A program made the position numbers and the translations under genes. Shown here one piece after another: positions 1 to 64,000 of a stretch of 64,000 bases of DNA. The stretch lies in sequence record OM386655.1; one strand, 5' to 3'. Under the pieces are notes generated by a model. That model did not search any database, had not been told where the DNA came from, and saw nothing but the letters and a program-made list of their open reading frames with translations. Every line of letters starts with the position of its first letter. Positions within the stretch are counted from its first letter, which is position 1. Source of the stretch: Escherichia phage vB_EcoM_ESCO10.

Positions 1-148
1 TAAAAAACCATATGAAACCCACGGTGGGGTAACCCAACCTAGAACATCAAAGGTGTATGTTACAGGCAAAAAGGCTGTCCAGATGGCAGACCCGATTTCA
101 TGTGGTGATACAGTCGCCCAAGCCTCAGCAAAAGTGTTTATAAAATAG
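1..148 (+). CDS. 5.4: PAAR-type baseplate spike tip protein, C-terminal fragment (partial at window edge)
   Basis: Frame starting at nt 2 reads [48 protein letters not shown] then TAG at 146-148; lies directly upstream of gene 6 as in T4. Confidence 0.55.
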
Positions 149-156
149 GAAAACTA

Positions 157-2115
157 ATGGCTACTCCTACGAATTACCAATTAACAAGAACCGTTAACGC
201 TATCCCAAAAGTATTTGTGGGAGCTACGTTTGAAGAAATTAAAAAGAACATCATTGACTGGCTTTCTAGCCAGGAAGAATTTAAGGATTATGATTTCGTT
301 GGTTCTCGAATGAATATTCTTATCGATATGCTTGCTTATAATACGTTGTATATGCAGCAGTTTGCTAACACAGCTTTATACGAATCTTTTATAGGAACGG
401 CAAACCTTCGTTCTTCGGTTGTCCAGGCTGCACAAGATAACGGATATCTCCCTAGTTCTAAATCAGCGGCAAAAACTACGGTAATGCTTACTTGTACCCA
501 GGCCCTTAATGAAAAGAATATCCGTATCCCTAGAGGTACTAAATTCCTGGCTTATGCCCGTGATACATCAGCGGACCCGTATTCTTTTGTGACCACTGAT
601 AACGTTATTGCCGTACGCGATGTTAATAACCAATATTGGCCTATTGTTTCTTTGGCCCAGGGACGTATTATTCGTACTGAACTTAAATATGACCCTAAAA
701 CTCCTATTCTTATTCGTGACCCGGATATTGATAGACAAGAAGTTAAACTTTATGTTGATGGGGCCGAATGGATTAACTGGACTAATAAATCAATGGTCCA
801 TGCAGGCAGTACTTCAACAATTTATTATATGCGTGAAACCGTAGATGGTAATACAGAATTCTTCTTTGGTGAAGGTGAAGCCGAGAAATCCGTTGCCGGT
901 GGAGTATTAGAAGCTAATTATATCGGTGGTCTGAAACCTGTTAAAGATTCTACTATTGTTATCGAATATCTTCGTACAGACGGTGAAGTTGCTAACGGTG
1001 CAGTGGATTTCAGTTATGCAGACTCATTGGCTTATATAACCGTAGAAAAAATTACAGAAAACTATAATGACGACCCGGATTATGTGGGTGCTGACGGTGG
1101 CGGCGACCCTGAAGATATTGAACGCATTCGAGAGCTGGCTGTAGTTAAGCGTGAAGCCCAGATGCGTGCTGTTACAGGAACCGACTATGATACATTCGTG
1201 TCTGAACGTTTTGGTTCTATTGTACAGGCAGTACAAACCTTTACAGACTCAAATAAACCAGGTTATGCTTTTGTTACCATTAAACCTAAATCAGGGCTGT
1301 ATTTGACCGCTGTTCAACGTGAAGATATCCAAGATTATCTAAAAGAATTTAACTTAGCACCTATTACCCCTTCTGTTATTTCTCCCGACTATTTGTTCTT
1401 AAAGCATAAAATTAAAGTTTCTTATGCTCTGAATAAATTACAGGAATCTGAACAGTGGTTATCGGCTCAAATTCTTTCTCAGATAGATCGTTATTATATT
1501 AACGAAGTAGAAATTTTTAACCACGGTTTCGCTAAGTCTAAAATGTTGACTTATATTGATAATGCAGACCACAGTATTTTAGGTTCTTCGGCTACAGTAA
1601 CAATGGTTCGTGAGGTATTGAACTTTTTCAAAACTCCTGAGTCAGGTATTAAATACTATAATCAATACACTAACCGTTCTGTGGTTTCTAGTGAATTTGA
1701 GTTTGTCCCTACTAACGTTTCTGAAGACCTCCCATCATATAATGTCAGAATTGCTGCTACAGATAAAGATGAGCGTGGTGATGGTAAAATAATTATTGGT
1801 CCTTTCCGTCCAGGAGATGTGATTGAAAACCAATATATTAAACCTTATACAGGAAATGACTTTGATAAAATGCCGGCTCCTGCGGACCAATCTGTTTATT
1901 ACGTTATAGGTGAAATCGATTATTATTCGGATTTCATTTTCTGGGACATTGCGGCTATCGGTTTAACGTCTGATCGTTTTGAAGTTCAATCTATAGAACT
2001 TTATGCAGGACCTGACCAAGATAACATCTTTACAAAAGACGGTTCGTTAATTGTATTTGAAGATGACCTCCGCCCTCAATACACGACCATTGAATTAGAA
2101 CCTATTACAATATAA
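157..2115 (+). CDS. 6: baseplate wedge subunit gp6
   Basis: 652 aa; N-terminus MATPTNYQLTRT...FVGSRMNILIDMLAYNTLYMQQF closely matches T4 gp6 as recalled; synteny 5.4-6-7. Confidence 0.95.
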   Translation: MATPTNYQLTRTVNAIPKVFVGATFEEIKKNIIDWLSSQEEFKDYDFVGSRMNILIDMLAYNTLYMQQFANTALYESFIGTANLRSSVVQAAQDNGYLPSSKSAAKTTVMLTCTQALNEKNIRIPRGTKFLAYARDTSADPYSFVTTDNVIAVRDVNNQYWPIVSLAQGRIIRTELKYDPKTPILIRDPDIDRQEVKLYVDGAEWINWTNKSMVHAGSTSTIYYMRETVDGNTEFFFGEGEAEKSVAGGVLEANYIGGLKPVKDSTIVIEYLRTDGEVANGAVDFSYADSLAYITVEKITENYNDDPDYVGADGGGDPEDIERIRELAVVKREAQMRAVTGTDYDTFVSERFGSIVQAVQTFTDSNKPGYAFVTIKPKSGLYLTAVQREDIQDYLKEFNLAPITPSVISPDYLFLKHKIKVSYALNKLQESEQWLSAQILSQIDRYYINEVEIFNHGFAKSKMLTYIDNADHSILGSSATVTMVREVLNFFKTPESGIKYYNQYTNRSVVSSEFEFVPTNVSEDLPSYNVRIAATDKDERGDGKIIIGPFRPGDVIENQYIKPYTGNDFDKMPAPADQSVYYVIGEIDYYSDFIFWDIAAIGLTSDRFEVQSIELYAGPDQDNIFTKDGSLIVFEDDLRPQYTTIELEPITI

Positions 2116-2143
2116 GCCTCTTAGGAGGCTTTGAGGAGATTTA

Positions 2144-5100
2144 ATGTCTGTACAAGCGCCTTCCGTTACTAGTTTGAGAATCGATAAACTCTCGGCTAAC
2201 CATGTAAGTATTCTTTGGGATGACGTAGGCGCCAATTTCTATTATTTCGTAGAACTGGCCCAAACCAAGGATGCGGGTGAATCTATACCCGATGATAAGT
2301 TATTTTGGAGAAATTTAGGTTATACCCCGAACAACAATTGGTTCGAAGAAAGATTTATTTCTCCTAATTCGTTTTATAAAATGCGTGTCGCTGTAGCAGC
2401 TCAAGGATTTGAACAATCTGACTGGGTTTATACAGAAGAATTCGAGACATTTTCTACCAACGCATATACCTTCGAGCATATGCGAGAATTCACTTTATCT
2501 AATAAATTCATTGAAGAAAAATTTACCAAAAATAACCAGAGTTACGTGGATTTTAATAGTGACGCCATTATGGCTTCTATGATGGCCGAAGATTTTACTT
2601 GGACTCCGGCATATTCGCACCTTTCTTCAATTTCTAATTATGTATTAAAGGCCGACCGCTTCCATGAGATTCAAGGAAGTATCCAAGCTGTTTGTAAAGA
2701 CCCTAATCGTTCCATTTTAATGGAGCTTGGTGGAGTACTTTATCTTTTAGAAAGATTTCAGAACACTGCTAAGGTATCTAATGACAAAGCTCAAAACTGG
2801 CACTATATTCGCCTGTTTAACGACCGAGTTGGTAATCCGGTTTCACGTACGGCCCATTACCAAACAGACACCACAACTTATGTTTTAGGTTATGATCGTA
2901 TATTTTACGGACGTAAATCGAGCGATATCAGATGGTCTGCTGATGATGTACGTTTTAGCTCGCAAGATGTGACTTTTGCTAAAATTGGTAGTGATATTGA
3001 CCTTGATTTTGAAATTGAAATTTTTGGTTCTTATGCTCGTTTACCGTTAGCTATTTCTACTATAGCAGAGGCAATATGTGCTTCGGATGATTTTATTTAC
3101 GTAGCTGCTAGAGACAGAGTTTATAAAGCAAAAACCACTGATGCCCCTATTGACACCGATCCAGGTTCACCTACTTACGGTGAAAAAATATTTGAAAGTG
3201 GATATTCTTCTATAACAGGTAATCCTAAAGCGGTTTGTTATAAACTGGATTCTATTCAGGGAAATACCTTTGCCTTAATTACAGGCGAAGTTAAAGAAGA
3301 AAGAATGGACCCTACTAAAGAAGAAAACGTGGTTGATTCTGAATCTAAAGGTGTTTATTGGCTTGATGTCGAAACCGATACATGGACCCGAGTATTTGGT
3401 AATACTGAAGAAGAGAGACGCCGTATTGAGCATGGTTATACCAGCATGTCTACAGATGGTGAAGAAATATTCTTTAGTTCTAGCAACTTCAAATATGAGG
3501 TAGAAGTTGACAATGAATTGCCTTTAGAATACCCTATCGTGGCTTCTGCAGTAAAATACGTTAAGGATGAGCAGTGGATTCACGATAAACACTATCTTAT
3601 GATGAGCTTTAGGGCTAACAGTAAATCAGATTTTAAAGAATTCAAACCTGGTAGAATGGCTTATTATGCTGAACCGTTCTTTAGTTGGTCTAGACGTGAT
3701 GGGACCCGCTCTTGGATTACCACAAGTAATCATGTAATGGTGGTTTATAATGATGCTTTATATCAGAAAATTATTGATTTAAACAGTGGTTCTTCTCCTG
3801 AACGTATTATCCGTGAAATTTGGAATAAAGGCTTTTGTACTGTAACATGCCCTAACATCGAATTCAATGGGTTTAAAAAATATTCTTCAGGTATCATGAT
3901 TCATAAATCATCAGGTGAATTGGTAGGATATTTTGAGTTCGATTATCGAGTTCGAGACGAGGTTAGAATAATTTGGAAGCCTAAAGAAATAATGTTTACG
4001 GCTGAGCTCCAAAACCAAGAGCATGAGATTCCATGGACTCCTAAAGAAGAAACCGGTGAACAGGACCCTGATTTGCGTCCTTTATTGGTTAAAATGGTTC
4101 CTGATAGTTATTTGCTTCAAGATTCTAACTTTGAAAAATTCTGCGAATATTATCTTCAATTTATTAGTGATGGCTCCGGCACCCATTATAATAATCTATT
4201 AAATCTTATTCGCAACCAATATCCTAGAGAAGAAGATGCATGGGAATACTTATGGTCCGAAATCTATAAACGTAATATCTATTTGTCTAAAGAAAAGCGT
4301 GATGAAGTAGTTCGTTTCTTCCAGGCTCGACAATCTGATTTCTGGTCTACAAAAGGTACCGAAGCTTCTTATAAGTTCTTGTTTAAATTGCTTTATAACG
4401 AAGATGTTGAAATTGATATCGAGTCTAAAAACTCTATTGAATACGATATCATCGTAGAATCTGATAATATCAGTGAAGATATAGTCGGCCAAACAATTTA
4501 TACTCCTACAGGAAGAAGTAATGTTACTTATATAGAACGAAATTATAAAGATGGTAAATTGCAATGGCGTTTAACCATTCATAATCTTTTAGGTCGTTTT
4601 ATAGTGGGTCAAGAGATTAAATCTGAACGCACATCATTTAAAGGTATGATAGTGCAGGGTGTACGCGGTAAAGAATTGTTAAGTAACAATATCGATTATA
4701 TTAACCGCAACCGTTCTTATTATGTTATGACTATTAAATCAAACCTCCCAACTTCTCGCTATCGTAATGACGTGTTGAGATTTGTCCATCCGGTAGGATT
4801 TGGTTTTATAGGGATTACATTGCTTTCTATGTTTGTTAATGTCGGTTTGACATTAAAGCACACGGAAACCATTATTAATATACTTAAGAACTATAAGTGG
4901 GACTCGGGACTTCCGTCAGAATGGTATGATAGAGTTGCTGTAATCGGATTTGATGGTAATATAGAACGAGACCCTAGAACAGGGCTCCCGGTTTATAATG
5001 TCGGTCCGAAAGCAGGTGAACCATTCCCTATTCCGGCAGATTATGATACAGAAAATGATTTCTCTGTATTCCAAGGCCAATTACCTCATGAACGTATTAA

Positions 5101-5236
5101 AAAGCACAGTCCTTTATTTGACCAAAGCGCGGTAACATTTTCAAAATGGCGAGCTTTAGTTGACGACAGACTTAAAGCTGATATCGGAAACCCTAGAGAC
5201 CCACAAGACCCAACTCAGGTAAAAATTGATGATTAA
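2144..5236 (+). CDS. 7: baseplate wedge initiator gp7
   Basis: 1030 aa ORF, size and position as T4 gp7; SD GAGGAG upstream. Confidence 0.93.
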   Translation: MSVQAPSVTSLRIDKLSANHVSILWDDVGANFYYFVELAQTKDAGESIPDDKLFWRNLGYTPNNNWFEERFISPNSFYKMRVAVAAQGFEQSDWVYTEEFETFSTNAYTFEHMREFTLSNKFIEEKFTKNNQSYVDFNSDAIMASMMAEDFTWTPAYSHLSSISNYVLKADRFHEIQGSIQAVCKDPNRSILMELGGVLYLLERFQNTAKVSNDKAQNWHYIRLFNDRVGNPVSRTAHYQTDTTTYVLGYDRIFYGRKSSDIRWSADDVRFSSQDVTFAKIGSDIDLDFEIEIFGSYARLPLAISTIAEAICASDDFIYVAARDRVYKAKTTDAPIDTDPGSPTYGEKIFESGYSSITGNPKAVCYKLDSIQGNTFALITGEVKEERMDPTKEENVVDSESKGVYWLDVETDTWTRVFGNTEEERRRIEHGYTSMSTDGEEIFFSSSNFKYEVEVDNELPLEYPIVASAVKYVKDEQWIHDKHYLMMSFRANSKSDFKEFKPGRMAYYAEPFFSWSRRDGTRSWITTSNHVMVVYNDALYQKIIDLNSGSSPERIIREIWNKGFCTVTCPNIEFNGFKKYSSGIMIHKSSGELVGYFEFDYRVRDEVRIIWKPKEIMFTAELQNQEHEIPWTPKEETGEQDPDLRPLLVKMVPDSYLLQDSNFEKFCEYYLQFISDGSGTHYNNLLNLIRNQYPREEDAWEYLWSEIYKRNIYLSKEKRDEVVRFFQARQSDFWSTKGTEASYKFLFKLLYNEDVEIDIESKNSIEYDIIVESDNISEDIVGQTIYTPTGRSNVTYIERNYKDGKLQWRLTIHNLLGRFIVGQEIKSERTSFKGMIVQGVRGKELLSNNIDYINRNRSYYVMTIKSNLPTSRYRNDVLRFVHPVGFGFIGITLLSMFVNVGLTLKHTETIINILKNYKWDSGLPSEWYDRVAVIGFDGNIERDPRTGLPVYNVGPKAGEPFPIPADYDTENDFSVFQGQLPHERIKKHSPLFDQSAVTFSKWRALVDDRLKADIGNPRDPQDPTQVKIDD

Positions 5237-6233
5237 CTCAACAGTAATATACCGTTCTATTGTTACTTCTAAATTTAGAACGGAAAAAATGTACAACTTT
5301 TACAGAACAATCGGTGATGGCGAAGACCAGAACACGATGTATGTATCTTTCGGAAGAGCCCAACCATGGGCTCCTAACGAAAACGACCCAGGCTTTGCTC
5401 CGCCGTATCCTGTGGATGATTCTGAGGGCGTAGAGGATGTCTGGACAAACATGATGGGTTGTGTTAAGGTTTATAAGAGTATGCTGGATTGTGTTGTTCC
5501 TCGCAAAGACTGGGGCGATACCTCTTATCCTAATCCTTTCACATTCCAGATTGGTGAAATTGTAGTGGCGAATAGCCAGCCACAAAACCGTACTGATGTC
5601 GGTGCAGGTTGGATGGTTTATCGTTGTGTAGACGTTCCTGAATCTGGAGCATGCTCTATTTTATCTCTTGATAACAAAACAGAGTGTATTAAACTTGGTG
5701 GTAAATGGACCGCTAATGTCCCTTCAGTTAAAGCCCCAGCTGGACAAGGTGACACTGAAGGTATGGTTGATACAGGCGACGGTTATCTTTGGGAATATCT
5801 TTATGAGATTCCACCTGATGTGAGCATTAACCGTTGTACCAATGAATACATTGTGGTTCCATGGCCGGAAGAAATTGCTGAAGACCCCGAACGTTGGGGA
5901 TATGAAAATAACCTCACTTGGCAACAAGATGATTATGGGTTGATTTATCGTATTAAAGGCAATACTATTCGTTTTAAAGCATTCCTAGATTCGGTTTATT
6001 TCCCTGAATTTAGTTTGCCAGGGAATAAAGGATTTAGACAACTTTCAATAATTTCTAACCCATTGGAAGCTAAAGCCCACCCATCCGATCCGATCATTAA
6101 AGCCGAAAAAGAGTACTATGATGTTATAGACCTCTCCCGCCACTCAGGTGAAATGATTTATATGGAAAACCGTCCTCCGGTTATTCGTTCCATGGACCAA
6201 ACCGAAGAAATTAACATTATCTTCGAATTCTAG
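5229..6233 (+). CDS. 8: baseplate wedge subunit gp8
   Basis: ORF track starts at TTG 5226; in-frame ATG at 5229 gives MINSTVIYRSIVTSKFRTEK matching T4 gp8 N-terminus; overlaps gene 7 stop. Confidence 0.92.
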   Translation: MINSTVIYRSIVTSKFRTEKMYNFYRTIGDGEDQNTMYVSFGRAQPWAPNENDPGFAPPYPVDDSEGVEDVWTNMMGCVKVYKSMLDCVVPRKDWGDTSYPNPFTFQIGEIVVANSQPQNRTDVGAGWMVYRCVDVPESGACSILSLDNKTECIKLGGKWTANVPSVKAPAGQGDTEGMVDTGDGYLWEYLYEIPPDVSINRCTNEYIVVPWPEEIAEDPERWGYENNLTWQQDDYGLIYRIKGNTIRFKAFLDSVYFPEFSLPGNKGFRQLSIISNPLEAKAHPSDPIIKAEKEYYDVIDLSRHSGEMIYMENRPPVIRSMDQTEEINIIFEF

Positions 6234-6294
6234 AAAGGGGCCGCAAGGCCCTTTCGGGGGTATAAATACGTTATATCAATAATGAGGCATACCT

Positions 6295-7155
6295 ATGATT
6301 AAGCAAACTGGTAAATTACTAATTGACGTTGGTGAAATTGGTAATGCTAGCACCGGCGACATCTTATATGACGGTGGTGTTAAACTAAACACCGACTTAA
6401 ACAACATCTATAATACCTTTGGTGACCAACGTAAGGCATCTCTTACAGGCGAAACTACCGGCCAGAAATTACACGCCACCGGATATTACCAAAAATTCGG
6501 CGATTCAGACCAAGCAGGTTCTGTTGACCTTGGCTCCTTGGTTGATATTGATGCTTCCACAGGCTCTATAGTTTTAACTACGGTAAAAGGGGCTGTGGGT
6601 GAAGGTATTGAAATAATTAACTCTAATGGAAGTATTTCAGCTACTAATTATCTTGAAATCCGTATATTGGACTCGTTTTTAAACCACCCTACATCAACTC
6701 TAAGAATAGTAACCCCTTATACTCGAGTTCTGTTATGGTGCGTAAGTGATATAAACGGGATAGCTGTATGGGATTATTCTATTGAGAGTATGTTTGGTGA
6801 TAAACGAGTACCGTTAAATAGAACATATAACATTTCTGACGTATCTAGAGATATCCCGGTGGTTTTTTCAGGACAATATTCTTTGGTCAAGCTTTTAGTT
6901 ACAGCAGTAAATGCTAATGAAACCATTTATAAAGCTTCTGAATATCTTTTGTTTATGGATAACCAAGCTAAAAAAATATATTCTACAGAATATGCCGTTA
7001 TCCGTCGTGGACAGGCCACTGATGAAGACGAAATTTACAAACTCGATTTTAAATTTGATACCTCTAACTATATAGTGGCTACGGCATCATCTGAAACCCC
7101 TATGAGATTAGCAATTAAAGTCGTAGATACCCAAACTATTGGAGTTCCAGTATAA
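6295..7155 (+). CDS. 9: baseplate wedge tail fiber connector gp9
   Basis: 286 aa; GEIGNASTGDILYDGG and WDYSIESMFG motifs as in T4 gp9; late promoter TATAAATA 27 nt upstream. Confidence 0.93.
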   Translation: MIKQTGKLLIDVGEIGNASTGDILYDGGVKLNTDLNNIYNTFGDQRKASLTGETTGQKLHATGYYQKFGDSDQAGSVDLGSLVDIDASTGSIVLTTVKGAVGEGIEIINSNGSISATNYLEIRILDSFLNHPTSTLRIVTPYTRVLLWCVSDINGIAVWDYSIESMFGDKRVPLNRTYNISDVSRDIPVVFSGQYSLVKLLVTAVNANETIYKASEYLLFMDNQAKKIYSTEYAVIRRGQATDEDEIYKLDFKFDTSNYIVATASSETPMRLAIKVVDTQTIGVPV

Positions 7156-8966
7156 TGAAACAAGAATTAAAAATAGGCCAGGCCGTTGACGATGGCTCCG
7201 GAGATTACCTGCGTGCAGGTGGTCTAAAAATCAATAATAACTTTAATGAGTTATACTATCAATTAGGTGATGGAGATAATCCTCACGCGGCTGGTGCCTG
7301 GAAACAATATTCTACTGCAGATGGTCCTTTACTTAATGCTGTTATGGGTCATAGCTATACGTTGAATACCCAAGGTGGAAGGATTAACGTTCAGCTTCCT
7401 AAAGGCACCCCTTCAGAGTATAACTTTGTAATTCGTTTGCGTGATGTTTATTCTTCTTGGCAAGCGAACCCTGTAACAATTATACCTGCTCCAGGCGATA
7501 CGATTAAAGGCTCTGCTGTTCAAGTTGAAATAGCACGTAATTTCGCTGACCTTGAACTTGTTTATTGTGCTCCAGGGCGTTGGGAATATGTTGAGAATAA
7601 GCAAGTTAACCGTATCCCAAATAACGACCTCGCTACTGTAGCAACCAAACAGTTTATTGCTACTGAAGGTCAAACTGATTTCTTGGATATTTTCCCAGGA
7701 TTGACCTATAATATTTCTAGTCTTAGTGTAATTCAACGCGGTAACACCCTGTTTTATGGTGTAGATGATATATTTGATGAAGCCACTTCAGAGTTTGGTA
7801 GCCCAGGCACTAACCCGGGTGAATTGGTTGAATTGAATGGTAAAGATATCCGTTTGAAATATCCATGTGAAGCCGGTGATACAGTAATCATTAAATCATA
7901 TAATGATGGGTTGGCTCAATGGCGTAGTTCTTACAATCGTCGTGATATTACAATTTTAGATAAAGCTTTGACTCACGAAACATCAGTCAATGGTTCTAAA
8001 ATAGTATTAGACCTTTCTACTATACAAACCATTACAGCAGTAGAATTAAATGTTTCTCCTACAAGCCCTATTAACCCTAATGCTTGCCAGGTAATGCTTA
8101 ACAGTACATTAATGCATCAAGCAGGCACCGCAGGTTATCCAGCATTTTATTGTGAAGGTGTTGATACGGATGATGCAGGCCTTTGTGCTGATTCAGGCGG
8201 CGTGTGGACCCAATCTAAATCTGATTATATTTTGAATATTGCAGATGACGATAAAATTGAATCATTCGAATTTGGACGTAAATTAGAACATGGTGATATC
8301 CTTACCGTAATTTGGTACAATAATGATATTGGTACTACCATGACTATTGACGAGATTTTAGATACTACAAATGATATCTACATTTCTCAAGGACCTTCGG
8401 TGTCTTTAACAGGACAAGTTCGTATTACTGACGTAGATAATCCGTTTTCTCCTAACTTTGAACCGGTGGCAGAATCCGAAGTTTCTATTAATACAGCTGC
8501 AGTTATGTTTGATTTGTTCCACCCAATAGGGACGATTTATGAAAACACCGTGAACCCTAATAACCCTGCAACTTATATGGGTATGGGCAGTTGGAAACGT
8601 TTATCAGATAGTTTCCTTGTAGGTTGGTCACCAGATGCAGATTCGTTGTTCAATGCGAACAATAATGATTTGGATTCTGCAGGTGTTCCGCAGTCTACTG
8701 CAGGTGGTACAGGTGGCTCTCATAATATTTCTATTAAGTATGAAAACGTTCCTGAACTTACTACCGATGAAAAGGTTCTTGTTGCTGATGATAATGGTAC
8801 TGTGGTTGTTGGTGGCTGTTTGGTTGACCCGGATGCACAAGGCCCTGCTTATACTAAATATCGTGAAGATAATGCCACGATTAATAAACAACAATCTACC
8901 ACGCCTATTCCAATTGGTACTTTGCCTCCATATACAACCGTTTATCGCTGGGTGAGGATTGCGTAA
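7155..8966 (+). CDS. 10: baseplate wedge subunit and tail pin gp10
   Basis: 603 aa; N-terminus MKQELKIGQAVDDGSGDYLRAGGLKINNNFNELYYQLGDGD resembles T4 gp10; ATGA overlap with gene 9. Confidence 0.93.
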   Translation: MKQELKIGQAVDDGSGDYLRAGGLKINNNFNELYYQLGDGDNPHAAGAWKQYSTADGPLLNAVMGHSYTLNTQGGRINVQLPKGTPSEYNFVIRLRDVYSSWQANPVTIIPAPGDTIKGSAVQVEIARNFADLELVYCAPGRWEYVENKQVNRIPNNDLATVATKQFIATEGQTDFLDIFPGLTYNISSLSVIQRGNTLFYGVDDIFDEATSEFGSPGTNPGELVELNGKDIRLKYPCEAGDTVIIKSYNDGLAQWRSSYNRRDITILDKALTHETSVNGSKIVLDLSTIQTITAVELNVSPTSPINPNACQVMLNSTLMHQAGTAGYPAFYCEGVDTDDAGLCADSGGVWTQSKSDYILNIADDDKIESFEFGRKLEHGDILTVIWYNNDIGTTMTIDEILDTTNDIYISQGPSVSLTGQVRITDVDNPFSPNFEPVAESEVSINTAAVMFDLFHPIGTIYENTVNPNNPATYMGMGSWKRLSDSFLVGWSPDADSLFNANNNDLDSAGVPQSTAGGTGGSHNISIKYENVPELTTDEKVLVADDNGTVVVGGCLVDPDAQGPAYTKYREDNATINKQQSTTPIPIGTLPPYTTVYRWVRIA

Positions 8967-9631
8967 TGACTTTAACAGAAATGAAAAGCGGGTTAAAATC
9001 CCGCCTTGCCGACTTTTTAGAATTTTCTTTTACAACTAATCAACCTGCCGCTGTGGCAGGTCAACGCCCTATTGGTGGACCGTCAGCAAACCAAACCCGA
9101 AAAGGTGTTTATTATCCTACGGTCCAAAGCGCTATTGATGATATTGCTTTCCGCGCAGAACTTCCTGTTAATGCAGTGATAACTACTACTGAAAACAGAG
9201 CACCGGGTTTTATCCAACAATCAGATAAATTAACTTTCTCTGGTTCCATTTCTTCCGGTGGCGAATTAGGCGATACGGTTATAATTAAGGTATTTGGCCT
9301 ACCGGTAGAAGTTATTGTGGGTGATTCTTCTGTTCTGGTTGCTTCTAAAGTTAACGATGTTTTTATAAGCGCTATTGCTAATAGTTATATTTTGGCAGAA
9401 ACCTCTATCGACCCTCTGGACCAATCTACTTTAAACATTAAATATAACGACTACCAAAACCATATTTTTGAGCCATTTAAACAAGCAGGATGTACCATTT
9501 CCCAAACCATAGTCCAAGAGCCTCGTGCAGGTTATGGGTACTGGGAATATTTAGGTTCTACTACAGAATCTATGACTGGTGGAACTATAAATGGAACAAC
9601 AACTTTATATCACTATAAGCGAGTAAGTTAA
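8966..9631 (+). CDS. 11: baseplate wedge subunit and tail pin gp11
   Basis: 221 aa, size and position as T4 gp11 (219 aa); coupled to gene 10. Confidence 0.9.
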   Translation: MTLTEMKSGLKSRLADFLEFSFTTNQPAAVAGQRPIGGPSANQTRKGVYYPTVQSAIDDIAFRAELPVNAVITTTENRAPGFIQQSDKLTFSGSISSGGELGDTVIIKVFGLPVEVIVGDSSVLVASKVNDVFISAIANSYILAETSIDPLDQSTLNIKYNDYQNHIFEPFKQAGCTISQTIVQEPRAGYGYWEYLGSTTESMTGGTINGTTTLYHYKRVS

Positions 9632-11163
9632 TGTCTACAAATACACTAAAACATATAAGTGATAAATCAGAATTTAAAACATTCGACCCTACTGGGTCGA
9701 ATTTTGACCCCAGTATTACCAACGTCCAAGACGCATTATCATCCATTTCCGCTATAGGTGTTACAGGTGATATTCCAGCTGCATCTGAAACAGAACAAGG
9801 TATTATTAGATTAGCCACCCAACAAGAAGTTATTGATGGTACTGATACTTTCACTGCGGTGACCCCTGCTACTTTAAAAGGACGCTTGGATATCCCTACT
9901 CAAGCAACAGAAACTTATGTAGGTATTACTCGTTATGCTACTAATGGCGAGGCCATCGCCGGGACAGAGACCCAGGCTGCAATCGTAGCATCATCTTTGA
10001 AGGCTACTATAGATTATACATTCACTAATCGTTTAGCCACAGAGAACACTACAGGCGTACTCAAGATTTCAACCCTGCCAGCGGCTTTAGCGGGTACAGA
10101 TGATACTACGGCTATGACACCTCTGAAAACCGCACAGGCAATTGGAGCTGCTACATCGGCTTTACCTACTTATGCAAGTGCCACGCAAACCACTGAAGGT
10201 ATTGTTAGAATCGCAACAAATGCTGAAGTGGCAAACGGTACATTGACCAATGGTGTGGCAATTTCTCCTTCAGGGTTAAAATCCCTAACTTCTACCCAAG
10301 GACGTGCAGGTATTATTAGATTGGCCACTCCACAAGAAGCTTCTGCCGGTAGTAATTCTAATATAGCTTTATCTCCTTCAACTCTTCTTTCTCGTACTGG
10401 TACTACCGGAAGGGTTGGTGTTGTTAAATTGACTACCACGGTAGGTTCTGGTGACGGAAGTACAGCATTGGCATATAATGCTAACGTTATTTCTACCACC
10501 GGCGGTACTATTAATGGTACTTTAAACGTTAATGGTACTTTACGTCGTAATGGGCGTGATGTTGTTACTGTCGACCAATTAAAAGATTCTGTTCCTATTG
10601 GTACTATCGTTATGTGGGGAGGCCAAATTAATAATATCCCTGCAGGTTGGGCCGTTTGTGATGGCGGTAACTCTGGTGAGCAAGGATTCCGGAACGTAGT
10701 TGGTAGTAAATGGGGTTCAACCGGTGCTCGTCCTGACTTCCGTGGATTATATCCTAGAGGTGCAAACCAAACTAATGACGGTGGATTAAAAGAATGGGAC
10801 GCTAACGTTAGAATCAGAGACGCCAAAGGTAACGACGCTAAAGGCAAACCTAAATTGGGTGTTGGTGTAGGCTCTTATGGTCATGGTACTGTACAAGCTC
10901 AACAACTTCGTTTCCATAAACATGCCGGTGGTTTTGGTGAGCATGATAACTCAGGTGCTTTTGGTAACACGGTTCGTTCTAACTTTGCAGGTACTCGTAA
11001 AGGATTGGACTGGGATAACCGTTCTTACTTTACAAACGAAGGATACGAAATTGACGGTTCAGGTTCACGAGATTCAAGAACCACCCTAAATAGTGAAGGG
11101 TTAATTGGTAACGAAAACCGTCCTTGGACTATGTCCATTCTATTCATTATTAAAGTTGCTTAA
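9631..11163 (+). CDS. 12: short tail fiber protein gp12
   Basis: 510 aa; Thr/Gly-rich repeats (GIIRLATQQE, GIVRIATNAE, GIIRLATPQE) typical of T4 gp12; synteny. Confidence 0.92.
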   Translation: MSTNTLKHISDKSEFKTFDPTGSNFDPSITNVQDALSSISAIGVTGDIPAASETEQGIIRLATQQEVIDGTDTFTAVTPATLKGRLDIPTQATETYVGITRYATNGEAIAGTETQAAIVASSLKATIDYTFTNRLATENTTGVLKISTLPAALAGTDDTTAMTPLKTAQAIGAATSALPTYASATQTTEGIVRIATNAEVANGTLTNGVAISPSGLKSLTSTQGRAGIIRLATPQEASAGSNSNIALSPSTLLSRTGTTGRVGVVKLTTTVGSGDGSTALAYNANVISTTGGTINGTLNVNGTLRRNGRDVVTVDQLKDSVPIGTIVMWGGQINNIPAGWAVCDGGNSGEQGFRNVVGSKWGSTGARPDFRGLYPRGANQTNDGGLKEWDANVRIRDAKGNDAKGKPKLGVGVGSYGHGTVQAQQLRFHKHAGGFGEHDNSGAFGNTVRSNFAGTRKGLDWDNRSYFTNEGYEIDGSGSRDSRTTLNSEGLIGNENRPWTMSILFIIKVA

Positions 11164-11172
11164 GGAAATAAA

Positions 11173-13335
11173 ATGATTGACAAACTGAGTATTAAAGAAC
11201 TTCCGTTTGTCGATGGTGTACCTGATGCATCCCAAGAGCGTATCCGTTGGATACGCAATGGTGAATGTATTGAAGGAGCCACGACTAAATACGGCCACGA
11301 CGGTAATTTGAATGCTCCTGCTTTAGGAGTACAAACTAACGTAGTTAGATTAGAAGAAAACGGCATAGCTTCTAAAGACAAAATTAATGAGCTTGTAGAT
11401 AACGTTAATTTAATTAATGAAGCCCTGGATATTTCTACTGATACAGCTGTTATTCAGCAAATTGAAAAGAACCGTGTCGATATATTGGCCGTAGATGAAA
11501 AGGCTTCCGAGACTAAAAAGGAATTAAGTGACTTAACAGTTAATTTTAATTTTTTAGAAGAAGACGTCGGTTATTATGACCCGACTTTAGATGGTCCATA
11601 TCTCACTGTTAGAGAAAATATAAATCTTCTTAAATCAGAAATTGGTCATTATGCAAACCAAGATATAAACAGTCAGCCGCTTCCTCCGGGTGAAACTTCT
11701 GAAGCCACCGGTATGAAACGCCGTATTATGGATAATACCAGTGCTATTGTCGACCATTCACAACGTATAGATACCCTTGAAAAGAATTATGAAGATTCTG
11801 ATGTAGGTCAACTCGGGCTTAAACTTAACGAAATTCGTGAAGAACTCGGTCCACACATTGATACGGTAGGTAAACAACCCGCTTATACTAGAATTTCCAC
11901 TCTCGAGACGGCGGCCGTAAGCTTTAACGAATCTATAGATTCTATCAAATCCAGCATAGGCTTTGATACGGGTCCTATTGATACCAGAGTAACTACATTA
12001 GAAACTAAAACATCCGTCCTAGAAAACACCGTTAATAACAGTTTGGTCCCTAGGGTTACTGCAGTAGAAACTGCCATCGGTGCTGCCGATACCCCTACTT
12101 CTATTAATGGCAGATTAGGTGGCTTGCGTACTGATGTTAACGAGTTAAAAACTATAGTTGGTGCTAGTTCATCTGAAGGGCTTCGTTTTCAGGTTTCTGA
12201 TATAGATCGTAAAATCGGCGCTGACGTAAGCCCAGCGGCCGGAACTATCAATAAACGTTTGAACGACCTTACAACTCAAGGTAATACTTCAGCCTCTACT
12301 ATTCAGGATTTGCAGGCAGAAATTGGTAATAACCAGACAGGTATCAAAGGTTCTATTCTTAAAATCACCAACCAAGTTGAAGGAACAAACCCCAACGGTA
12401 GTACTGTAGAAGAACGAGGGTTAATAAACTCTGTTAAAGGCCTTGAAGCTCAGATGACTACAAAATTGGGCGAAGCACCGACTGATGGTAAAATGTACGG
12501 ACGTAAGGATGCAGCATGGACTGAAATTCTTGACAGCACTACAGAGGTCGATGCGGTAAAAGCTTCTTTATTGGTTACTGACGGTAAGGTATCAGCTTTA
12601 ACGGCTAGAGTCGATACTAATGACGCTTCCATTTCTTCTCTTGATACCAGAACAGGTGCTTTAAACACCTCAGTAGGAGAAATTAAAGCCGATATTGTTT
12701 TGTTAAAATCTAAAGATACGGAGCAAGATAATCGTATTACTGCTTTGGAAGAAAGTGACGTAACAATTAATGGCAAAATAACGGCATTAGAAACCAAGAC
12801 CGATACCACTGATTCTGACGTTACTGCTTTGGCTTTAGATGTGAGTTCTATAGAATCACAATTAACTCCTATTAAAGCCGATATAAGCAAGAATAAAGGT
12901 GATATCGTTACTTTAACAGGACGAGTAGCGGCTAATGAAGGTGAAATTACTGATATTAAATTAGATACCGCTAAAATAACTCCTTTAACAACTCGTGTAA
13001 CCACAGCTGAAGGTAAAATAACTACCCTTGAAACGGGTTTAGCCGCAGTTAAAGTTGAATCGGATAAAGTAGCAGGAATTGATACCCGTTTAGGTACGGT
13101 CGAAGGTAAAGTTGGTACTCTTGAAACAGGTTTGGCTGCAGTTAAGGTCGAATCTGATAAAGTTGCTGATTTAGGGACCCGTTTAACTGCTGCTGAAGCA
13201 AAAATTACTGCTTTAGAAACAGAATTGACCAAACGTCCACCTGCTGCCCCTGTTGCAGACGGACTCCCGTATGTTCTGGTTGATAACGCATGGGTATTAT
13301 TGTCCGATTTTGTGACTTTAAACCCGGCACCATAA
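11173..13335 (+). CDS. wac: fibritin (whisker/neck fibre), expanded coiled-coil form
   Basis: 720 aa; long heptad coiled-coil body and C-terminal foldon-like LPYVLVDNAWVLLSDF; located between genes 12 and 13. Confidence 0.88.
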   Translation: MIDKLSIKELPFVDGVPDASQERIRWIRNGECIEGATTKYGHDGNLNAPALGVQTNVVRLEENGIASKDKINELVDNVNLINEALDISTDTAVIQQIEKNRVDILAVDEKASETKKELSDLTVNFNFLEEDVGYYDPTLDGPYLTVRENINLLKSEIGHYANQDINSQPLPPGETSEATGMKRRIMDNTSAIVDHSQRIDTLEKNYEDSDVGQLGLKLNEIREELGPHIDTVGKQPAYTRISTLETAAVSFNESIDSIKSSIGFDTGPIDTRVTTLETKTSVLENTVNNSLVPRVTAVETAIGAADTPTSINGRLGGLRTDVNELKTIVGASSSEGLRFQVSDIDRKIGADVSPAAGTINKRLNDLTTQGNTSASTIQDLQAEIGNNQTGIKGSILKITNQVEGTNPNGSTVEERGLINSVKGLEAQMTTKLGEAPTDGKMYGRKDAAWTEILDSTTEVDAVKASLLVTDGKVSALTARVDTNDASISSLDTRTGALNTSVGEIKADIVLLKSKDTEQDNRITALEESDVTINGKITALETKTDTTDSDVTALALDVSSIESQLTPIKADISKNKGDIVTLTGRVAANEGEITDIKLDTAKITPLTTRVTTAEGKITTLETGLAAVKVESDKVAGIDTRLGTVEGKVGTLETGLAAVKVESDKVADLGTRLTAAEAKITALETELTKRPPAAPVADGLPYVLVDNAWVLLSDFVTLNPAP
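13021..13212 (+). repeat. tandem ~96-bp (32-aa) coiled-coil repeat inside wac
   Basis: Two consecutive diverged units encoding TLETGLAAVKVESDKVA(G/D)..TRL...E.K. Confidence 0.7.
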
Positions 13336-13340
13336 TAAAA

Positions 13341-13352
13341 GGGCTTCGGCCC
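13341..13352 (+). terminator. intrinsic terminator hairpin (GGGC-UUCG-GCCC) followed by T6
   Basis: Seen directly after wac stop; UUCG tetraloop; T-run 13353-13358. Confidence 0.7.
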
Positions 13353-13360
13353 TTTTTTGC

Positions 13361-13368
13361 TATAAATA
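13361..13368 (+). promoter_or_regulatory. T4-type late promoter TATAAATA
   Basis: Exact TATAAATA 22 nt upstream of gene 13 ATG. Confidence 0.75.
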
Positions 13369-13389
13369 CGGTTATTAGAGGAATAAAAC

Positions 13390-14322
13390 ATGGCAAGCGA
13401 ATCATTTAACCCTAAGCAACTCAAGGACGCTATCCTGCGCCGCCTGGGTGCGCCGATTACAAATATTGAAGTAACTACAGACCAAGTATACGATTGCATC
13501 CAGCGAGCCCTAGAGCTCTACGGTGAGTATCATTATAACGGGTATAACAAAGGCTATCAGGCTTTTTATATCGGTCATGACGATGAAGAAAAATTCCGTA
13601 ATGGGGTATTTGACCTTAAAGGCCGTAATATATTTGCAGTGACACAAATTTTGAGAACCAATGTAGGTTCTTTAACATCTATGGATGGGCAAGCAACTTA
13701 TCCATGGTTTACTGATTTTGTATTAGGCTTAGCAGGTATTAATGGCGGGTTAGGGTCTTCGTGTAACAGTTTTGGACCTAATGCCTTCGGTGCTGACCTT
13801 GGTTATTTTACCCAACTAATGCAATATCGTTCTATGATGCAGGACCTTTTGGTTCCACTACCTGATTATTGGTATAACGACGCCACCGAACAGTTGAAGG
13901 TAATGGGTAACTTTGTTAAAGGTGATTTTATTGTAATTGAAGTTTATACTCGCTCTTTTAATGGAGTGGATTCTATGGTAGGAAATACCGTAGGATATGG
14001 TTATGCTTCATCTTGTGGTGAAGATGCATGGAGTCCAGGTGCTGTTTGGGATAATCCGGCTCGTCGTATTTCTGGTATGCGTGTAGGTGAGGACCTTGGT
14101 CTTCAAGATGGTGCATATAATAACCGTTGGGTTAAAGATTATGCTACTGCATTGGTTAAAGAAGTCAATGGTAATATTTTAGCCAAACACCAAGGCATGC
14201 AACTTGCAGGTGGAACCACCGTAGATGGTATTCGATTGATTGAAGAAGCTCGTTTAGAAAAAGAACGTCTTCGCGAAGAATTGGATTTACTCGACCCACC
14301 AACACCTATTTTAATTGGATAA
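13390..14322 (+). CDS. 13: neck protein gp13
   Basis: 310 aa; [38 protein letters not shown] matches T4 gp13 N-terminal region. Confidence 0.93.
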
Positions 14323-14324
14323 TT

Positions 14325-14969
14325 ATGAACTATAATAAGATTTACAAATCTTTAATAAATAAGGGCCTCGAAAGAGGTCTAAATAAAAAGAAGGTAGGGT
14401 TTTATACAGAGAAGCATCATATTGTCCCTAAATCCATGGGTGGTAGTGAAGACAAATCTAATTTTGTTCTTTTAACCGCTAGAGAACATTTTGTAGCTCA
14501 TCAATTATTGTATAAAATACACAAAAACCGTTCTATGGCCCATGCTATGATTAATATGTGTGCTGATAGCACAGGTAATAGGGTTAATTCTAAGTTATTA
14601 GATTGGCACCGTAAAGCTAAGGCTAAGGCCCAAAGTGAGATGGTTTCAGGTGAAAACCATCCTATGTATAACAAGAAACATAAAAAAGAAACATTAGAAA
14701 AAATGAGATTGGCCAAATTAGGCGTCCCATGGACTGAAGAAGTTAAGGAATCTAGAAGAGAAGAATTACTTAAAACCTCTGAACACGCTAGGACTTTCAT
14801 CGACTATAAATCTGGCGGAGAAAATCCAGCCGCAAAGAAAATATGTATAGAAGGTATAGTATTTGATTATATGGAAGAAGCGGTTCCTTGGTGTAATATA
14901 ACAAGAAGAACTCTTTTAAATAGAATCAAATCTTCAGACCCTAAATGGAGGGATTGGAATTATGTCTAA
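14325..14969 (+). CDS. free-standing HNH homing endonuclease (HNH + NUMOD-like motifs)
   Basis: 214 aa; [31 protein letters not shown] is an HNH motif; [11 protein letters not shown] and ENPAAKK motifs; wedged between genes 13 and 14 with 8-nt overlap of gene 14. Confidence 0.8.
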
Positions 14970-15738
14970 CACTTTTGATTCAAGCTTATTTGCTAGGCTT
15001 GAGGATGGTTCAGGTTACGTTAATACAAATAAAAGCGAAATTCTCAATCCGTTCGTCAACTTTTATCGCCATGAGAATACTCAAACATTGGCCGATGCTT
15101 TAGTTGCAGAATCTATCCAAATGAGGGGAATTCCTTTATATTATATCCCTAGACAGTATGTTAAGCCTGACCAATTGTTCGGCGAAGACCTCCAAAACAA
15201 GTTTACAGTGGCCTGGAAGTTTGCGGGTTATTTGGATTCCTTTGAAGGATATTCTGGTGACAATACTTATTTCAGTAAGTTTGGTATGATGGTTAATGAT
15301 GAAGTAACAATCACAATTAACCCTAACCTTTTTAAACATCAATGCAACGGTACTGAACCAGCTTCAGGTGATTTGATTTATTTCCCTATGGACAACAGCC
15401 TATTTGAAATTAACTGGGTTCAACCTTACGACCCGTTCTATCAAGTTGGTACAAACGTCCAGCGTCGTATTACTGCTACCAAGTTCATTTATAATGGTGA
15501 AGAACTTCGTCCTGAATTACAGAGAAATGAAGGTATTAATATTCCTGAATTCAGTGAGCTTGATTTAATGCCTGTTAAGAATATTGATGGGTTGGCTGAT
15601 ATCTCAGATATCCAATACGAAGAGGTTAATGAGATTAATGCTGAAGCGGCGGAATTCGTACACCCTTATGTGGTGATTAATGGTAGAGGAGAAGATGCTC
15701 CTCCTACAGCATTTGATGATGCTTTTTTAGATGATTAA
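14962..15738 (+). CDS. 14: neck protein gp14
   Basis: 258 aa, size and position as T4 gp14. Confidence 0.92.
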
Positions 15739-15745
15739 ATAATAC

Positions 15746-15764
15746 ATGGCGCATAGTGCGCCAT
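15746..15764 (+). terminator. hairpin ATGGCGCA-TAG-TGCGCCAT after gene 14
   Basis: 8-bp stem, 3-nt loop, seen directly; sits between gene 14 stop and gene 15 SD. Confidence 0.4.
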
Positions 15765-15776
15765 TTAGGAGGTTTG

Positions 15777-16639
15777 ATGTTTGGACATTGGTATAATAGT
15801 TCGCTACGTCGCTATATTGTTTTGATGGGTGATTTATTTTCCCATGTTCAAGTAGCGCGTCAAAGAGAAGACACAGGGCTTAAATTTATTAAAGTTCCTA
15901 TTACATATGCTTCTAAAGAAAGATTTATGGCTAATTTAGGTAAGTGGACGGCAGTTCAAAATATCCCAAATCCTAATATGTCTCCTAAAGAAAGGGCTGA
16001 ACAAAAAGCTAAAGTGGAAACTGTTCTTCCACGTATGAACCTTCAAATGGTTGACATGCTTTATAACTCACAATACAAAACAGCCCTTCAAAATAGAACA
16101 CAAATACAATTTGAGAACGGAGACCCGCGAAAACGAGTCAGCCAATATTCTCCTACTCCAGTAAAAATGATTTTTGAACTAGGAATTTACACTAGAACTC
16201 AAGATGATATGTTCCAAATTGTGGAACAAATTATGCCATATTTCCAACCTCACTTTAATACAACAATTACCGAACTCTATACAAACGAAATTAAATTTGA
16301 CCGCGACATTCGTATTGTATTTCAATCTATAGCAATGGACGAACAATTAGAAGGTGATACCAGTTCACGTCGTCGCTTGGAATGGTCTATGATGTTTGAG
16401 GTTAACGGATGGCTGTATCCTCCTGTTAAAGAAATGGAAGGCGAAATCAAAACCATTTATCTTGATTTCTTTGCCAACTCTAAAGAACTCGCTCCTGAAG
16501 GTAATTTTGAATCTGTTGATAGCGAAGTGGTTCCTAGAGGTGTAGAAGAAAAAGAATGGGATGGTAGATCCATTCAAACATATTCACAAGATATTCCGGT
16601 GCCTGTTGAACCAGAACCTCCAGCACCAAGGAGAAACTC

Positions 16640-16643
<4 letters not shown>
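15777..16643 (+). CDS. 15: tail sheath stabiliser / tail completion protein gp15
   Basis: ORF track starts at GTG 15756; ATG 15777 preceded by AGGAGG gives MFGHWYNSS matching T4 gp15 N-terminus. Confidence 0.9.
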
Positions 16644-18953
<2,310 letters not shown>

Positions 18954-18982
18954 ACAATAAAGCATAACCAAGAGGATTCAAA

Positions 18983-20965
18983 ATGGCTTTATTATCACCG
19001 GGCATTGAGCTCAAAGAAACGTCCGTACAGAGTACTGTCGTTCGTAACGCAACGGGTCGTGCAGCGCTGGTTGGTAAATTCCAGTGGGGCCCTGCTTTCC
19101 AGGTAACTCAGATTACTAATGAAGTTGAACTGGTCGACTTATTTGGTGGCCCTAATAACGAAGTAGCAGATTACTTTATGTCTGGTATGAACTTCCTCCA
19201 GTATGGTAATGACCTTCGTACAGTACGTGTTGTTAGTCGCGACCACGCTAAAAACGCATCTCCAGTTGCAGGTAACATTGAGACCACTATTACTACGGCA
19301 GGTTCTAACTATGCAGTAGGCGATAAAATCAATATCAAATATAACCAGACTGTTGTCGAATCTGAAGGTCGTGTGACTTCCGTAGATACAGATGGTAAAA
19401 TTCTTTCTGTGTTTATTCCATCAGCAAAAATTATTGCTTATGCCCGTTCTTTAAACCAGTATCCTACCCTAGGCCCGGCTTGGACCGCTGAAGTTACTTC
19501 TGCATCTTCTGGTGTGTCTGGTACTATTACTGTTGGTAAAATCGTAACCGATTCCGGTATTCTTTTGACCGAAGCCGAGAATAGTGAAGAAGCTATTACT
19601 TCTCTTGAATTCCAAGCGGCCCTTAAGAAATTTGCTATGCCAGGTGTCGTGGCTCTTTATCCGGGTGAAATTGGTTCTACTCTGGAAGTTGAAATTGTTT
19701 CTAAAGCAGCTTATGATGCTGGTTCTTCTAAAATGTTGGATATTTATCCAAATGGCGGCACTCGTGCTTCTATTGCCAAGGCGGTATTTAATTACGGTCC
19801 ACAAACAGATGACCAATATGCCATTATTGTTAGACGTGATGGTGCTATCGTAGAATCTGTCGTACTTTCTACCAAAGAAGGTGAAAAAGACGTTTACGGT
19901 AATAACATTTATCTTGATGATTATTTCGCTAAAGGTACTTCTAACTATATTTTTGCTACCTCTTTGAATTGGCCTAAAGGCTTTAGTGGTATCATCAATC
20001 TTATGGGTGGTGTATCTGCGAACGATCAAGTTACTGCCGGTGATTTGATGCAGGGTTGGGATTTGTTTGCTGATCGCGAAGCACTCCATATTAACCTGCT
20101 TATTGCTGGTGCTGTTGCAGGTGAAGGTGATGAAGTAGCTTCTACTGTTCAGAAACATGTTGTGAGTATTGCTGATGAACGCCAGGATTGCTTAGCATTT
20201 ATTTCTCCTCCTAAAGGACTGTTGGTTAACGTTCCACTGACTCGTGCAGTAGATAACCTTATTGACTGGCGTACTGGCGCGGCACTGTTCGATACTAACA
20301 ACATGAACATCAGTACTACTTATGCTGCTATTGACGGTAACTATAAATATCAGTATGACAAATATAACGATGTTAACCGTTGGGTTCCGTTAGCTGCTGA
20401 TATGGCTGGCTTGTGTGCACGTACGGATGATGTGTCTCAGCCTTGGATGTCTCCGGCTGGTTATAACCGTGGTCAGATTCTTAACGTTCTGAAATTGGCA
20501 ATTGAACCGCGTCAAGCACAACGTGACCGCATGTACCAGGAAGCTATTAACCCGGTTGTTGGTTTTGCTGGTGGTGATGGTTTCGTATTGTTTGGTGATA
20601 AGACTGCAACTAAAGTTCCATCTCCGATGGACCATATTAACGTTCGCCGTCTGTTCAACATGCTTAAGAAAAATATTGGTGATGCCTCTAAATATAAACT
20701 GTTTGAGTTGAATGATAACTTCACTCGTTCAAGCTTCCGTATGGAAGTTTCTCAGTACTTAGATGGTATTAAGGCACTTGGTGGGATTTATGAAGGACGT
20801 GTGGTTTGTGATACTACAGTGAACACCCCTGCGGTTATTGACCGTAACGAGTTTATTGCTAATATCTATGTTAAGCCTGCTCGTTCTATTAACTACATCA
20901 CGTTGAACTTCGTTGCAACGAGCACTGGTGCTGATTTTGATGAATTGATTGGACCTCTAGTATAA
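18983..20965 (+). CDS. 18: tail sheath protein gp18
   Basis: 660 aa; N-terminus MALLSPGIELKETSVQS and overall size match T4 gp18. Confidence 0.97.
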   Translation: MALLSPGIELKETSVQSTVVRNATGRAALVGKFQWGPAFQVTQITNEVELVDLFGGPNNEVADYFMSGMNFLQYGNDLRTVRVVSRDHAKNASPVAGNIETTITTAGSNYAVGDKINIKYNQTVVESEGRVTSVDTDGKILSVFIPSAKIIAYARSLNQYPTLGPAWTAEVTSASSGVSGTITVGKIVTDSGILLTEAENSEEAITSLEFQAALKKFAMPGVVALYPGEIGSTLEVEIVSKAAYDAGSSKMLDIYPNGGTRASIAKAVFNYGPQTDDQYAIIVRRDGAIVESVVLSTKEGEKDVYGNNIYLDDYFAKGTSNYIFATSLNWPKGFSGIINLMGGVSANDQVTAGDLMQGWDLFADREALHINLLIAGAVAGEGDEVASTVQKHVVSIADERQDCLAFISPPKGLLVNVPLTRAVDNLIDWRTGAALFDTNNMNISTTYAAIDGNYKYQYDKYNDVNRWVPLAADMAGLCARTDDVSQPWMSPAGYNRGQILNVLKLAIEPRQAQRDRMYQEAINPVVGFAGGDGFVLFGDKTATKVPSPMDHINVRRLFNMLKKNIGDASKYKLFELNDNFTRSSFRMEVSQYLDGIKALGGIYEGRVVCDTTVNTPAVIDRNEFIANIYVKPARSINYITLNFVATSTGADFDELIGPLV

Positions 20966-21091
20966 TCTATTATCCCAGGCTGTAATATAAAGAACCTAAA
21001 ACCATTATACCATGTGTTTGGTTACAGCGTATATCACGCAGGAATTGCGCCTGGGGTTGGTTAACTATCAGGAATATGATTTATCAACTGT

Positions 21092-21099
21092 TATAAATA
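21092..21099 (+). promoter_or_regulatory. T4-type late promoter TATAAATA
   Basis: Exact TATAAATA in the 18/19 intergenic region. Confidence 0.7.
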
Positions 21100-21112
21100 A
21101 ATTAATCAGAAC

Positions 21113-21133
21113 GTTCCTGGTGTGGCCAGGAAC
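21113..21133 (+). promoter_or_regulatory. 5'-leader hairpin GTTCCTGG-TGTGG-CCAGGAAC upstream of gene 19
   Basis: 8-bp perfect stem seen between late promoter and SD of gene 19. Confidence 0.45.
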
Positions 21134-21151
21134 TGACTTATGAGGCATCCC

Positions 21152-21643
21152 ATGGAGTTGACAGATATCACTCGTGCGTTTGAGTCAGGTGACTTTGCAC
21201 GCCCTAACCTTTTCGAAGTGGAAATTCCATTTCTTGGTAAAAACTTTAGCTTTAAATGTAAAGCAGCACCTATGCCGGCTGGCATTGTAGAAAAAGTACC
21301 AGTTGGCTACATGAACCGTAAAATTAACGTAGCTGGTGACCGTACATTTGATGATTGGACCATTACCATTTATAACGATGATGCTCATGACACCCGTCAG
21401 GCAATTGTTGATTGGCAGAACCTCTGTCATGGTATGACTAATGAAATTACCGGTGCTGCACCTGCAGAATATAAGAAACAAGCAATTGTTCGTCAGTTCC
21501 ACCGTGACGGCAAGACTGTGACTAAAGAAGTTACAATTTACGGCTTATGGCCTACTAACGTTGGTGAAGTCCAGATGGATTGGGATTCAAACAACGAGGT
21601 AGAAACTTTCGAATCTACGTTCGCTATCGATTGGTGGGAATGA
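21152..21643 (+). CDS. 19: tail tube protein gp19
   Basis: ORF track starts at ATG 21140; second ATG 21152 gives 163 aa MELTDITRAFESGDFARPNLF aligning with T4 gp19 start; GAGG SD 6 nt upstream. Confidence 0.93.
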   Translation: MELTDITRAFESGDFARPNLFEVEIPFLGKNFSFKCKAAPMPAGIVEKVPVGYMNRKINVAGDRTFDDWTITIYNDDAHDTRQAIVDWQNLCHGMTNEITGAAPAEYKKQAIVRQFHRDGKTVTKEVTIYGLWPTNVGEVQMDWDSNNEVETFESTFAIDWWE

Positions 21644-21644
21644 G

Positions 21645-21652
21645 TATAAATA
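21645..21652 (+). promoter_or_regulatory. T4-type late promoter TATAAATA
   Basis: Exact TATAAATA 49 nt upstream of gene 20. Confidence 0.75.
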
Positions 21653-21660
21653 GAACTATA

Positions 21661-21678
21661 AAGGAGCTTCGGCTCCTT
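21661..21678 (+). promoter_or_regulatory. 5'-leader hairpin AAGGAGC-UUCG-GCUCCUU upstream of gene 20
   Basis: 7-bp stem with UUCG tetraloop, 9 nt after late promoter. Confidence 0.5.
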
Positions 21679-21700
21679 ATCCCATTCATCGGAGACTCTA

Positions 21701-23275
21701 ATGGCAAACTTTAATACAATATTAAGTTTTCTTAAGCCATGGGCTAATGAAGACGAAAAAGAATATAAACAACAATTAAATAACAATTTAGAGTCTGTCA
21801 CTGCACCTAAGCTTGATGATGGCGCTCGCGAAATTGAAACCCAAGAGCAAAATATCCCTTATAATGCTCTTATGCAACAAATGTTTGGTAGTAATGAGCC
21901 TGAAGTAAAAAACACCAGGGAACTCATTGATACCTACCGTAATTTGATGAATAACTATGAAGTCGATAATGCAGTTCAAGAAATTGTGTCCGATGCTATT
22001 GTCTACGAGGATGATAAAGAAGTAGTTGCATTAAATTTAGACGGGACAGATTTCAGTCAATCAATTAAAGATAAAATTTTGGCTGAATTTAGTGAAGTTT
22101 TGAATCTTTTAAATTTCCAACGTAAAGGCACCGACCATTTCCAGCGTTGGTATGTAGACTCGAGAATATTCTTTCATAAAATTATAAACCCTAAAAAAAT
22201 GAAAGATGGTATACAAGAGCTCCGTCGTTTAGACCCTCGCCAACTCCAATATATCCGTGAAATTGTTACACGTATGGAAGACGGCGTTAAAATCGTTGAT
22301 GGGTATCGCGAGTTTTTCGTTTACGATACGGGTCATGAAAGTTATTGTGCTGATGGACGTGTTTATTCAGCTGGTACTAAAGTTAAAATTCCTCGTGCTG
22401 CAGTGGTTTATGCACATTCCGGATTATTAGATTGTTGTGGTAAAAACATCATAGGTTATTTGCAACGGGCTATCAAACCTGCAAACCAGCTTAAATTGAT
22501 GGAAGACGCAATGGTCATCTATCGTATTACCCGTGCTCCAGACCGTCGTGTATTTTATATCGATACAGGAAATATGCCTTCTCGTAAGGCCGCAGCACAA
22601 ATGCAACATATCATGAACACGATGAAAAACCGTGTAGTATATGATGCTTCGACAGGTAAAATTAAAAACCAACAACACAATATGTCAATGACTGAAGACT
22701 ATTGGTTGCAACGTCGAGACGGTAAAGCAGTTACAGAAGTTGATACTATGCCTGGTGCCACAGGTATGAGTGATATGGATGACGTTCTTTATTTCCGCAC
22801 AGCACTTTATCGTGCGCTGCGTATCCCAGAGTCACGTATCCCTAGTGAATCTAATTCCGGCGTTATGTTTGATGCTGGCACAGCTATAACTCGTGATGAG
22901 TTGAAATTTGCTAAATGGATTCGTCAACTCCAAAATAAATTCGAAGAAATTTTCTTAGACCCATTAAAAACAAACCTCATTCTTAAAAAGATTATTACAG
23001 AAGATGAGTGGGAAAGAGAAATAAATAATATTAAAGTTACGTTCAATCGTGATAGCTATTTCAGTGAAATGAAAGATGCTGAAATCATGGAACGCAGAAT
23101 CAATATGCTAACGATGGCTGAACCATTTATTGGTAAGTATATTTCACATCAAACGGCTATGAAAGATTTCCTTCAGATGACTGACGAAGAAATTAATCAA
23201 GAAGCTAAGCAAATTGAAGAAGAGTCTAAAGAGGCTCGTTTCCAAAACCCAGATGAAGAAGAAGAGGATTTCTAA
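21701..23275 (+). CDS. 20: portal vertex protein gp20
   Basis: 524 aa, same length as T4 gp20; synteny. Confidence 0.96.
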
Positions 23276-23541
23276 TGGAAGATTTAATCGAAGCTATTAA
23301 ATCAAACGACCTCGTAGCAGTTCGTAAAGCAGCAGGCCCGCTTATCGAATCTCGAGTAGCCGCTTTGATTGAAGCCCGTAAAGCAGAAATTGCTCGCTCC
23401 GTTATGATTGAAGGCGAAGAAGCCGAAGATGACGAAGACGAAGATAAAGACGAAAAATCCGATAAAGCAGATAAGAAAGACAAAAAAGAATCTGATGATG
23501 CGGATGAAGGTGATGACGACGATGACGAGGACGACGAATAA
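23275..23541 (+). CDS. 67: prohead core protein gp67
   Basis: 88 aa with highly acidic C-terminal tail ([13 protein letters not shown]...DDDDDEDDE); position after gene 20. Confidence 0.85.
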
Positions 23542-23969
23542 TGTTCCTTATCCCTGATGATTACGAATTAACTCTAGAAAGTGTAGAGGCCAAAATTCCA
23601 GAAGCACAGGGACGTTTTGCTGCTCTTTCTGAAGCCCTCGAGAAAAGCGATATAAATAATCTTGTAGAGAACATGATTGCTGATGGTGATATTGATACAG
23701 CTATTGCCATCGCCTCTTTGAATGAAAATATGGCTCTTAACGAATTTATCGTTAAGCACGTCTCCTCTAAAGGTGAGCTTACTCGTACTAAAGATATTAA
23801 AACCCGTCAACGCAACGCCTATCAAACGACTGGGTTATCTAAAGCAAAACGCCGTCAGATTGCTCGCAAAGCATCTAAAACCAAGCGTGCTAATCCATCT
23901 ACTCAAGTACGTGCTGAACGTAAGCGTAAAAAAGCTCGTTCTAAACGTAAAGCCTTTGGACTTAACTAA
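23541..23969 (+). CDS. 68: prohead core protein gp68
   Basis: 142 aa; basic C-terminus; position between 67 and 21. Confidence 0.82.
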
Positions 23970-24604
23970 TGAAACCTGAATTGCTCATCGAACATTGGGG
24001 ACAACCAGGTGAAATTATCGATGGGGTTCCTATGTTGGAATCTCATGATGGAAAAAATTCTGGACTTGCCCCAGGCCTTTATATAGAAGGCGTATTCATG
24101 CAAGCCGAAGTAGTTAACCGTAATAAACGTCTTTATCCAAAACCTATTTTGGAAAAAGCCGTTGCCGATTATATGGCAGAACAAGTTGCTACTAAACAAG
24201 CTTTAGGAGAATTAAATCATCCGCCTCGTGCTAACGTCGACCCTATGCAAGCCGCTATTATTATTGAAGATATGTGGTGGAAAGGTAATGACGTTTATGG
24301 ACGTGCTCGTATTATTGAAGGCGACCATGGTCCTGGTGATAAACTAGCTGCTAATATTAGAGCCGGTTGGGTGCCTGGTGTTAGTTCTCGTGGTCTAGGT
24401 TCTTTAACCGAAACCAATAAAGGATATAAGCGTGTAAACGAAGGTTATAAATTAACCGTCGGTGTTGATGCAGTATGGGGACCATCTGCTCCTGATGCTT
24501 ATGTAACCCCGAAGCAAATTACAGAATCACAAACGGTAGAAACCGATACCAGTGCCGATGACGCCTTTATGGCTCTCGCAGAGGCCATGAAAAAAGCGTT
24601 ATAA
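23969..24604 (+). CDS. 21: prohead core protease gp21
   Basis: 211 aa; size and position as T4 gp21 (212 aa). Confidence 0.93.
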   Translation: MKPELLIEHWGQPGEIIDGVPMLESHDGKNSGLAPGLYIEGVFMQAEVVNRNKRLYPKPILEKAVADYMAEQVATKQALGELNHPPRANVDPMQAAIIIEDMWWKGNDVYGRARIIEGDHGPGDKLAANIRAGWVPGVSSRGLGSLTETNKGYKRVNEGYKLTVGVDAVWGPSAPDAYVTPKQITESQTVETDTSADDAFMALAEAMKKAL

Positions 24605-24607
24605 ATA
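24600..24607 (+). promoter_or_regulatory. T4-type late promoter TATAAATA
   Basis: Exact TATAAATA overlapping gene 21 stop, 28 nt upstream of gene 22. Confidence 0.65.
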
Positions 24608-24634
24608 TTATTATCTAAACAACAGGACTACAAA

Positions 24635-25450
24635 ATGCTTAAAGAACAACTGATCGCCGAAGCACAGAATATTGATGCTTCCGTTGCTCTTGATAGTATT
24701 TTCGAATCAGTTAATATTTCTCCGGAAGCAAAAGAAACTTTCGGCACTGTATTCGAAGCTACCGTCAAGCAACACGCCGTTAAACTGGCTGAATCTCATA
24801 TCGCTAAAATCGCTGAAAAAGCGGAAGAAGAAGTTGAGAAAAATAAAGAAGAAGCTGAAGAGAAAGCTGATAAGAAAATCCAAGAAGCTGCCGGTCGTTT
24901 CCTTGACCACGTCGCTAAAGAATGGATGGCTGAAAACCAGCTGGCTGTTGATAAAGGTATTAAAGCCGAACTGTTCGAATCCATGTTGATGGGTATGAAA
25001 GAACTGTTTGTTGAACACAATGTGGTTGTTCCAGAAGAAGCAGTAGACGTTGTCTCTGAGATGGAAGAAGAATTGGCCGAACAGAAAGCCGAAACAGCCC
25101 GTTTGTTCGAAGAAGTTGGCAAGCGTGAAGCATATATTAATTACGTGCAGCGTGAAGTGGCTGTAACTGAAGCAACTAAAGATTTGACCGAATCTCAGAA
25201 AGAAAAAGTTAGTTCTCTGGTAGAAGGCATGGATTATTCCGATGCATTTGGTAAAAAAATTGGCGCTATCGTTGAAATGGTTAAAGGTCAGACCGACGTT
25301 GAAAAACCAATCACTGAAGCCGCTATAAATAAAACTGAAGACGATGCTGCAGCACTGAATTATATTTCGGAAGCAGTTGAAGAAAAAGGCGCTAAGCCTA
25401 CCCTGTCCTTCGCGGACCTGTCTGCAATCGCAGCATCTCGAATTTCTTAA
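24635..25450 (+). CDS. 22: prohead core scaffold protein gp22
   Basis: 271 aa, Glu/Lys-rich helical; position before gene 23. Confidence 0.92.
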   Translation: MLKEQLIAEAQNIDASVALDSIFESVNISPEAKETFGTVFEATVKQHAVKLAESHIAKIAEKAEEEVEKNKEEAEEKADKKIQEAAGRFLDHVAKEWMAENQLAVDKGIKAELFESMLMGMKELFVEHNVVVPEEAVDVVSEMEEELAEQKAETARLFEEVGKREAYINYVQREVAVTEATKDLTESQKEKVSSLVEGMDYSDAFGKKIGAIVEMVKGQTDVEKPITEAAINKTEDDAAALNYISEAVEEKGAKPTLSFADLSAIAASRIS

Positions 25451-25471
25451 TTTAATAAGGTTATACAACAC

Positions 25472-27031
25472 ATGAAAAAGAATGCATTAGTACAAAAATG
25501 GTCCGCTCTGCTGGAAAACGAAGCTCTTCCTGAAATCGTTGGTGCTTCTAAACAAGCCATCATCGCTAAAATCTTTGAAAACCAGGAACAAGATATTCTG
25601 ACCGCTCCTGAATATCGTGACGAAAAAATCTCTGAAGCATTTGGTTCTTTCCTGACTGAAGCCGAAATCGGTGGTGACCACGGTTATGATGCTACCAATA
25701 TCGCAGCTGGCCAGACCTCTGGTGCAGTAACTCAGATTGGGCCGGCAGTAATGGGTATGGTTCGTCGTGCTATTCCTCATCTGATTGCTTTTGATATTTG
25801 TGGTGTTCAGCCTCTGAATAACCCTACTGGTCAGGTATTTGCACTGCGTGCAGTATATGGTAAAGACCCTGTAGCTGCTGGTGCTAAAGAAGCTTTCCAC
25901 CCGATGTATGCTCCGAACGCTATGTTCTCTGGTCAGGGTGCTGCTGAAGCTTTCGAAGCTCTGGCTGCAAGCAAAGTTCTTACCGTTGGTAAAATTTATT
26001 CTCACTTCTTCGAAGCAACCGGTTCTGCACACTTCCAGGCTGTTGAAGCTGTAACCGTTGATGCCGCCGCTACTGATGCTGCTAAACTTGACGTTGAAGT
26101 TACCAAACTGCTCGAAGCTGGTAAGCTGGCAGAAATCGCTGAAGGTATGGCTACTTCTATCGCCGAACTTCAGGAAGGCTTTAACGGTTCCCAGGATAAC
26201 CCGTGGAACGAAATGGGCTTCCGCATCGATAAACAAGTTATCGAAGCTAAATCCCGTCAGCTGAAAGCAAGCTACTCCATCGAACTGGCACAGGACCTTC
26301 GTGCAGTACACGGTATGGATGCAGATGCTGAACTGAGTGGTATTCTTGCTACTGAAATTATGTTGGAAATCAACCGTGAAGTTATCGATTGGATTAACTA
26401 TTCTGCACAGGTTGGTAAATCTGGTATGACCAACACCGTTGGCGCTAAAGCTGGTGTGTTTGACTTCCAGGACCCGATTGATATCCGTGGTGCTCGTTGG
26501 GCCGGTGAAAGCTTTAAAGCTCTCCTGTTCCAGATTGATAAAGAAGCCGCCGAAATCGCTCGTCAGACCGGTCGTGGTGCTGGTAACTTCATCATCGCTT
26601 CCCGTAACGTAGTTAACGTACTGGCTGCAGTTGATACTTCTGTAAGTTATGCCGCTCAGGGTCTTGGTCAAGGTTTCAACGTTGACACTACCAAAGCAGT
26701 ATTTGCCGGTGTTCTTGGTGGTAAATATCGCGTTTACATCGACCAGTATGCTCGTGCTGATTACTTCACCATCGGTTATAAAGGTTCTAACGAAATGGAC
26801 GCAGGTATTTACTATGCTCCTTACGTTGCACTGACCCCACTGCGTGGTTCCGATCCGAAGAACTTCCAGCCGGTAATGGGCTTCAAAACTCGTTACGGTA
26901 TCGGTATTAACCCGTTCGCTGACCCAGCTGCTCAGGCACCTACCAAACGTATTCAGAATGGTATGCCGGACATCGTTAACAGCCTCGGTCTGAATGGTTA
27001 CTTCCGTCGCGTTTACGTTAAAGGTATCTAA
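25472..27031 (+). CDS. 23: major capsid protein gp23
   Basis: 519 aa; size and position as T4 gp23 (521 aa); tandem to gp24, with which it shares family. Confidence 0.97.
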   Translation: MKKNALVQKWSALLENEALPEIVGASKQAIIAKIFENQEQDILTAPEYRDEKISEAFGSFLTEAEIGGDHGYDATNIAAGQTSGAVTQIGPAVMGMVRRAIPHLIAFDICGVQPLNNPTGQVFALRAVYGKDPVAAGAKEAFHPMYAPNAMFSGQGAAEAFEALAASKVLTVGKIYSHFFEATGSAHFQAVEAVTVDAAATDAAKLDVEVTKLLEAGKLAEIAEGMATSIAELQEGFNGSQDNPWNEMGFRIDKQVIEAKSRQLKASYSIELAQDLRAVHGMDADAELSGILATEIMLEINREVIDWINYSAQVGKSGMTNTVGAKAGVFDFQDPIDIRGARWAGESFKALLFQIDKEAAEIARQTGRGAGNFIIASRNVVNVLAAVDTSVSYAAQGLGQGFNVDTTKAVFAGVLGGKYRVYIDQYARADYFTIGYKGSNEMDAGIYYAPYVALTPLRGSDPKNFQPVMGFKTRYGIGINPFADPAAQAPTKRIQNGMPDIVNSLGLNGYFRRVYVKGI

Positions 27032-27047
27032 GATATAACCTTATTAT

Positions 27048-27065
27048 GGGAGACTTCGGTCTCCC
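27048..27065 (+). terminator. terminator hairpin GGGAGAC-UUCG-GUCUCCC
   Basis: 7-bp GC-rich stem, UUCG tetraloop, T-rich tail, 17 nt after gene 23 stop. Confidence 0.7.
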
Positions 27066-27080
27066 ATTCTTGTTTCTGTA

Positions 27081-27347
27081 CTATACAATCTTGACTCTGC
27101 GATTGATAATATCGCGGAAGTCAATACGATTTTCTTGGATTTTCAACCAGTTGCCGGATTTGTCTTTGGTGTGGGTAGAATATTCACCGTTCCACCAGAA
27201 GTCAGTAGCATAAGTCATGGTTTCGTATTTCTTAACTAACGCATTAACTGCATTACCGTTAGGATTGCGGCCAAATTTTTCTACCAAGGCTTTGATGTCT
27301 TTATCAAGAGCGGAAAGTGTAGTACGAATAAAGTTTAACTTGTTCAT
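27081..27347 (-). CDS. hypothetical small protein (88 aa), antisense to the late capsid operon
   Basis: ORF track 27081..27362; ATG 27347 has GAGGAG SD 7 nt upstream; early-type promoter upstream; product MNKLNFIRTTLSALDKDIKALVEKFGRNPNG... has no family I recognise. Confidence 0.5.
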   Translation of the reverse strand: MNKLNFIRTTLSALDKDIKALVEKFGRNPNGNAVNALVKKYETMTYATDFWWNGEYSTHTKDKSGNWLKIQENRIDFRDIINRRVKIV

Positions 27348-27376
27348 TTTTAATCTCCTCATGTTTTGATAGGTCT

Positions 27377-27406
27377 ATAGTAACACGTGATAACCTTGGT
27401 GTAAAC
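27377..27406 (-). promoter_or_regulatory. sigma70/T4 early-type promoter (-35 GTTTACA, 17-nt spacer, -10 TACTAT)
   Basis: Minus-strand read: TTGTTTACAccaaggttatcacgtgtTACTATagacc, positioned 30-60 nt upstream of the antisense ORF. Confidence 0.5.
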
Positions 27407-27412
27407 AACTTT

Positions 27413-27420
27413 TATAAATA
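27413..27420 (+). promoter_or_regulatory. T4-type late promoter TATAAATA
   Basis: Exact TATAAATA 29 nt upstream of gene 24. Confidence 0.75.
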
Positions 27421-27448
27421 AACATATACCCTCAATAAGGAAAGCGCA

Positions 27449-28729
27449 ATGGCAAAGATTAACGAATTACTGCGCGAGTCAACAACTACTACCAGCAACT
27501 CATTGGGTCGCCCTAATCTTGTTGCTTTGACCCGTGCTACCACTAAACTAATTTATCGCGATATCATCGCTGAACAGCGTACAAACCAGCCTATCGCTGC
27601 GTTATACGGTGTCAAATACCTTACCCCTGATAATGAATTTAGCTTCCAGACTGGTGCTACTTACGGTGGTGAAGTTGGTTCTAAAGACCGTGAAACTATC
27701 CCGGAATTAACAGATAAGTCCCAGGCTATTGCCAAGGGTGGCTACTTTAAGTATCAGAATGTGGTTTATAAGGCTCTCGAATCAAGCCCTCTCGCATCTA
27801 CTAGCGCTACAGAATTGTCTGAAGCCCTCCAAGAAGGTTTAGTATCATTAACGTGTCGTTTGGTTCCAGATGCAGCCCACACAGAGAAATTCGAAGCAAA
27901 CGATGTCGAAATTAGCAATGCTGTATTCCAGGTTAATAAATGGAACGCTCCTGTTAAGTCTCGTAAACTTAAAACTTCTTTGACTGTGGAATTAGCCCAA
28001 GATATGGAATCTAATGGCTTCGACGCGCCGGCGTTCTTAGAAGACCTTTTAGCTACTGTAATGGCAGATGAAATCAATAAAGACGTATTACAATCCTTGA
28101 TTACAGTATCTAAACGTTACAGAGTAACAGGTGTATCTGATAACGGAATTATTGATTTATCTTATAATTCTGCTCCAGAAGGCGCACGTAAATTGTACGA
28201 AATGGTTTGTGAGATGAATTCCGAAATTCAGAAAACTACTTCTTATTCCGGTACGTTTGTTGTTGCCTCTAGTCGTGTGGCTGCGATGCTCGCAGGTTCC
28301 GGTTGGTTGAAACATAAACCTGAAGATGAGGCTTGGCTCCCAGAAACAGCTTATGGTTATTTGATTAATGGCTTACCTGTGTTCTGTGATGTGAATAGTC
28401 CATTGGATTATGTTACCGTAGGTGTTAAAGAAGACTACGGCGGTAATGAAGTTGTTGGTTCTATTTTCTACGCCCCGTACACCGAAGGTTTGGATTTAGA
28501 CGATCAAGAACACGTGGGTGCTTATAAGGTTATTGTAGACCCGGATAGTTTACAACCTTCAATTTCTCTAATGGTCCGTTATGCACTTTCGGCTAACCCT
28601 TATACTGTAGCTAAAGACGATAAAGAAGCTCGTATTATCGACGCAACTAATATGGATTTAATGGCAGGCCAGAGTAATATGTCATATCTGCTTGGTGTTA
28701 AACTTCCTCCAATTATTTACGAGGCATAA
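27449..28729 (+). CDS. 24: capsid vertex protein gp24
   Basis: 426 aa; MAKINELLRESTTTTSNSLGRPNLVALTRATTKLIY near-identical to T4 gp24 N-terminus. Confidence 0.95.
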   Translation: MAKINELLRESTTTTSNSLGRPNLVALTRATTKLIYRDIIAEQRTNQPIAALYGVKYLTPDNEFSFQTGATYGGEVGSKDRETIPELTDKSQAIAKGGYFKYQNVVYKALESSPLASTSATELSEALQEGLVSLTCRLVPDAAHTEKFEANDVEISNAVFQVNKWNAPVKSRKLKTSLTVELAQDMESNGFDAPAFLEDLLATVMADEINKDVLQSLITVSKRYRVTGVSDNGIIDLSYNSAPEGARKLYEMVCEMNSEIQKTTSYSGTFVVASSRVAAMLAGSGWLKHKPEDEAWLPETAYGYLINGLPVFCDVNSPLDYVTVGVKEDYGGNEVVGSIFYAPYTEGLDLDDQEHVGAYKVIVDPDSLQPSISLMVRYALSANPYTVAKDDKEARIIDATNMDLMAGQSNMSYLLGVKLPPIIYEA

Positions 28730-30013
28730 ATGAAAAAGATTAATGCATTAATACAAGAATCAACTTTGACGGCGGCGAACCAGGTCGCCCGTCCTAATCT
28801 TCTTTCATATACCCGAGCAACCAATAAAAGAATTTTTAAAGCCCTTGTTGCTGAACAAAAAACTACTCAGCCTGTAGCAGCATTATATGGCGTCCGTGTT
28901 TTAAACCCAGATGATAAAATGACTTATCTTGGTGGAGCTACCTTCGCAGGTGAAATTGGTATGTTTGAACGTAAAAACATTCCTGAGTTCACTAATAAAG
29001 ACGAAGCCTATGCTGCTGGTGATATGTTCCAATTTGAAAGCATAGTTTTCAAGGTATTAGAAGCTTCTCCATTTGCCGGAACCACTGAAACCGATTTAGG
29101 TGAAGTTATTTCAGAAGCTATTGCAGCGGGTCATATTCGTATGATGTCTGATGCAGCCTTTACCAATAAATTTGAAAAAGGGCATCCTGAGATTGCTGAA
29201 GCCGGGTTCCGTATTGATAAGTGGCAGACTGAAGTTAAATCACGTAAACTTAAAACTTCTTTGACTGTAGAACTGGCTCAGGATTTAGAATCTAACGGGT
29301 TTAATGCTCCGGACTTTATCGACAATATTTTGGCTATCCAAATGGCTGAAGAAATCAATAAAGACGTTCTACAATCTTTAATTACCGTGAGTTCACGTTT
29401 TAAAGTCCAGGGTGTTTCCGAAAAAGGTGTACTTAATCTTACTGATGCCGCTTATGATAATGCTCAGGACCGCGCGCGTACTTTATATTACTATATGTGT
29501 GAAATGAATTCTGCGGTTCAACGCCAGACTTCTTTTGCAGGTACTTATGCAGTAGCTAGTTCGCGTTGTGCCGCTATTTTAGCTGCGTCCGGTTGGGTTG
29601 AGAAAAAAGAAGACCAGGACGAATTGGCTTATGGTATATTAAAGAATGGACTACCTCTTTATGCTGATATGAATAGTCCGTGTGATTATGTTATTGTTGG
29701 TGTAAATGCTGATATGGGTGAAGGACAGACGGTCGCATCTTTGTATTATGCGCCATATGTAGAAGGCCTGGAAAACGTAGATGATGAGGGTGATACTTCT
29801 GTAGGTGAATTTAAGGTTATTGTAGACCCGGAAAGTTTGCAACCTACCGTAGCCCTGTTGGCTCGATATGCACTGACAGCAAACCCGTATACCGTTGCCA
29901 AAGATGATAAAGAAGCTCGTATTATTGATGGGTCCGATATGGATAAGATGGCTAACCAAAGTCAATTGAGTTCTTATCTTGGTGTTAAACTTCCTCCATT
30001 GGATAAAAACTAA
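28730..30013 (+). CDS. capsid vertex protein gp24 paralog (tandem duplicate)
   Basis: 427 aa; collinear with upstream gp24 (KSRKLKTSLTVELAQD, EINKDVLQSLITVS, ANPYTVAKDDKEARIID shared) but diverged elsewhere; ATG 1 nt after gp24 stop. Confidence 0.85.
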   Translation: MKKINALIQESTLTAANQVARPNLLSYTRATNKRIFKALVAEQKTTQPVAALYGVRVLNPDDKMTYLGGATFAGEIGMFERKNIPEFTNKDEAYAAGDMFQFESIVFKVLEASPFAGTTETDLGEVISEAIAAGHIRMMSDAAFTNKFEKGHPEIAEAGFRIDKWQTEVKSRKLKTSLTVELAQDLESNGFNAPDFIDNILAIQMAEEINKDVLQSLITVSSRFKVQGVSEKGVLNLTDAAYDNAQDRARTLYYYMCEMNSAVQRQTSFAGTYAVASSRCAAILAASGWVEKKEDQDELAYGILKNGLPLYADMNSPCDYVIVGVNADMGEGQTVASLYYAPYVEGLENVDDEGDTSVGEFKVIVDPESLQPTVALLARYALTANPYTVAKDDKEARIIDGSDMDKMANQSQLSSYLGVKLPPLDKN

Positions 30014-30016
30014 AAA

Positions 30017-30030
30017 GGGCCTTGCGGCCC
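30017..30030. terminator. bidirectional terminator hairpin GGGCC-UUGC-GGCCC
   Basis: Flanked by A5 upstream and T3 downstream; between convergent gp24-paralog and rnlB. Confidence 0.65.
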
Positions 30031-30038
30031 TTTATCGT

Positions 30039-31046
30039 TTATTTGGATACTAATTCAATCCACACAGCTCGTAGCGTATCTTTAACACACTCAATGAGCT
30101 GCTTTTTAACTTCAACAGGATTTTCTGCATCGGTTAATTCTAATTCTTCACGGGACGCCTCTTCCAAAATATCTTGGACTGTTAGTCCCATTACCTTTCC
30201 GAAATCCTTAGGCGTTACTTCACCAATCTTACTGATAACATTGTTAATACGGTTAACAGTCACATAATCAGTGAATTGCCACATCAAGTCCATGTCATCT
30301 TGGGACAACACAACAGCAGCCTTGATAGGCTTATCAGACTTTTTCTTTTCACTGAATTTAGAGTTCTTACATTTAATCGCTACACGATTTCCATTTGGAA
30401 GCCAGGTAGGAACATCAGGTTTCAGTACAAAGCCTTCAGCCGTAAATACTTTGCCTTCAACCTTTGGAATAAAATCAGTCGAGTTTGCGATAGTCAGGCC
30501 TGCATTATCCACTGCAAAATTGTAATCAGGAACCACAGAATCAAAATCATTAGGGAGCTTAATAAGGTCTTCAAAGCTACCAGTAGCCAGACATGGAGCA
30601 ACTTTAAACTTATGGATAATGCAGAATGCTTCCATCAATGTATCAGTCAGAACAGATTCTGTGCCGTCGTCTTTAGTAACGCGGATATCGAACACATAAA
30701 AATCTTTATCACCATAATCAACATTCTTCTGAATACCTGAACCGGCGAACTCACCATAAATCTGGTACGACTGATAATCAATCGATTCAATTAGATGCTG
30801 AACAGATTTAATAGAATCAGCATAATTCTTTAAAACAATTTCATAGCCATAGAAATCTTCGGCTGGGAGAATTGGGCCAGTGCGCTTGGCGCATGTGACT
30901 GCGTCACGTTCTATGATTAGACTAAAGTTCGTACCATGAATCTTTTCACGAGCTACCCATTCACCATCGGTCATACCATGGGTACGGAGTTTTTCAATGA
31001 ACTTATTGTTGTAGTGGTTTTCCAGACTGCTATATTTCTTGAACAT
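30039..31046 (-). CDS. rnlB: RNA ligase 2
   Basis: 335 aa; [13 protein letters not shown]...[19 protein letters not shown]...[21 protein letters not shown] matches T4 Rnl2 (KxHGxN nucleotidyltransferase motif). Confidence 0.93.
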
Positions 31047-31133
31047 AAATCACCATAATAAATATAATTAAATAGAAGAGCTAGTAATCTTCTGTCACCA
31101 AGCCAAATGGTTTAACGGAAGGACCTAGACCCA

Positions 31134-31373
31134 TTATAACACACCTAAATTTAAAGCATAATACTTTAGACCAAAAACGCGCTTAGCGCCGACCTTTTTA
31201 TTAATCAAACGTTTACGATACACTACTTTTTCTCGTGCTTTAAATTTCTCTTTGGCATTTTCAACTTCAACCCAGGCCTTACCCATTTCTTTAGCTGTCC
31301 CGCCTAAGAGCTTGGCTATTTCAATAAATGTCATACCAGATTCATGTAAAAAATGTACTTTAATCTTATCCAT
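31134..31373 (-). CDS. hypothetical protein (79 aa), possible helix-turn-helix
   Basis: ORF with segment MTFIEIAKLLGGTAKEMGKAW; occupies the T4 24.2/24.3 position downstream of rnlB. Confidence 0.45.
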   Translation of the reverse strand: MDKIKVHFLHESGMTFIEIAKLLGGTAKEMGKAWVEVENAKEKFKAREKVVYRKRLINKKVGAKRVFGLKYYALNLGVL

Positions 31374-31522
31374 AATGATTCCCGTGTTGAGTTAGTGAAG
31401 CCATCTTAACATGGGATTTTTAACTTGTAAACAGGAGTTTTATACCAGATATTCTTGAACGAAAGATTTACTTTACAACCGCTAGTACCTTTAATAAATA
31501 TTAAATTAATAACGGGGGATTT

Positions 31523-32887
<1,365 letters not shown>

Positions 32888-32896
32888 GGACTACAA

Positions 32897-33715
32897 ATGG
32901 CTATTACATTAAGTCCATCTTCAATAGACGTAGAATACGGTGACTCTTATACAGTCACTGCTAATATTCCAGATATTAGCCCTGGTTCATCTATTGTGTA
33001 TAACTGGACTAAGAATAAAAAATTTATTAGTTCCGGAACTAATGTATTCACTGAAATAGCATCATCGGTAGAAACATTAAGTATTGCGTGCCGAATTGAA
33101 ATTATATCACCGGATAAAAACACTGAATATATTTTATCGGATTCTTGCTTGGTTAATGTTAGTAAAAACACAAAAGCGGACGGTATAAATTCTCAGCTAG
33201 TTTATTCACCAGATGTTCATAAAATAGGTGACCAAGTTATTCTTTCTGTAGAATCCCGCCATGTAGACCCTGGCTATATTAAAGGAGTTATTTGGAAAGA
33301 TCCATCGGGTAATGTCGTGTCAATTGGTAAAGAATATACGCATAAGATTAAGACGACAGAAGATGTTGTAGATGTAAAAATAGATTTGGCTTCTGAAAAT
33401 TATGCATATTACAATAAAACACTTCAAATTGTTCTTAAAGCTATTGAAGAAGATAATTCGGAGTGTAGTGTAAGATATATTCATCCTTTAGACCACAGGG
33501 ATTCAGGATACATCTGGATGGGTTGGTGGGTTATGGACGAAATTGAAAGGGCAACGGTAGAAGGATTAAATTGGAAAGCGCCGGACGGTACTGACCTGAA
33601 GTATAAGTGCGACTTGAAAACTCTTTCTATAATGCTTGACTTATATAATAATGTTGAAGTACAAGAATCAAGGAATGGTTATATTCTAAACAGGGCAGAT
33701 TTACTTCCAAAATAA
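32897..33715 (+). CDS. Hoc-like protein (second copy, shorter) with Hoc C-terminal capsid-binding domain
   Basis: 272 aa; C-terminus YIHPLDHRDSGYIWMGWWVMDEIERAT...VEVQESRNGYILNRADL parallels Hoc C-terminus; 9 nt downstream of collagen-like gene. Confidence 0.75.
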   Translation: MAITLSPSSIDVEYGDSYTVTANIPDISPGSSIVYNWTKNKKFISSGTNVFTEIASSVETLSIACRIEIISPDKNTEYILSDSCLVNVSKNTKADGINSQLVYSPDVHKIGDQVILSVESRHVDPGYIKGVIWKDPSGNVVSIGKEYTHKIKTTEDVVDVKIDLASENYAYYNKTLQIVLKAIEEDNSECSVRYIHPLDHRDSGYIWMGWWVMDEIERATVEGLNWKAPDGTDLKYKCDLKTLSIMLDLYNNVEVQESRNGYILNRADLLPK

Positions 33716-33720
33716 AAAAA

Positions 33721-33734
33721 GGGCCGCAAGGCCC
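33721..33734. terminator. bidirectional terminator hairpin GGGCC-GCAA-GGCCC
   Basis: A7 upstream, T3 downstream; between convergent Hoc-like (+) and hoc (-). Confidence 0.65.
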
Positions 33735-33741
33735 TTTATCA

Positions 33742-34845
33742 TTAATAGACGTAATCGTATATAATACCAGCTTCCAATGCCGAACGGTGGACGATACGAC
33801 CGTTACGAGATTCCTGTACATCAACTTCCGGGTAATCACTAAGCATTTTGGCTAATACAGCCAGATGACAATAATACGGTGTATCCTCTTTAGTGGCTTT
33901 TTTCCAATCTGTACTTTCAGATGTTAATTTCTGAATAGCGTCCATAACCCACCAACCACACCAAATATACGCAGTATTACGGACAGGAAGTGGATGTACA
34001 TAAATTAAAGGACATTCTTCTGGAACAACAGGCTCTGCTTCTGCCACCGTAACAGACTTATTACCTGATTTAACTGAATTTGTAAAGCCTGATTGTGATG
34101 CAGTAACTTCACAAGTATATGACTTCAAGCCTTCAGTGGATTCCGTTATTGCTCTTGTTGCTTCTGTTGAGTTGTCGTCCCATTTATATGCAAGAGTAGC
34201 ACCAGGGATAGCAGGGGACACGGAAGCTGTCAAATTGAATGGAACATCAACCGTTGCAGTAGACGGGCCTGAAATCTCAACAGTGAACTCAGGAAATGTA
34301 TTGTTTTCGACCGTAACAACTACTGCATCAGGATTAATAACTTGGTTGTCATAATCTGCAGCAGAAATGGTAATTTGACAAGTTAAAGAAACCGGTCCTG
34401 CAACAGTAGCGGTGCGAGTAATATCTTTGGTAGTTTCACCGGTAGACCACAAATATGCTATTGAAGCTCCACCAGGTTCACCTGTTACATTAGCCGAAGC
34501 TTTATATTCCTGTCCAACTTTAACGGTAGGAGTGGAAGTTGTTAATGTTGCGGTTGCAGACATAGTCTTATTATTAACTGTGATGGTTGTTTGAGCCTCT
34601 GCCGTTTCAGGCTCTCCTTCTTCCGGCGTTGTGGTGGCAACAACTTTAATTACTTTTGAACCTGCTGGCCCAGCTGCAATATAATCCATAGTAGCAATAA
34701 CAGAATCTTGTGGAACCTCATCAACGGTCCATACAAAAGATTCGGTACCAGCGACAGCGGCTCCAGCTCCAGTGGCAGTAAAATTAGTTGTTGCACCTAT
34801 AACCGCTGTAGGTGTTAAAGGGGCAATTGATACAGTATAAGCCAT
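33742..34845 (-). CDS. hoc: highly immunogenic outer capsid protein Hoc
   Basis: ORF track starts at TTG 34857; ATG 34845 with GGAG SD; Ig-like repeats plus C-terminal YVHPLPVRNTAYIWCGWWVMDAIQK...EVDVQESRNGRIVHRSALE as in T4 Hoc. Confidence 0.85.
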   Translation of the reverse strand: MAYTVSIAPLTPTAVIGATTNFTATGAGAAVAGTESFVWTVDEVPQDSVIATMDYIAAGPAGSKVIKVVATTTPEEGEPETAEAQTTITVNNKTMSATATLTTSTPTVKVGQEYKASANVTGEPGGASIAYLWSTGETTKDITRTATVAGPVSLTCQITISAADYDNQVINPDAVVVTVENNTFPEFTVEISGPSTATVDVPFNLTASVSPAIPGATLAYKWDDNSTEATRAITESTEGLKSYTCEVTASQSGFTNSVKSGNKSVTVAEAEPVVPEECPLIYVHPLPVRNTAYIWCGWWVMDAIQKLTSESTDWKKATKEDTPYYCHLAVLAKMLSDYPEVDVQESRNGRIVHRSALEAGIIYDYVY

Positions 34846-34872
34846 AAAAATCTCCAAAAGGCCACTAGGGCC

Positions 34873-35556
34873 TTAGTTTAAACGAATAAAAGATGAGTTA
34901 CGTGTTTCACGAATAAGAATGGAACCGTCACGATTGATATAGTAAATCAAACTAAACAATGTTTGGTGTGCGCTTGCATGAGCAAAAGAAGTGGGGCGTT
35001 CTTTCCAGTCCGGGGTCTCTTTAATCCACTGGTAAATCCACCAAGGGAGGGTACAATACCCAGGAGCTTTGCCCAGCATAAGCAGATTAGGACTAAAATT
35101 TTCAGGTAATTTAAATTTAGGTTTTTCAGATTCAACAATCTTAGATACGGCTTCTTCGAACTTCTCTTCAACAAAAGGAGTTTCAACAACAGCTATTTCA
35201 ACTGTTCCTGGGGTATCTTTTATTTCAATAACTTCAACAGGTTCGGCAGGAGCCGTCGGAGCGTCAAACAATAATTTAGCTTCAATTTTAGATTCTTCAA
35301 CATTTGCCAGGTGAGCATTAGTGCCCTGAAGCTCATCGTCGGCATCGATTAAATCAGTAATAGATAAACCTTCAGTTTCAGGTATAGGTTCATCTGCTAT
35401 AGCCTTAAGGGCTTCAGCGATGTCTATTACCAAGTTGTCAAAACTTTTAGTTTTCTTAAGTTTTAAACCGAACTGTTCGCCGTATTCGATTAACTTAGCT
35501 TTAGCTTCTTTTTTATCTTCGAGTGAACGAAGCTCTTCAATATATTGAGTATCCAT
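34873..35556 (-). CDS. inh: probable inhibitor of prohead protease
   Basis: 227 aa; position between hoc and uvsW and size match T4 Inh; identity by synteny only. Confidence 0.6.
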   Translation of the reverse strand: MDTQYIEELRSLEDKKEAKAKLIEYGEQFGLKLKKTKSFDNLVIDIAEALKAIADEPIPETEGLSITDLIDADDELQGTNAHLANVEESKIEAKLLFDAPTAPAEPVEVIEIKDTPGTVEIAVVETPFVEEKFEEAVSKIVESEKPKFKLPENFSPNLLMLGKAPGYCTLPWWIYQWIKETPDWKERPTSFAHASAHQTLFSLIYYINRDGSILIRETRNSSFIRLN

Positions 35557-35612
35557 AATTAGTCTCTTGTTGGTGTATAAATATAACTATATTTATTACT
35601 GGGATTATTCCA

Positions 35613-37109
35613 ATGAAGATTAATGTACATTTTGAAGATTTTAGTCATGTCCGAATTGAGTGTGACGATTCCACTTTCTTCGAACTCAGAGACTATTTTA
35701 GTTTTGAAGCCGATGGCTATAAGTTTAACCCAAAGTATCGTTATGGCCAATGGGATGGGAGAATTCGTCTTCTAGACTATAATCGTAAACTCCCTTATGG
35801 TCTGGTTTCACAGATGAGAAAATTCGCAGACCAATTCGAATACCAACTGTGGATTGACCCCCGTATCACCGAAACTGAAGAAATTTCTGAAACCGAATTA
35901 AAAGAATGGATTGCTTCTAAAGAAATCTATTCAGGTAATACTAAGATTGAGCCTCATTGGTATCAAGCTGATGCCGTATTCAATGGTCTTAAACATCGTA
36001 GACGCATTCTTAATTTACCTACATCCGCAGGTAAATCATTAATCCAGGCACTCCTGGCGCGTTATTACGTAGAACATTATGAAGGTAAAATTCTTATCCT
36101 TGTTCCTACTACTGCTCTCGTCGACCAGATGATTAATGACTTCGCTGATTATCGTTTATTCGGTAAACAACATATGCTTGGTATTCGAGCTGGTACCAAA
36201 CGTGATTCAGACGCAATGATTTATGTTTCAACTTATCAAACGGCTGTTAAACAACCTAAAGAATGGTTTGCTCAGTTTGGTATGTTTATGAACGACGAAT
36301 GTCACTTGGCTACAGGTAAGAGTATTTCTACTATTATTGAAGGTCTTACTAATTGCATGTTTAAATTTGGTTTGTCTGGTTCTTTAAAAGACGGTAAAGC
36401 TAACCTGATGCAATACATGGGTTTGTTTGGTGATATTTTTAAACCTGTTTCCACCTCCCAATTAATGGAAGAAGGACAGGTCACCGATTTAAAAATAAAC
36501 AGTATTTTCCTTAGATATCCAGACGAATTCACTGTTAAGATGAAAGGTAAAGATTACCAATCAGAAATTAAAGTCATTACTAAGGCTACTCGTCGTAATA
36601 AATGGGTTGCTAATTTAGCTGTTAAGCTCGCTAAGAAAGAAGAGAACGTATTCTTGATGTTTAAAAACATCGAGCACGGTAAAACTCTTTTTGAAATGGT
36701 TAAAGAGCAACATAAAGAAGTTTATTACGTATCAGGCGAAGTTAATACAGAAACTCGTAATGCTCTTAAGTTAATGGCGGAAAACGGTAAGGGTATTATT
36801 GTTGTGGCAAGTTACGGTGTATTTTCTACAGGTATTTCTGTTAAGAATCTCCATCACGTAATATTTGCCCATCCTGTAAAATCTAAAATTATTGTACTGC
36901 AAACCATCGGTCGTGTACTTCGTAAACATGACAGTAAACAAGTCGCGCAAGTTTTTGATATCATCGACGACATGGGCGTGAAACCTAAATCCAAAGATTC
37001 TAAAAAGAAATACGTTCACCTAAATTATGCATTAAAACATGGATTGGATCGTATTCAACGATATGCAGACGAGAAATTTAATTATGTCATGAAAGAGGTC
37101 CAAATTTGA
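35613..37109 (+). CDS. uvsW: UvsW RNA-DNA/DNA-DNA helicase
   Basis: 498 aa; motifs NLPTSAGKSLI (Walker A), DECH, VLQTIGRVLR; strong match to T4 UvsW. Confidence 0.95.
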   Translation: MKINVHFEDFSHVRIECDDSTFFELRDYFSFEADGYKFNPKYRYGQWDGRIRLLDYNRKLPYGLVSQMRKFADQFEYQLWIDPRITETEEISETELKEWIASKEIYSGNTKIEPHWYQADAVFNGLKHRRRILNLPTSAGKSLIQALLARYYVEHYEGKILILVPTTALVDQMINDFADYRLFGKQHMLGIRAGTKRDSDAMIYVSTYQTAVKQPKEWFAQFGMFMNDECHLATGKSISTIIEGLTNCMFKFGLSGSLKDGKANLMQYMGLFGDIFKPVSTSQLMEEGQVTDLKINSIFLRYPDEFTVKMKGKDYQSEIKVITKATRRNKWVANLAVKLAKKEENVFLMFKNIEHGKTLFEMVKEQHKEVYYVSGEVNTETRNALKLMAENGKGIIVVASYGVFSTGISVKNLHHVIFAHPVKSKIIVLQTIGRVLRKHDSKQVAQVFDIIDDMGVKPKSKDSKKKYVHLNYALKHGLDRIQRYADEKFNYVMKEVQI

Positions 37110-37801
37110 ATTATCAAAAAATTTATGACAATTTAATTAGAAGCCGAAAGGCTTCTAAACCTGAGGGTTATACAGAATCTCATCATATTATCCCGTCATG
37201 TATTGGCGGGCCTGATACTCAGGAAAATAGAGTACGCCTTACCCCAGAAGAACATTTTATAGCTCATAAATTACTAGCTAAAATTTATCCAAATAACTAC
37301 GGACTCATAAAAGCTGTTATTTCTATGGGTATGAGTTCCAGGACTCATAAAAGACAATTTAGTAAATCATACGGCTGGGAACGTAGACAATTGGCAATTC
37401 TTCAGACTGGCGAAGGAAATCCATTTTACGGTAAGCACCACACTGAAGCTCATAAAGAATACATGAGCAATTTATTTAAAGGTAGACCTATTTTATGGGG
37501 CGATAAAATATCCGCAACTAAAAAAGCGAATCCTTATAAATACACACAAGAACAATGTCAAGCTATATCTGAAAGAAATTCTGGGGTCGGCAACGGCATG
37601 TATGGTAAAAATCATACACCAGAAGCTTCTAAGAAAATTTCAGATAAAGCTAAAGAAAGATATAAAGACCCATCTAAAAACCCGGCAGCTAAAAAGGTTA
37701 CTATACATGGTGTTGAATATGGCTCGATGAAACAAGCTTCCGAAGCCACGGGTCTTTCTCGTCACAAAATCAGAAATTTAATGAAACAGGTGGATTTATG
37801 A
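37106..37801 (+). CDS. free-standing HNH homing endonuclease (paralog of 14325..14969)
   Basis: 231 aa; begins at TTG 37106 (AGAGG SD 7 nt upstream) overlapping uvsW stop; ESHHIIPSCIGGPDTQENRVRLTPEEHFIAH HNH motif; GEGNPFYGKHH and KNPAAKK shared with first copy. Confidence 0.78.
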   Translation: MNYQKIYDNLIRSRKASKPEGYTESHHIIPSCIGGPDTQENRVRLTPEEHFIAHKLLAKIYPNNYGLIKAVISMGMSSRTHKRQFSKSYGWERRQLAILQTGEGNPFYGKHHTEAHKEYMSNLFKGRPILWGDKISATKKANPYKYTQEQCQAISERNSGVGNGMYGKNHTPEASKKISDKAKERYKDPSKNPAAKKVTIHGVEYGSMKQASEATGLSRHKIRNLMKQVDL

Positions 37802-38025
37802 AGTCCTTTAAAGAAGTTATCTATGAAGCCTCTATCGAGAGCTTCATGTCTAAAATTAGTTCTTGCCAAACCATGGACGGTTTGGAGGAATTGGAGAAGT
37901 ATTACAAAACCCGAAGTAAAGAAGCCGAACTTCGTGATTCGGATGATATCAGTGTCCGTGATGCCCTAGCAGGTAAACGATCTGAATTAGAATCTATGGA
38001 TGATGACGAAGAAGAAGAGTTCTAA
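37798..38025 (+). CDS. uvsW.1: UvsW.1 small acidic protein
   Basis: 75 aa ending DDDEEEEF; AGGTGG SD; ATGA overlap with upstream endonuclease gene; position as in T4. Confidence 0.75.
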   Translation: MKSFKEVIYEASIESFMSKISSCQTMDGLEELEKYYKTRSKEAELRDSDDISVRDALAGKRSELESMDDDEEEEF

Positions 38026-38035
38026 AACAAAAAAA

Positions 38036-38057
38036 GGCCCAACCTTTCGGAAGGGCC
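38036..38057. terminator. bidirectional hairpin (GGCCC...GGGCC with inner CCTT-TCGG-AAGG)
   Basis: Seen between convergent uvsW.1 (+) and a small minus-strand ORF. Confidence 0.5.
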
Positions 38058-38088
38058 AATAACCATAAAAATGGCTATACACACTAGA

Positions 38089-38256
38089 CTAAAGCAATAA
38101 TTGTGTTTCGTTCAGCTGTTCTTCAGTGTTTTCCGTAACAGGCAGGCTTTGAACGTAATTATAACATGGACCCGGATGAACCGGACCTTTTTCTGTTTCA
38201 ACAACCAATGCAGCATCGATTGGAGTTTTACAGACAACGCAAATCTTATCTGACAT
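38089..38256 (-). CDS. small Cys-containing ORF (55 aa), uvsY.-2-like position
   Basis: Hand-translated: MSDKICVVCKTPIDAALVVETEKGPVHPGPCYNYVQSLPVTENTEEQLNETQLLL; below ORF-track cutoff. Confidence 0.3.
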   Translation of the reverse strand: MSDKICVVCKTPIDAALVVETEKGPVHPGPCYNYVQSLPVTENTEEQLNETQLLL

Positions 38257-38382
38257 GATTGTCTCCTTAGTTTATCTTACATATCTATTTATTACTTGCT
38301 AAAGCAGCGTTAATGAATTCTTGAATAAGCTTCATTTTATCAGCATCTACTTTAATAGGTTTGGTATTTTTAGTACGTCTCA

Positions 38383-38817
38383 TTATTTACCTGCCTCAAA
38401 CTGCCTCATCTCGTGCATTGTCTTAAGGTTAAAACCCCTGGCCTTAATAGCATCCAATGCCGAACTACAAAAGTCTTGTAATAAGGCCCAATACTGGATT
38501 GAAGTATCGATTTTAATTACGCTTGAATCTGCAGCCATTACGGTCTTTAATTCCGACCTCTCGTACTGGTCCATACAAACCTCATCACCAGGCTCTCCAC
38601 GTCCCGTGTAGAAATCTAATCTCTTCTTAAGAGAGGTCTTTTTCTGGATTTCTAATCGCATTATCTCTTTCTTACAATTCGTATATAGTCTTAGCCATTT
38701 GCTGTGCAGCAAAACGTTGTTCTGTACTTCATACTGTAAACGAGTCCCATCAATCTTTAAATCTTCATCTAATGCATCTTGGAACGATTCTAATTTATAT
38801 TCAATCTCTTTACTCAT
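38383..38817 (-). CDS. uvsY: recombination mediator UvsY
   Basis: ORF track extends to 38883; ATG 38817 gives 144 aa with LQYEVQNNVLLHSKWL...DTSIQYWALLQDFCSSALDAIKARGF...EMRQFEAGK aligning with T4 UvsY. Confidence 0.9.
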   Translation of the reverse strand: MSKEIEYKLESFQDALDEDLKIDGTRLQYEVQNNVLLHSKWLRLYTNCKKEIMRLEIQKKTSLKKRLDFYTGRGEPGDEVCMDQYERSELKTVMAADSSVIKIDTSIQYWALLQDFCSSALDAIKARGFNLKTMHEMRQFEAGK

Positions 38818-38875
38818 GGCATGTTTCCTGTTGAATGACCGTAGGACCATTATACACCATTTGTTTGTACAGCAA

Positions 38876-39265
38876 TTAACCACTCTGTGAGAGCTGGATT
38901 CTAATTTGCTCTAATGTGTCCGGGTCGTCAACAATACTAAACTGGACTGTTACTATAATAGAGTTGTCATCATAAACAGGGGTTACACCTACAGCAAGAG
39001 CAGAAATTCTAGGTTCGAAGTTCCGCACAGCGGAAACTATATTACGCTTAATGGTATCTGTTATTAACGGGGTGATATTCTCAAACAACTGATTGCTAAT
39101 ATCACATCCAAATTCAGGCATAAAAGGGCGAGAACCTTTACGGGTAGTAATAATGCCTAACAAACTATTTTTTACTGCACGGGACCCTGTAGCTTTAGCG
39201 ACGTCTCTATTCCAAGACGTCCTCATTTCAGGGTCCAAATCTGAATACATTTTATTGATATTCAT
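38876..39265 (-). CDS. 25: baseplate wedge subunit gp25
   Basis: 129 aa; NINKMYSDLDPEM...LLGIITTRKGSRPFMPEFGCD matches T4 gp25. Confidence 0.93.
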   Translation of the reverse strand: MNINKMYSDLDPEMRTSWNRDVAKATGSRAVKNSLLGIITTRKGSRPFMPEFGCDISNQLFENITPLITDTIKRNIVSAVRNFEPRISALAVGVTPVYDDNSIIVTVQFSIVDDPDTLEQIRIQLSQSG

Positions 39266-39888
39266 TACATCACCTTAAAGAACTCTTTAAGTCCCTCAAT
39301 AACGTGGACGGTGTGCTCACCACATTCACAAGAAATAGGTATAGCCAAAATAGGCTTAGGGGCGACTAGAGCGTCATAAACTTCTTTTATATCTTTTTCT
39401 GTTATCACAGAATAAAGGTCATCTAGTTCCGCATCACTTAAATCAGAAAGAAGAAGCTTTTCGCCTGCAGAAGTTAAAATATAATCGATACACCCTGCGA
39501 CCATCATAGCTCTATTTTTGTCTTCAAAGAGTTTAGGATATCTGAACACAATTTTAAAGTTACCAAAGTCCTTAATAACATCAGGCTCTTTACCTAATGT
39601 AGCGCGAGTTAATGTCATAGGGACAACCTGTGAGCGACCACAACTACAAACCCACTCACGTTCTATATTCACTTCAGCTAATGAATGGGCCCACAGGTTT
39701 ATCACCAGGAGCTCAGATTCTTGCTTGTTTAAATCACGAGCATCTGTGCAATTCAAAATGAGTTCATTGATAAAGGACTCTATTCTGTCTTCTAATTTAG
39801 CTTGGAGCAAGTCCTTATACTCTCTGAGGGTAAATGCTCTGCATTTTATAGTCTTGTTTTTAATTTTTACATCAAAAGTATAATTCAT
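39265..39888 (-). CDS. 26: baseplate hub subunit gp26
   Basis: 207 aa; size and position as T4 gp26; ATGA coupling to gene 25. Confidence 0.88.
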   Translation of the reverse strand: MNYTFDVKIKNKTIKCRAFTLREYKDLLQAKLEDRIESFINELILNCTDARDLNKQESELLVINLWAHSLAEVNIEREWVCSCGRSQVVPMTLTRATLGKEPDVIKDFGNFKIVFRYPKLFEDKNRAMMVAGCIDYILTSAGEKLLLSDLSDAELDDLYSVITEKDIKEVYDALVAPKPILAIPISCECGEHTVHVIEGLKEFFKVM

Positions 39889-39906
39889 TGTCTTCTCCTT
39901 TAAGCT

Positions 39907-39918
39907 TATTTATAAATA
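39907..39918. promoter_or_regulatory. overlapping divergent late promoters (TATTTATAAATA core; TATAAATA on both strands)
   Basis: Plus TATAAATA at 39911-39918 (gene 51); minus TATAAATA at 39907-39914 (genes 26/25). Confidence 0.6.
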
Positions 39919-39938
39919 CATCAATAAGAGGATACCTT

Positions 39939-40691
39939 ATGGCTAATATAGTACGTTGCGAAATGCCTGATGGAGTCCACCGATTTAAACCTTTTACCGT
40001 AGCTGATTATCGTGATTTTATTTTGATTCGAAATGATATGAATAACAAATCACCTGAAGAGCAAAAACAAATTTTAGATGAGTTACTGGAAGAATACTTC
40101 GGTGAGTACCCTATGTCATGGCGACCATACATGTTTATTGAACTGTATACGTCATCTCTCGGCAAGACCAAAATTCCTATCCGTTACACTTGCAGTAAGT
40201 GTGAAAAAGATAGACAAGTTTTATTTAATTTGAAGCAGACTAAGTTAGATAACCCTACAATTGAAGTGGCTGGCTTGAAACTGACCTTCAAATTCCCTGA
40301 AATAGAATATCATGATAAATCTGAATTGATTTTGAATACCCTCCAAACTGTAGAAGATGAAAACGGGGCCTATAATTGGGTAGACCTTTCTGAAGAGGAC
40401 CAGTTAGCTGTAATAGATGCTATAGACTTATCTACTTTAGAGGATATAGTCAAACAAACCAGCCCTATTCATTTCGAACTCAAGTATGGATGCTGTAATC
40501 GTAGAACAATTACGTATACCGATATTTTAGAAGTGTTTAAGCTTATAGTCAATCCGGATGAGATATTTTTATTTTACCAAATAAACCATTTACTGGTAAA
40601 GAACAATTATTCGTTAGAAAGCATTATGCAGATGATTCCAATCGAACGCGGTATTGCTTTGTCTTTGGTTGAAAAGGACCTTAAGAAATGA
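39939..40691 (+). CDS. 51: baseplate hub assembly catalyst gp51
   Basis: ORF track starts at TTG 39888; ATG 39939 with AAGAGGA SD lies downstream of the late promoter; 250 aa as T4 gp51 (249 aa). Confidence 0.85.
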
Positions 40692-41857
40692 GTTCAAAAA
40701 CTATGCAGCGTGAAGGCTTTCCTAATATTAGTATACGCCTTTACGAAGATTATGACGCCTGGTTAGAGCATCGTTTTGTTGAACTAGGCGCGACATTTAC
40801 TACCCTAACAATGCGAGACGGGCTTTATGGTAGTAATGAAGGATTGCTCCAGTTTTATGATGCAAAAAACCTTCATACCAAAATGGATGGTGAACAGATT
40901 ATCCAAGTTTCCGTTAAGAACGCCAACTCAGAACGTACCCAATCAAGAATTTATGGAACCAAGCATTTTGCCGTAGGAGTGGATTCTAAGGGCGATAATA
41001 TCATAACAATACAACTCGCCCCTATCCACTTTTTAGAAAATCTTAAATTCGGACGTATGTTTTTCCCTAGTGTTCAAGAAACATTAACTGAAATGATTGG
41101 GGTTATTTACCAGGACCGACCACTTCTTGCCCCACCGCTGAACGGGATAAACGTTTATGTTCCTAATGTCCCGTGGTGCGATTCTATGGATAGATATATG
41201 GAGTTTGTACGAGAAGTCGGTATGGCTGTTGAATCTGATAAATTTGTATTTGTTTGGGAAGATATAGATGGTATTTCTATTATGGACTACGAATTTATGG
41301 TTAATCAAGAGCCGATCAATTTTGTAGTAGGTGAGCCTCGTTTAATAGGGCAGTATGTCCAAGATATGGACACTCCTATTGCATTTGATTTTGAGTGGCT
41401 AACTAAAGCTAACCAACATATCCGAAAACCATACGAAAATGCTACAGTATACGCTCATTCGTTCTTAGATAAAAACGCTACACGAATTACTTTTGGAGAC
41501 GGGCAAAACAGTATACTAGTTTCTCGTTCCGGCGGATATTCTGATTATACATATCGAAACGGATTTGAAGAAGCCGATAGATTAGTTACTATGGCCCAGT
41601 ATGATGGGTATGCTCATTGCAAGGTATACGGGAACTTTGAATTAACCCCAGGTGATAAGATTAATTTCTATGACCCTAAAAACCAATTCCAGTACGATTT
41701 TTATGTAGACGAAGTTATTCATGAAGTGAGTAACAATACATCAATTACAAACCTTTATATGTTTACCAATGGTAAGCCTATTAAGATTGAAGAACCACCG
41801 AAGGTTAAAAATGAACTTAAAACTGATACTCCCGATCAAGAAAATAACGCTGGGTGA
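40688..41857 (+). CDS. 27: baseplate hub subunit gp27
   Basis: 389 aa; size and position as T4 gp27 (391 aa); ATGA overlap with gene 51. Confidence 0.92.
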
Positions 41858-42332
41858 TAAAGAGATTTCTATTCCTAAATTAGGTCTTAAACACCAGAAA
41901 TTAGTTAAAGATGAAAAGGACCCTTATAAAGCTCTTCATATATTAATGGATTCCATTTATAAGGGTTTAACTGCAGCAGAAACTGATTTTGCCGCACTCC
42001 ATCTTTTAGAATTCAACGGACGTCTAAAAGAAAAAGTAACCAAAGATGGATTTACATATAATCTAAATGACCTTTATATCTGCCAACGTCTTGAATTCCA
42101 ATTCCAAGGTAAAACGTTTAAATTTAAATCACACGAACCATTCCAAACATTTGGTCCTGTTGATAGTGTACTACAATCTCTTTATCTTGGTGATGATGTA
42201 CCAGATTTTCTGGATATGCCTGCCTTTGTTGCGACATGGGCCGACGATATAACTTCTACTGTAGCTATCCCTGGTCCTAATGGTCCTATTAAAGGATTGC
42301 TTAAAATCATGGATATCTTAAATGAAGAATGA
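41811..42332 (+). CDS. 28: baseplate hub distal subunit gp28
   Basis: ORF track starts at ATG 41769; internal ATG 41811 gives 173 aa (T4 gp28 177 aa); start uncertain. Confidence 0.75.
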
Positions 42333-44058
42333 ATCTAATCAGAATAGTTTTCGTCGTAATAAACTGATTGAACAAATGGCTCCTCAGCGTCGTGCTGAGG
42401 CGCTAGCCCAAACTCAGAACGACGAATTAGGAAATATAACAGAAGCTTTATCAGAAACCCAGGCATCGTCTGAATTGCTCTCTGAAGTTGTTGAAACAAA
42501 GTCTAATCAGATTATTAGTTCTGTAGACCGAGTAGATAAAAGTGTCCAAGATGTTGTCGCTGGAACAGAATTAACAGCTGAAGCTATATCAGAACAGACC
42601 CAACAATCTAAAGCTCTTTCAGACGCATTAAACGAAAAGATTAATAAGCTTTCTAATATGTTGGAGGCTAAATTTTCTGGTATTTCTATACCACCAGAAG
42701 GGAGCTCGCTAAAGGTTATTGAGGACTCTATTCCAGAAGAACCTAAGGCTGAAACTCCTAAAGTCCCGGCAGTTATTGAAGATATTCTCCCGCCGGAAGA
42801 TAATAAACCTGATGCTGAATTTGTACCAGAGCCTCCTAAAAATTCGGATGAAGGTGAAGAAGGTGGTAAGAGTTCTCTTTCTGATAAAATTGAAGCCCTT
42901 ACAAAAATAACCGAAAAAGGATTTAAAGCTTCTGTAAGCGTAGCCGATAGAATTTCAGGTATGCTTTTTAAGTATACCATTACTGCTGCCGCTGAAGCAG
43001 CTAAACTGGCCGCTGGTCTGGTTCTTTTAATATTTGGTATAGATGCCATTAGAGTTTACTTCCAATATTTTATGAAGCAATTTGAAGCCGGTTGGAAAGA
43101 ATTTAACGAAAAGTTTAAAGAGTGGGGACCTGTACTTGAAGGATTAATGACTTGGGCCAAGAATGCTGAAGCCATGTTTAGTGAAGGAAATTGGCTAGGC
43201 CTAGCTGAAGCTATTATTCGTGGTATGGTTAATCTTACTAAAAATATGGCACAACTTTTAATGCTTGGTATTTCTAAGTTGATTTCATCTATTTTAAGTA
43301 AAATACCTGGTATGGGTGATTTAGCTGAAAATGTAGAGGCGTCCGCTTTAATGTCGTATCAACAAAATACAGGAGCCACTTTAGATGACGAAGACCAAAC
43401 TAAAGTAGCCAAGTACCATGATAGACGTTCAGCAGAGGCTTTAGAAACAGCCGAGAAAATGAATAAGAAGTATAAAGATAAACCTGAGCTTATAAACCAG
43501 GCAGAGAAATACGGTAATCTTACCAAAGAACAAGCTGACCAGTTACGTGCAGGTGGAATTGACACAAGCTTCCGCGACCTCCCTGAAGAAGAACGTTTGG
43601 ACTATTTCAAGAAACGTGATAAAGCCCAGGCTGATATTATTCGTTTAACCCAAACCGCTGATAATATAATGAAGCCTGATTCTAAAGATATCGAAAACGC
43701 TAAGGCATTTAAAGCGGATATCGAGAAACAATTAGCCGACCCTATTATGGCTAAAGGTGGAGCACCCAAAGACCTTAATATTCAGCAATTACTTGATAAG
43801 ATGGATAAATCTTTAGAGAAATTTAATGATGCTGAAAAGCCTAAACCAGCTTCTGTAGCTGAAGCCCCTGAAACAGCTCAAGCTAAAAAGGTTGACGAGC
43901 AAATGAGAGCAAAGGAAAATGCTAAATATAGTCAGCAAGCTCCAACTCAAATAAATCAGCAAACGAATATCAAGAAAACGAGTAAGACTAGTTATAATTT
44001 ACCACCACAGTCTTCTACTCCTGCCCCTGGTATGCGTCAAGCTACTAAAGTTAATTAG
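42322..44058 (+). CDS. 29: baseplate hub subunit / tail length determinator gp29
   Basis: 578 aa; tape-measure-like helical protein; position as T4 gp29. Confidence 0.9.
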   Translation: MKNESNQNSFRRNKLIEQMAPQRRAEALAQTQNDELGNITEALSETQASSELLSEVVETKSNQIISSVDRVDKSVQDVVAGTELTAEAISEQTQQSKALSDALNEKINKLSNMLEAKFSGISIPPEGSSLKVIEDSIPEEPKAETPKVPAVIEDILPPEDNKPDAEFVPEPPKNSDEGEEGGKSSLSDKIEALTKITEKGFKASVSVADRISGMLFKYTITAAAEAAKLAAGLVLLIFGIDAIRVYFQYFMKQFEAGWKEFNEKFKEWGPVLEGLMTWAKNAEAMFSEGNWLGLAEAIIRGMVNLTKNMAQLLMLGISKLISSILSKIPGMGDLAENVEASALMSYQQNTGATLDDEDQTKVAKYHDRRSAEALETAEKMNKKYKDKPELINQAEKYGNLTKEQADQLRAGGIDTSFRDLPEEERLDYFKKRDKAQADIIRLTQTADNIMKPDSKDIENAKAFKADIEKQLADPIMAKGGAPKDLNIQQLLDKMDKSLEKFNDAEKPKPASVAEAPETAQAKKVDEQMRAKENAKYSQQAPTQINQQTNIKKTSKTSYNLPPQSSTPAPGMRQATKVN

Positions 44059-44060
44059 GA

Positions 44061-45155
44061 TTGATAATGAAAGTAAAAGAACTCGACTTTGATGTAGCCT
44101 CCTTATTTAAAGGAGGTTCAAAAACCTCCGCAGGTCAATCTAAAGCTAAACCGGCCCAAACTACGGTAACAGCCCAGTATCCAGCAGAGAGGGCTTCCGG
44201 TAATGATACTTCTACAGATATGGTACTAAACGATTTATATAAAAATGGTTTACTTTTTACAGCATATAATTTTAGCTCTCGTGTATCGCCCGATTTGCGT
44301 AATGACCGTTCGAGCCAAATGACTAAAAAGTTTTCAAAAGCCGCTAATAAACTTACCGGTAATACTGGTGGGTTCAGTGCAGTTAAAAACCTGTTTAGTA
44401 GCAACTCTAAAGGAGTAAAATTTGATAGCCAGGCTTTAGCCAACATTTTACTCCCACGTTCCAAGTCTGATGTTGATTCAGTCACCCATAAATTTAATGA
44501 TGTAGGCGAATCATTAATTACTAAAGGCGGTGGTACTGCTACAGGTATTTTGAGTAACGTTGCTAGTACTGCGGTATTTGGTGCATTGGAATCTGTAACT
44601 AATGGGGTAATGGCTGATTCAGGAGAACAGATATATACCACCGCTCGTAGTATGTACGCAGGACCTGATAACCGTACTAAAGTATTTACTTGGGAAATGA
44701 CCCCTAGAAATGCTCAGGACCTTATCCAGATTATCAAAATATACGAAATCTTTAATTATTATTCTTATGGCGAAACAGGCAACTCTGCCTTCGCGGGTGA
44801 ATTAAAAGAGAAGATTGACACATGGTACAGGTCTACATTTAAAAAAGAAGCTATTGATAACTTTGATGGTAAGCTATTAGGAGAAGGTATTACAAGTTTC
44901 CTTTCCAATGTTATTGTAGTAAGTAACCCGACCATTTGGTATATTCGAAACTTTGGCGATACAAGTTCATATGACGGGCGCGAAGATATTTTTGGACCGT
45001 GTCAAATCCAGAGTATACGATTTGACAAAACTCCTGATGGGCATTTTAATGGTTTGGCTATTGCTCCTAACTTACCATCTACATTTAGTTTAGAAGTTAC
45101 TTTCCGTGAAATCATTACTTTGAACCGTGGCTCACTTTATACGGAAGGATTCTAA
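44061..45155 (+). CDS. 48: baseplate tail tube cap gp48
   Basis: 364 aa, same length as T4 gp48; synteny. Confidence 0.9.
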   Translation: MIMKVKELDFDVASLFKGGSKTSAGQSKAKPAQTTVTAQYPAERASGNDTSTDMVLNDLYKNGLLFTAYNFSSRVSPDLRNDRSSQMTKKFSKAANKLTGNTGGFSAVKNLFSSNSKGVKFDSQALANILLPRSKSDVDSVTHKFNDVGESLITKGGGTATGILSNVASTAVFGALESVTNGVMADSGEQIYTTARSMYAGPDNRTKVFTWEMTPRNAQDLIQIIKIYEIFNYYSYGETGNSAFAGELKEKIDTWYRSTFKKEAIDNFDGKLLGEGITSFLSNVIVVSNPTIWYIRNFGDTSSYDGREDIFGPCQIQSIRFDKTPDGHFNGLAIAPNLPSTFSLEVTFREIITLNRGSLYTEGF

Positions 45156-46108
45156 TGTATACTTTACAAGAATTTCAGAATCAGGCAATTAATATTGACC
45201 TACAAAGGAATAACCTGTTTAGCGTAGTATTTGCTACAGTTCCTTCTTCTAAATCCCAAGCGCTCCTCGACCAGTTCGGTGGAGCTTTATTTAACAACAT
45301 CCCTTTAAATACAGATTTGCTGGGTATTACACAAGGAGAGTTGACTCAAGGTGTTACGACATTAGTGACAGCGGGCACTCAGAAGTTGATTCGTAAGTCA
45401 GGCATAAGTAAATATCTGATTGGTGCTATGTCATCCAGGGTTGTGCAGAGTTTACTAGGTGAGTTTGAAGTCGGGACTTATCTTATGGATTTTTTCAATA
45501 TGGCTTATCCCACTGCGGGACTTTTAGTCCATGCAGTTAAAATCCCGGATAACACGTTGAATTATGAAATGGACCTTAACCATAACTCTCCTAATATAAA
45601 AATCACTGGAAGAGAATATTCCCCATTAGTATTAAGCTTCCGTATGGATTCTGAAGCTGCTAACTACCGTGCTTTTAATGATTGGGTCAATAGTGTCCAA
45701 GACCCTATTACGCAGCTAAGAGCATTACCTGAAGATGTTGAAGCTGACATCCAAGTCAACCTTCATTCTCGTAACGGATTGCCACATACGGTAGTAATGC
45801 TTAACGGTTGCGTTCCCGTTAGTGTTTCATCACCGGAATTATCCTACGACGGTGATAACCAAATTGCTTCGTTTGATGTTACATTTGCTTATAGAAGTAT
45901 ACAGACAGGTGCAGTTGGTAAACAAGCTGCTTACGAATGGTTGGAAGATAAAGTCCTTAAAGGTGTAGCGGGTCTAAGTGAGAGTAACTCATTAAGTTCT
46001 TCTGTAGCTAAATTGAGTAGACTTTCAGGAGCAGCAAGTGGATTGACTGGATTGGTTAATACGTTTGGTGGACGTGCTATTAATAATGGAATATCAAGGT
46101 TGTTATAA
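45155..46108 (+). CDS. 54: baseplate tail tube initiator gp54
   Basis: 317 aa; size and position as T4 gp54. Confidence 0.9.
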   Translation: MYTLQEFQNQAINIDLQRNNLFSVVFATVPSSKSQALLDQFGGALFNNIPLNTDLLGITQGELTQGVTTLVTAGTQKLIRKSGISKYLIGAMSSRVVQSLLGEFEVGTYLMDFFNMAYPTAGLLVHAVKIPDNTLNYEMDLNHNSPNIKITGREYSPLVLSFRMDSEAANYRAFNDWVNSVQDPITQLRALPEDVEADIQVNLHSRNGLPHTVVMLNGCVPVSVSSPELSYDGDNQIASFDVTFAYRSIQTGAVGKQAAYEWLEDKVLKGVAGLSESNSLSSSVAKLSRLSGAASGLTGLVNTFGGRAINNGISRLL

Positions 46109-46114
46109 TAAAAA

Positions 46115-46134
46115 AGGAGAGCCTTGGCTCTCCT
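46115..46134. terminator. bidirectional terminator hairpin (GGAGAGCC...GGCTCTCC)
   Basis: 8-bp GC-rich stem flanked by A-run and T-run; between convergent gene 54 and minus-strand ORF. Confidence 0.65.
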
Positions 46135-46141
46135 TTAGGGG

Positions 46142-46432
46142 TTACTTACGGAACGAGATAAAACCTGCTGCAGTCATTAAGGGTTGCTTTTTAACAAATA
46201 CAGTAACTGAAATAGGAGCTTCAGATTCAAGCTGACCTGTCACTACACCATTAAAGATGTTTTCGGTTTGCTCAGGTTGTGAAAAATTTTCAACCGGGCG
46301 TAAGTCGAACTGCTTGTCTTCACCGAAAACGCGACGTAATTCATTACCTACTGCACTGTCGAACTCTTCAGAAGCTGGGATAACGTTTTCAACTACCAGT
46401 TCTTGACCATTAAAACGGAATGTAGATTTCAT
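46142..46432 (-). CDS. hypothetical protein (96 aa), downstream of alt genes
   Basis: ORF with ATG; occupies T4 alt.-x position; no family recognised. Confidence 0.45.
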   Translation of the reverse strand: MKSTFRFNGQELVVENVIPASEEFDSAVGNELRRVFGEDKQFDLRPVENFSQPEQTENIFNGVVTGQLESEAPISVTVFVKKQPLMTAAGFISFRK

Positions 46433-46489
46433 ATTGTTCTCCTCATGTTTGTGTAAGGTAATAGTACCACATCCTTGTGGTGTTGTAAA

Positions 46490-48613
46490 CTACATTTTGA
46501 ATTTAGTTGGTAAAGCGGAGATGTTCAAAGATGCTGCAAGGATTTCCATAGCTTCGTTGCTTTCAGAAATAGATTCACTAATCAAGAATTGGCTGAATCC
46601 ATCCATCAGGCGAACTTCGCCGGTTTCCATCAAATGGTCACCATCGTAAACAGATTCGCTGAGCTCTGAAGGAGGTGTTACGGTAGCTTCCATAAGGTAT
46701 TTGTGAGACACTCTATCATTCATGGCAAAAGCCGCTACTTTATCAACCTTCAACAATAATCCGCGCGGAAGGATAATTTCTGCTTCTTCGGCATATTCTG
46801 TAAGGTCGCCGGGAGCGATAACTTTAACTGCTTCAGCACCTCGAATAACCATACCAATTTCAGCAATTCTATCCGCAGGGCCTTCAGGTGCAATTGGATT
46901 ACCAAACTCGTCTTCTTCCCATTCTACCTCTTCGTCATCGACTTCACCCACATCAGATGAACTACCACTAGCCAATTTAAACAACTCATCAGCGGAGGAT
47001 AAAGAACCTTCACCACCAACAAAAACGGCTTGGTTGTCGAGGGCCATATAATTTTTACCGAATTCACCAAAGATGTTAGGCTTTAATGAGGCTGACACAA
47101 AGTTCTTAAAGTAAAATGTTTTGTTATCGATATTATGGCGCAGAATTTTGTATGGCAAATCCTGACCACGATACAAAATAGTACCCTTAGGAAGTTTAAT
47201 ACCCTTAGTAAATGCTGAGTCTAAATCCTTAATCAATTTAATAGCCGTTGTATTGTTTTCGGATTCAGGTTTACCTAAAAGGAATAAGTTCATAGGAGCA
47301 TATTCAGCTGCGCAATATTCAATAATAGCGTTGCTTTCGTCTTTGGTTAGGTCCTTAGGTTTAATGAGCTCACCTGAATAAGCATATGCATCACTAATAG
47401 AATCGTTAATTAGTTTATAAACGGCTTCCATAGCGAAAGCAATTCGAGAGGCCTTTTCTGAAGGGGAGCCTTTAAAACGAGCGCTCAAGTTATTAACAAT
47501 TTTCTTAATAATATCCAGACTATTGGTGGTATTGATTTGCGAAAGGCCGCTTAAAAGTCTATCGACTTCTGTATTAAAAAATGCCATATTTTTAGAGTAA
47601 ATTTCAAACCCTTGTTTATCTCTATTAGCATAATTTAGTTTAAATTTACTATCAGTCATTAAAGCGTGCGTGAGAGCAATGGTGTATCTAAAGTTGGCAA
47701 GGTCCTCGCTCTTAGATTTAAACTGAGAAGCCTGGCGCATTTTGGTAATAGCACCTTTTTTAAAGTTCTGGCTAATCTGTTCAATACCTTCATTCTCAGG
47801 GCCTTCGGCAGTGTGAACCGGTACAGAAGCTTCAAATTCGTTATATACCTGCAATTCTTTAGGGGACAAAGTTTCAGGCTCAGCAGTAGAATACTGTGCG
47901 GCTGCTGCCATACGACGGGAAATCTTAGTACGGGTAATGACAGCCTTATCAGTACGTTTCTCTTCAACCTTAGCGATACTTGCCGCCATAGCTTCGACCT
48001 TACTTACGGCTTGACCTGTTTTCTTAGAAACATAAACTTCACCAACTTTAGACTCGACCTTAGTATAAAGATCGGCATCAATTTCAGGCATACCTTTGAT
48101 ATCTTCGATATTAGAACCACGACGTACTAAAAGAACGTAGGTATGTTTTCCACTGAATTGGAACATATCATCAACAACTTTAAACTTACCACCAGTACGA
48201 GCCATTACTAAACGAGCCAATACACGTTGTACAGTAGGGCCCTTACCTTTCATTTTCTTAGTAGGGAAACGGAACAGAACTGCGTCCATTTTAAGTTTGT
48301 TTACTTGTTCATATACTGTATCGAAAATAGTATTCAATGCACCAAGTGGGTCAGAACCAAGTCCACCTTTGAGTTCAGCCGGGGCTCCTTTGCTTGACAA
48401 ACTCATTAGAATAACATGAACATATTTGTCACCCGGCTTAACCATTTTAACTGCGTCTCCTTGAGACGCATAAGATACCATACGAGCAACAAGGTTATCA
48501 TTACCTGGAGCTTGAATAGAGAAAATCTGTGGGATACCGGAACCTGGTTTAAGATTTGTTACTGGATAGTTTTTAGCGGAATCACTATCAAAAACTTCGT
48601 TTAAATTTTCCAT
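46490..48613 (-). CDS. Alt-like ADP-ribosyltransferase, paralog 2
   Basis: 707 aa; collinear with Alt (GSPAELKGGLG, MKGKGPTVQRVLARLV, TKISRR...); retains YRGQDL Arg, FKNFVSASL and EEAEIILPRGLL (ExE) motifs. Confidence 0.85.
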   Translation of the reverse strand: MENLNEVFDSDSAKNYPVTNLKPGSGIPQIFSIQAPGNDNLVARMVSYASQGDAVKMVKPGDKYVHVILMSLSSKGAPAELKGGLGSDPLGALNTIFDTVYEQVNKLKMDAVLFRFPTKKMKGKGPTVQRVLARLVMARTGGKFKVVDDMFQFSGKHTYVLLVRRGSNIEDIKGMPEIDADLYTKVESKVGEVYVSKKTGQAVSKVEAMAASIAKVEEKRTDKAVITRTKISRRMAAAAQYSTAEPETLSPKELQVYNEFEASVPVHTAEGPENEGIEQISQNFKKGAITKMRQASQFKSKSEDLANFRYTIALTHALMTDSKFKLNYANRDKQGFEIYSKNMAFFNTEVDRLLSGLSQINTTNSLDIIKKIVNNLSARFKGSPSEKASRIAFAMEAVYKLINDSISDAYAYSGELIKPKDLTKDESNAIIEYCAAEYAPMNLFLLGKPESENNTTAIKLIKDLDSAFTKGIKLPKGTILYRGQDLPYKILRHNIDNKTFYFKNFVSASLKPNIFGEFGKNYMALDNQAVFVGGEGSLSSADELFKLASGSSSDVGEVDDEEVEWEEDEFGNPIAPEGPADRIAEIGMVIRGAEAVKVIAPGDLTEYAEEAEIILPRGLLLKVDKVAAFAMNDRVSHKYLMEATVTPPSELSESVYDGDHLMETGEVRLMDGFSQFLISESISESNEAMEILAASLNISALPTKFKM

Positions 48614-48616
48614 TAT

Positions 48617-50701
48617 TTACCCTTGGATGAATTTTTCTGGGATGTCGTCAAAATCAATACATGAAGCCAAAAGAGGCAACACATCAAAACGTGTGGATTT
48701 TACAAATGAGTCAAAGGACACAGGACTTTCGGAAGTATCAAAATCATCTTGGTATACAGCCAATTCACCGGTTTCCATTAATACGTCACCATCATACACT
48801 ACAGATTCTTGAAGCTCATCTGTTGTCATAACTTCAGCTTGAATGAGCTTTGTATTACTAGATGTTGTCCCGTCATTATTAGAAGCATCAGTTATTTTAT
48901 TAACTTTGACCATCAATCCGCGCGGTAGAATAACTTCAGCTTCTGTTGCTATACCTAATTGGCCTGGATAAACAACATTAACTTTATGAGCACCGTCAAT
49001 AGCCCATCCTATTTGAACTTTAACGTATTCAGGATTTTCTCTATATGCTCTTATTTCGCTTGGGTTAATAGTTATTCCTTCTTCATTTTTATCAACTGTT
49101 AGTTCATTGCGAGCTTCTGGTTCTAAAAGACCCACGCCAGCGTGAGTAACACCAAAACGACCAAAAATAATAGGAGTCAGTGAAGTAGATACAAAATTTC
49201 TAAAATAGAACACTTTATTTTTAACTAGTGCTTCGTATATAGGAGCAGTCATACTTTGGGCACGATAAACTGTAATGCCTTCTGGTATACGGTCTCCATT
49301 TTCAAAAGCTGAATCCAGATTATTAACGGCAGATTCGATATCTTTTTCGCCCATAACCTCATAGTTCTGAGGATTATAACGTCCTAAAAGAAGGTTATTG
49401 ATATCACCATATCCGGAACCACAATATTCACGAATACCACGTTTTTGAGAAGGGGTATATTTATCTGCACTATGACCCAAAGTAATATCAACCATAATAC
49501 CGCCGCCCACACCAGCAAAACTATACACACGTTTTTTAATGAACTTGGTCTTGGCTGCTTTCCACTTGGACTCAGTCAATTCATTCCAGAGGTCATCAGG
49601 TTGCCCTTTACGGGTTTTGTTGTGCGTGGCCACCCACTCGCCTTTATATTCTTCGAAGACACTGTTAATAACCGAAGCATATTTTTCCAGAGCTTTAACA
49701 GATGTTAAAGGTTCATTTTTGATAGCCGTAAGGATTCTCTCTTTAATTTTCTCTTGGATTTCACCAATAGCATGAAGTGGGAACATTTTATATTCGTAAT
49801 GCAACTCTTCAGCAGTACCTTCAGCCACTATATTAACAACCTTATTTTTAGCCGCTGGAGAATTATTATTCGTAACCATTTCCTGCGCGTCAGGGATTAA
49901 TGGAGCTGTAGCCGGTTTATTAAAATCTGCTGAAGTAGCTTCATACTTCTTAAACAGTTCGCTTTCATTACGATAAGATTCTAACGATTGGCTTGCTGCA
50001 ATCGCTCGCCGCGAAATCTTAGTTTTGGTTATAACCATTTTATCAGTGCGACGTTCTTCAACTTTAGCAATACTGCCGGCAATAGCAGTTTCTTTAGTAA
50101 CCTGCACGCCTTCTTTTTTAGAAATATAAACTTCACCAACATCAGAATCTACCTTAGTATACAGTTCAGCATTAATTCCTGGCATACCTTTGATATCTTC
50201 GATATCAGCTTGTTTACGAACTACTAGGATATACGTGTGTTTACCTGTAAATTGGTACATGGCCGGAACTACTTTGAAGCGTCCGCCTGTTTTTTGAGTT
50301 ACTAAACGTTGGATAATTCTCTGGACAACAGGACCTTGACCTTTCATTTTCTTGGTAGGAAAACGGAACATAACAGCATCCATACGAAGCTTTTTAACTT
50401 GTTCGAATACTACGTCGAAAATGGTATTAATAGCATCAATAGGAGTAGGGCCTAAGCCGCCTTTAAGTTCAGCTGGTGAACCTTTAGCTGAAAGGCTCAT
50501 AAGGATGATGTGGGCGTATTTATCACCTAATTTAACCTGTTTAATAGCATCGCCTTCAGAGGCATAAGATACCATACGAGCAACCAATTGGGATTCGGCA
50601 TTACCGATCTTCCAAATCTGGGGCACTTTAAGTTTTGGGTTTAAGTTTACAGTAGGCAGGGTGCCTTCAGACTCAAACACTTCATTTAATTGTTCGGTCA
50701 T
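48617..50701 (-). CDS. alt: Alt ADP-ribosyltransferase (packaged, injected)
   Basis: 694 aa; C-terminal EAEVILPRGLMVKVNKITDASNNDGT...KLIQAEVMTTDELQESVVYDGDVLMETGEL near-identical to T4 Alt; FRNFVSTSL STS motif. Confidence 0.9.
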   Translation of the reverse strand: MTEQLNEVFESEGTLPTVNLNPKLKVPQIWKIGNAESQLVARMVSYASEGDAIKQVKLGDKYAHIILMSLSAKGSPAELKGGLGPTPIDAINTIFDVVFEQVKKLRMDAVMFRFPTKKMKGQGPVVQRIIQRLVTQKTGGRFKVVPAMYQFTGKHTYILVVRKQADIEDIKGMPGINAELYTKVDSDVGEVYISKKEGVQVTKETAIAGSIAKVEERRTDKMVITKTKISRRAIAASQSLESYRNESELFKKYEATSADFNKPATAPLIPDAQEMVTNNNSPAAKNKVVNIVAEGTAEELHYEYKMFPLHAIGEIQEKIKERILTAIKNEPLTSVKALEKYASVINSVFEEYKGEWVATHNKTRKGQPDDLWNELTESKWKAAKTKFIKKRVYSFAGVGGGIMVDITLGHSADKYTPSQKRGIREYCGSGYGDINNLLLGRYNPQNYEVMGEKDIESAVNNLDSAFENGDRIPEGITVYRAQSMTAPIYEALVKNKVFYFRNFVSTSLTPIIFGRFGVTHAGVGLLEPEARNELTVDKNEEGITINPSEIRAYRENPEYVKVQIGWAIDGAHKVNVVYPGQLGIATEAEVILPRGLMVKVNKITDASNNDGTTSSNTKLIQAEVMTTDELQESVVYDGDVLMETGELAVYQDDFDTSESPVSFDSFVKSTRFDVLPLLASCIDFDDIPEKFIQG

Positions 50702-50723
50702 AATAATTCCTCTTTAATAACCG

Positions 50724-50731
50724 TATTTATG
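50724..50731 (-). promoter_or_regulatory. late-promoter-like CATAAATA upstream of alt
   Basis: Minus-strand read CATAAATAcggttattaaagaggaattattATG; one mismatch to TATAAATA. Confidence 0.35.
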
Positions 50732-50737
50732 CCATTA

Positions 50738-50754
50738 AAGGCCCGAAGGCCTTT
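50738..50754 (-). terminator. hairpin AAAGGCC-CGAA-GGCCUUU between small ORF and alt
   Basis: 7-bp stem, GNRA-type loop, immediately 3' of the 60-aa ORF. Confidence 0.55.
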
Positions 50755-50755
50755 A

Positions 50756-50938
50756 TTAAAGTACTAATAGCGTACGGTATACTTCAAACTTAGGGCCCTT
50801 TTCATACCGGTCAAAAGTATCTTTGAAATCAGCAAAAGTGATTTCATTATCAAATTCAAGGATAATTTGTGAACATGAAGTAGAAACATCTCCACCTTCT
50901 TTATATCCAATAACCACGGTTTCTAAATAAGCTTTCAT
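50756..50938 (-). CDS. hypothetical small protein (60 aa)
   Basis: ORF track 50756..51004; ATG 50938 starts 1 nt after ligase stop (MKAYLETVVIGYKEGG...). Confidence 0.4.
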   Translation of the reverse strand: MKAYLETVVIGYKEGGDVSTSCSQIILEFDNEITFADFKDTFDRYEKGPKFEVYRTLLVL

Positions 50939-50939
50939 A

Positions 50940-52463
50940 TTATAACCCTGTCTGAGACCAATCACCAAATACGTCTTCAAACGTATCAGCTTCTGTTTTA
51001 TCAAATCGCCAACCTTTAATAATTGGGAGGAAAATACCTACAGTATCAGTACGTCCTTTAGAATGAACCCAACCATTGCATTCACAATCAGCAATACGTC
51101 CAATCAACTTACCTTCACGTGCTTGTTTCATAAGAAGTTCACGGTCTAAATCAGGACGATCTTCCAATGGAATCGACACCTTTTTACCTGATTTATCTTT
51201 CTTATGGGTGGTATCTTTAAAGCCAGAACCGCAGTCACTTGTAATTCGACGACAACGTGATACTAACTCGACACCACCAAGTTTGTTAGGGTCTTTAGAG
51301 TGTTCATAATAACCTACTACTTCTAAAGCGATATCGATTACTTCTTTGAACTTGATAAGATTCTTAGAACGGCGGTTTTCCCAGTAGGAGTCCATGTTCT
51401 TAAGGATAATACCTTCCAGACCTTGGTCGACGTATTTTTTATAAACGACTTTAGCTTCAGCCAAATTGTTAACCCATTGGTTTTCAATAGCTTCAACACG
51501 TGTTGTACCATGCAATACGACATTATGAGCAACCATAAGTTCTAAGGCAGTAAAGCGTAAATCATACTTATCGCCTTTAATTTTACCTTCGGAATACACT
51601 ACATCTAACGGAACGTAATCCCACGCCTGTAATACCATGCCAGCAGCTTCAGTAGCAGAAATAGTTCCTTGAAGAGCTTTGTTAGCCAAGCCGTTTGATG
51701 TAGAACGATCGGCGACGGTTTGGAATTCCTTTGCCTTACTTAATTCAGGGACTTCTTCATCAAACATGCTAAACAGGTCATTGGATGTTTTGGGTTCAAC
51801 CTTAGGGGTATGGTAAACTAATTCACCGTCAATCATAACACCATTAGGATGACGTTTACGAGCTTCTTCAGTCATCACCATTAATTCGGCTGCCAAAAGA
51901 TTAAGTCCTTGGTATTCATTACCACCACGGGTAAGGAATGTAACACCCGAATCACGTACTTCAGCAAAGCAACGAGCCCCATCAGCTTTTAATTGAGCAA
52001 ATGCAGGCCATTTAATATTTTTCTTAATCAGAGCTTCATCATAAGAACTAGCCAACATCTGAGGTTGTTCAGGGATTAAACCTTTCCAAACCTTGTTGGC
52101 AATAGAAATAGATGCACCACATTCAAGGTCACGCATCATTACACGACGTAATACCTCAACATCTTGTCCTTTGGCATCGGCAATAATTTGGGCAAGTTCT
52201 TCAATGGCCGCATTACCTGTAATCTTACGGGTGGCTAATGTGAACTCAGCGAAATCAAGAAGGTCTTCAAGTGTAATCATACCAAAGGATTGAGACGTAA
52301 ATCCAGGTTCTGGCCACTTTTTAATACCGTAGTTTAATCGGCGCGTATAAGCCATACGATAAACACGTTTAAGAAGCTCGTTGTCCTTTTCACGAGCAAT
52401 AATAGCTTCTTTAGCTTTGGTAGAATCGATAGCAGCAATTTCGTTCAAGATATCTAAAATCAT
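50940..52463 (-). CDS. 30: ATP-dependent DNA ligase gp30
   Basis: ORF track extends to 52502; ATG 52463 with GAGGT SD gives MILDILNEIAAIDSTKAK... matching T4 ligase start; contains FAQLKADGARCFAEV with active-site Lys motif KADG. Confidence 0.95.
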   Translation of the reverse strand: MILDILNEIAAIDSTKAKEAIIAREKDNELLKRVYRMAYTRRLNYGIKKWPEPGFTSQSFGMITLEDLLDFAEFTLATRKITGNAAIEELAQIIADAKGQDVEVLRRVMMRDLECGASISIANKVWKGLIPEQPQMLASSYDEALIKKNIKWPAFAQLKADGARCFAEVRDSGVTFLTRGGNEYQGLNLLAAELMVMTEEARKRHPNGVMIDGELVYHTPKVEPKTSNDLFSMFDEEVPELSKAKEFQTVADRSTSNGLANKALQGTISATEAAGMVLQAWDYVPLDVVYSEGKIKGDKYDLRFTALELMVAHNVVLHGTTRVEAIENQWVNNLAEAKVVYKKYVDQGLEGIILKNMDSYWENRRSKNLIKFKEVIDIALEVVGYYEHSKDPNKLGGVELVSRCRRITSDCGSGFKDTTHKKDKSGKKVSIPLEDRPDLDRELLMKQAREGKLIGRIADCECNGWVHSKGRTDTVGIFLPIIKGWRFDKTEADTFEDVFGDWSQTGL

Positions 52464-52473
52464 AATCACCTCA

Positions 52474-52752
52474 TTAGTCATGGATTCTATTATAAGCCAC
52501 ATCAGCCAAAAGCAAGTCTAATCTCTTATGATAAGAGAACACAAATCTCATTTGACCGTTGGATTTCATTTTAGACATAAAGTGGACATAGATAAATCCT
52601 TGCTCAACGCATTCACGCCAGACCGGATGGTCTTTAGCAGGGTTTACATCAAAAGAATAATCATGATTCACATGTCGAATAAACTGGTTTACATGACCGT
52701 AATCCATTGTAGTGGTAGGGCCACGGTCTGAAATTGTATGAACTACAAACAT
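52474..52752 (-). CDS. hypothetical protein (30.1 position)
   Basis: ORF track starts at TTG 52776; ATG 52752 with GAGGT SD; 92 aa. Confidence 0.45.
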   Translation of the reverse strand: MFVVHTISDRGPTTTMDYGHVNQFIRHVNHDYSFDVNPAKDHPVWRECVEQGFIYVHFMSKMKSNGQMRFVFSYHKRLDLLLADVAYNRIHD

Positions 52753-52753
52753 A

Positions 52754-53392
52754 TTAACCTCGAGCAACCCATTCAACGGCTGTATTATTACGAAGAGATT
52801 CGATAGCTGCTATATCGTCCCACGAATTAACCTTTACTGCTAAATTAGGTTTAAAGTCACGTTCACCACGGGCCAACCAATAAACTTGGATATCCATGAG
52901 AACATTAGATGCAGCATCACAGTGGTGAGCCAAATCATCAACATAAAACTTAATACGCTTACCATAAGTATTTTTAGCTCTTACGAACAGGTCTTCTTTT
53001 GATTCTGAATGGCCACACATCAGAATCTCCTTGAATGCGCCAGGGAACAAAGCATTCAAATTGAATTGTCTATTCAGCAGGGCATCAATTGAGTCGCCTA
53101 GCGCAGTCACGGCTACAAAATCGAAGTCTTTTTTGAGCTTGTTGATATGTTTTAGTGCGTCCATATAAGGAGACAGATAACGAATGAAATCTGACTGATT
53201 GTATTTCTCGATTAAACGAGCGCCTAATTCGTTGTCACAATTAAACAACTCACCTGGAGATAAGAAACGTTCGTCCTGAATCATATTCAAAATATGTTCT
53301 AAAGGCAGATTATATTTCTGTGCAAAATAAGGCAAGCCAGACTGCCAACTTAAACATACTCCATCGATATCTGTTAAGATAACTGGTTTCAT
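52754..53392 (-). CDS. HAD-like hydrolase/phosphatase family protein (30.2 position)
   Basis: 212 aa; N-terminal ILTDIDGV resembles HAD motif I (DxDGx); C-terminal YVDDLAHHCD resembles motif IV. Confidence 0.55.
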   Translation of the reverse strand: MKPVILTDIDGVCLSWQSGLPYFAQKYNLPLEHILNMIQDERFLSPGELFNCDNELGARLIEKYNQSDFIRYLSPYMDALKHINKLKKDFDFVAVTALGDSIDALLNRQFNLNALFPGAFKEILMCGHSESKEDLFVRAKNTYGKRIKFYVDDLAHHCDAASNVLMDIQVYWLARGERDFKPNLAVKVNSWDDIAAIESLRNNTAVEWVARG

Positions 53393-53847
53393 AATAAATC
53401 TCTCAATTTGTTTAGGATGTCGATAAACTCTTTTTCAGTTAGTATTGTATCACATTCTGTAAGGTGGCTTGCCATCGAATGCTTTAAAACTTTGCCTTTT
53501 GTAGCTTGTAATGCGTCGCGGAATCCTTTGTTTTGGAGCGCCGCTTCAAAATACGCATTTTCATACAACTCTTTCCATGCTGCAGAGTATCTTGAAAACG
53601 GAACTCCAAGCCAGAACAACGTGCCACGGTCCGCAGCTCTTGCATAAGCTCTTCCAGTTTGTTGGGCTGCAAGCCCGGACATCCTAAATATACGTCTTTG
53701 TTGTTCAACATTTTTCACCTTACACCCTTGGAGGAATCCTTCGAGTCCACCAAATTGGATACCGTCCATAACAAAAGGCCACTTAGCAAAGTTACTTAAT
53801 GCACATGATGGCCATGGGAAATTACTTCTAATTTCTAACTCAGACAT
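53389..53847 (-). CDS. NADAR/YbiA-like (DUF1768) domain protein (30.3 position)
   Basis: ORF track starts at GTG 53856; ATG 53847; SNFAKWPFVMDGIQF...EGFLQGCK resembles the YbiA N-terminal signature SNF..WP...DG. Confidence 0.5.
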   Translation of the reverse strand: MSELEIRSNFPWPSCALSNFAKWPFVMDGIQFGGLEGFLQGCKVKNVEQQRRIFRMSGLAAQQTGRAYARAADRGTLFWLGVPFSRYSAAWKELYENAYFEAALQNKGFRDALQATKGKVLKHSMASHLTECDTILTEKEFIDILNKLRDLL

Positions 53848-54052
53848 CTTTAACACTTATAATATCGATATCACACCAATGGCCATAACCCGGTAGACGG
53901 TCTTCAACAGATAAACCGCTGACATATTTGAGCATCGTTGTTTTCATTATAACAGGTTCAATATCTTGACCGCCTGGGCGAACGTCTGTTACGCGATAAG
54001 TCACTTCGACCATTTCAGTACCTAACAATTTCTGAATCAGTTTCTTAAACAT
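53840..54052 (-). CDS. hypothetical protein (70 aa)
   Basis: ORF with ATG; tightly packed in 30.x early cluster. Confidence 0.4.
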   Translation of the reverse strand: MFKKLIQKLLGTEMVEVTYRVTDVRPGGQDIEPVIMKTTMLKYVSGLSVEDRLPGYGHWCDIDIISVKDV

Positions 54053-54053
54053 A

Positions 54054-54248
54054 TTATCCTCGCTTTAAACATTTGATTACAGACAATTCTTGTCCCATGC
54101 GTACGTCTTCAGTTCCGTCAACCCACAGGACTGAATAGGCTTCTTTAATTACTTTACCGTTAATTTTAAAAGCAGGTAAAACCTTTGAAATCATTCCAGG
54201 AATACCTATGCCTTTTAACTGGACTGTTTGTGATAAAAATAGTTGCAT
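54054..54248 (-). CDS. hypothetical protein (64 aa)
   Basis: ORF with ATG; 1-nt spacing to neighbours. Confidence 0.4.
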   Translation of the reverse strand: MQLFLSQTVQLKGIGIPGMISKVLPAFKINGKVIKEAYSVLWVDGTEDVRMGQELSVIKCLKRG

Positions 54249-54535
54249 TAGAACCTCATCTGAAATCCGTGTGATTTAACATTACCACCATAGACATCAG
54301 AGGTATTGACTTCACGTGCAGCGCTAGGGTCAATGTTAATATCATGGTTGAGCTTAGTGATTGCTAGGGTATCACGACCATTGACGGTACGGAATTCTAC
54401 AGGGCATACCACATCAGCATAGGCCTTAATAGATTCACGAGTAGGCTGTTTGTCAGCAGGAACACCTTTACCGGCTTTAGAGAAAACAACTTCACAGAAA
54501 TTTTTACGAGTATCGAAATAAGTGGTCATAAACAT
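54248..54535 (-). CDS. hypothetical protein (95 aa)
   Basis: ORF with ATG; followed 3' by hairpin. Confidence 0.45.
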   Translation of the reverse strand: MFMTTYFDTRKNFCEVVFSKAGKGVPADKQPTRESIKAYADVVCPVEFRTVNGRDTLAITKLNHDINIDPSAAREVNTSDVYGGNVKSHGFQMRF

Positions 54536-54549
54536 AATATTTTCCTCAA

Positions 54550-54565
54550 GGAGGCCGAAGCCTCC
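54550..54565 (-). terminator. hairpin GGAGGC-CGAA-GCCUCC
   Basis: 6-bp GC stem with GNRA-type loop between two minus-strand ORFs. Confidence 0.45.
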
Positions 54566-54573
54566 ATTTAAGA

Positions 54574-54939
54574 TTAGATATCAAACTCGTTAAGAACTAC
54601 ATCAAAGATTGCTTCAAGATGTTCAGGTTTAGCTCGGTTACTCAGAATATGACGAATCCAAGTTTTAACTAAGAGTTTACGATTATCACCGTTCCAACAA
54701 GGATGAGTGCCTAAATCGCGTTCACGGAAATCATCATCTAGAGCGATTTTAAAGTTGGAACCTTCCTTAGTTATTGAAAGAGTGATACCGTTTTCAAATC
54801 GCATATAAACGTAGTTAGGAGTCATGCACTGCTCGATTTCACATACTGAACCGTTTTCATGTTTCCACAGGCAAATAACTTCAGAAGAACCAGCGATACC
54901 GTTAGAAACATATTTACGTTCGAAGTTGATGTAGTTCAT
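54574..54939 (-). CDS. hypothetical protein (121 aa)
   Basis: ORF with ATG; preceded by early-type promoter-like element. Confidence 0.5.
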   Translation of the reverse strand: MNYINFERKYVSNGIAGSSEVICLWKHENGSVCEIEQCMTPNYVYMRFENGITLSITKEGSNFKIALDDDFRERDLGTHPCWNGDNRKLLVKTWIRHILSNRAKPEHLEAIFDVVLNEFDI

Positions 54940-54945
54940 TTTATT

Positions 54946-55000
54946 ATCCTTTGGTTTGATTTCGTATTATTTGGTACAGGTCTATAATAACACAACCTGT
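54946..55000 (-). promoter_or_regulatory. early-type promoter-like element (-35 TTTTAC, -10 TATTAT) overlapping an 11-bp inverted repeat
   Basis: Minus read: GTTTTACtttggtacaggttgtgtTATTATagacctgtaccaaa; palindrome TTTGGTACAGG/CCTGTACCAAA. Confidence 0.45.
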
Positions 55001-55015
55001 ACCAAAGTAAAACAT

Positions 55016-55348
55016 TTATTTCACAACATTCCAATTTTTCATATCAAGTTTACCAACTTTTTTCATCTGAGCAATCAGACGTTCGGCACGCTCACGAGCA
55101 GTAACATAATAGAATTCACCGATTTTGTTTTCTTCAATACGACCTGTAATTACAGTTTTCAGTTCATAAATCCAACCTGTAAAGAAGTTGTGAAGCTCGA
55201 TAGTAAAGGTGAAATCAGTACCCATACCTTCAGTGGTTTCAACTTCAATAATATCACCTTCAACCGCTGTCAGGACCCACATGGTTTCTTGATATTCACC
55301 GTTGAAACATTTAGCTTTAACAGATGCATTCAGGTTTACAGTTTTCAT
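55016..55348 (-). CDS. hypothetical protein (110 aa)
   Basis: ORF with ATG; preceded by early-type promoter-like element. Confidence 0.5.
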   Translation of the reverse strand: MKTVNLNASVKAKCFNGEYQETMWVLTAVEGDIIEVETTEGMGTDFTFTIELHNFFTGWIYELKTVITGRIEENKIGEFYYVTARERAERLIAQMKKVGKLDMKNWNVVK

Positions 55349-55370
55349 TTTATTCTCCAGTTTGTTTTCG

Positions 55371-55420
55371 TATTTGTTGGTACAAGTCTATAGTATCATG
55401 CCTACTGGAGAAGTAAACAC
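55371..55420 (-). promoter_or_regulatory. early-type promoter-like element (-35 GTTTAC, 17-nt spacer, -10 TACTAT)
   Basis: Minus read: GTGTTTACttctccagtaggcatgaTACTATagacttgtacc; shares tatagacYtgtacc motif with element at 54946-55000. Confidence 0.45.
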
Positions 55421-55446
55421 TTTTTTAAAGATACAGAAACAAAAAT

Positions 55447-55464
55447 GGGACTCCGAAGAGTCCC
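55447..55464 (-). terminator. hairpin GGGACUC-CGAA-GAGUCCC
   Basis: 7-bp stem with GNRA-type loop immediately 3' of small basic ORF. Confidence 0.5.
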
Positions 55465-55469
55465 ATAAC

Positions 55470-55631
55470 TTATGCCCGAGGCTTACCAAAACGAGAAGCA
55501 TCGTCGCGGATAACAGCACGAGCCCGACGCATAATCTTCTCAACTGTCTGATTGATACGTGAGTTAGACGCACGCTTGTAACCAGCGCGTTTAGAGGTTC
55601 CGTCAACTACTTTAACTTCTTTCTTAGCCAT
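55470..55631 (-). CDS. small basic ORF (53 aa)
   Basis: Hand-translated MAKKEVKVVDGTSKRAGYKRASNSRINQTVEKIMRRARAVIRDDASRFGKPRA; weak SD; below ORF-track cutoff. Confidence 0.3.
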   Translation of the reverse strand: MAKKEVKVVDGTSKRAGYKRASNSRINQTVEKIMRRARAVIRDDASRFGKPRA

Positions 55632-55926
55632 TATAAAATCTCTTTAAATGAAAATGCAGGACTTATTGGCATTGCCTGCGCAAGCCCTCGAAGGGAACAT
55701 AGGTTTTGGATATTTAACGACAGGATAACCATAAACCTCGTCATCATACCAACCACGACTTAGACAGATAACCTTTTTCTGACGCGTGATAGTACAAAAT
55801 ACATTCAAGAGGTACACCGTAAAACTGTCGGGGTCTTAAAACTATAATGATTCGCAAATCATTAATAAGACAGTTCGACGGCTCCTCGATTTTCTAGCCG
55901 CACTAAGGTAGCGAATCACCTAAAAC

Positions 55927-56175
55927 TTATTTAAGGGTAATAACAAAATGACGTACTGCTTTACGAGCTGCCGAAGCCAAAGGCTTAGCATATTTCAGTT
56001 CATCTTTTGCTTCCAGTTCAGAAGCCAAAGCTGCCTGGACCGGGTTCAGATGTTTGAAATAACGCAGGATTTCCAGTGCTTCGGCTTCAACATCAATAGA
56101 TGCGCCATAGTTTTCGTGACCGTTGTTCCAAGCGTTGCGTTGCAGTTCAAGAGCGTGATTCAGATGTTTGTTCAT
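55927..56175 (-). CDS. rIII: rIII lysis inhibition accessory protein
   Basis: 82 aa (same as T4 rIII); MNKHLNHALELQRNAWNNGHENY...; position between 30.x cluster and gene 31. Confidence 0.75.
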   Translation of the reverse strand: MNKHLNHALELQRNAWNNGHENYGASIDVEAEALEILRYFKHLNPVQAALASELEAKDELKYAKPLASAARKAVRHFVITLK

Positions 56176-56326
56176 TTTAGTTTCTCAATTCGAGATAAAG
56201 ATTGGTGGACACGTTCTTCTGAATTTCACTTCCTTTCAGCAAGTCTCTCAGTTGTAGTCCACTGCTTAGAAGGTTGGTCATGTCCCTTTGGAGGTAGTTC
56301 TCCAACTCTTCATATTATTATTTATA

Positions 56327-56650
56327 TCACTTATAAAGACACGGAATAGCTTTATAATGACAAGTAACGAATTTCTGTTTAATTTCTTTAGGCTGTTTAA
56401 TACCTAATGCAACTAACGGATGAGGCACGTTAGCAATCTTACCGACAGGAAGTGGGGTCAAATCACCTACTTCACAAAAATCTTCAGGGACATCAGGTCC
56501 TACAGAATAAACTTCACAGAGTTCAGGGATTTCACCTTGATGAAGTTTGCCAATAACGATACCTGATGCAGTAGTTTCTTCATCACCAGCTTGTTTTGGT
56601 TCGGAAACGAGAATAATATATTCTCCGACCGCTTTAATAGGAAGTTCCAT
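56327..56650 (-). CDS. 31: co-chaperonin gp31 (GroES-like)
   Basis: 107 aa; [19 protein letters not shown]...[11 protein letters not shown] near-identical to T4 gp31. Confidence 0.93.
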
Positions 56651-56708
56651 ATTTAATCCATGTTGTTTTGTTGATAAGATAATAGTACCACATTATTCTT
56701 AAAGCATA

Positions 56709-57008
56709 TTACATGACAAGCAGAGTTTCAGTCTGGAGCCCATTAACAGAAACCAGTTTATCGAAACGGAACGAGCGCCATTCGTTGAGCTTGGTATCAA
56801 ATACCCTGATATAGCTAACAGGTTCTTTACTAGCTTCTGGCCTAGGGGCCTGGATTTCTTTATAAGGGAGCAGGTCCAGGTCGCGAGTACAAGTCATATG
56901 ACGGACACTGCCATCTGTTTTTTCAAACAGAACTTCATGAAAGCCGACAGACAAGATAGTCTTGACTTTTTCACGAAGACGGATAGTTTCTTGTTCAGTT
57001 AAAATCAT
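56709..57008 (-). CDS. hypothetical protein (31.1 position)
   Basis: 99 aa ORF with ATG. Confidence 0.45.
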   Translation of the reverse strand: MILTEQETIRLREKVKTILSVGFHEVLFEKTDGSVRHMTCTRDLDLLPYKEIQAPRPEASKEPVSYIRVFDTKLNEWRSFRFDKLVSVNGLQTETLLVM

Positions 57009-57010
57009 AA

Positions 57011-57244
57011 TTATTCCAAGACAGTTTTAATAGTGGTTGCATTACGCTCTTTTAGAGCACTTAATAGGTTATTACAATTCTCAAGAATAGGCGCCGTTTT
57101 GTATTTAGAATAAACATCAACCCAATCTGATTTGTAATATGACTTCCATCGAGAGAAAAAGTACTTTTTGTATTCTACTGAAAAGGCTACTAAGCTTTCA
57201 CCTTTTGAGTTCAGACCTGATATTTTAACAAGACGAAATTTCAT
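57011..57244 (-). CDS. hypothetical protein (31.2 position)
   Basis: 77 aa ORF; TAATG overlap with cd stop. Confidence 0.45.
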   Translation of the reverse strand: MKFRLVKISGLNSKGESLVAFSVEYKKYFFSRWKSYYKSDWVDVYSKYKTAPILENCNNLLSALKERNATTIKTVLE

Positions 57245-57789
57245 TATTCACCACAATAGTTTTGAATTGATTCCCAGTTCAGAGAACGGAGGCCTGTACG
57301 GTTATACTGGATAACTTCAATCCCTGATTCACGGAGGATATCGTCCCATCCTTCAGGATTTCGGTCATAGAGTTCAGCATAAACCAATGTTTTAATTCCG
57401 GACTGCGCAATAGACTTAGCACAATCTGCACACGGAGATAATGTCACGTACATAGTAGCTCCGTCAATAGAACTTCCGGTACGAGCCGCAAACAAAATGG
57501 CGTTCAGTTCGGCGTGGATTTCATTTTTAGATGACCATGCGGCATGAGCCATACGATGTTCTTTAAGAAGAATTGATTTATGCGACATTCGTGCAGTGTC
57601 ATACACAACCCGAGTCCAGTCTTGTTCAACTGCATGGTCACAACAGTTCACACCACCGGAAGGCGAACCATTATATCCTGTAGAAATAATGCGGCCATTC
57701 TTTTCGATAACTGCACCCACTTTCCATGAACAACATTTTGATTCTTGAGAAATCAGATATGCAATCTGAAGGTATGTGCTTGCTCTCAT
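57244..57789 (-). CDS. cd: dCMP deaminase
   Basis: 181 aa; zinc-binding deaminase motifs HAELNAI and SPCADCAK (H-x-E ... PC-x-x-C). Confidence 0.92.
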   Translation of the reverse strand: MRASTYLQIAYLISQESKCCSWKVGAVIEKNGRIISTGYNGSPSGGVNCCDHAVEQDWTRVVYDTARMSHKSILLKEHRMAHAAWSSKNEIHAELNAILFAARTGSSIDGATMYVTLSPCADCAKSIAQSGIKTLVYAELYDRNPEGWDDILRESGIEVIQYNRTGLRSLNWESIQNYCGE

Positions 57790-58127
57790 TACATCACCAC
57801 TAGATAAGCTGTGTTATTGGTTTCGACACGATATAAATCGGTACGAAGTTTAGTGATAGATTTCACACGTGAGGTTAATATACCATAACCGTCTGGGAAG
57901 CGTTTTTGTTTATCGAAAAATACTGCCGCTGGTATTCTATCACCAATTTCAACAGGAAGAACGGTAGCCAGAACAGCATCGTAAGTCGAAATATGAATAC
58001 TTTGGAAATCTTCACTCAGCTTAAAAAGGTCTTTGATATACTGAGCAGCATTTTCAGAGAGACCTCGATGGTCTCCGTCTTCATCAGATTGTAAGGCGGC
58101 ATTAACCGCTGATTTCAAATTAAACAT
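57789..58127 (-). CDS. hypothetical protein (cd.1 position)
   Basis: ORF track to 58157; internal ATG 58127 avoids overlap with upstream ORF; start uncertain. Confidence 0.4.
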   Translation of the reverse strand: MFNLKSAVNAALQSDEDGDHRGLSENAAQYIKDLFKLSEDFQSIHISTYDAVLATVLPVEIGDRIPAAVFFDKQKRFPDGYGILTSRVKSITKLRTDLYRVETNNTAYLVVM

Positions 58128-58353
58128 TATAAACTCGCTGCGCTTCGACCAAACCATCAGAACCGAGTTTCAACTGGGTAATTTGGTCGCCATCTTTAGG
58201 ATTAACGATAACTAATACCGTACGTGGAGATTCCTGGATTACACGCAGAGTGGCATCAGGAAAACGTACGGAAACCTTATTAATCAGGGCCTGAGCAAAT
58301 TCTTTAACTTTAACATGGAACTGCTCTACAGTAATAGGTTGTTCGCTCAGCAT
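58120..58353 (-). CDS. hypothetical protein (77 aa)
   Basis: ORF with ATG; ATGA coupling to upstream ORF. Confidence 0.4.
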   Translation of the reverse strand: MLSEQPITVEQFHVKVKEFAQALINKVSVRFPDATLRVIQESPRTVLVIVNPKDGDQITQLKLGSDGLVEAQRVYNV

Positions 58354-58907
58354 CAGATAGTCTCCAACTTAAGTTGTCTTGTAGTGGTAGCTTGGGTAAC
58401 GTCGCCTTTAACGATATAACACACTTGTTGGAATGAATTAATCAAAAGCTCCTCGGCTTGTCGATCAGCTTGTTCCTTTGTGTTATGGCGAGAATGGACT
58501 TCAATCTTACCATTTTTAACTACAAGCACTTTCCAGTCGGCAGTAGTTTTTACAGGTTTAGGCTCATCGTTTTCAGGAATACTTACTGATGCCAATGGAC
58601 GTACCACTTCAATAAAGCATTCGAATTCATGGCCAAAAAAGCCTTCTGAATTAAAAAGAACACTATTTGAATCATCAGGATTACCTGTGATTTTACTCAG
58701 GTCAACAAACATCATCTCGTCATATACACGAATTCGGCTTACACGTTCGCGCCCATTATGATAATCAATTTCAACTTCAAACGGATTCATACCTACATAC
58801 TTGGCAAAAGCAGTATTAAGCCTGTAAGCACCGTTATTAGTGAATTTATTTTTATAATGCTCGCTTATAAATTTGTAAAACTTACGCTCTTCAAAGAACT
58901 TACCCAT
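58353..58907 (-). CDS. hypothetical protein (184 aa)
   Basis: ORF with ATG in cd.x cluster. Confidence 0.5.
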   Translation of the reverse strand: MGKFFEERKFYKFISEHYKNKFTNNGAYRLNTAFAKYVGMNPFEVEIDYHNGRERVSRIRVYDEMMFVDLSKITGNPDDSNSVLFNSEGFFGHEFECFIEVVRPLASVSIPENDEPKPVKTTADWKVLVVKNGKIEVHSRHNTKEQADRQAEELLINSFQQVCYIVKGDVTQATTTRQLKLETI

Positions 58908-58967
58908 TTCGATTTCCTCATGTGTTGGTAGGACTACTATACCACAGTCCTACCATGGTGTAAACAC

Positions 58968-59246
58968 TTAAATTGCTTCGACAACTACCGTTTGTTTCTG
59001 GAAGTCCATTTTGCATGAAATAGCCAAAATATGGTCATCAATTTTAAATGGAACAATTGCAAATGCTGCGCCTGGCGTGAGTTGAACAGTGATTGCATCA
59101 ACTGCATCCGGGAACATGATTTCCAGAATAGCAGACAAACGACCATGCACTTTTAGTTCAGTCGACACGTCGACGCTTTCGTATAGATAATCGGATACGA
59201 TCTGACTAAAAACTACTTTAACAATTTCAGAATAGGTAGGAAACAT
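58968..59246 (-). CDS. hypothetical protein (92 aa)
   Basis: ORF with ATG. Confidence 0.4.
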   Translation of the reverse strand: MFPTYSEIVKVVFSQIVSDYLYESVDVSTELKVHGRLSAILEIMFPDAVDAITVQLTPGAAFAIVPFKIDDHILAISCKMDFQKQTVVVEAI

Positions 59247-59318
59247 TTCTTTTCTCGCTCAGTTATTGGGGTTATTCAAAGGACCTAGACCCATTATAAC
59301 ATAAAATTTTTTAAAGCA

Positions 59319-59534
59319 TTAATGAACGGTATGCACCTTGACATTAACGATAAATCGGTCGACGACTTCAGTCAGCGGAACGAACTCAACGTAGTACTCG
59401 CCTTTGTAACGTTCGTTCAAATCGTTACGCAGTGCGGCCAGGTTATTGATAAGAGCAGGAGACATATTCTGCCCTACCAGTTTCTGAAGCTCTTTATAAG
59501 CTTCTTCTTCGATTTCATGGTGTTTGTTATACAT
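59319..59534 (-). CDS. hypothetical protein (71 aa)
   Basis: ORF track to 59609; internal ATG 59534 removes overlap with upstream ORF. Confidence 0.35.
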   Translation of the reverse strand: MYNKHHEIEEEAYKELQKLVGQNMSPALINNLAALRNDLNERYKGEYYVEFVPLTEVVDRFIVNVKVHTVH

Positions 59535-59723
59535 AATGTTCTTCCAAGAAGGCAAGGAGTTCCGGTGCGGATTTAAAAATACCACCATCCACCTTGTCTT
59601 CATTATCATAGTCCATTACATCCAGGCCAATACGTCCATCAGTTAAAGGCCATACGCCGAAGTAAAAGCATTTACGTTTTTCAATCTCTTCGATTGTACG
59701 AAAAATCTTTTCGATGTTATTCA

Positions 59724-59724
<1 letters not shown>
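59527..59724 (-). CDS. hypothetical protein (65 aa)
   Basis: ORF track to 59754; ATG 59724 forms TAATG overlap with pseT stop. Confidence 0.35.
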
Positions 59725-60924
<1,200 letters not shown>

Positions 60925-60928
<4 letters not shown>

Positions 60929-61407
60929 ACACCAAGCTCCTTATAAAGTTCTTCGCGACAGGTTTTAAGGATTTTACCAGTTTCATAAGCTGTGCTTTCA
61001 GAAACATCACCAAGTGCAGCGGCAGCTTGCATTTGACCATGGCGTTTAGCAGCATATTCAAAACTTTTTACTAGCTCACGAATACGTTCTTTTTCATTGT
61101 ATTCTCCAATAAATTCTGGATATTCCCAAACCGGGCGCATCATACGATACCACTGTTGGATGGTAATATAATTACTTCCATTCAAATTAATAATCTGTGA
61201 AGGCTCAATAGACCCTGGAGCATAAAAAGTTACCTGTCTTACTACATCAATACCGTCTACAATAGCCCAAGCAAAATCGAAAGTTGCCTTCTTTTCAATC
61301 GGCGTGCTTGCACAGGACCCTAGTTTAAGGAGCTTTTGTAATACAGGAGATTTAATACTTGAAATGTATTCAGGCTTAGCCACAAAACTGTTATCACGTA
61401 ATGTCAT
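60925..61407 (-). CDS. hypothetical protein (160 aa)
   Basis: ORF with ATG; ATGA coupling. Confidence 0.45.
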
Positions 61408-61572
61408 AATAATTTCCTCAATTTATAATCCGTAGGAGCATTATACTCTGCTCCCAAGAGTTTGTAAACTACTTTCCAAAAAGACCATGCATACACATGC
61501 TGAACACAATCCCAAAACAAAAGAATGCAGCGCCAAATCTAACAGCATCCCAACCACAAACACATGTCTCGA

Positions 61573-61863
61573 TCATTTACACTTCTCCTCTTTTAACCCA
61601 GAACGATAATAACATAACATAGATTTCTGGTCTTGTACATATCTTTTTACATCGTTTAACCAAATACGATGTTCTTGGGAGTCTTCGAACGGCATTCCAA
61701 CCCAAGCCTTACCATCGATTACCTTGACCTGCCACTTAACATTATGTTCGGCAATAGGTTGTGGCCATGAAGGGTGCAGTTGTTGCTTAGGCGCCACAGG
61801 AACATCCTGAGCACACCCGACTAACAAGCCAATAGATAACATTACCACAGCTGATTTAATCAT
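61573..61863 (-). CDS. o-spanin-like outer-membrane lipoprotein (PseT.2-like)
   Basis: 96 aa; signal peptide with lipobox MIKSAVVMLSIGLLVGC; Cys near C-terminus; ATGA overlap with upstream i-spanin-like gene. Confidence 0.65.
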   Translation of the reverse strand: MIKSAVVMLSIGLLVGCAQDVPVAPKQQLHPSWPQPIAEHNVKWQVKVIDGKAWVGMPFEDSQEHRIWLNDVKRYVQDQKSMLCYYRSGLKEEKCK

Positions 61864-62213
61864 TCTGTGGTGCTCCTGAAGTCTTTGGCAAAGGAATCGA
61901 AGGAGTTGTTGATTTGTTTTTCGACCAGTCCTGGCTTACTTGCCACCACGTGCGCCTTCTTCGAATCTTTACGGAGCTTTTCATTTTCTACCTTAATTTT
62001 ATCCATTCGGGCGTTCATTTCAGTAGTACGGAATTCAATATCAGCGTATTGGCCGTGAAGGTCTTCTAAAGCTTCAGCGTTCTGTTTAGCTGTTTGCTGG
62101 ATTGTTTTCAGTTCTTCAGTTAGCGTATCAATACGGCTTGATTGATACGAAATAAGACTGTAAGCACCTACTACAATGGCTCCAGCTAAAAGGTAAATAC
62201 TTAATTTAGACAT
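61860..62213 (-). CDS. i-spanin-like inner-membrane protein (PseT.3-like)
   Basis: 117 aa; N-terminal TM helix LSIYLLAGAIVVGAYSLI followed by coiled-coil region. Confidence 0.65.
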   Translation of the reverse strand: MSKLSIYLLAGAIVVGAYSLISYQSSRIDTLTEELKTIQQTAKQNAEALEDLHGQYADIEFRTTEMNARMDKIKVENEKLRKDSKKAHVVASKPGLVEKQINNSFDSFAKDFRSTTE

Positions 62214-62701
62214 TTGTTAATAATCTCAATGATGTCATCACGTGACAGGGAGTTAATAAGAACAGTTTTAGGATTTTCACACTGGATTTTGTATGTTTCA
62301 AACATCACACACAATTCTTCAGAGGTATGGTAAGGACTTGAAATACCGAGGCGATTAGTTTTATCACCTAGTGGGTCGCAAATCAAATAGAAAGTGATGC
62401 CAGCGATTTTAACATTAGGTTGACTGATATTAATGAACACGTGGGCATCATATTTGGAAAGGTTATTCTGAAGGAATTCGACCATTGCATTAACAGCTTC
62501 AGGCATGGCCTCACGTTTCTCTTCAGTATAACGAGTAGAATATTCTTTTTGTTTAATTTTCTTTTTAGCATTACGAGCCATCGTAACACGAAGGTCGGTG
62601 AGGTAACCAACTGCACGAGAACCTTTGAAAACTTGGATACCGTCAGTTGAGTCACCATAAGCCTTAACAATCATTTCGTTAGTGATAAGTTGCATGTTCA
62701 T
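62201..62701 (-). CDS. alc: probable Alc (transcription termination on cytosine DNA)
   Basis: 166 aa (T4 Alc 167 aa) between spanin pair and rnlA; identity by size and synteny. Confidence 0.55.
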   Translation of the reverse strand: MNMQLITNEMIVKAYGDSTDGIQVFKGSRAVGYLTDLRVTMARNAKKKIKQKEYSTRYTEEKREAMPEAVNAMVEFLQNNLSKYDAHVFINISQPNVKIAGITFYLICDPLGDKTNRLGISSPYHTSEELCVMFETYKIQCENPKTVLINSLSRDDIIEIINKCLN

Positions 62702-62759
62702 TTTGTTTTCTCCTCATTAGTTGATAGGCTTATACTAACACATCATGAGGAGATGTAAA

Positions 62760-63908
62760 CTACTCTATCACAATTTCTTTCAAATATTTTTCAGGGATTT
62801 GGGCCTTATGATTTTTCAAGAACACAGAGTTAATCTGGTCTACGACAGTGTCATAATTAATACCGCCTGCGTACGCCTGCATAAGAATAGAGAACAAGCC
62901 AGGGAAGTCTTTGAGGATTAACTGTCCGGTAACGGCATAGTCCTTACGGTCACGCCCCTTGAGCTGAGAATATGCCGCTTCTAACAAGGCTAAAGATTGT
63001 TCTAAGTAGTCTAAATGGATACGTTCAAACGCATTGATTTTCTCGATGGCAAATGAATCCGTACTGAACAAACCTCGGAGGTCATCAGTTCCACCAGCCA
63101 CTACAACTTCAAACAACCGTTCGTTATTGTTAATGGAATCCTTAGTATGATGCAGTGCGCTATACCAAGCAGTTTTGAGTTTAAAGAACGTGCCATCTTT
63201 AAGTACAAAGATAAAGCCTTCAATACCCTCTTGTTTACGGATATCGCCAACAAAATCGCCTTCAGAGAGTTCGTAGCTTTTAACCAAATGCTTACGCAGA
63301 GCGCCATCTTTAAACAGTTCAGCGTAAGGGATATACTCGCCTGTTTCGTTATTACGAACGTTCAGTAAGATAAGGTTTGTTTCTTGGTAAGCCAACACAA
63401 TACGGTTAGTAGGGGCGACGTACTCAAGGTTGCATGTATATCCTGCTTTAGTAATTTCTTCTAAACGGGCAGCGAAGGCCTCGTTTTCAGGGAGACGAAG
63501 GAAACGTAAAGAATCATGCACCATTGATGAATGGATAGAGCCTTTAGATTTAACAGAAAGATACTGCCGGTCCATGAAGGTAGAAATCAAGGAACCATCT
63601 TCCTTAGCCATAACCAAGTCAATATTTTCCGGCGATAAATCCAGACCAATGGTCATAGGGTTTTCATCTAGATTAAAGAACTTTTGCATAGGACGAGCCG
63701 CAATACGTACGGGACCACTCTCGTCCATTTCAAACATAATGCCTCGGCACTCTAGTGCGCCGTCTTCCAACCAATCACTGTACGATGCATAGTTATAACT
63801 AAAGATGCGATAGTTGACTCCTAGCGCACTCTGGAAGTCTTTAAAGAAGAACTTAGATTTAGTCGAGTTTTTAACCAGGGCCATTAAGTTATCATATAAT
63901 TCAATCAT
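62760..63908 (-). CDS. rnlA: RNA ligase 1
   Basis: 382 aa; YRIFSYNYASYSDWL...ALECRGIMFEM, KEDGSL (ligase Lys motif), NRIVLAYQE match T4 Rnl1. Confidence 0.93.
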   Translation of the reverse strand: MIELYDNLMALVKNSTKSKFFFKDFQSALGVNYRIFSYNYASYSDWLEDGALECRGIMFEMDESGPVRIAARPMQKFFNLDENPMTIGLDLSPENIDLVMAKEDGSLISTFMDRQYLSVKSKGSIHSSMVHDSLRFLRLPENEAFAARLEEITKAGYTCNLEYVAPTNRIVLAYQETNLILLNVRNNETGEYIPYAELFKDGALRKHLVKSYELSEGDFVGDIRKQEGIEGFIFVLKDGTFFKLKTAWYSALHHTKDSINNNERLFEVVVAGGTDDLRGLFSTDSFAIEKINAFERIHLDYLEQSLALLEAAYSQLKGRDRKDYAVTGQLILKDFPGLFSILMQAYAGGINYDTVVDQINSVFLKNHKAQIPEKYLKEIVIE

Positions 63909-64000
63909 TGCTTTATCCTATGTTGGGTATTCCAAGGTGGATTAAATTTCTTTATGAACATTGGCTCTTCAAGAGACATGGTCTCAACTGACATAGTTCC
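63905..64000 (-). CDS. 3' end of upstream ORF (partial; possibly denA by synteny)
   Basis: Frame reads ...GTMSVETMSLEEPMFIKKFNPPWNTQHRIKQ then TGA overlapping rnlA ATG. Confidence 0.3.
   Translation of the reverse strand, partial: GTMSVETMSLEEPMFIKKFNPPWNTQHRIKQ

Follow-up and report, generated by a model that had tools for sequence, protein, structure and literature searches.

Is the open reading frame (ORF) wedged between neck genes 13 and 14 of Escherichia phage vB_EcoM_ESCO10 a homing endonuclease gene, and from which parts was it put together? We analysed a 64,000-nt stretch of this DNA (hereafter the window), which belongs to a Dhakavirus, i.e. a JS98-like relative of T4, with phage dhaeg as its best match over 20 kb (93.8%). 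A sequence-only reading had proposed that a 214-aa ORF with an HNH motif starts 3 nt past gene 13, overlaps gene 14 by 8 nt, is missing from this junction in T4 and represents a free-standing homing endonuclease gene that has invaded an intergenic site. The ORF is present, its HNH motif is real (Table 1) and its protein is 100% identical to UPW37879.1 of vB_EcoM_ESCO10. The stop codon TAA of gene 13 lies at 14320–14322 and is followed by two bases (tt) and by the endonuclease ATG at 14325, i.e. the spacer is 2 nt and the start lies at +3, counted from the final base of gene 13. The 8-nt overlap with gene 14 is seen at 14962–14969, and downstream of gene 14 the order is gp15, gp16 and gp17. In T4 (L012), gene 13 ends at 4554 and gene 14 starts at 4556, with one base between them and no ORF, in agreement with the proposed absence. 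The GenBank label of the endonuclease in ESCO10 ('baseplate hub subunit and tail lysozyme') is wrong; in phage vB_EcoM_FB (hereafter FB) the label is 'hypothetical protein'.

Table 1. Features at and around the gene 13/14 junction of the window.
Feature	Position	Strand	Basis or remark
T4-type late promoter consensus TATAAATA	13361–13368	+	Exact match, 22 nt upstream of gene 13 ATG
Gene 13, neck protein/head-tail adaptor Ad2	13390–14322	+	310 aa; phrog_211, E 6.8e-41
Cassette common to window and phage vB_EcoM_FB	14284–15218	+	Three-way alignment of window, FB and dhaeg
Probable HNH homing endonuclease gene, free-standing	14325–14969	+	ATG start, 214 aa
Mob-type HNH nuclease domain, aa 1–107	14325–14645	+	Similarity to MobE and T6 ORF154, invariant residues
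HNH motif, aa 26–59	14400–14501	+	H31, H32, N46, H55, H59
NUMOD3 motif, aa 104–128	14634–14708	+	PF07460, E 5e-7, 30 bits versus gathering score 20.4
I-TevI-type helix-turn-helix DNA-binding subdomain (predicted), aa 150–214	14772–14966	+	BLASTP, TIGR01453, Foldseek
GGAGGG Shine-Dalgarno sequence for gene 14	14947–14952	+	Read from sequence; 9 nt upstream of gene 14 ATG
Gene 14, neck protein/head closure	14962–15738	+	258 aa; PF11649, E 1.7e-103
Foreign 5' tract of gene 14 (putative co-conversion tract)	14962–15234	+	About the first 255 nt; drop of identity to dhaeg

The N-terminal part of the protein carries the nuclease. The five HNH residues listed in Table 1 are unchanged throughout an alignment of 40 homologues. 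The ORF matches phrog_655 'homing endonuclease' (E 3.8e-49) and scores 20.1 bits against Pfam HNH, just under the gathering score of 21.4. T4 MobE (141 aa) shares 49% identity with ORF aa 1–79 (E 3e-24) and no similarity afterwards; T6 ORF154 shares 54% identity with aa 1–107 (E 5e-39) and none beyond aa 107. The HNH motif can also be aligned with those of a group II intron maturase (6me0) and Cas8-HNH. An AlphaFold2 model of the protein (mean pLDDT 91.7, no residue below pLDDT 50) contains a beta-beta-alpha arrangement (strands 29–32 and 47–50, then helix 52–66), long linker helices and a small terminal domain, and its Foldseek HNH matches below the top one include Cas8-HNH (probability 0.95) and McrA. 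The catalytic/metal-binding motif places the protein in the HNH (beta-beta-alpha-Me) superfamily, and the fold as modelled is the one expected of that superfamily. Judged from the alignments, the protein is of the T4 Mob type, i.e. a MobA–E-homologous N-terminal domain with a family-specific C-terminus.

The C-terminal part appears to be a DNA-binding module. ORF aa 150–214 align with I-TevI residues 181–243 by BLASTP (32% identity, E 4e-5), and positions 101–212 of TIGR01453 match ORF aa 96–213 (E 1.4e-7), a match that falls below the cutoff because only half of the model is covered. PF20987 (I-TevI_DNA-bd) reaches 18.9 bits, under its gathering score of 27, and the top Foldseek match in the PDB is the DNA-binding domain of I-TevI (1i3j, probability 1.0, E 9.9e-3). 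The PADLOC model 'HEase' also matches the C-terminus (E 2.8e-8), covering the generic helix-turn-helix domain only. PADLOC gave nothing beyond this generic match, and a role in a defence system was rejected.

This layout has known counterparts. I-HmuI, an intron-encoded enzyme of Bacillus phage SPO1 (PDB 1U3E) and the structural paradigm of a monomeric nicking HNH homing enzyme, consists of an N-terminal HNH domain, an extended NUMOD-type linker and a C-terminal helix-turn-helix; the window protein appears to have the same overall design. I-TevI, to whose DNA-binding domain (PDB 1I3J/1T2T; PF20987; TIGR01453) the ORF C-terminus aligns, is an intron-encoded GIY-YIG nuclease with a zinc finger in its linker, and it makes a double-strand break 23–25 nt from the insertion site. 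In contrast to I-TevI, the window protein would couple the same type of binding module to an HNH nuclease, and its gene is free-standing.

That the gene is free-standing follows from a search of 13000–16000, in which no Rfam family (group I and group II introns included) was found at E ≤ 0.1, i.e. the surroundings of the ORF lack an intron ribozyme. With no Rfam match and with genes 13 and 14 complete and uninterrupted, a location inside an intron or intein is ruled out, and on this reading of the region the gene is not a member of the group I intron-encoded class. The endonuclease ATG takes the exact place that the gene 14 ATG has in genomes with an empty junction (GGATAATTATG followed by AAC here versus GGATAATTATG followed by GCT there). 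The start signals of gene 14 have in turn moved into the last endonuclease codons (..KWRDWNYV and stop), which hold both the GGAGGG sequence and the new gene 14 ATG. Because of this overlap, the N-terminus of gp14 reads MSNTFD.. in the window versus MATFD.. in empty genomes. The same arrangement of Shine-Dalgarno sequence and overlap recurs in the GIY-YIG genes found at this junction in MX01, moskry, G5211 and Earwig.

Expression of the gene would depend on its neighbours. Exact matches to TATAAATA number 16 in the window versus 7.2 expected, and no further one occurs on the + strand between 13368 and 18444. Sites resembling sigma-70 promoters or terminators do not exceed the shuffled expectation, and these scans show no promoter or terminator that would belong to the endonuclease gene itself. 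The late promoter of gene 13 is thus the presumed source of the transcript for gene 13, the endonuclease gene and gene 14. A comparable case is T4 MobE, which is promoterless, with mobE relying on upstream transcription (PMC2790892). Start sites hidden in RNA structure were also considered and rejected: the fold of 14296–14400 (z -2.27) contains a 7-bp hairpin with a GAAA loop at 14363–14380 that does not cover the ribosome-binding site, the fold of 14900–15010 has a z of -0.64, and neither contains a convincing regulatory structure.

The gene is sporadic among close relatives. The sequence-only reading had counted presence throughout the lineage, together with a lack of nuclease activity, as evidence against itself. 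Universal presence is not what we find: in the 40 best megablast records (all Dhakavirus, some of them GenBank/RefSeq duplicates), the junction is empty in 37, FB has the same gene, and the remaining two (the GenBank and RefSeq records of MX01) have a different endonuclease, a GIY-YIG protein of 208 aa. In the empty records, genes 13 and 14 together span 1709–1712 nt and the junction reads TAAttATG. The FB endonuclease is 98.6% identical to that of the window at the amino acid level. Among ~15 billion proteins, the cluster at 90% identity has three members (ESCO10, FB and one metagenomic sequence, P0122), and the ORF is full-length and intact in all three of these independent sequences (ESCO10 being the window). 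Such sporadic presence at one site among close relatives is a hallmark of homing endonuclease genes, and it is seen here in the genome comparison.

The sequences flanking the gene in the window and FB provide a further signature. These two phages are 99–100% identical over 14284–15218 and 88–95% identical outside it, their backbones differing by about 10%, in a range of ~7–12%. Within the shared cassette, the 298 nt of flanks are free of differences and the 645-nt endonuclease gene has five; all five lie in the C-terminal half of the latter, and three are non-synonymous. A near-identical cassette in two diverged backbones indicates recent transfer. The window is also mosaic in this region, with gene 13 nearest to that of C6 and gene 15, like the distal portion of gene 14, nearest to its counterpart in dhaeg/JS98.

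The cassette includes a foreign 5' tract of gene 14. At ~75 variable sites between 14962 and 15210, the window is always identical to FB and different from dhaeg. Identity of the tract to dhaeg and to resident alleles is 67–83%; beyond ~15250, the window is 96–100% identical to dhaeg, and FB diverges on its own course. Codons 1–92 of gene 14 contain 62 nucleotide differences (38 synonymous and 11 non-synonymous codons), compared with 16 nucleotide differences in the 165 codons from 93 to 257. The predominance of synonymous differences fits import from a diverged homologue and not local mutagenesis. When 50,697 phage records were searched by sensitive blastn, FB alone exceeded 79% identity to the tract, which suggests that the donor lineage is unsampled. 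On the other side, the final ~35 nt of gene 13 do not vary among Dhakaviruses, endonuclease-bearing or empty, so that an upstream tract cannot be seen. The cassette and its foreign tract are consistent with homing accompanied by co-conversion, which has been proven experimentally for MobE and Seg enzymes (PMC2790892, PMC2988022).

MobE offers the closest functional parallel. It nicks the downstream nrdB gene at nt 122–126 and co-converts the flanks (PMC2790892). Both enzymes have a homologous N-terminal HNH domain and a free-standing gene just upstream of an essential gene, with no promoter of its own found; the 5' region of nrdB that MobE nicks has its counterpart here in the foreign 5' ~255 nt of gene 14. 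The two differ in their site (nrdA/nrdB versus 13/14) and in their C-termini, which are unrelated, the window enzyme having NUMOD3 and a predicted I-TevI-like helix-turn-helix. Moreover, the activity of MobE has been shown in vivo, whereas the window protein is known from sequence.

The 13/14 junction is not a site that was invaded once. It is empty in T4, as the sequence-only reading had stated, but endonuclease genes are also present here in T6, in many Tequatroviruses and in at least five lineages with GIY-YIG genes. From the sequences compared, the junction is a hotspot with three endonuclease architectures: (i) type A, a T6-type HNH protein of 270 aa with a Cys/His-rich (zinc-finger-like) C-terminus, found in T6 (ORF154, AXN58195.1), in P0007 and in dozens of Tequatroviruses; (ii) type B, SegC-like GIY-YIG proteins of 204–214 aa with a NUMOD3/helix-turn-helix C-terminus, found in at least five lineages; and (iii) type C, the HNH and helix-turn-helix protein of the window. 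Type B is carried by MX01 (Dhakavirus), moskry (Mosigvirus), G5211 (Krischvirus), SP18 (Gaprivervirus) and a Klebsiella phage, and its genes include MX01 ORF161, moskry_190, G5211_00151, SP18 'segC' and Earwig CDS0205 (phrog_314). The GIY-YIG assignment of type B is based on a YRLY...KIYGGK motif, on annotations (RPN187 'GIY-YIG endonuclease' and SP18 'segC') and on phrog_314; in the MX01 protein, no Pfam GIY-YIG domain was found at E<0.05. In the literature searched, no endonuclease gene between genes 13 and 14 is described, and a review of T4 mobile elements does not mention this junction.

Type C shares different features with each of the other two types. T6 ORF154 occupies the same junction and has the closest N-terminal domain, with 54–60% identity over aa 1–107 for genes of its type. 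It is unlike the window protein in its length of 270 aa and in its Cys/His-rich C-terminus, which has no similarity past aa 107; furthermore, its start codon shares bases with the stop of gene 13 (ATGA), and its reading frame ends before the gene 14 ATG is reached. The SegC-like GIY-YIG proteins also occupy this junction, and they resemble the window protein in a homologous NUMOD3/helix-turn-helix region and in the same 3' overlap and ribosome-binding site; the difference lies in their N-terminal YRLY...KIYGGK nuclease, which is unrelated to the HNH domain of the window.

At the level of family ancestry, the window protein therefore resembles a hybrid between the other two families of endonucleases at the junction. 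For aa 1–107, the best non-self matches are T6-type genes, and the three nearest N-terminal relatives checked in a database of 5.8 billion clusters (P0002, P0003 and P0007) all lie between gp13 and gp14. For aa 108–214, the best non-self matches are the GIY-YIG genes of the junction (MX01, moskry, G5211, SP18 and Earwig; 50–72 bits), the best of which scores higher than the C-termini of the 120 best HNH homologues (at most 57 bits). Identity of the C-terminal half to the junction GIY-YIG proteins is only 28–36%, with E down to 3e-19. When five of these GIY-YIG proteins are aligned with the ORF, no similarity appears before aa ~105, and the NUMOD3 motif marks the approximate joint of the two halves. 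Types B and C also share a ..KW.(D/E/G)W(N/S/R)Y.. ending over the gene 14 ATG, which type A does not have. According to these alignments, the window protein is not a Seg-type GIY-YIG enzyme: its N-terminus is HNH and the C-terminal half alone is shared.

Two observations qualify the hybrid argument. It is weaker for the N-terminal half, where HNH genes at other loci share 54–56% identity with the window protein, compared with 57–60% for those at 13/14. The combination of HNH, NUMOD3 and helix-turn-helix is also found elsewhere, in P0006 (39% identity, unrelated genomic context), and hence need not have arisen at 13/14. A chimera made from known parents was rejected: had sampled genes recombined recently, identities higher than 54–60% (N-terminal half) and 28–36% (C-terminal half) would be expected, and these values thus favour family-level hybrid ancestry alone. 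Domain shuffling among phage endonucleases is established, as is the occurrence of NUMOD and helix-turn-helix modules in both GIY-YIG and HNH families (PMC2988022, PMC3943268, PMC10448857). One tentative account, to which we give slightly less than an even chance, is a swap of the nuclease cartridge: the DNA-binding half of the GIY-YIG family, its target on the gene 14 side and the overlapping start would have been kept, and a T6-type HNH domain would have been acquired, presumably by recombination of two occupied alleles in a mixed infection.

Hybrid ancestry predicts that the target side tracks the DNA-binding module and not the nuclease module. MX01 (type B) has a foreign tract of its own, which is confined to nt 0–120 of gene 14, and the end of its gene 13 is unchanged. 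For type A (T6, L011, compared with T4), the linked polymorphisms are mostly in gene 13, with 11 substitutions in its last 29 nt, and gene 14 has only five, from +35 to +78. MX01 and the window/FB share a changed block (GAAATTCTCAATCC versus GAAATAATGAACCC) at +76 to +89 of gene 14. In this small sample, the side of the target seems to go with the DNA-binding module, i.e. the window type, with its B-like binding half, behaves like type B. We propose that the target lies in the region of the 5' tract of gene 14 in empty alleles. The best candidate in this small sample is the polymorphism-dense region from +36 to +92 of gene 14 (window ~14997–15056).

Together, the comparisons make it probable that the ORF is a free-standing Mob-type HNH homing endonuclease gene of a Dhakavirus, whose predicted activity and target would lead to homing with co-conversion. 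Each testable prediction of such a gene was borne out, i.e. the HNH motif, the modular C-terminus, the lack of a ribozyme, the sporadic presence and the shared cassette. In the mechanism that we propose, the gene would lack a promoter and be transcribed late from the gene 13 promoter, and its translation would be coupled to termination of gene 13. When a carrier and an empty relative infect the same cell, the C-terminal domain would bind at the 5' end of gene 14 or slightly within it, and the tethered HNH domain would nick or cut close by. T4-type recombination-dependent repair would then copy the endonuclease gene and adjacent donor sequence into the recipient, and the carrier allele would be protected by the 62 substitutions of the tract and by the split junction.

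An unlikely alternative is that the gene is a decaying or inactive relic that no longer cuts and is kept because it carries the start signals of essential gene 14 and would be costly to delete. The gene does provide gene 14 with its ribosome-binding site and ATG, T4 carries defunct endonucleases such as I-TevIII (PMC2790892), and the restriction of the window/FB differences, with their three non-synonymous changes, to the DNA-binding half could hint at relaxed constraint. Against decay stand the intact full-length ORF in ESCO10, FB and P0122, the conservation of all catalytic residues, a predicted structure that is confident throughout and the recent transfer implied by the near-identical cassette. 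General homologous recombination of the kind that makes T4-like genomes mosaic could also have spread the ORF and the gene 14 tract with no homing at all. The window is already mosaic around the cassette, and break-induced conversion and ordinary crossover are indistinguishable by sequence comparison. We nevertheless consider this explanation improbable: the tract is one-sided, with the endonuclease gene as its exact starting point, MX01, where an unrelated nuclease gene occupies this site, carries a separate foreign tract on that side too, and the pattern matches the proven co-conversion by MobE and Seg enzymes (PMC2790892, PMC2988022).

Least probable is a domesticated nuclease that serves the phage (e.g. 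by excluding competing phages or satellites, or in DNA processing) and is not purely selfish. Other phages have co-opted genes that derive from endonucleases (PMC10448857), and the PADLOC match might be read in this direction; that match, however, is limited to the generic helix-turn-helix, and no partner genes accompany it. The location and the flanking signature are those of classic homing, and the absence of the gene from nearly all close relatives indicates that it is dispensable. A homing endonuclease gene that moves with co-conversion remains the preferred reading.

Taken alone, the gene is one more uncharacterized free-standing homing endonuclease gene in a T4-like phage. What it adds looks to be a very clean co-conversion cassette, as judged from the aligned genomes, and a single site with three endonuclease architectures, of which that of the window is hybrid-like. 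Monomeric modular nucleases (e.g. I-TevI fusions) are used in genome engineering, and a natural fusion of HNH and I-TevI-type modules is hence a candidate nickase scaffold. The window and FB provide a clean sequence-level case in which an endonuclease gene and a foreign segment of an essential structural gene have moved together between otherwise diverged phages, and such movement is how these elements reshuffle essential genes. If the cartridge swap is true, the 13/14 junction would be a three-way natural experiment, with three architectures at one site. Such a system could reveal how phage endonucleases recombine target recognition with cleavage chemistry, and whether a new cartridge lets an element attack alleles that are occupied or immunized by a rival.

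The 214-aa HNH endonuclease encoded between neck genes 13 and 14 is identical to UPW37879.1 of vB_EcoM_ESCO10, whose GenBank name, 'baseplate hub subunit and tail lysozyme', is clearly a mis-annotation; its counterpart in phage vB_EcoM_FB is annotated as 'hypothetical protein'. A second ORF of the free-standing HNH-type endonuclease kind, with two NUMOD3 motifs, shares 31% identity with the 13/14 protein across aa 1–205. It lies directly 3' of a uvsW-like helicase gene, with a 4-nt overlap at the helicase stop codon. The fibritin (wac) gene is strongly length-variable: the window gene is longer than those of FB (1590 nt), C6 (a Dhakavirus with an empty junction; 1545 nt) and T4 (1464 nt), and is near that of the Dhakavirus MX01 (2163 nt).

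Features in and around the neck module and the second HNH-type ORF
Feature	Window position	Strand	Details
Fibritin (wac) gene	11173-13335	+	720 aa, coiled-coil; just upstream of neck module
Hairpin	14363-14380	+	7 bp, GC-rich, GAAA tetraloop (GGGCCUC-GAAA-GAGGUCU); 5' coding region of endonuclease gene
uvsW-like helicase gene	35613-37109
Second HNH-type ORF	37106-37801	+	231 aa as listed from TTG start

The start codon of the endonuclease gene lies ∼40 nt upstream of the hairpin, the ribosome-binding site is outside it and no U-tract follows it on the 3' side. In T4, an internal terminator within the homing endonuclease gene mobE restricts its expression, and by analogy a regulatory role for the hairpin is conceivable, if unsupported.

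In T6-type carriers, the final 29 nt of gene 13 contain 11 substitutions relative to T4 (L013, i.e. T6, 1775-1804, and L011; reference L012, i.e. T4, 4525-4554), and T6 and L011 are identical across this stretch. This suggests that the 3' end of gene 13 is the target of the T6 ORF154-type enzyme.

In the window, the 3'-terminal stretch of the endonuclease gene (14953-14964, GATTGGAATTATG) is similar to the native gene 13/14 junction (14312-14327, AATTGGATAATTATG); insertion therefore largely restores the sequence context 5' of the gene 14 ATG. This resemblance might mean that the translation-initiation region has been preserved; alternatively, it might be fortuitous, a by-product of the ..W-N-Y-V ending, which is conserved.

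Follow-up and report, generated by a model that had tools for sequence, protein, structure and literature searches.

The interval between capsid genes 23 and 24 of Escherichia phage vB_EcoM_ESCO10 carries, on the opposite strand, a small gene that is truly coding and under strong purifying selection. Gene and promoter together are probably a moron-like, self-contained early accessory cassette, with a product that would bind nucleic acid or an acidic partner.

Our analysis covered a window of 64,000 nucleotides of this phage (OM386655.1), which its sequence places in Dhakavirus (Straboviridae, Tevenvirinae). The 23-24 region is 98.3% identical to that of Escherichia phage vB_EcoM-VR5 and ~93% identical to that of JS98. 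The locus reads 21, 22, 23 (plus strand), small ORF (minus), 24a and 24b (plus), rnlB (minus), with the following features:

25472..27031, plus strand: gene 23, major capsid protein, left flank, stop at 27031 (ORF listing and VR5 annotation)
27046..27077, plus strand: gene 23 intrinsic terminator, hairpin ATGGGAGAC-TTCG-GTCTCCCAT and a T-run on the plus strand only (sequence, folding)
27081..27347, minus strand: CDS of an 88-aa basic protein (MNKLNF...), start ATG 27347, stop TAG 27081-27083
27355..27360, minus strand: Shine-Dalgarno (SD) sequence GAGGAG, 7 nt before the ATG at 27347
27377..27406, minus strand: T4-early-type sigma70 promoter (motif enrichment and cross-genus conservation)
27377-27382, minus strand: -10 element TACTAT, within an extended -10 TGT-TACTAT (27377-27385) with TG at -15/-14
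27400-27406, minus strand: -35 element GTTTACA, 17-nt spacer to the -10
27413-27420, plus strand: gene 24 late promoter TATAAATA, 6 nt beyond the antisense -35 element
27449..28729, plus strand: gene 24a, capsid vertex protein I, right flank (ORF listing and VR5 annotation)
28730-30013, plus strand: gene 24b, paralogue directly after 24a (ORF listing and VR5 annotation)
30039-31046, minus strand: rnlB (ORF listing and VR5 annotation)
31403-31432, 46461-46490, 55390-55418, 58936-58965 and 62732-62760, minus strand: further GTTTAC...TGnTAnnnT promoters (motif scan)

Tandem vertex-gene paralogues 24a/24b are found in the window, VR5, JS98, VR7 and Gelderlandvirus SEA1; Mosigvirus and T4 have a single copy.

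A small antisense gene under purifying selection

Pairwise dN/dS among nine distinct Dhakavirus-type alleles is 0.03-0.13. The window and VR5 alleles differ by seven synonymous and no nonsynonymous changes, and the window protein is 100% identical to VR5_174 and corresponds to JS98 ORF173c. Across the family, the full-length protein alignment holds down to 25% identity, with K3, F6, L11, L14, N30-G31-N32, N35 and Q71 invariant. We judge the ORF to be truly coding because of these dN/dS values, together with homologues of as little as 25% identity at the same antisense position. A tblastn search with the window protein matched 225 of 50,697 phage records, against a denominator for this locus of ~1,495 records with a T4-type gene 23 3' end. 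Conservation had been put forward as a check by the first-pass annotation; in close relatives the ORF is neither absent nor frame-shifted, and it is intact in 225 phage records.

The ATG at 27347 is the start common to all genera, and VR5 annotates an identical 88-aa CDS. The SD sequence is kept as GAGGAG or GGAG in all genera compared. The 88-aa opposite-strand ORF and the strong GAGGAG signal originally proposed therefore both hold, at 27081-27347 and 27355-27360. The longest frame in the ORF listing is 27081..27362 (minus strand, 93 aa). We rejected its in-frame ATG at 27360-27362, which is probably not the start: it overlaps the SD sequence, lacks one of its own and is unconserved in Mosigvirus. 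Two forward ORFs overlap the small gene (27046-27213, plus strand, 55 aa; 27217-27369, plus strand, 50 aa). Both are most likely shadow frames, because the substitution pattern matches the minus-strand frame. A search for structured RNAs or tRNAs within the 23/24 interval gave none, the matches being far below gathering scores.

The protein matches the PHROG 6003 profile with E = 1.1e-48 (residues 1-87 on profile positions 1-87 of 90), which identifies it as a member of this family, annotated as hypothetical proteins. RB69ORF188c, JS98 ORF173c, VR7ORF190c and VR5_174 belong to the same family and occupy the same antisense 23/24 position, and the window gene is one more member. Our literature searches returned nothing on the name RB69ORF188c or on WPK33856.1, the accession of the AV110 homologue, and no reported function, expression data or structure for any PHROG 6003 member. 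The first-pass annotation had seen no HNH or GIY-YIG motif and no recognisable family. The first statement stands, since BLASTP against T4 SegD gives E = 0.55 over 8 residues and no GIY-YIG/HNH similarity. The second agrees with Pfam, where no family was found. The sole Pfam match, DUF5380 (E = 0.13), occurs in just four near-identical members and was taken as chance. NCBIfam profiles gave nothing meaningful, and PADLOC defence families gave no match for the window protein, with isolated hits at E > 0.004 in single members.

The antisense slot between genes 23 and 24 is kept in at least three genera (Dhaka-, Gapriver- and Mosigvirus) and three uncultured lineages. Homologues at this slot are 61% identical to the window protein in Gaprivervirus and 31-35% in Mosigvirus (RB69ORF188c type). 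The uncultured T4-type contigs P0013, P0019 and P0005 carry homologues at 25-70% identity, again antisense between 23 and 24. The family is rare. When 1.84 billion cluster representatives were searched exhaustively with its profile, about six true clusters emerged, all of 84-90 aa, and a scan of IMG/VR added nine further loci only, all from isolate genomes. Outside the T4-type phages, rV5-like homologues are embedded, far from the capsid genes, in long runs of small ORFs that share a strand and carry no annotation, and one siphovirus-type contig has a homologue at the boundary of its tail and replication modules. No endonuclease is called adjacent to the rV5-like and siphovirus-type homologues. 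Four further candidates were not counted as homologues. P0021-P0023 gave large multi-stretch HMM matches that sum weak matches in internally repetitive sequences, and P0024 is a 160-aa chimera with a fragment of the small gene.

AlphaFold2, run on a 13-sequence alignment, gave a model with mean pLDDT 92.8 and pTM 0.77, comprising helix 3-25, helix 31-48, strands 52-61 and 67-71, and helix 77-87. This confident model predicts a compact helix-helix-beta-hairpin-helix fold with no recognisable relative. A fold search found no relative, the viral structure library returning only the family's own rV5-type member (TM 0.90), and a PDB sequence-profile search gave nothing below E = 0.86. Structure prediction, suggested at the outset as a check, thus yielded a well-scored model and no related fold. 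The window protein is small, soluble and basic by sequence (pI about 9.8). The pI is 9.2-9.9 in 15 of 16 members, which are hydrophilic, with no Cys and no hydrophobic segment. The conserved positive charge is a weak hint of nucleic-acid binding.

Promoter of the small gene

Upstream of the SD sequence, the -35 and -10 elements are joined by the further features of a T4-type early sigma70 promoter: a spacer of about 17 nt, a -10 of the form TAnnnT, a TGn extension and AT-rich upstream sequence (TTTATTTATAAAAGTT). Transcription is predicted to start near 27370 (minus strand).

The loose pattern GTTTAC-N15-18-TANNNT is weakly enriched in the window (10 matches vs 4.4 expected; a count of 10 is reached in 5 of 100 shuffles). 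Once the extended -10 TG is required, the window has six matches vs 0.31 expected, all six on the minus strand, and none of 100 shuffles reaches six. An SD and start codon follow 28-41 nt after the -10 in five of the six extended-motif sites, and the near-identical leader CCTAyCAAnnCATGAGGAG is present in four sites of this class. The promoter of the small gene is one member of a real class of promoter-leader modules, specific to one strand. Repeated modules of this kind could act as recombination substrates.

Dhaka-, Gapriver- and Mosigvirus all have GTTTACA at -35, always with a spacer of 17 nt. The -10 is TACTAT in Dhaka- and Mosigvirus and CATAAT in Gaprivervirus. Despite the fixed hexamers and the fixed 17-nt length, the spacer sequence differs between genera (Dhaka-, Gapriver-, Mosig- and Tequatrovirus). 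When T4 and the P0013 lineage are included in the alignment, the gene 24 start, the late promoter, the -35, the -10 and the SD/start all prove positionally homologous. For late promoters of T4, TATAAATA alone suffices, and hexamer conservation beyond TATAAATA is for this reason best attributed, on these alignments, to the antisense promoter. The sigma70/T4-early-like promoter first read at this site (GTTTACA, 17 nt, TACTAT) is confirmed by the enriched extended motif and by the conserved hexamers and spacing.

The gene 24 late promoter and the antisense promoter are arranged back to back. Across the whole window, TATAAATA occurs 16 times vs 7.2 expected, with 14 of the 16 occurrences on the plus strand. 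Such a distribution fits late promoters of the T4 type serving the block of structural genes.

From the promoter type, and by analogy with T4, where segD lies behind a homologous promoter, we infer early transcription of the small gene. Our literature search found no transcriptome of JS98 or of a Dhakavirus.

The 23/24 interval and its cargo

In Winkler-, Jiaoda-, Gelderland-, Karam- and Gualtarvirus, the 23/24 interval is merely 81-96 bp, consists of the hairpin, the T-run and TATAAATA, and lacks the antisense promoter. The Winklervirus hairpin and T-run are identical to those of the window (GGGAGACTTCGGTCTCCCATTCTTGTTTCT), with TATAAATA almost immediately after. The extra DNA of the window (~27079-27409) lies exactly between T-run and TATAAATA and holds promoter, leader and ORF only. 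Given the empty interval in these five genera, the small gene is an inserted promoter and ORF cassette that uses the pre-existing gene 23 hairpin. The positions of that hairpin and of TATAAATA bear out the placement of the ORF by the first-pass annotation, between the gene 23 terminator and the gene 24 late promoter.

The hairpin itself (GGGAGAC-TTCG-GTCTCCC, 27046-27067) is stable on both strands (-14.8 and -15.9 kcal/mol; z -3.7 and -2.9), and the T-run is confined to the plus strand. It doubles as the 3' boundary of the antisense gene, with no U-tract on the ORF strand in the window. The same holds for Dhaka- and Mosigvirus, whereas in Gaprivervirus the ORF is followed by a T-run and the terminator is fully bidirectional. 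Where the U-tract is missing, it is uncertain whether the antisense transcript ends at the hairpin, and it could continue antisense into gene 23.

The idea that an ORFan cassette can arrive with an early promoter of its own was taken from work on RB49 and phi1 (Arbiol et al. 2010, PMC2839356). Like the PeSL + ORFan cassettes of these phages and the lambdoid 'morons', the window element is a small orphan ORF with its own sigma70-type early promoter. It is similarly bounded by a stem-loop, patchy among relatives and equipped with a promoter-leader module that is repeated in the genome. The cassette separates two genes that are neighbours in related phages, and it has its own promoter; its terminator is the shared gene 23 hairpin, which on the ORF strand has a U-tract in Gaprivervirus and none in the window. 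The PeSL stem-loop (polyG/polyC) is part of the promoter, whereas the lone hairpin of the window is the gene 23 terminator, at the 3' end. PeSL cassettes occupy a hyperplastic region, whereas the window cassette lies within the conserved head-gene core. No PeSL-type stem-loop is visible in or beside the window promoter sequence. The element would work like a PeSL cassette, yet it is not one by the stem-loop criterion.

Other phages carry other cargo in the same slot. Slopekvirus KP15 has a homing endonuclease (L031, 2237-2872, plus strand), and Krischvirus Makalu_003 has two 50-aa forward ORFs in the 23/24 interval (L033, 2363-2701, plus strand). These comparisons indicate repeated insertion into the 23/24 interval among T4-type phages.

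T4 carries segD at the matching slot, as had been pointed out in the first reading of the window; the gene is on the opposite strand, and T4 lacks the small ORF. T4 segD lies directly behind a homologous promoter and start region. In NC_000866 (L025, 2734-2800, minus strand), TTTACA-17 nt-TGa-TATTAT precedes segD and stands back to back with the late promoter of gene 24. According to a review (PMC2988022), T4 has no identifiable promoter specific to segD, and segD transcripts should be vanishingly scarce. Time-resolved omics of T4 classify segD as early RNA and middle protein, the protein being detected by mass spectrometry (PMC9697503, supplementary files 4-6). For the window promoter these T4 expression data are indirect. 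The T4 and window loci share the slot, the orientation, a positionally homologous upstream control region and a downstream hairpin, but differ in cargo, which is a 223-aa GIY-YIG enzyme in T4 and an 88-aa protein with no nuclease motif in the window.

Unlike T4 and the window, IME08-type phages contain both genes, in tandem. In IME08, IME341 and mobillu, a segD homologue follows the ORF on the same strand, 3 nt past its stop codon and before the hairpin, resulting in an operon of promoter, ORF, segD and hairpin. The SegD homologue of the IME08 type is 56% identical to T4 SegD. All segD-carrying alleles have the last two ORF codons altered (KIA/KIV to KAA), and the 3' end of the ORF may be, or overlap, the SegD target. 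A comparison of IME08 (L002, 1633-2366) with JS98 (L007, 3223-3340) places the segD insertion point exactly between ORF stop and hairpin. Among the genomes examined in detail, most have the ORF and no segD: VR5, JS98, JS10, WG01, VR7, PhAPEC2, AV110, phiC120 and the uncultured contigs.

The Mosigvirus mobillu (MN850622, L017) provides a case of transfer. Its genes 24 and 23 match those of PhAPEC2 at 98-100% identity. By contrast, a patch of ~1 kb (~1480-2500), spanning the leader, small ORF, segD and terminator region, is 83-100% IME08-like, that is, of Dhakavirus type. The patch replaced the resident Mosigvirus allele, itself only ~35% identical. Its upstream junction lies between -10 and SD, matching the crossover positions described for the PeSL cassettes of RB49 and phi1 (PMC2839356). 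By this comparison, the small gene is mobile between genera, with ORF and segD having moved as a pair, and its hitch-hiking with segD appears to be real.

Proposed role and alternatives

Read as a moron-like cassette, the element would have three parts: the T4-early-type sigma70 promoter, a leader of 23 nt that contains the strong SD, and the ORF of 88 codons. They are inserted antisense exactly between the T-run of gene 23 and the late promoter of gene 24, with the existing hairpin serving as 3' boundary. Unmodified host RNA polymerase would transcribe the small gene in the first minutes, before and independently of the late capsid genes. The small basic protein would then bind nucleic acid or an acidic host or phage partner, possibly in host takeover, counter-defence or inter-phage competition; target and role are guesses. 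Head assembly seems not to require the gene, since it is missing from many T4-type genera whose capsid genes are the same. Its strict retention at one position in T4-type carriers could mean a local role tied to genes 23 and 24.

The functional product might instead be the RNA. An early antisense transcript might interfere with premature expression of gene 23 or 24 or target the gene 23 mRNA at its 3' end, and the ORF would then be incidental. Read-through into gene 23 is conceivable where the ORF strand has no U-tract (Dhaka- and Mosigvirus), and T4 retains the promoter despite its different cargo. However, dN/dS of 0.03-0.13 and protein-level conservation at 25-35% aa identity denote selection on the protein, and this pattern contradicts an RNA-only role. 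The strong SD is likewise conserved, Gaprivervirus ends the ORF with its full bidirectional terminator and T-run, five T4-type genera do without the antisense promoter at 23/24, and family members outside the T4-type phages are not antisense to capsid genes. We regard this explanation as very unlikely. A capsid-related protein, acting as a chaperone, regulator or minor component tied to gp23 or to the duplicated gp24a/24b, would suit the invariant position between 23 and 24 in every T4-type carrier and the two gene 24 copies of several carriers. The gene is nevertheless in the opposite orientation and has a sigma70-type instead of a late promoter. Mosigvirus carriers have a single gene 24, Gelderlandvirus has two copies yet no small ORF, and rV5-like homologues sit among small early-region-style ORFs far from capsid genes. 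Replacement of the allele by that of another genus was also tolerated. Orientation, promoter type, distribution and the distant homologues contradict a capsid role at the level of genome comparison, and we find it highly unlikely.

The small ORF might instead be part of a segD element, as a SegD partner, regulator or immunity factor, or as a landing pad that supplies a promoter and target site. The two genes form one operon in IME08, IME341 and mobillu, where the last two ORF codons are changed; they entered a Mosigvirus together, and T4 segD follows the homologous promoter and start region. Yet the genomes examined in detail mostly have the ORF without segD, T4 has segD without the ORF, the ORF product is dissimilar to SegD, and rV5-like and siphovirus-type members have no endonuclease called alongside. 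A segD element is thus quite unlikely as an explanation of the gene, and the many genomes with one gene and not the other contradict, by their gene content, a dedicated SegD-partner role. The landing-pad or hitch-hiker part of this explanation is compatible with the moron-like cassette that we favour.

More tentatively, and with considerable doubt, we propose a broader history for this cassette. The family might be one of new-fold early effectors (counter-defence, host takeover, inter-phage competition) captured independently by T4-, rV5- and siphovirus-type phages, and spread between T4-type genera by hitch-hiking with SegD, which would insert behind the ORF and borrow its promoter. If true, this borrowing would explain the early expression of T4 segD, long called promoter-less.

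The gene is already present in public genomes as a hypothetical protein, and is hence an ordinary accessory cassette of a known kind, not a new type of system. New here are the delimitation of the cassette, the evidence for its functionality, the picture of the 23/24 slot as a site of variable cargo and a likely promoter of T4 segD. The practical value is modest: the gene is a clean candidate for accessory-protein screens (toxicity, counter-defence, interaction partners), being well delimited, conserved and probably early-expressed, with a confident model of a predicted new fold. More informative than the gene is the comparative picture, in which the antisense promoter serves the ORF, the ORF and segD, or segD alone. 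The variable-cargo slot offers a testable explanation for early T4 segD expression and a natural example of an accessory gene carried across genera together with a homing endonuclease.

Two details of the database records concern the family. The 90-aa homologue P0013 is named 'NADPH-dependent curcumin reductase CurA' in one source, an evident misannotation, and 'Acinetobacter phage ABPH49' (L004) is placed in Vequintavirinae.

Follow-up and report, generated by a model that had tools for sequence, protein, structure and literature searches.

A tandem pair of long-diverged gp24-family vertex protein genes in Escherichia phage vB_EcoM_ESCO10 and its relatives

Escherichia phage vB_EcoM_ESCO10 carries two full-length genes of the capsid vertex protein family in direct succession, and we consider it likely that they represent an old paralogous pair of vertex genes, conserved in six genera of Tevenvirinae, whose products assemble together and probably divide the labor of the single T4 protein. 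We analyzed a stretch of 64,000 nucleotides from sequence record OM386655.1 (hereafter the window), which belongs to a JS98-like Dhakavirus. The existence of the pair was known before, having been annotated in JS98 and relatives; new here are the selection acting on the two copies, their parallel divergence, the predicted late transcription unit, the gp21 protease motif, the age of the split, the paralog-specific sites and the single copy in phage DK-13. The pair presents a puzzle, as some T4-like phages strongly conserve two vertex proteins, whereas T4 requires a single one and, once mutated, can dispense even with that.

The pair consists of two open reading frames on the plus strand that abut without a gap:

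27449 to 28729, plus strand: gene 24a, capsid vertex protein of 426 aa, ortholog of T4 gp24.
28721 to 28724, plus strand: Shine-Dalgarno motif GAGG as read from the sequence, within the 3' end of 24a and 5 nt before the ATG of 24b.
28730 to 30013, plus strand: gene 24b, encoding a diverged vertex protein paralog of 427 aa.

The TAA stop codon of 24a occupies positions 28727 to 28729 and the ATG of 24b begins at 28730, leaving a spacing of 0 nt; together with the internal GAGG, this arrangement suggests translational coupling of the two genes. In every two-copy phage examined, the genes abut exactly, are separated by 1 nt or overlap by 1-4 nt. A BLASTP comparison of 24a with 24b gives 236 identities in 428 positions (55%, with 75% positives, E = 4e-178), a resemblance far above chance level, while each is only about 28% identical to the gp23-like major capsid protein of the same phage.

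The initial annotation described two full-length gp24 homologs lying back to back, 0 nt apart, and both the coordinates and the end-to-end alignments with T4 gp24 agree with this description. Against the T4 gp24 structure (1YUE/7VS5), 24a scores 665 bits (E = 3.6e-199) and 24b 505 bits (E = 1.8e-150), each over residues 1-424, and gp23 chains score merely 46-49 bits against the same queries. The PF07068 profile is matched at 328.7 bits by 24a and 332.1 bits by 24b (cut-off 24.4), phrog_138 is matched with E values of 6.6e-132 and 2.8e-124, and the lengths of 426 and 427 aa compare with 519 aa for gp23. Homology, profile matches, length and propeptide, and gene position thus all place both proteins in the T4 gp24 family (PF07068, PHROG 138). 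The first copy was said to be near-identical to T4 gp24 at its N-terminus, which is borne out by 34 matches in the first 36 residues; it is also the T4-type copy overall, being 71% identical to T4 gp24 (56% for 24b) and grouping with it in trees. T4 gp24 (1YUE, 5VF3, 7VS5) shares with the pair its family, length and position after gene 23, and its propeptide is identical to that of 24a; the difference is that T4 has one gp24 gene for all 11 non-portal vertices and ESCO10 has two long-diverged versions. By homology to the solved T4 protein, 24a and 24b would both adopt an HK97-like fold into which an I domain is inserted. For 24b, the AlphaFold2 model built from a 36-sequence alignment was too poor for a fold search (mean pLDDT 47.8, pTM 0.30).

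The feature is already known, since the pair is annotated in JS98 and about 117 related genomes. A gene 24 duplication in JS98 was reportedly mentioned when that phage was first sequenced, in a 2004 abstract. The names 24a and 24b appear in the annotations of JS98, JS10 and IME08, the pair is labeled vertex protein I/II in VR5, VR20 and CGG4-1, and it is labeled 24(1)/24(2) in VR7. We find the same tandem in JS98, JS10, Bp7, dhabil, MN04, VR5, VR7, VR20, Melville, PWKp18, IME523, Kosakonia 305 and Cronus. Two gp24 places are present in about 117-118 phage records, and about 117 records from six genera of Tevenvirinae carry the tandem in the order a then b; a single gp24 is found in about 1,270 of 1,383 T4-like phage records. 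A full-text literature search outside the JS98 genome papers found none that deals with a gp24 pair, with how its genes are expressed or with where the products sit in the virion, and it found no proteomic, virion-composition or cryo-EM data for any two-gp24 phage.

JS98 (EF469154 / NC_010105; Dhakavirus) has the same architecture as ESCO10, namely gene 23, a small reverse ORF, 24a, 24b and a convergent rnlB, with a 24a of 1281 nt and a 24b of 1284 nt at 0-nt spacing. The ESCO10 pair agrees with the JS98-type tandem in order, strand, junction, position between gene 23 and rnlB, and placement of the copies in the a and b clades. The proteins of the two phages are 96.0% (24a) and 96.5% (24b) identical and the DNA is about 90% identical (~10% nucleotide divergence). 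ESCO10 is nevertheless a different mosaic from JS98: its 24a is nearest to VR5, its 24b is nearest to JS98/IME341/VR7, and its hoc region, farther downstream, is VR5-like rather than JS98-like. Beyond the Dhakaviruses, the order a then b after gene 23, with abutting or overlapping genes of the same two clades, recurs in Gaprivervirus (VR7, VR20) and Gelderlandvirus (S16, Melville, CGG4-1), and the same order, junction type and clades are seen in Kanagawavirus (IME523, Kosakonia 305), Marfavirus (F48, PWKp18) and Roskildevirus (Cronus). The 24b proteins of Gelderland-, Kanagawa- and Marfavirus are 77-86% identical to that of ESCO10, with different flanking genes, and the copy in Erwinia phage FBB1 is 69% identical to it.

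The order of head genes in the window is 20, small ORFs, 21, 22 and 23, followed by 24a and 24b, and the pair is flanked by the following features:

25472 to 27031, plus strand: gene 23 homolog, major capsid protein of 519 aa (PF07068, 411 bits), the hexamer-forming partner.
27046 to 27067, plus strand: terminator-like hairpin with a T-run, having a 9-pair stem (5 G-C), a loop of 4 and the tail TCTTGTTTCT.
27081 to 27362, minus strand: small ORF of 93 aa between genes 23 and 24a, matching phrog_6003 (function unknown) with E = 1.4e-48.
27413 to 27420, plus strand: T4-type late promoter motif TATAAATA, an exact match, 28 nt upstream of the 24a start codon.
27437 to 27441, plus strand: Shine-Dalgarno-like AAGGA as read from the sequence, 7 nt before the 24a ATG.
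30014 to 30033, both strands: G+C-rich, terminator-like hairpin with an 8-pair stem (5 G-C), immediately following the stop codon of 24b.

The T4 late promoter consensus is TATAAATA, and the window holds 16 matches to it against 7.2 expected, 14 of them on the plus strand; the copy at 27413-27420 is a predicted late promoter. A scan for motifs and hairpins found neither a late promoter motif nor a terminator-like site between 24a and 24b. With the motif upstream of 24a and the hairpin after 24b, the two genes probably form one late transcription unit. The frequency of E. coli-optimal codons (Fop) is 0.58 for 24a and 0.54 for 24b, close to T4 gp24 (0.55), compared with 0.48 for the portal gene and 0.80 for gp23, the highest of the region. 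As to the surroundings of the pair, the predicted terminator at 27046-27067 rests on a consensus match, and the records of Melville and Mineola have a terminator annotated at the corresponding position. The 93-aa opposite-strand ORF, which is context outside the pair, is equivalent to JS98 orf173 and VR7 gp190, and T4 has a homing endonuclease in its place. The convergent rnlB (30039-31046, minus strand) lies beyond the downstream hairpin.

Both copies are under strong purifying selection. The dN/dS values (Nei-Gojobori), computed on pairs with unsaturated dS, are 0.04-0.08 for 24a and 0.02-0.07 for 24b, and a b-type gene is present, intact and full length, in 113 records (E ≤ 1e-180). The second copy, which had been noted as diverged, is therefore also conserved and evidently functional. 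The branching order within the a clade and within the b clade is largely parallel, indicating that 24a and 24b diverged in parallel across the genera.

The divergence of the second copy had been placed, by way of example, in the N-terminal 120 aa and around residues 215-240. It is indeed diverged there, but this location is only partly right, because the differences between a and b extend over the full length of the protein. In T4 gp24 numbering, the identity between 24a and 24b is about 55-60% in residues 1-59, falls to about 39-41% in residues 60-142 (I-domain linker 1 and the I domain, a segment that is variable among orthologs too), and is 50% in 143-160, 54% in 216-250, 50% in 251-300, 58% in 301-345, 53% in 346-362 and 52% in 401-427. 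The well-conserved parts are the P-domain/spine-helix region (161-215, 71%) and the region 363-400 (79%). At the N-terminus, 24a reads MAKINELLRE followed by S and 24b reads MKKINALIQE followed by S, so that the gp21 protease motif (L/I)-x-E at residues 8-10 is retained in both, and E10 and S11 are invariant across the 36-sequence gp24 alignment. In T4 gp24, the 10 N-terminal residues are removed by cleavage after residue 10 (PMC9546572).

These features are consistent with a pathway in which both proteins would be produced late, would co-assemble with gp23 on the scaffold into the prohead and would lose their first 10 residues to the gp21 protease. As pentamers they would then fill the 11 non-portal vertices; that 24b enters the capsid is predicted from its sequence. 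The equivalents of the gp23 positions that control pentamer formation and allow bypass of gp24 (R277, A283, G309) are invariant in 24a and 24b, which is compatible with pentamer formation by both copies and is no proof of it.

Between the two copies, 49 alignment columns are fixed within a and fixed within b and differ between a and b, including columns in 25-27, 56-68 and 284-293, and in the loop aligned with T4 gp24 286-300 24b lacks 4 residues and shows altered charges. Residues that tell the paralogs apart include L27/Y27, Y57/V57 and K289-H290/E289-K290. At 33 of the 49 sites 24a carries the consensus of single-copy phages, which makes 24b the more derived copy. Residues 26-29 of T4 gp24 pair with the I-domain linker of the adjacent gp24 subunit, and its AP loop touches I-domain linker 2 of the neighboring gp23 hexamer; gp23 384-400, with which the gp24 segment 284-293 aligns, is named as the corresponding AP-loop region (PMC9546572). 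Mapped by sequence alignment to T4 and the published description rather than by coordinates, the paralog-specific fixed differences thus appear to lie partly in regions through which, in T4, pentamers contact hexamers and subunits contact each other within a pentamer.

The most likely reading of these patterns is a division of labor (subfunctionalization) between 24a and 24b. The fixed differences within stretches involved in T4 pentamer contacts suggest that 24a and 24b each form homopentamers of their own, which would meet different hexamer surroundings in a prolate head, at the distal apex, in the distal ring of five or in the portal-proximal ring of five. One paralog might, for example, be confined to the single distal apex or to the five vertices near the portal, with the other at all remaining positions. 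The initial annotation had raised the idea of a specialized vertex, which is plausible and compatible with the paralog-specific changes in contact regions. That the two homopentamers hold different vertex symmetry classes, with an ancient pair that some Tevenvirinae lineages retained and T4 lost, is a possibility that we put forward only tentatively. All 55 gp24 subunits of T4 have essentially one conformation (PMC9546572), and hence there is no known structural need for proteins specific to a vertex class. If the two proteins do occupy different vertices, capsids can use position-specific pentons, here in a tailed phage, which would bear on the determination of head length and caps and on how a prolate shell distinguishes its caps. 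A view cited in PMC10580926 traces the vertex protein itself to an earlier duplication of the gene for the major capsid protein, and the pair would echo that event as a capsid-shell gene duplicated again with specialization of the copies; gp23 and gp24 share about 21-28% identity and have distinct, proven roles in hexamer and pentamer, compared with the 55% identity of 24a and 24b. For the engineering of T4-like capsids or therapy with Dhakaviruses, the only consequence is that neither gene should be regarded as anything but structural.

Alternatively, the two paralogs may be interchangeable or redundant, with either filling any of the 11 vertices as randomly placed homopentamers or in mixed pentamers. 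The pair would then be retained for dosage, for robustness of assembly (temperature, gut stress) or as a safeguard should a host factor attack one version; we regard this explanation as unlikely. Single-gp24 phages are the rule, and Gapriverviruses of the DK-13 type manage with one gene: DK-13 has a gp23 that almost matches the VR20 protein over its C-terminal 255 residues, and its single gp24 implies that the second copy is not indispensable for this capsid type. Point mutants of T4 gp23 can stand in for gp24 altogether (PMC10580926, PMC9546572). The predicted co-transcription of 24a and 24b, with no sign of differential regulation, also fits interchangeable copies. In addition, the tree of 24a differs in its details from that of 24b within the Dhaka- and Gapriverviruses, implying that the two genes recombine among close relatives and can be reshuffled independently, and this argues against a tight pairwise co-adaptation of the two proteins. 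However, purely redundant copies would be unlikely to persist at dN/dS values of 0.02-0.08 through the divergence of six genera, the 49 differently fixed sites would not be expected, and no defense system is known to sense gp24.

In a further alternative, a recent in-place tandem duplication in the JS98 lineage was followed by rapid divergence (neofunctionalization) of the downstream copy. The adjacency, common orientation and equal length of the genes and the more derived state of 24b are what such an event would produce, and the long stem of the b clade (0.19-0.21 substitutions per site) could draw b to a basal position in distance trees. The trees give a different history. The ESCO10 copies fall inside the a and b clades with 99-100% bootstrap support (99.7-100% for the b clade). 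The 24a copy clusters with T4, Karamvirus and DK-13 gp24, leaving 24b outside (89-92%), and likewise with the whole set of regular enterobacterial gp24, again without 24b (96%). The quartet sites favor (a,T4 | b,Jiaodavirus) with 13 sites, against 3 for (a,b) and 2 for (a,Jiaodavirus), and among shared-derived sites polarized with Acinetobacter phages, 7 unite a with T4 and 2 unite a with b. Moreover, 24b shares 64% identity with the gp24 of Klebsiella Jiaodaviruses (Mineola), which have one copy, and 56% with its neighbor 24a, an order that acceleration of the b branch alone cannot yield. Cronus and FBB1, distant phages of Erwinia, already possess the pair, and each of their copies splits off early within its own clade. 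A recent duplication is thus improbable, and the pair does not behave as a recent tandem duplicate (in-paralogs). The initial annotation had read the locus as a tandem duplication and proposed a phylogeny of the family; a duplication event in this phage or its near lineage is not supported by the gp24 trees, where 24a and 24b are not each other's closest relatives. The a/b split is older than the separation between the vertex proteins of T4 and JS98, and we therefore conclude that the pair arose through old paralogy or lateral acquisition and not through recent duplication. In these comparisons 24a is the counterpart of T4 gp24 and 24b is a separate, deeper-branching lineage, a modest correction of the usual "gene 24 duplication" label.

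That 24b is no shell component at all and instead a gp24-derived assembly factor acting in the prohead only, a decoy or a poorly expressed relic is very improbable: codon adaptation is slightly lower in 24b than in 24a in 8 of 8 phages compared, but the gene is intact and full length throughout its 113 records under purifying selection as strong as on 24a, its alignment with T4 gp24 covers all domains, and it keeps the segments best conserved with 24a, the protease motif and the invariant capsomer-interface positions.

Two further candidates were considered. Gene conversion between a and b is not supported: the a/b nucleotide identity is 0.62 within genomes, hardly above the 0.59-0.60 between genomes, with a slight excess at the two ends only. 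A blastn overlap suggested the DK-13 gp24 as an a/b recombinant from unequal crossing-over, and a sliding-window comparison of the proteins rejects this, showing it to be a-like throughout. The tree of the gp23 C-terminal 255 residues, built as a species tree for counting gains and losses of 24b, is poorly resolved and visibly mosaic, with Melville, for example, grouped with CkP1.

The window carries two full-length homologs of gp24, the capsid vertex (pentamer) protein of T4, which lie behind the gene for the hexamer-forming major capsid protein gp23 and are referred to here as 24a and 24b:

25472-27031, gp23 homolog just upstream of the pair, 519 aa
27449-28729, + strand, 24a, 426 aa
28730-30013, + strand, 24b, 427 aa

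The TAA of 24a (28727-28729) directly abuts the ATG of 24b with no spacer, and the two proteins share 55% identity and 75% similarity across their full length (E 4e-178). In a search of all solved-structure sequences, both copies match T4 gp24 (1YUE, 7VS5) from end to end (665 bits for 24a, 505 for 24b), with gp23 chains scoring below 50 bits against both; the window gp23 homolog is about 28% identical to either copy, and both copies pass Pfam PF07068 and PHROG 138. These results bear out the abutting pair reported in the initial annotation, with its exact coordinates, and also the close likeness of the first copy to T4 gp24 at the N-terminus, where 34 of the first 36 residues are identical. 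Overall identity to T4 gp24 is 71% for 24a and 56% for 24b, so that the second copy is diverged as had been claimed, but the differences between the two copies are spread along the protein rather than limited to the N-terminal 120 residues and residues 215-240. The two copies are least alike in I-domain linker 1 and the I domain (T4 residues 60-142, 39-41%) and most alike at residues 161-215 (71%) and 363-400 (79%).

The pair exists as described, is usual in this phage group and is already known. A megablast search of GenBank phages with positions 27000-30100 gave 91 records covering at least 80% of the query, with the Dhakaviruses MN04, JS98 and IME341 as the best matches at about 90% identity. 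In JS98 the locus is arranged as in the window: gene 23 is followed by a small ORF on the reverse strand, then by 24a and, without spacer, 24b, and finally by convergent rnlB; its record names the two vertex genes "24a gp24 head vertex protein" (1281 nt) and "24b gp24 head vertex protein" (1284 nt). These gene names recur in JS10 and IME08, and the pair is labelled capsid vertex protein I and II in VR5 and VR20, 24(1) and 24(2) in VR7, and head vertex protein I and II in Salmonella phage CGG4-1; the feature has therefore been annotated before. The 2004 paper on JS98 reportedly mentions the duplication of gene 24. With 24b as the tblastn query, gp24 homologs were found at 1,501 places in 1,383 phage records, about 118 of which have two, and the Erwinia phage FBB1 copy as query gave 1,206 places in 1,089 records, about 117 with two; b-type genes are present in 113 records (E<=1e-180). 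The loci that we inspected come from six genera, Dhakavirus, Gaprivervirus (VR7, VR20), Gelderlandvirus (Melville), Marfavirus (PWKp18), Kanagawavirus (IME523, Kosakonia 305) and Roskildevirus (Erwinia phage Cronus), and in all of them a precedes b directly after gene 23, with a junction of 0 nt, a 1-nt spacer or an overlap of 1-4 nt. A search of a large protein collection returned both types from FBB1, together with metagenomic b-type proteins at 66-69% identity.

The following candidate expression signals were found around the pair:

27046-27067, hairpin and T-run after gene 23 (consensus match)
27413-27420, late-promoter motif TATAAATA upstream of 24a (consensus match)
before the 24a start, AAGGA (sequence reading)
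5 nt before the 24b start, within the end of 24a, GAGG (sequence reading)
30014-30033, G+C-rich hairpin immediately after the 24b stop

The motif TATAAATA is the T4 late-promoter consensus. No late-promoter motif and no terminator-like site separates 24a from 24b, and with this layout of promoter, Shine-Dalgarno sequences and hairpins the two genes read as what would be a single bicistronic late unit whose translation is coupled. E. coli-optimal codons make up a fraction of 0.58 in 24a and 0.54 in 24b, compared with 0.55 in T4 gp24, 0.48 in the portal gene and 0.80 in gp23, and this value is higher in 24a than in 24b in eight of the eight phages compared; there is a weak hint that both may be moderately expressed, 24a somewhat more. 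The whole window contains 16 copies of TATAAATA, where shuffling predicts 7.2; 14 of the copies are on the + strand, which fits a block of late structural genes read rightward as far as position ~38 kb. The gap between genes 23 and 24 is filled here by a small reverse ORF of unknown function (27081-27362, - strand; phrog_6003); it holds a homing endonuclease in T4, IME08 and IME341, and is empty in Melville and PWKp18.

Most likely, 24a and 24b would be co-expressed vertex proteins that are functionally non-identical, and the main rival explanation is that the two mix randomly or are redundant. At 49 alignment columns each paralog is invariant but the two carry different states; the state of single-copy phages is kept by 24a at 33 of them and by 24b at 14. 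These paralog-specific sites include residues 25-27, 56-68 and a cluster at 284-293, in which 24b lacks four residues. In T4 gp24, residues 26-29 pair with an I-domain linker that belongs to the next subunit of their own pentamer, residues 11-20 extend onto a neighbouring hexamer, and the AP loop touches I-domain linker 2 of a gp23 hexamer next to it, gp23 384-400 being named as the corresponding AP-loop region (PMC9546572); gp24 284-293 aligns opposite gp23 384-400. Taken with the published description, the fixed differences in contact segments fit the idea that 24a and 24b sort into separate pentamers, whose hexamer contacts would be somewhat different. The AlphaFold model of 24b was of poor quality. 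Certain vertices may be specialised, as the initial annotation had proposed, which would be interesting if true; in T4 all 55 gp24 subunits look alike (PMC9546572), so T4 offers no precedent for vertex-specific proteins.

Redundancy also has to be weighed with DK-13, a phage filed under Gaprivervirus whose flanks are the same as in pair-bearing phages and whose genome has a single gp24 without 24b (locus L016, MT611523, 2001-3281; gp23 and rnlB flanks resembling those of VR20). The C-terminal 255 residues of its gp23 are almost identical to VR20, and its gp24 is a-like throughout its length, yet only 69% identical to 24a; an a/b chimera is ruled out by this likeness along the whole protein. 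Genes of the DK-13 type occur in 19 records (>=90% identity). In DK-13 the pair has been naturally replaced or lost, and its near-identical gp23 and single gp24 imply that such a capsid can be assembled with just one gp24 of another type, which argues that 24b would not be absolutely required, although it may be needed alongside the particular 24a of this phage.

Both members have been constrained and co-inherited for a long time, as indicated by low dN/dS (0.04-0.08 for 24a, 0.02-0.07 for 24b; Nei-Gojobori, codon alignments of ten phages, unsaturated dS only) and by a largely similar branching order and similar amounts of divergence inside the groups holding all 24a and all 24b sequences (the a and b clades). 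The motif (L/I)-x-E at residues 8-10, followed by Ser11, is kept in both copies; at this site the prohead protease cuts off the first 10 residues of T4 gp24 (PMC9546572). Residues R277, A283 and G309, which align with gp23 N381, A387 and K420, the sites whose mutation lets gp23 substitute for gp24, are invariant in 24a and 24b, and a non-structural 24b is unlikely.

In neighbour-joining trees (Kimura-corrected distances, 200-300 bootstraps), the 24b sequences form a single clade (99.7-100%) on a long stem, and the 24a sequences nest in a clade that also holds the single-copy gp24 proteins of T4, Karamvirus and DK-13 (89-92%). With wider sampling, 24a falls among the regular enterobacterial Tevenvirinae gp24, all of which form a clade with the b clade outside it (96%). 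A recent duplication as the source of the pair is unlikely, because 24a clusters with T4-type gp24 to the exclusion of the b clade. 24b has 64% identity to the only gp24 in Klebsiella phage Mineola against 56% to the neighbouring 24a, an order that acceleration of the b branch alone cannot yield. Among informative sites (clade consensus states), 13 group 24a with T4 and 24b with Jiaodavirus, against 3 and 2 for the alternatives, and with Acinetobacter-phage sequences used for polarisation, 24a and T4 share 7 derived states and 24a and 24b share 2. With the caveats that these methods are distance-based and parsimony-like, that the long b stem makes long-branch attraction possible and that the replacements at the polarised sites are conservative, the evidence places the a/b split before the vertex proteins of T4 and JS98 separated. 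The pair goes back either to an old duplication that several lineages lost later or to a laterally spread cassette; the gp23-based tree is unresolved and mosaic, and there is no clear sign of gene conversion between 24a and 24b.

Comparison of 27449-30013 with other phages (loci L001, L009 and L011) gave VR5 (96.5%) and JS98 (96.0%) as the nearest relatives of 24a, and IME341 (97.0%), JS98 (96.5%) and VR7 (95.8%) as those of 24b, with VR5 at only 90.8%. These differing relatives point to probable recombination between or within 24a and 24b among Dhaka- and Gapriverviruses.

Only 3 kb from 24a/24b lies a second two-copy capsid-surface gene, a pair of convergent Hoc-like head-decoration paralogs (32897-33715, + strand, 272 aa; 33742-34857, - strand, 371 aa) that share 31% identity (E 4e-34), a match to phrog_1149 and the C-terminal motif HPL...YIW.GWWVMD...VQESRNG. 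In JS98 a single hoc lies at this position, whereas two are annotated in dhabil and dhaeg. Between rnlB and the Hoc-like genes is inserted a 454-aa ORF (31523-32887, + strand) that consists largely of collagen-like G-X-Y repeats, matches phrog_5073 'tail fiber protein' (E 7e-107) and is absent here in JS98; in VR5 this region is 93.6% identical and annotated as a tail fiber protein.

Follow-up and report, generated by a model that had tools for sequence, protein, structure and literature searches.

A MobE-like HNH homing endonuclease gene at the uvsW/uvsW.1 junction of Escherichia phage vB_EcoM_ESCO10

In Escherichia phage vB_EcoM_ESCO10 an open reading frame lies between the gene for the helicase UvsW and the small gene uvsW.1, overlapping the stop codon of the first and the start codon of the second. 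The locus raises the questions of what this reading frame encodes, where its translation begins, how it came to occupy the junction and what it does to its neighbors. A sequence-only reading had proposed that it is an HNH endonuclease initiated at TTG that splits uvsW from uvsW.1 and that, as a paralogue of an insert between genes 13 and 14, it had spread recently within the genome. The analysis covered the window, that is, the whole stretch of 64,000 nucleotides from sequence record OM386655.1, together with related phage genomes. The features discussed are collected in Table 1.

Table 1. Positions of the features in the window
Feature	Position	Strand	Description or basis
Paralogue in the 13/14 interval, a Mob-type HNH endonuclease gene	14325..14969	+	214 aa, ATG start
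5' hairpin of the 13/14 paralogue	14363-14380		
T4-type late promoter consensus TATAAATA 5' of uvsW	35576..35583	+	exact match
uvsW helicase gene	35613..37109	+	498 aa; Pfam UvsW_N 1.4e-43, ResIII, DEAD, Helicase_C
3' part of uvsW accompanying the endonuclease gene; foreign sequence in a VR5-like backbone	36931..37105	+	identity shift vs VR5/PSD2002
Repeat copy 1, ATGAAAGAGGTCCAAATTTGA	37089..37109	+	uvsW tail MKEVQI*, SD AAGAGG, TTGA start/stop overlap
Mob-type HNH homing endonuclease gene, free-standing	37106..37801	+	231 aa, TTG start
RNA hairpin UUAGAAGCC-GAAA-GGCUUCUAA, endonuclease codons 11-18	37137..37158	+	fold, conservation, covariation
HNH (His-Me finger) catalytic core, residues 22-55, YTESHHIIPSCIGGPDTQENRVRLTPEEHFIAHK	37169..37270	+	conservation, model
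Two NUMOD3 repeats, DNA-binding linker, ~residues 100-125 and 145-179	37403..37642	+	Pfam NUMOD3
TATAAATA motif within the endonuclease gene, candidate late promoter for uvsW.1	37535..37542	+	exact match
C-terminal beta-hairpin and helix-turn-helix, predicted I-TevI-like DNA-binding domain, residues 188-229	37667..37792	+	
Repeat copy 2, ATGAAACAGGTGGATTTATGA	37781..37801	+	endonuclease end MKQVDL*; SD and ATGA overlap for uvsW.1
uvsW.1	37798..38025	+	75 aa; Pfam UvsW-1 3.8e-24
GC-rich hairpin, converging uvsW.1/uvsY.-2	38036..38057	.	read from sequence; place of a conserved bidirectional terminator

The reading frame, its product and its start codon

The reading frame between uvsW and uvsW.1 proved to be a real HNH-type homing endonuclease gene. 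It starts and stops independently in the interval between two complete genes, outside any intron or host protein, and a search of positions 35000-39000 against Rfam at E<=1 matched neither a group I intron nor any other family. At the 5' end, the TTG at 37106-37108 shares bases with the uvsW stop codon TGA at 37107-37109 (ATTTGA, 37104-37109; CAAATTTGA). At the 3' end, the proposed ATGA overlap was confirmed (TTATGA, 37796-37801), the endonuclease stop codon overlapping the uvsW.1 ATG at 37798. The gene inh (34873-35556) is located immediately 5' of uvsW. A conserved bidirectional terminator has been reported 3' of uvsW.1 (PMC1524935), and the GC-rich hairpin found in its place was not called by a simple terminator scan.

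The protein matched the PHROG 655 profile over residues 1-201 (E 1.1e-53) and had 861 homologues at E<=1e-5. The HNH motif pattern HH-x13-N-x8-H-x3-H was present, and E24, H27, P30, C32, G35, N41, L45, H50 and H54 were invariant in 61 homologues, with H26 nearly so. The Pfam HNH match was sub-threshold (E 0.21), and the core aligned to the HNH motifs of McrA (E 0.06) and IscB. The AlphaFold model (pLDDT 89 overall) placed strands at residues 24-27 and 42-45 and a helix at residues 47-60, with pLDDT >94 for residues 24-60. NUMOD3 was matched in two stretches (45.4 bits against a cutoff of 20.4, E 7.8e-12), TIGR01453 matched residues 108-227 and the modelled C-terminal helix-turn-helix matched the DNA-binding domain of I-TevI. 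The dN/dS values of 0.05-0.10, relative to UP19, PSD2002 and SP18, are those of purifying selection. By these features of its sequence and model, the ORF is an intact free-standing HNH homing endonuclease gene of the T4 Mob (MobE-like) group.

The claim that the endonuclease had split uvsW from uvsW.1 failed, as the two are separate ORFs in all endonuclease-free genomes. An ancestral UvsW-UvsW.1 fusion was considered and rejected; all 66 word-index matches were 74-80 aa long, and when 1.84 billion representatives were searched exhaustively with a profile, no UvsW.1 homologue was found C-terminal in a helicase. The UvsW.1 homologues that the profile search did find were small stand-alone proteins or the N-terminal domain of proteins of 260-301 aa.

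The TTG at 37106 is the first possible start of the ORF, with an in-frame stop 9 codons 5' of it and a Shine-Dalgarno sequence, AAGAGG (37093-37098), 7 nt before it. The next in-frame start is codon 74, past the HNH motif, so that no alternative start retains the motif. The position of the start is kept in all ten endonucleases found at the uvsW/uvsW.1 junction, each of which begins in an NTGA overlap (TTG in six, GTG in two and ATG in two), and every homologue, whether or not its gene begins with ATG, conserves residues 2-11 (NYQKIYDNLI) directly after the NTG. The assignment of TTG at 37106 as the start, with its overlap of the uvsW stop, is well supported by this comparison. It is very improbable that the TTG is not the start and that translation instead begins internally or shifts frame at the overlap to give a UvsW fusion protein. 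Some annotators do avoid TTG, and the SP18 RefSeq record begins at an internal ATG 32 codons downstream, but the conserved N-terminal residues, the Shine-Dalgarno sequence and the location of codon 74 all argue against an internal start in the window. As for frameshifting, CAAATTTGA, read in the uvsW frame, is not a canonical X_XXY_YYZ slippery site.

Junction occupancy, the 13/14 paralogue and the mosaic flank

The junction was occupied in UP19, PSD2002, SP18, T6, PM2, Roth77, Rgz1 and NM4.3 and empty in VR5, JS98, FB, dhaeg, MX01 and T4. In the empty sites uvsW is joined to uvsW.1 by an ATGA overlap. Eight of the 628 phage records that matched the flanks carried the endonuclease gene at the nucleotide level. 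A presence/absence polymorphism of the kind that marks a homing gene was therefore found at one precise site among closely related genomes. The junction genes annotated 'homing endonuclease' in T6, PST ('mobD'), SP18, PSD2002, UP19 and PM2 are orthologues, and the amino acid identity to same-site endonucleases, those of Klebsiella, Proteus and Morganella phages included, ranged from 57 to 98%. The start/stop overlap and the position of the 5' hairpin in T6, PST, SP18, PSD2002, UP19 and PM2 are as in the window. The nearest same-site genes, those of PSD2002 and UP19 (96-97% nt), have flanks unlike those of the window, whereas the T6-type genes resemble the window gene at the nucleotide level over the first 404 nt only and end in TAA followed by an intergenic hairpin, with no uvsW.1 overlap. 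In the literature search, no publication dealt with an endonuclease at this junction or characterized the same-site orthologues. The comparisons indicate that this is an endonuclease lineage with one fixed site, uvsW|uvsW.1, in T4-like phages of several genera.

The gene between genes 13 and 14 was the sole other copy of the family detected in the window at the sensitivity of the tblastn search. The two proteins were 32% identical over 239 columns (tblastn E 8e-26, BLASTP E 2e-29), and the alignment ran from residue 1 to the C-terminus, taking in MNYxKIY, the HHIxP...GG...N...EHFxAH core, GExxPxY.K.H and NPAAKK. Because the alignment is end to end and motifs are shared outside the HNH core, the resemblance greatly exceeds chance and extends beyond the HNH region, and the proposed paralogy held. 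The further proposal, that one gene arose recently by copying of the other to a new locus, did not survive and is scarcely credible. Both genes belong to the same family, align over their whole length and bear a 5' hairpin, yet they are only 32% identical and each is far more similar to same-site genes of other phages. For the 13/14 gene there is a single close relative, at the same site in phage FB (98.6%), and all others fall below 40%. Its identity to the MobE-site and PM2 endonucleases is 36-39%, so that it is about as close to these as to its genome-mate. The two genes also segregate independently. FB has the 13/14 gene and an empty uvsW site. Conversely, PSD2002 and UP19 carry the uvsW-site gene without the 13/14 gene, since no second record matched the latter at >80% protein identity and the DNA of the 13/14 region was covered by FB only.

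The sequence flanking the uvsW-site gene is mosaic. Over the final 177 nt of uvsW, the window was 75% identical to VR5 and 90% to PSD2002, whereas in the 300 nt before this patch it was 98% identical to VR5 and 89% to PSD2002. From 37798 onwards the window was 100% identical to VR5, and uvsW.1 was 100% identical at both the DNA and protein levels. A foreign patch, ~36931-37801, consisting of the endonuclease gene and about 175 bp of upstream uvsW, is thus set in a VR5-like backbone. The uvsW genes of T4 and T6 were likewise 100% identical and then fell to 76-82% in the last 200 nt. Co-conversion of flanking markers, which is expected of a homing gene, is seen in both cases, and the mosaic pattern indicates that the endonuclease gene was acquired by gene conversion from another phage.

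Since T4 versus T6 shows the same asymmetry as the window, the target is probably in the 3' end of uvsW. Judging from the two co-conversion-like patterns, the putative target site in endonuclease-free alleles most likely lies in the tract 36931-37105, though it may instead be among the first few bases of uvsW.1. During mixed infection the endonuclease would nick or cut the allele that lacks the gene, probably in the last ~200 bp of uvsW, and the putative nick or double-strand break would be expected upstream of the ATGAAACAGG junction. Recombinational repair would then copy the endonuclease gene and the adjacent uvsW 3' segment into the recipient, and the patch in the window would be the footprint of such a conversion. 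The uvsW tails of endonuclease-carrying alleles were 66-90% identical across genera, and this dissimilarity indicates that there is no single conserved 'immunity' sequence. A single origin of these tails across genera was rejected, as they were 66-73% identical to one another, no better than to gene-free alleles.

Expression, the 5' hairpin and the duplicated uvsW tail

No promoter signal was found immediately 5' of the endonuclease gene. The TATAAATA motif is located at -36/-37 from the uvsW start in VR5, JS98, FB, UP19, PSD2002, SP18, Bp7, Rgz1 and NM4.3, and its copy at 35576 is the presumed source of a transcript that also carries the endonuclease gene. The motif at 37535 was kept solely in a close clade comprising the window, UP19, PSD2002 and SP18. 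Expression of the endonuclease would probably be late and low, riding on the uvsW late transcript. The suggestion that the TTG start damps expression is plausible by analogy, as it fits the published picture of T4 mobE (PMC2988022, PMC2790892). A weak start codon is not universal at the junction, given that four lineages use ATG or GTG. In the predicted fold of the window, GGUCCAA (37098-37104) pairs with UUGGAUC (37044-37050), which would sequester the ribosome-binding site; no such pairing was predicted for the remaining alleles with the endonuclease that were examined, among them PSD2002.

The hairpin at 37137-37158 begins 31 nt 3' of the start and, with a dG of -13.4 kcal/mol, is the most stable 30-nt window of the gene. 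None of 300 synonymously recoded sequences was as stable, covariation was found in six of the nine pairs, and an equivalent hairpin was present in all 12 Mob-type genes of T4-like phages examined (10 at the junction, the 13/14 paralogue and T4 mobE). The hairpin is not universal in the wider family, where the best hairpin fell at +15..+60 in just 13 of 63 distinct IMG/VR relatives. Its position matches that of the internal terminator hairpin of T4 mobE, a gene between nrdA and nrdB (Wilson & Edgell 2009) that has no promoter of its own and a start/stop overlap (PMC2790892, PMC2988022). The mobE hairpin, 27 nt after the AUG, acts as a weak terminator with 30-50% termination (PMC2790892, PMC2988022). 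Both hairpins are stable, with 9 bp and a 4-nt loop at ~+30, but that of the window, unlike that of mobE, has no poly(U) tract; it is followed by ACCTGAGGG and was not called by the terminator scan. Because no U-tract follows it, the hairpin may not act as a terminator.

The endonuclease gene ends in 21 nt (ATGAAACAGGTGGATTTATGA) that match, base for base, the 3' end of uvsW in VR5, whose site is empty. Besides the Dhakavirus background, a tail duplication was found in SP18 (KQVEI), T6 (KTVNL, the end of T4 UvsW) and PM2 (KEVKL). The incoming cassette would bring a replacement uvsW tail and stop codon, and uvsW.1 keeps its ribosome-binding site and ATGA overlap because the 3' 21 nt of the endonuclease gene copy the original uvsW 3' end. 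AGAAATTTAAT, which is common to the uvsW and endonuclease ends, was considered as an extension of the repeat and judged coincidental, as it lies in another frame and encodes a conserved helix, KIRNL.

The duplication bears on whether the gene still homes. It could be an inactive relic or domesticated passenger, kept since the cassette serves as the uvsW stop and provides uvsW.1 signals and perhaps a promoter; imprecise loss would then harm the neighbors. The cassette does hold the ribosome-binding site of uvsW.1 and possibly a late promoter, the motif at 37535, an analogous argument has been published for the promoter inside T4 mobE (PMC2790892), and MobE activity was not demonstrable in vitro (PMC2790892). 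This explanation is nevertheless unlikely on several grounds, 1) the low dN/dS over the whole protein and the invariant catalytic residues argue for a protein still under selection, 2) recent mobility is indicated by the gene's scattered occurrence in backbones that are nearly identical and by the abruptness of the mosaic boundaries and 3) the flanking 21-nt repeats would permit precise loss. It is thus highly probable that the gene encodes an intact MobE-like HNH homing endonuclease of a one-site lineage, homing by cleavage and co-conversion and expressed late and at a low level.

Relation to known homing endonucleases and significance

Among T4 proteins the nearest is MobE, of the same PHROG family, with ~36% identity over residues 1-198 and the same N-terminal MNYxKIY motif and HNH core. 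Like the window gene, mobE sits after a conserved gene with no promoter signal immediately upstream, its start codon overlaps the upstream stop codon, and the neighboring conserved gene is the likely target, with co-converted flanks. MobE nicks the neighboring gene of T2 (PMC2790892, PMC2988022). The two differ in their sites (nrdA|nrdB versus uvsW|uvsW.1) and presumed targets, in the start codon (AUG versus TTG) and at the 3' end, where the window gene repeats the tail of uvsW and runs into the uvsW.1 start codon, and mobE instead contains a middle promoter serving the gene after it.

I-HmuI consists of a catalytic domain, NUMOD linkers and a C-terminal helix-turn-helix. The window protein resembles I-HmuI and I-TevI in combining a nuclease with extended linker repeats and a C-terminal helix-turn-helix, and its modelled C-terminus matches the DNA-binding domain of I-TevI; unlike these enzymes it is not intron-encoded, and the catalytic domain of I-TevI is GIY-YIG rather than HNH. 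T4 SegE, a GIY-YIG endonuclease encoded between inh and uvsW, cuts uvsW (PMC2988022). It is likewise a free-standing homing endonuclease with uvsW as its landing zone, but it belongs to an unrelated catalytic family, lies at the opposite end of uvsW and is absent from the window, where inh is directly 5' of uvsW.

A more general proposal, advanced tentatively and with rather less than even confidence, is that T4-like Mob genes travel as a portable 'low-impact cassette' of three elements, with the adjacent ~200 bp of uvsW as an immunity zone. The first element may be a recoded duplicate of the final ~20 nt of the gene upstream, such that the endonuclease gene takes over the original stop/start overlap and the second copy restores the downstream translation signals. 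The second may be a deliberately weak start, combining either a strong Shine-Dalgarno sequence with TTG or GTG or no Shine-Dalgarno sequence with ATG, and the third a covarying GNRA-loop hairpin ~30 nt into the gene, with a role perhaps other than termination. The ~200 bp of uvsW beside the gene may be a fast-diverging immunity zone of mostly synonymous changes that marks the putative cleavage site.

The window gene is an ordinary selfish gene of a known type and does not change the understanding of homing. It offers a well-delimited case of a selfish endonuclease gene inserted between two overlapping, translationally coupled genes that breaks neither. The hairpin known from T4 mobE is common to all twelve Mob-type genes examined and shows compensatory changes. 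Annotators should accept the TTG start, which has been avoided in at least one RefSeq record by truncation of the gene. For an uncharacterized lineage common in T6-like and Dhakavirus phages, there is now a testable prediction, that the target would lie in the last ~200 bp of uvsW.

Structure and initiation of the uvsW-site gene

The open reading frame between uvsW and uvsW.1 (the uvsW-site gene) was present exactly as the sequence-only reading had described it. The TTG overlapped the uvsW stop codon (CAAATTTGA; TTG 37106-37108, TGA 37107-37109), and the endonuclease stop overlapped the uvsW.1 ATG (TTATGA, 37796-37801). The flanking genes were identified as uvsW (Pfam UvsW_N, 1.4e-43, plus helicase domains) and uvsW.1 (Pfam UvsW-1, 3.8e-24).

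Features of the uvsW-site gene
Feature	Coordinates	Strand	Description
Repeat copy 1	37089-37109	+	Diverged copy at window uvsW end, ATGAAAGAGGTCCAAATTTGA, MKEVQI*
Endonuclease ORF	37106-37801	+	231 aa, earliest possible start TTG
Hairpin UUAGAAGCC-GAAA-GGCUUCUAA	37137-37158	+	Gene position +32..+53, dG -13.4 kcal/mol
Second late-promoter consensus, TATAAATA	37535-37542		Internal to endonuclease gene, 266 nt from the 3' end
Repeat copy 2	37781-37801	+	Last 21 nt of endonuclease gene, ATGAAACAGGTGGATTTATGA, MKQVDL*

It had also been proposed that the endonuclease split uvsW from uvsW.1. This was ruled out, since UvsW.1 homologues stand alone (74-80 aa); an exhaustive profile search found them either as small proteins or as the N-terminal domain in proteins of 260-301 aa, but in no case as the C-terminus of a helicase. 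In the larger proteins, which appear to be PHROG 14207, the UvsW.1 domain (Pfam PF11637) occupied the N-terminal ~70 aa and no other Pfam domain was detected. The T4 RefSeq record (NC_000866, locus positions 1678-3441) still shows uvsW as one 587-aa fusion with uvsW.1, a known sequencing error (PMC1524935, PMC6486255) that has to be set aside in any search for UvsW-UvsW.1 fusions.

The protein matched PHROG 655, 'homing endonuclease' (1e-53), and contained two NUMOD3 repeats exceeding the Pfam cutoff, while the Pfam HNH (E 0.21) and I-TevI_DNA-bd (E 0.12) matches were sub-threshold. Despite the former score, the motif YTESHHIIP..GG..N..L..EH..AH was clear and could be aligned with the HNH motifs of McrA and IscB. 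E24, H27, P30, C32, G35, N41, L45, H50, and H54 were invariant in 61 homologues and H26 nearly so. In an AlphaFold model based on the alignment of these homologues (pLDDT 89), residues 24-60 formed two strands and a helix, and residues 198-229 a C-terminal beta-hairpin and helix-turn-helix. The dN/dS values of 0.05-0.10 (versus UP19, PSD2002, and SP18) indicated that the protein is under purifying selection. An Rfam search of 35000-39000 found no intron or other family, so the gene is free-standing; the nearest T4 protein was MobE (~36% identity), the free-standing HNH homing endonuclease encoded between nrdA and nrdB. The gene, which lies at a known hot spot, is predicted to specify an intact HNH homing endonuclease of the Mob type.

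The proposed TTG initiation codon was borne out. All ten endonucleases at the uvsW|uvsW.1 junction started at the identical NTGA overlap, with TTG (the window phage, UP19, PSD2002, SP18, T6, Bp7), GTG (PM2, NM4.3), or ATG (Roth77, Rgz1), and residues 2-11 were conserved among them. An in-frame stop lay 9 codons 5' of 37106 with no ATG, GTG, or TTG between, and the next in-frame start, codon 74, was beyond the HNH motif. The TTG start is thus well supported by the sequence evidence. In relatives at other sites, 58 of 63 distinct environmental sequences began with ATG, so TTG is a trait of the E. coli phage lineages at the uvsW site. The strong Shine-Dalgarno (SD) alleles (AAAGAGGT) started with TTG or GTG and the two ATG alleles had no SD, a pattern which, in a small and phylogenetically non-independent sample, suggests that initiation may be kept weak by either the start codon or the SD. 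The free-standing endonuclease genes of T4 all begin with AUG except mobA (GUG), and the AUG of mobE overlaps the stop codon of nrdA (2010 review, PMC2988022). In the SP18 RefSeq record (NC_014595), the orthologue begins at an internal ATG (locus position 2097), dropping the first 32 residues including both HNH histidines; the TTG at 2001 gives the full-length protein (2001-2696). TTG-start endonuclease genes are likely to be systematically mis-annotated in this way.

Occupancy of the junction and the gene 13/14 paralogue

The window phage is a Dhakavirus-like T4 relative. At the nucleotide level, only 8 of 628 flank-matching phage records contained the gene; the copies in PSD2002 and UP19 were 96-97% identical, and those in SP18 and its relatives ~80%. 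The junction was empty, with an ATGA overlap of uvsW and uvsW.1, in VR5, JS98, JS10, FB, dhaeg, MX01, and many others. Orthologues of 57-65% identity occupied it in many Tequatroviruses, T6 and PST among them, and also in phages of Klebsiella, Citrobacter, Proteus, and Morganella. Public annotations of the junction genes already read 'homing endonuclease'; a literature search found no paper characterising this lineage.

Bp7-type phages (Bp7, UGJNEcP3, UGJNEcP4) had a different 260-aa HNH gene at the junction (Bp7 locus positions 2007-2789), with a TTGA overlap and 5' hairpin like those in the window. Its N-terminal ~60 aa were homologous to the window protein and the remainder was unrelated. 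The downstream flank was common to Bp7 and PSD2002, and endonuclease genes therefore appear to take each other's place here. MNY...HNH relatives were also found inside uvsW, between residues ~386 and 396, on three IMG/VR contigs, dividing the helicase into two ORFs, and uvsW was interrupted in PM2 and Bp7 as well; endonuclease insertion thus seems to have a general hot spot in uvsW.

A tblastn search of the window with the uvsW-site protein found one other family copy, between genes 13 and 14 (14325-14969). The paralogy was upheld by a BLASTP alignment that spanned 239 columns, starting at residue 1 and reaching the C-terminus (32% identity, E 2e-29). The closest relative of the 13/14 gene, and the sole close one in 50,697 phage records, was at the same site in FB (98.6%); no second record exceeded 80% protein identity, and the next best matches were 36-39%. 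The gene was present in only 1 of 109 records matching its flanks, and FB alone covered the region at the DNA level. The uvsW site of FB is empty and, FB being the sole 13/14 match, PSD2002 and UP19 have the uvsW-site gene without the 13/14 gene. The 32% identity and this independent segregation contradicted the suggestion of recent intragenomic spread, and the two genes are therefore best read as old family members that were acquired separately.

MX01 had a different endonuclease at the 13/14 junction (MX01 locus positions 929-1555). Its N-terminal half was unrelated to the window HNH gene and GIY-YIG-like by eye, while its C-terminal 106 aa were 31% identical to the window 13/14 gene (E 6e-14), including the ...KPKW(K/R)(E/D)W(S/N)YV tail, where the gene 14 SD lies. 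Both genes appear to combine a common DNA-binding module with different nuclease domains.

Duplicated uvsW tail and probable homing footprint

Repeat copy 2 was identical to the 3' end of uvsW in VR5, whose empty allele encodes ...VMKQVDL* and has the ATGA overlap. In SP18, TAATTAAACAGGTGGAAAT occurred in both tail copies; the T6 endonuclease terminus, KTVNL*, was that of T4 UvsW; and in PM2, KEVKL* terminated both endonuclease and UvsW. By these comparisons the duplication rule also holds in the SP18, T6, and PM2 backgrounds. The putative uvsW.1 ribosome-binding site is within the final uvsW codons, so that an insertion between the genes must duplicate this segment; copy 1 would then serve translation of the endonuclease gene and copy 2 that of uvsW.1. 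The 13/14 gene would spare its neighbour by the same logic: its ATG lay in the context of the gene 14 start (TAATTATG), and its 3' end contained a new gene 14 SD.

The window was 100% identical to VR5 from 37798 onward, with no downstream co-conversion in this comparison. In the 300 nt before ~36931, it was 98% identical to VR5 and 89% to PSD2002, while in the last 177 nt of uvsW the values were 75% and 90%. These shifts indicate a VR5-like backbone with a foreign patch, which would consist of the endonuclease gene and ~175 bp of upstream uvsW. This upstream-only asymmetry recurred when T4, which lacks the endonuclease, was compared with T6: identity was 95-100% across the initial 1300 nt of uvsW, 82% and 79% across the final 200 nt, and 96-100% across uvsW.1 and the preceding spacer, where the known T4 record error site accounted for the sole difference within the first 300 nt. 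The UvsW protein tail was conserved, so the 3' divergence appears mainly synonymous. The right junction of the occupied genome keeps the empty-site sequence from AATGAAACAGG on; if the enzyme recognised a site lying entirely 3' of the insertion point, it would therefore cut the genome that carries it as well. Together with this junction, the two comparisons point to a probable target within the last ~200 bp of uvsW. Gene conversion is the probable route by which the gene was acquired, rather than recent copying within the genome.

A second mosaic patch lay in the 5' third of uvsW (35600-36200), where identity to each of the Dhakavirus relatives compared was only 69-87%; the sequence immediately upstream (35100-35600) was 95-100% identical to VR5. 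In T4, segE is upstream of uvsW, which SegE cuts (PMC2988022); no segE was present upstream of the window uvsW.

Expression signals

The late-promoter consensus TATAAATA was found 37 nt 5' of uvsW (-36 in most relatives), and no promoter signal immediately 5' of the endonuclease gene. The second, internal consensus was kept only in the window, UP19, PSD2002, and SP18, and would parallel the promoter inside T4 mobE that serves nrdB. A GC-rich hairpin followed uvsW.1, where a conserved bidirectional terminator has been reported (PMC1524935).

Of all 30-nt windows in the gene, the 5' hairpin was the most stable. Hairpins of 6-11 bp occurred at +29..+65 in 10 of 10 junction endonucleases, the 13/14 paralogue, and T4 mobE. 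Among 63 distinct environmental relatives, the best hairpin fell at +15..+60 in 13, so the feature is not shared by the whole of the wider family. The stem sequences varied, as did the encoded peptide segment, with indels. In 300 trials of synonymous recoding, the same peptides attained the stability of the native sequence 0-7 times. Among seven alignable hairpins, both sides changed in 6 of 9 pairs, and pairing was found in 90.7% of cells, versus 28-65% with the partner slid. The T4 mobE hairpin is a weak intrinsic terminator (30-50% termination; PMC2790892). In contrast, the window hairpin has no following U-tract, so that only by analogy would it act in the same manner.

The uvsW-tail duplication, the one-sided co-conversion tract, and the covarying hairpin of mobE type add useful anatomical detail while remaining consistent with what is established for free-standing T-even phage endonucleases.

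Follow-up and report, generated by a model that had tools for sequence, protein, structure and literature searches.

In phage T4, Alt modifies Arg265 of the RNA polymerase alpha subunit, and ADP-ribosyltransferases with an E-x-E motif are, by general rule, arginine specific. The T4 protein (gpAlt, NP_049811) consists of an N-domain, a middle region, a catalytic domain, and a C-terminal tail; each head contains ~40 copies of it, and during infection it is ejected into the host (PMC9958956, PMC9026906); its gp21 cleavage sites, ITE-6 and LTE-619, have been mapped by mass spectrometry, the cut at LTE-619 removing the last 63 residues (PMC5694885). The catalytic fold and the R-S-E residues of the Alt paralogs are common to T4 ModA and ModB as well as to the C3, VIP2, and iota-type R-S-E enzymes, but ModA and ModB are ~200-aa early proteins that lack the N-domain, the middle region, and the propeptides. 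Duplications of alt, including those in JS98 and other T4-like phages, were described in papers of 2006 and 2014 (PMC1524935, PMC4177764), and the tandem pair is already known and not new, being annotated as alta (YP_002922543) and altb (YP_002922542) in the public records of JS10 and IME08. Literature searches retrieved neither virion proteomics nor enzymology in which the Alt paralogs are told apart, and no experimental data for any AltB-type protein.

The DNA analyzed here (the window, 64,000 nucleotides) belongs to a Dhakavirus, a T4-like coliphage, and is ~90% identical to the DNA of JS10, IME08, and JS98 (divergence of ~10%), with UP19 as the nearest relative. As summarized in Table 1, the ORF listing holds two adjacent, intact alt reading frames, both with ATG starts, which are referred to as AltA (upstream) and AltB (downstream). 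A preliminary description had proposed a tandem, co-oriented pair of ~700-aa Alt homologs separated by 3 nt, and both its coordinates and its spacing proved exact. The proteins are 694 and 707 aa long, and 3 nt lie between the end of the AltA stop codon at 48617 and the start of the AltB ATG at 48613 (...GGG TAA ATA ATG...). The gene order is gene 54/alt.-3/AltB/AltA/alt.1/gene 30; the pair thus occupies the genomic slot of T4 alt, flanked by gene 54/alt.-3 on one side and by alt.1/gene 30 on the other, and genes 29-48-54 run on the other strand. The alt.-3 homolog is the conserved downstream neighbor of the alt genes and the alt.1 homolog the conserved upstream neighbor, which separates AltA from the DNA ligase gene 30; both are annotated under these names in JS10, T4, and T2. 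JS10, UP19, MX01, and T2 have the same layout and 3-nt spacing, as does T4, where a remnant described below stands in the place of AltB.

Upstream of AltA, the putative late promoter element CATAAATA lies 22 nt from the ATG and differs at one position from the T4 late consensus TATAAATA, no exact copy of which was present in this interval; it is followed by a AAAGAGGAA Shine-Dalgarno sequence ahead of AltA. The GC-rich hairpin between alt.1 and this element was not flagged by the terminator scan because it lacks a T run. At the AltA-AltB junction, neither sequence reading nor the promoter and terminator scans revealed a promoter-like or terminator element.

Table 1. Features of the alt locus in the window
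Feature	Position	Strand	Basis or remark
Strong terminator after alt.-3 homolog	46113..46136	-	Terminator scan
alt.-3 homolog, 96 aa	46142..46432	-	ORF listing; PHROG 1739 (1.3e-42)
Early-promoter-like TTTACA-17-TACTAT preceding alt.-3 homolog	46461..46489	-	Promoter scan
AltB, downstream Alt paralog, 707 aa	46490..48613	-	ORF, PF03496, PHROG 802
AltB C-terminal tail, aa 656-707, predicted prohead-protease propeptide	46493..46648	-	Alignment with T4 Alt
AltB ADP-ribosyltransferase domain, aa 421-655	46649..47353	-	
AltB L-S-E, residues 651-653	46652..46663 (LSES)	-	Aligned with T4 Alt LTE-619 cleavage site
AltB EAEIILPRG, residues 610-618	46760..46786	-	Glu610-Ala-Glu612
AltB Ser507-Ala-Ser509	47087..47095	-	
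AltB YRGQ, residues 481-484	47162..47173	-	Arg482
AltB middle helical region, aa 237-420	47354..47905	-	Defines AltB type
AltB N-terminal domain, aa 1-236	47906..48613	-	Conserved across all Alt paralogs
AltB L-N-E, aa 4-6	48596..48604	-	Aligned with T4 Alt ITE-6 cleavage site
AltA, upstream Alt paralog, 694 aa	48617..50701	-	ORF, PF03496, PHROG 802
AltA ADP-ribosyltransferase domain, aa 405-640	48782..49489	-	Alignments, motif positions
AltA L-Q-E, residues 630-632	48803..48814 (LQES)	-	
AltA EAEVILPRG, residues 587-595	48917..48943	-	E587-A-E589
AltA STS, residues 505-507	49181..49189	-	
AltA YRAQ, residues 479-482	49256..49267	-	Arg is R480
Late-promoter-like CATAAATA	50724..50731	-	Read from sequence; putative function
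GC-rich hairpin AAAGGCC-TTCG-GGCCTTT	50737..50754	-	Read from sequence
alt.1 homolog, 60 aa	50756..50938	-	PHROG 1976 (1.8e-30); ATG read from sequence

The T4 Alt family is defined as PHROG 802 (Alt-like RNA polymerase ADP-ribosyltransferase), with Pfam PF03496 (ADPrib_exo_Tox) and the precomputed PF26846. Both proteins matched PHROG 802 end to end (AltA, residues 1-693, 4.9e-261; AltB, residues 1-707, 1.2e-251) and scored far above the PF03496 cutoff of 23.4 bits (AltA, 119.5 bits, 1.5e-34; AltB, 63.9 bits, 1.7e-17). They share 38% identity in BLASTP, with an E value of 2e-143 that excludes a chance resemblance, and their overall identity to T4 Alt is 49% for AltA and ~36-44% for AltB. By sequence homology, AltA and AltB are full-length T4 Alt homologs. 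An assignment to the small early enzymes of the ModA/ModB type was rejected on the basis of their length (694/707 aa), their extra domains, and only 15-19% identity over the catalytic domain. An ART-like N-terminal adaptor duplicated from the catalytic domain, as in the binary toxins (VIP2, iota Ia, and CDTa), was not found in the Alt N-domain.

Both paralogs had been credited with intact catalytic motifs, and alignment to T4 Alt (LYRSQ, STS, and EMEVILPRG) placed R, S-x-S, and E-x-E of each in register. The motifs attributed to AltB, YRGQ, SAS in place of STS, and an ExE running into IILPRG, were located at 481-484, 507-509, and 610-618, and its R482, S507, S509, E610, and E612 all aligned with T4 Alt and ModA/ModB, as the preliminary description had proposed to check. 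Each of these five residues is conserved in 114 to 121 of 121 homologs (R in 120; S507 and both E in all 121). The SAS variant gives no cause for concern, since T4 ModA, an active enzyme, likewise carries S-A-S. A model of AltB computed with AF2 (pLDDT 80, pTM 0.71) was compared with known structures using Foldseek, and its C-terminal domain retrieved Vis, C3bot, Certhrax, VIP2, and CDTa with probability 1.00, a TM score (target) of ~0.6, and E values down to 5e-7; the modeled catalytic domain thus matches a C3/VIP2-type ADP-ribosyltransferase fold. Relative to T4 Alt, AltB contains an extra acidic insertion of ~60 residues (aa ~520-582; 17 acidic and 3 basic) between S-x-S and E-x-E, which was modeled with low confidence (pLDDT <50 at 552-567 and 573-580).

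The two paralogs proved to be unevenly related along their length. The downstream copy had been described as divergent in its N-terminal and middle regions and its tail; this holds for the middle region (16% identity to AltA) and the tail (39%), but the N-terminal 236 residues are in fact the best conserved part (67%). The catalytic domains are 40% identical. The AltB middle region, predicted to be all helical (pLDDT ~80-90), is 11% identical to that of T4 Alt and unrelated to it at the sequence level. AltA is the positional counterpart of T4 alt and possesses a catalytic module of the Dhakavirus/T2 type (93% identical to T2 AltA and 64% to T4 Alt); each of its domains is 94-98% identical to that of JS10 and MX01 AltA. 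Compared with JS10 and MX01, AltB exhibits a dN/dS of 0.055-0.078 over its full length, falling to 0.02 within the catalytic domain; AltA has a similar value, 0.06. AltB is under strong purifying selection.

The pairs of JS10, IME08, JS98, and UP19 have the same order, 3-nt gap, and lengths (694/707 aa) and are direct orthologs showing no structural difference from the window pair. Orthologs of AltB are JS10 altb (96% identical protein), the T2 protein T2_202, and a T4 remnant, alt.-1/alt.-2. The T2/Tequatrovirus second paralog (BBC14817, "hypothetical protein T2_202"; alt_1 of JK08) is 48% identical to the window AltB in the middle region and 59% in the catalytic domain, and has in common with it the insertion starting GKNYMALD after S-x-S, the ...KFKM C terminus, and the downstream position with the 3-nt gap; these features, together with the middle region, mark the AltB-type subfamily, and all of them were found in the window AltB. 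T2 AltB differs in having STS rather than SAS, in lacking the most acidic part of the insertion, and in its N-domain, which is 68% identical to that of T2/T4 Alt versus 45% to that of Dhakavirus AltB.

A tblastn search with the AltB middle segment matched 445 phage records, of which 43 reach ≥95% identity and the other 402 show 44-47% with 100% coverage; to the T2-type second paralog, the segment is 45-48% identical. The AltB type is intact, with the same 3-nt spacing, in T2 and ~400 other records, mostly Tequatrovirus. The earlier statement that T4 carries a single alt was misleading, as the small T4 ORFs alt.-1 and alt.-2 are a truncated remnant of the second paralog, alt.-1 matching residues 1-60 of T2 AltB almost exactly; the single alt of T4 hence reflects a loss in T4. 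Among T-even phages, the arrangement of two alt genes is old and widespread, and most of the AltB gene has disappeared from T4. Some relatives carry three alt copies: in MX01, QL01, C6, AnYang, and WG01, a third paralog (e.g., YP_009324092, 681 aa), absent from the window, is inserted between AltA and AltB, again at a distance of 3 nt. It shares 91% identity with the window AltB in the N-domain and 70% with AltA in the tail, whereas its middle (15-25%) and catalytic module (33-40% identical to AltA/AltB) represent a third type. Across these phages, the Alt N-terminal domain groups by phage genus, but for the middle and catalytic modules the grouping follows the type of paralog.

Motif alignment with the T4 sites ITE-6 and LTE-619 placed LNE-7 and LQE-632 of AltA and LNE-6 and LSE-653 of AltB at these positions; the motif Glu is conserved in 121 of 121 homologs at the N-terminal site and in 120 of 121 at the C-terminal site (E653). 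The retention of L-x-E motifs at both T4 Alt cleavage sites fits packaging of AltA and AltB.

We consider it reasonably probable that AltA and AltB are two functional, head-packaged, and injected arginine mono-ADP-ribosyltransferases, most likely with different host targets because their middle and catalytic domains are strongly dissimilar. This agrees with the core of the preliminary description, which suggested that the downstream paralog may be a second injected effector with a host target of its own. The computed basis comprises homology and synteny, catalytic residues that are intact, cleavage motifs that are conserved, the fold, and purifying selection. From it we infer a pathway in which a single promoter upstream of AltA would drive late transcription of both genes, with AltB translation coupled across the 3-nt gap. 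Both proteins would be incorporated in the prohead core and trimmed by gp21 at the N-terminal L-N-E and the C-terminal L-x-E sites, with predicted mature forms of ~69 kDa (AltA 8-632) and ~71 kDa (AltB 7-653); both would be ejected along with the DNA and would then transfer ADP-ribose from NAD+ to arginines of host proteins via the R/S-x-S/E-x-E site. The acidic insertion of AltB, the mismatch in the promoter element, and an arginine specificity taken from a general rule count against this explanation, as does the growth of T4 without AltB, which makes the gene dispensable at least in laboratory hosts.

In an alternative that we regard as unlikely, AltB is packaged and active but redundant with AltA, modifying the same targets (e.g., RNA polymerase alpha), and the duplication provides only dose or robustness. 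One copy is enough for T4, AltA and AltB have in common the conserved N-domain, both processing motifs, and the catalytic residues, and T4 Alt is reported to modify many proteins (PMC9503650, citing Depping 2005). Against redundancy stand the identities of only 16% in the middle and 40% in the catalytic domain and the persistence of distinct types across genera, Dhakavirus AltB resembling T2 AltB more than it does the AltA beside it; the separate purifying selection on the two genes argues for nonredundant roles. The conserved catalytic residues and the L-x-E motifs, both in register with those of a packaged and ejected protein, T4 Alt (PMC5694885, PMC9026906), also speak against an AltB that is active but not injected, acting late in the producing cell or playing a structural or regulatory part in the head core, e.g., as a partner of AltA. 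In a protein with a purely structural role, the catalytic residues would not be required. We give this possibility a low probability too, even though cotranscription with AltA would place AltB late in infection and the grouping of the N-domain by genus fits co-adaptation to lineage-specific head-core partners, which could equally mean a structural role.

It is highly improbable that AltB is a duplicate that is decaying, or has lost its catalytic activity, on the path of T4 alt.-1/alt.-2, as its 707-codon frame is intact with R, S, and E-x-E all present, its dN/dS values are those of a constrained gene, down to 0.02 in the catalytic domain, its fold model is confident, and intact orthologs occur in 445 phage records. 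The T4 case shows that the gene can be lost, and the lower Pfam score of AltB, with a match split in two stretches, the large acidic insertion in its catalytic domain, and SAS instead of STS could be read as signs of decay, the last of these being offset by the SAS of active ModA.

Beyond the two-effector reading, a more far-reaching one is offered tentatively, as something possible but short of probable, namely, that the T-even Alt locus is a polymorphic-toxin-like cassette system and AltB a widespread injected effector with its own host target. There are at least four module types (T4 Alt, Dhakavirus/T2 AltA, AltB, and MX01 AltC), and, judged from sequence comparison, middle and catalytic modules appear to have been exchanged between genera. 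A lineage-specific N-domain, fitted to its own head core, would deliver interchangeable middle and catalytic modules; the AltB target would possibly be a host defense or stress protein, and the deletion of AltB from T4, the model phage, would account for its having been overlooked.

The tandem pair by itself adds little as a finding, alt duplication having been published as early as 2006. Since only a truncated remnant of the AltB-type enzyme is left in T4, studies of T4 Alt reveal nothing about it, yet T2 and hundreds of coliphages that are candidates for therapy carry an intact, conserved AltB that is under selection. Once known, the targets of AltB in the first seconds of infection would add to the understanding of host takeover by T-even phages, and they could explain differences in host range or defense evasion between T4 and its relatives.

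The genes of AltA and AltB, the upstream and downstream Alt paralogs of the window, were recovered from the ORF listing at exactly the coordinates claimed in the preliminary description, which had reported two co-oriented Alt genes with 3 nt between them; the junction from the AltA stop to the AltB start reads GGG TAA ATA ATG. Both proteins scored far above the curated cut-off of Pfam PF03496 (ADP-ribosyltransferase exoenzyme), and each was matched from the first to the last residue by PHROG 802, "Alt-like RNA polymerase ADP-ribosyltransferase". Plus-strand ORFs overlapping the two genes lie inside this strongly supported opposite-strand coding sequence and were taken as chance frames. Aligned with each other, AltA and AltB are 38% identical (E 2e-143). 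The downstream paralog had been described as divergent in its N-terminal and middle regions and its tail, and this held for the middle (aa 237-420 of AltB; 16% identity) and the tail (aa 656-707; 39%), but the N-terminal 236 residues (N-domain) proved to be the best conserved part, with 67% identity.

Coordinates of AltA, AltB and neighboring features (nucleotide positions in the window unless marked aa)
Feature	Position	Strand or location	Remarks
AltA	48617..50701	-	694 aa, ORF listing
AltB	46490..48613	-	707 aa, ORF listing
AltA N-domain	50000-50701		
AltB N-domain	47906-48613		
AltB acidic insertion	46868-47056	between S-x-S and E-x-E	aa 520-582
Arg motif	aa 479-482 (AltA); aa 481-484 (AltB)		YRAQ (AltA); YRGQ (AltB)
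Ser-x-Ser motif	aa 505-507 (AltA); aa 507-509 (AltB)		STS (AltA); SAS (AltB)
Glu-x-Glu motif	aa 587-595 (AltA); aa 610-618 (AltB)		EAEVILPRG (AltA); EAEIILPRG (AltB)
Early-promoter-like TTTACA-17-TACTAT with upstream TG	46461-46489	between AltB and alt.-3	pattern match only
alt.-3 homologue	46142-46432	-	96 aa, PHROG 1739
Strong terminator	46113-46136	after alt.-3	pattern match only
gp48 homologue (baseplate tail tube cap)	44061-45155	+	listed start TTG, giving MIMKVKEL...

A megablast search of positions 46000..51200 against GenBank phages returned 31 records with at least 80% query coverage and about 89-91% identity, from phages of the genus Dhakavirus such as JS10, IME08, IME281, NC-G and MX01; judged by the AltB N-domain, the nearest relative is phage UP19 (97.9%). 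JS10 and IME08 carry the pair under the names "alta" and "altb"; the lengths equal those in the window, and the two genes are likewise 3 nt apart. Alt paralogs have been listed in RB49 and 44RR, along with T4 alt.-1/alt.-2 as partial alt duplicates (Nolan et al. 2006, PMC1524935), and Alt gene duplication has been reported in JS98, Bp7 and Ac42 (Jin et al. 2014, PMC4177764). Because of these annotations and published duplications, the tandem alt pair is already known, and it is widespread. Three tandem alt copies occur in MX01, QL01, C6, AnYang, WG01, fDHCT2, PSD9 and others; in these Dhakaviruses the third paralog (in MX01, 4120-6165 of the NC_031934 locus) lies between AltA and AltB, again with 3-nt spacing, and is absent from the window. 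A literature search for any second Alt paralog found no paper on packaging, injection, enzymatic activity or targets.

The distribution of the AltB type was surveyed by tblastn, the query being residues 240-420 of the middle region specific to AltB; 445 phage records contain this segment, of which 43 reach at least 95% identity and 402 about 44-47% with full coverage. The latter group consists almost entirely of Escherichia, Shigella and Yersinia phages, every match listed being of Tequatrovirus type, and it includes T2, RB9, RB68 and wV7. The T2 locus runs gene 30, alt.1, alt (697 aa), a 3-nt gap, a 685-aa "hypothetical protein", alt.-3 and gene 54, a layout also found in phage JK08. The 685-aa protein shares with AltB of the window the middle region, a GKNYMALD insertion after S-x-S and a C terminus in ...KFKM. 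The slot of AltB in T4 is occupied by two small ORFs, alt.-1 and alt.-2, according to RefSeq an old duplication of the beginning of alt, and two small PHROGs that match these fragments also match the window Alt proteins. Translated, the two ORFs are nearly identical to residues 1-60 of T2 AltB, after which the match breaks up into stop codons, so T4 has deleted about 1.7 kb from a gene of the AltB type. The earlier statement that T4 carries a single alt was thus right for intact copies but overlooked this AltB-type remnant. The Alt N-domain was found at 1,811 places in 1,201 records across the phage collection, and multi-copy alt loci are therefore common; T4 is the exception among its relatives, not the rule.

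The proteins T4 ModA and ModB are single-domain and only 15-19% identical to the window proteins over the catalytic domain, which ruled out AltA and AltB as ModA/ModB-type proteins. The binary toxins have an ART-like adaptor domain, whereas the window Alt proteins do not. At the sequence level, every testable feature of the T4 Alt family is seen in both AltA and AltB, the late-promoter signal aside, and AltB classifies as a member of a recognisable AltB-type subfamily that it has in common with T2.

Each catalytic motif quoted in the preliminary description was found, and all line up in the alignment with T4 Alt. Among 121 aligned homologues, S507, E610 and E612 of AltB are each kept in all 121, R482 in 120 and S509 in 114. 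Between the two serines of S-x-S, 116 of these sequences have Thr and 3, AltB among them, have Ala. S-A-S also occurs in T4 ModA, which is active as an enzyme; the variant is therefore no warning sign, and SAS as a defect of AltB was ruled out. For AltB against JS10 and MX01, Nei-Gojobori dN/dS came to 0.055-0.078 over the whole gene and to about 0.02 within the catalytic domain, comparable to the 0.06 of AltA. Because a PDB sequence search with AltB, giving no match at E <= 0.01, yielded no solved Alt structure, the fold was compared by means of an AlphaFold model built from the 121-sequence alignment (mean pLDDT 80, pTM 0.71). Its C-terminal domain matched the solved R-S-E ADP-ribosyltransferases Vis, C3bot, Certhrax, VIP2 and CDTa with a probability of 1.00. 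The only internal stretch of low confidence lies around residues 552-580, within the acidic insertion, which holds 17 Asp/Glu versus 3 Lys/Arg and whose most acidic part (VDDEEVEWEEDEFGNP...) occurs in AltB of Dhakavirus alone and is absent from T2 AltB. Several lines, namely the catalytic residues, the SAS precedent, selection and the predicted fold, argue that AltB is functional.

Upstream of AltA, past the alt.1 stop, pattern matching revealed in this order a GC-rich hairpin, CATAAATA, a good Shine-Dalgarno sequence and the ATG. CATAAATA has one mismatch to the T4 late consensus, and the exact TATAAATA does not occur in the interval upstream of AltA. In the whole window there are 16 exact TATAAATA late-promoter matches versus 7.2 expected, 14 of them on the plus strand from 6261 to 39918, which fits a large late structural-gene block there. 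A pattern scan between AltA and AltB found nothing promoter- or terminator-like, so that co-transcription with coupled translation would be the simplest reading. Downstream of AltB lies the alt.-3 homologue; C-terminal extensions of T4 Alt.-3 lead to escape from the CmdTAC defence system via blocked CmdA degradation (PMC11618068). The sign of the GC skew switches around 46-48 kb, at the flip in transcription direction. An internal ATG two codons downstream of the TTG listed for the gp48 homologue may be its true start.

We compared the Alt proteins of the window, T2, T4 and MX01 domain by domain. Within a genome, AltA and AltB share the N-domain above all: for N-domain, middle and catalytic domain (aa 421-655 of AltB), identities are 67%, 16% and 40% in the window and 68%, 17% and 38% in T2, compared with 45%, 48% and 59% between the AltB proteins of the window and T2. 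The N-domain thus clusters by phage genus, with cross-genus pairs at just 41-46%, and the middle and catalytic domains conflict with this grouping by clustering according to paralog type. T2 Alt (1696-3789 of the LC348380 locus) and T4 Alt (5455-7503 of the T4 locus) are 99% identical in the N-domain, 93% in the tail and 67% in the catalytic domain, and the T2 AltA catalytic domain is 93% identical to that of Dhakavirus AltA, with a dS of 0.52, not above within-Dhakavirus values. T2 Alt is a mosaic, and these comparisons indicate a recent exchange of the effector module between Tequatrovirus and Dhakavirus. The MX01 third paralog combines an AltB-like N-domain (91%) and an AltA-like tail (70%) with a middle and catalytic module of a third kind. 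The conflicting groupings suggest a lineage-tied delivery domain joined to effector modules that would be exchanged between lineages. Synonymous divergence between the AltA and AltB N-domains of one genome is saturated (dS about 1.4), which ruled out recent gene conversion as the source of their likeness, and any homogenisation must therefore be old; such old homogenisation and co-adaptation to lineage-specific head-core partners are equally good explanations.

In T4, about 40 copies of Alt belong to the head core and are ejected along with the DNA (PMC9958956, PMC9026906), and mass spectrometry has placed the cuts by gp21, the prohead protease, at ITE-6 and LTE-619, so that Alt loses 6 residues at the N terminus and 63 at the C terminus (PMC5694885). 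Both sites align with L-x-E in the window proteins (LNE-7 and LQE-632 in AltA, LNE-6 and LSE-653 in AltB), for which mature masses of 69.4 kDa (AltA) and 71.1 kDa (AltB) are predicted. The motif Glu is present in 121 (N-terminal) and 120 (C-terminal) of the 121 homologues, and Leu or Ile stands two residues ahead of it in 118 and 116, respectively. These motifs support the view, without proving it, that both paralogs are packaged and trimmed; on this point the alternative is a non-injected or structural role for AltB, which we consider unlikely. Redundancy of AltB with AltA seems to us rather improbable. That AltB is a decaying copy is very improbable, given the intact frame, the low dN/dS and the kept catalytic residues, on which grounds a pseudogene or dead enzyme was ruled out.

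We consider it probable that AltA and AltB are ADP-ribosyltransferases specific for arginine that are packaged, trimmed by the protease and injected, and that each has its own set of targets; the core interpretation in the preliminary description is thus supported. With the pair itself already on record, the remaining value lies in the AltB-type enzyme, which is experimentally unexplored because T4 is without AltB.
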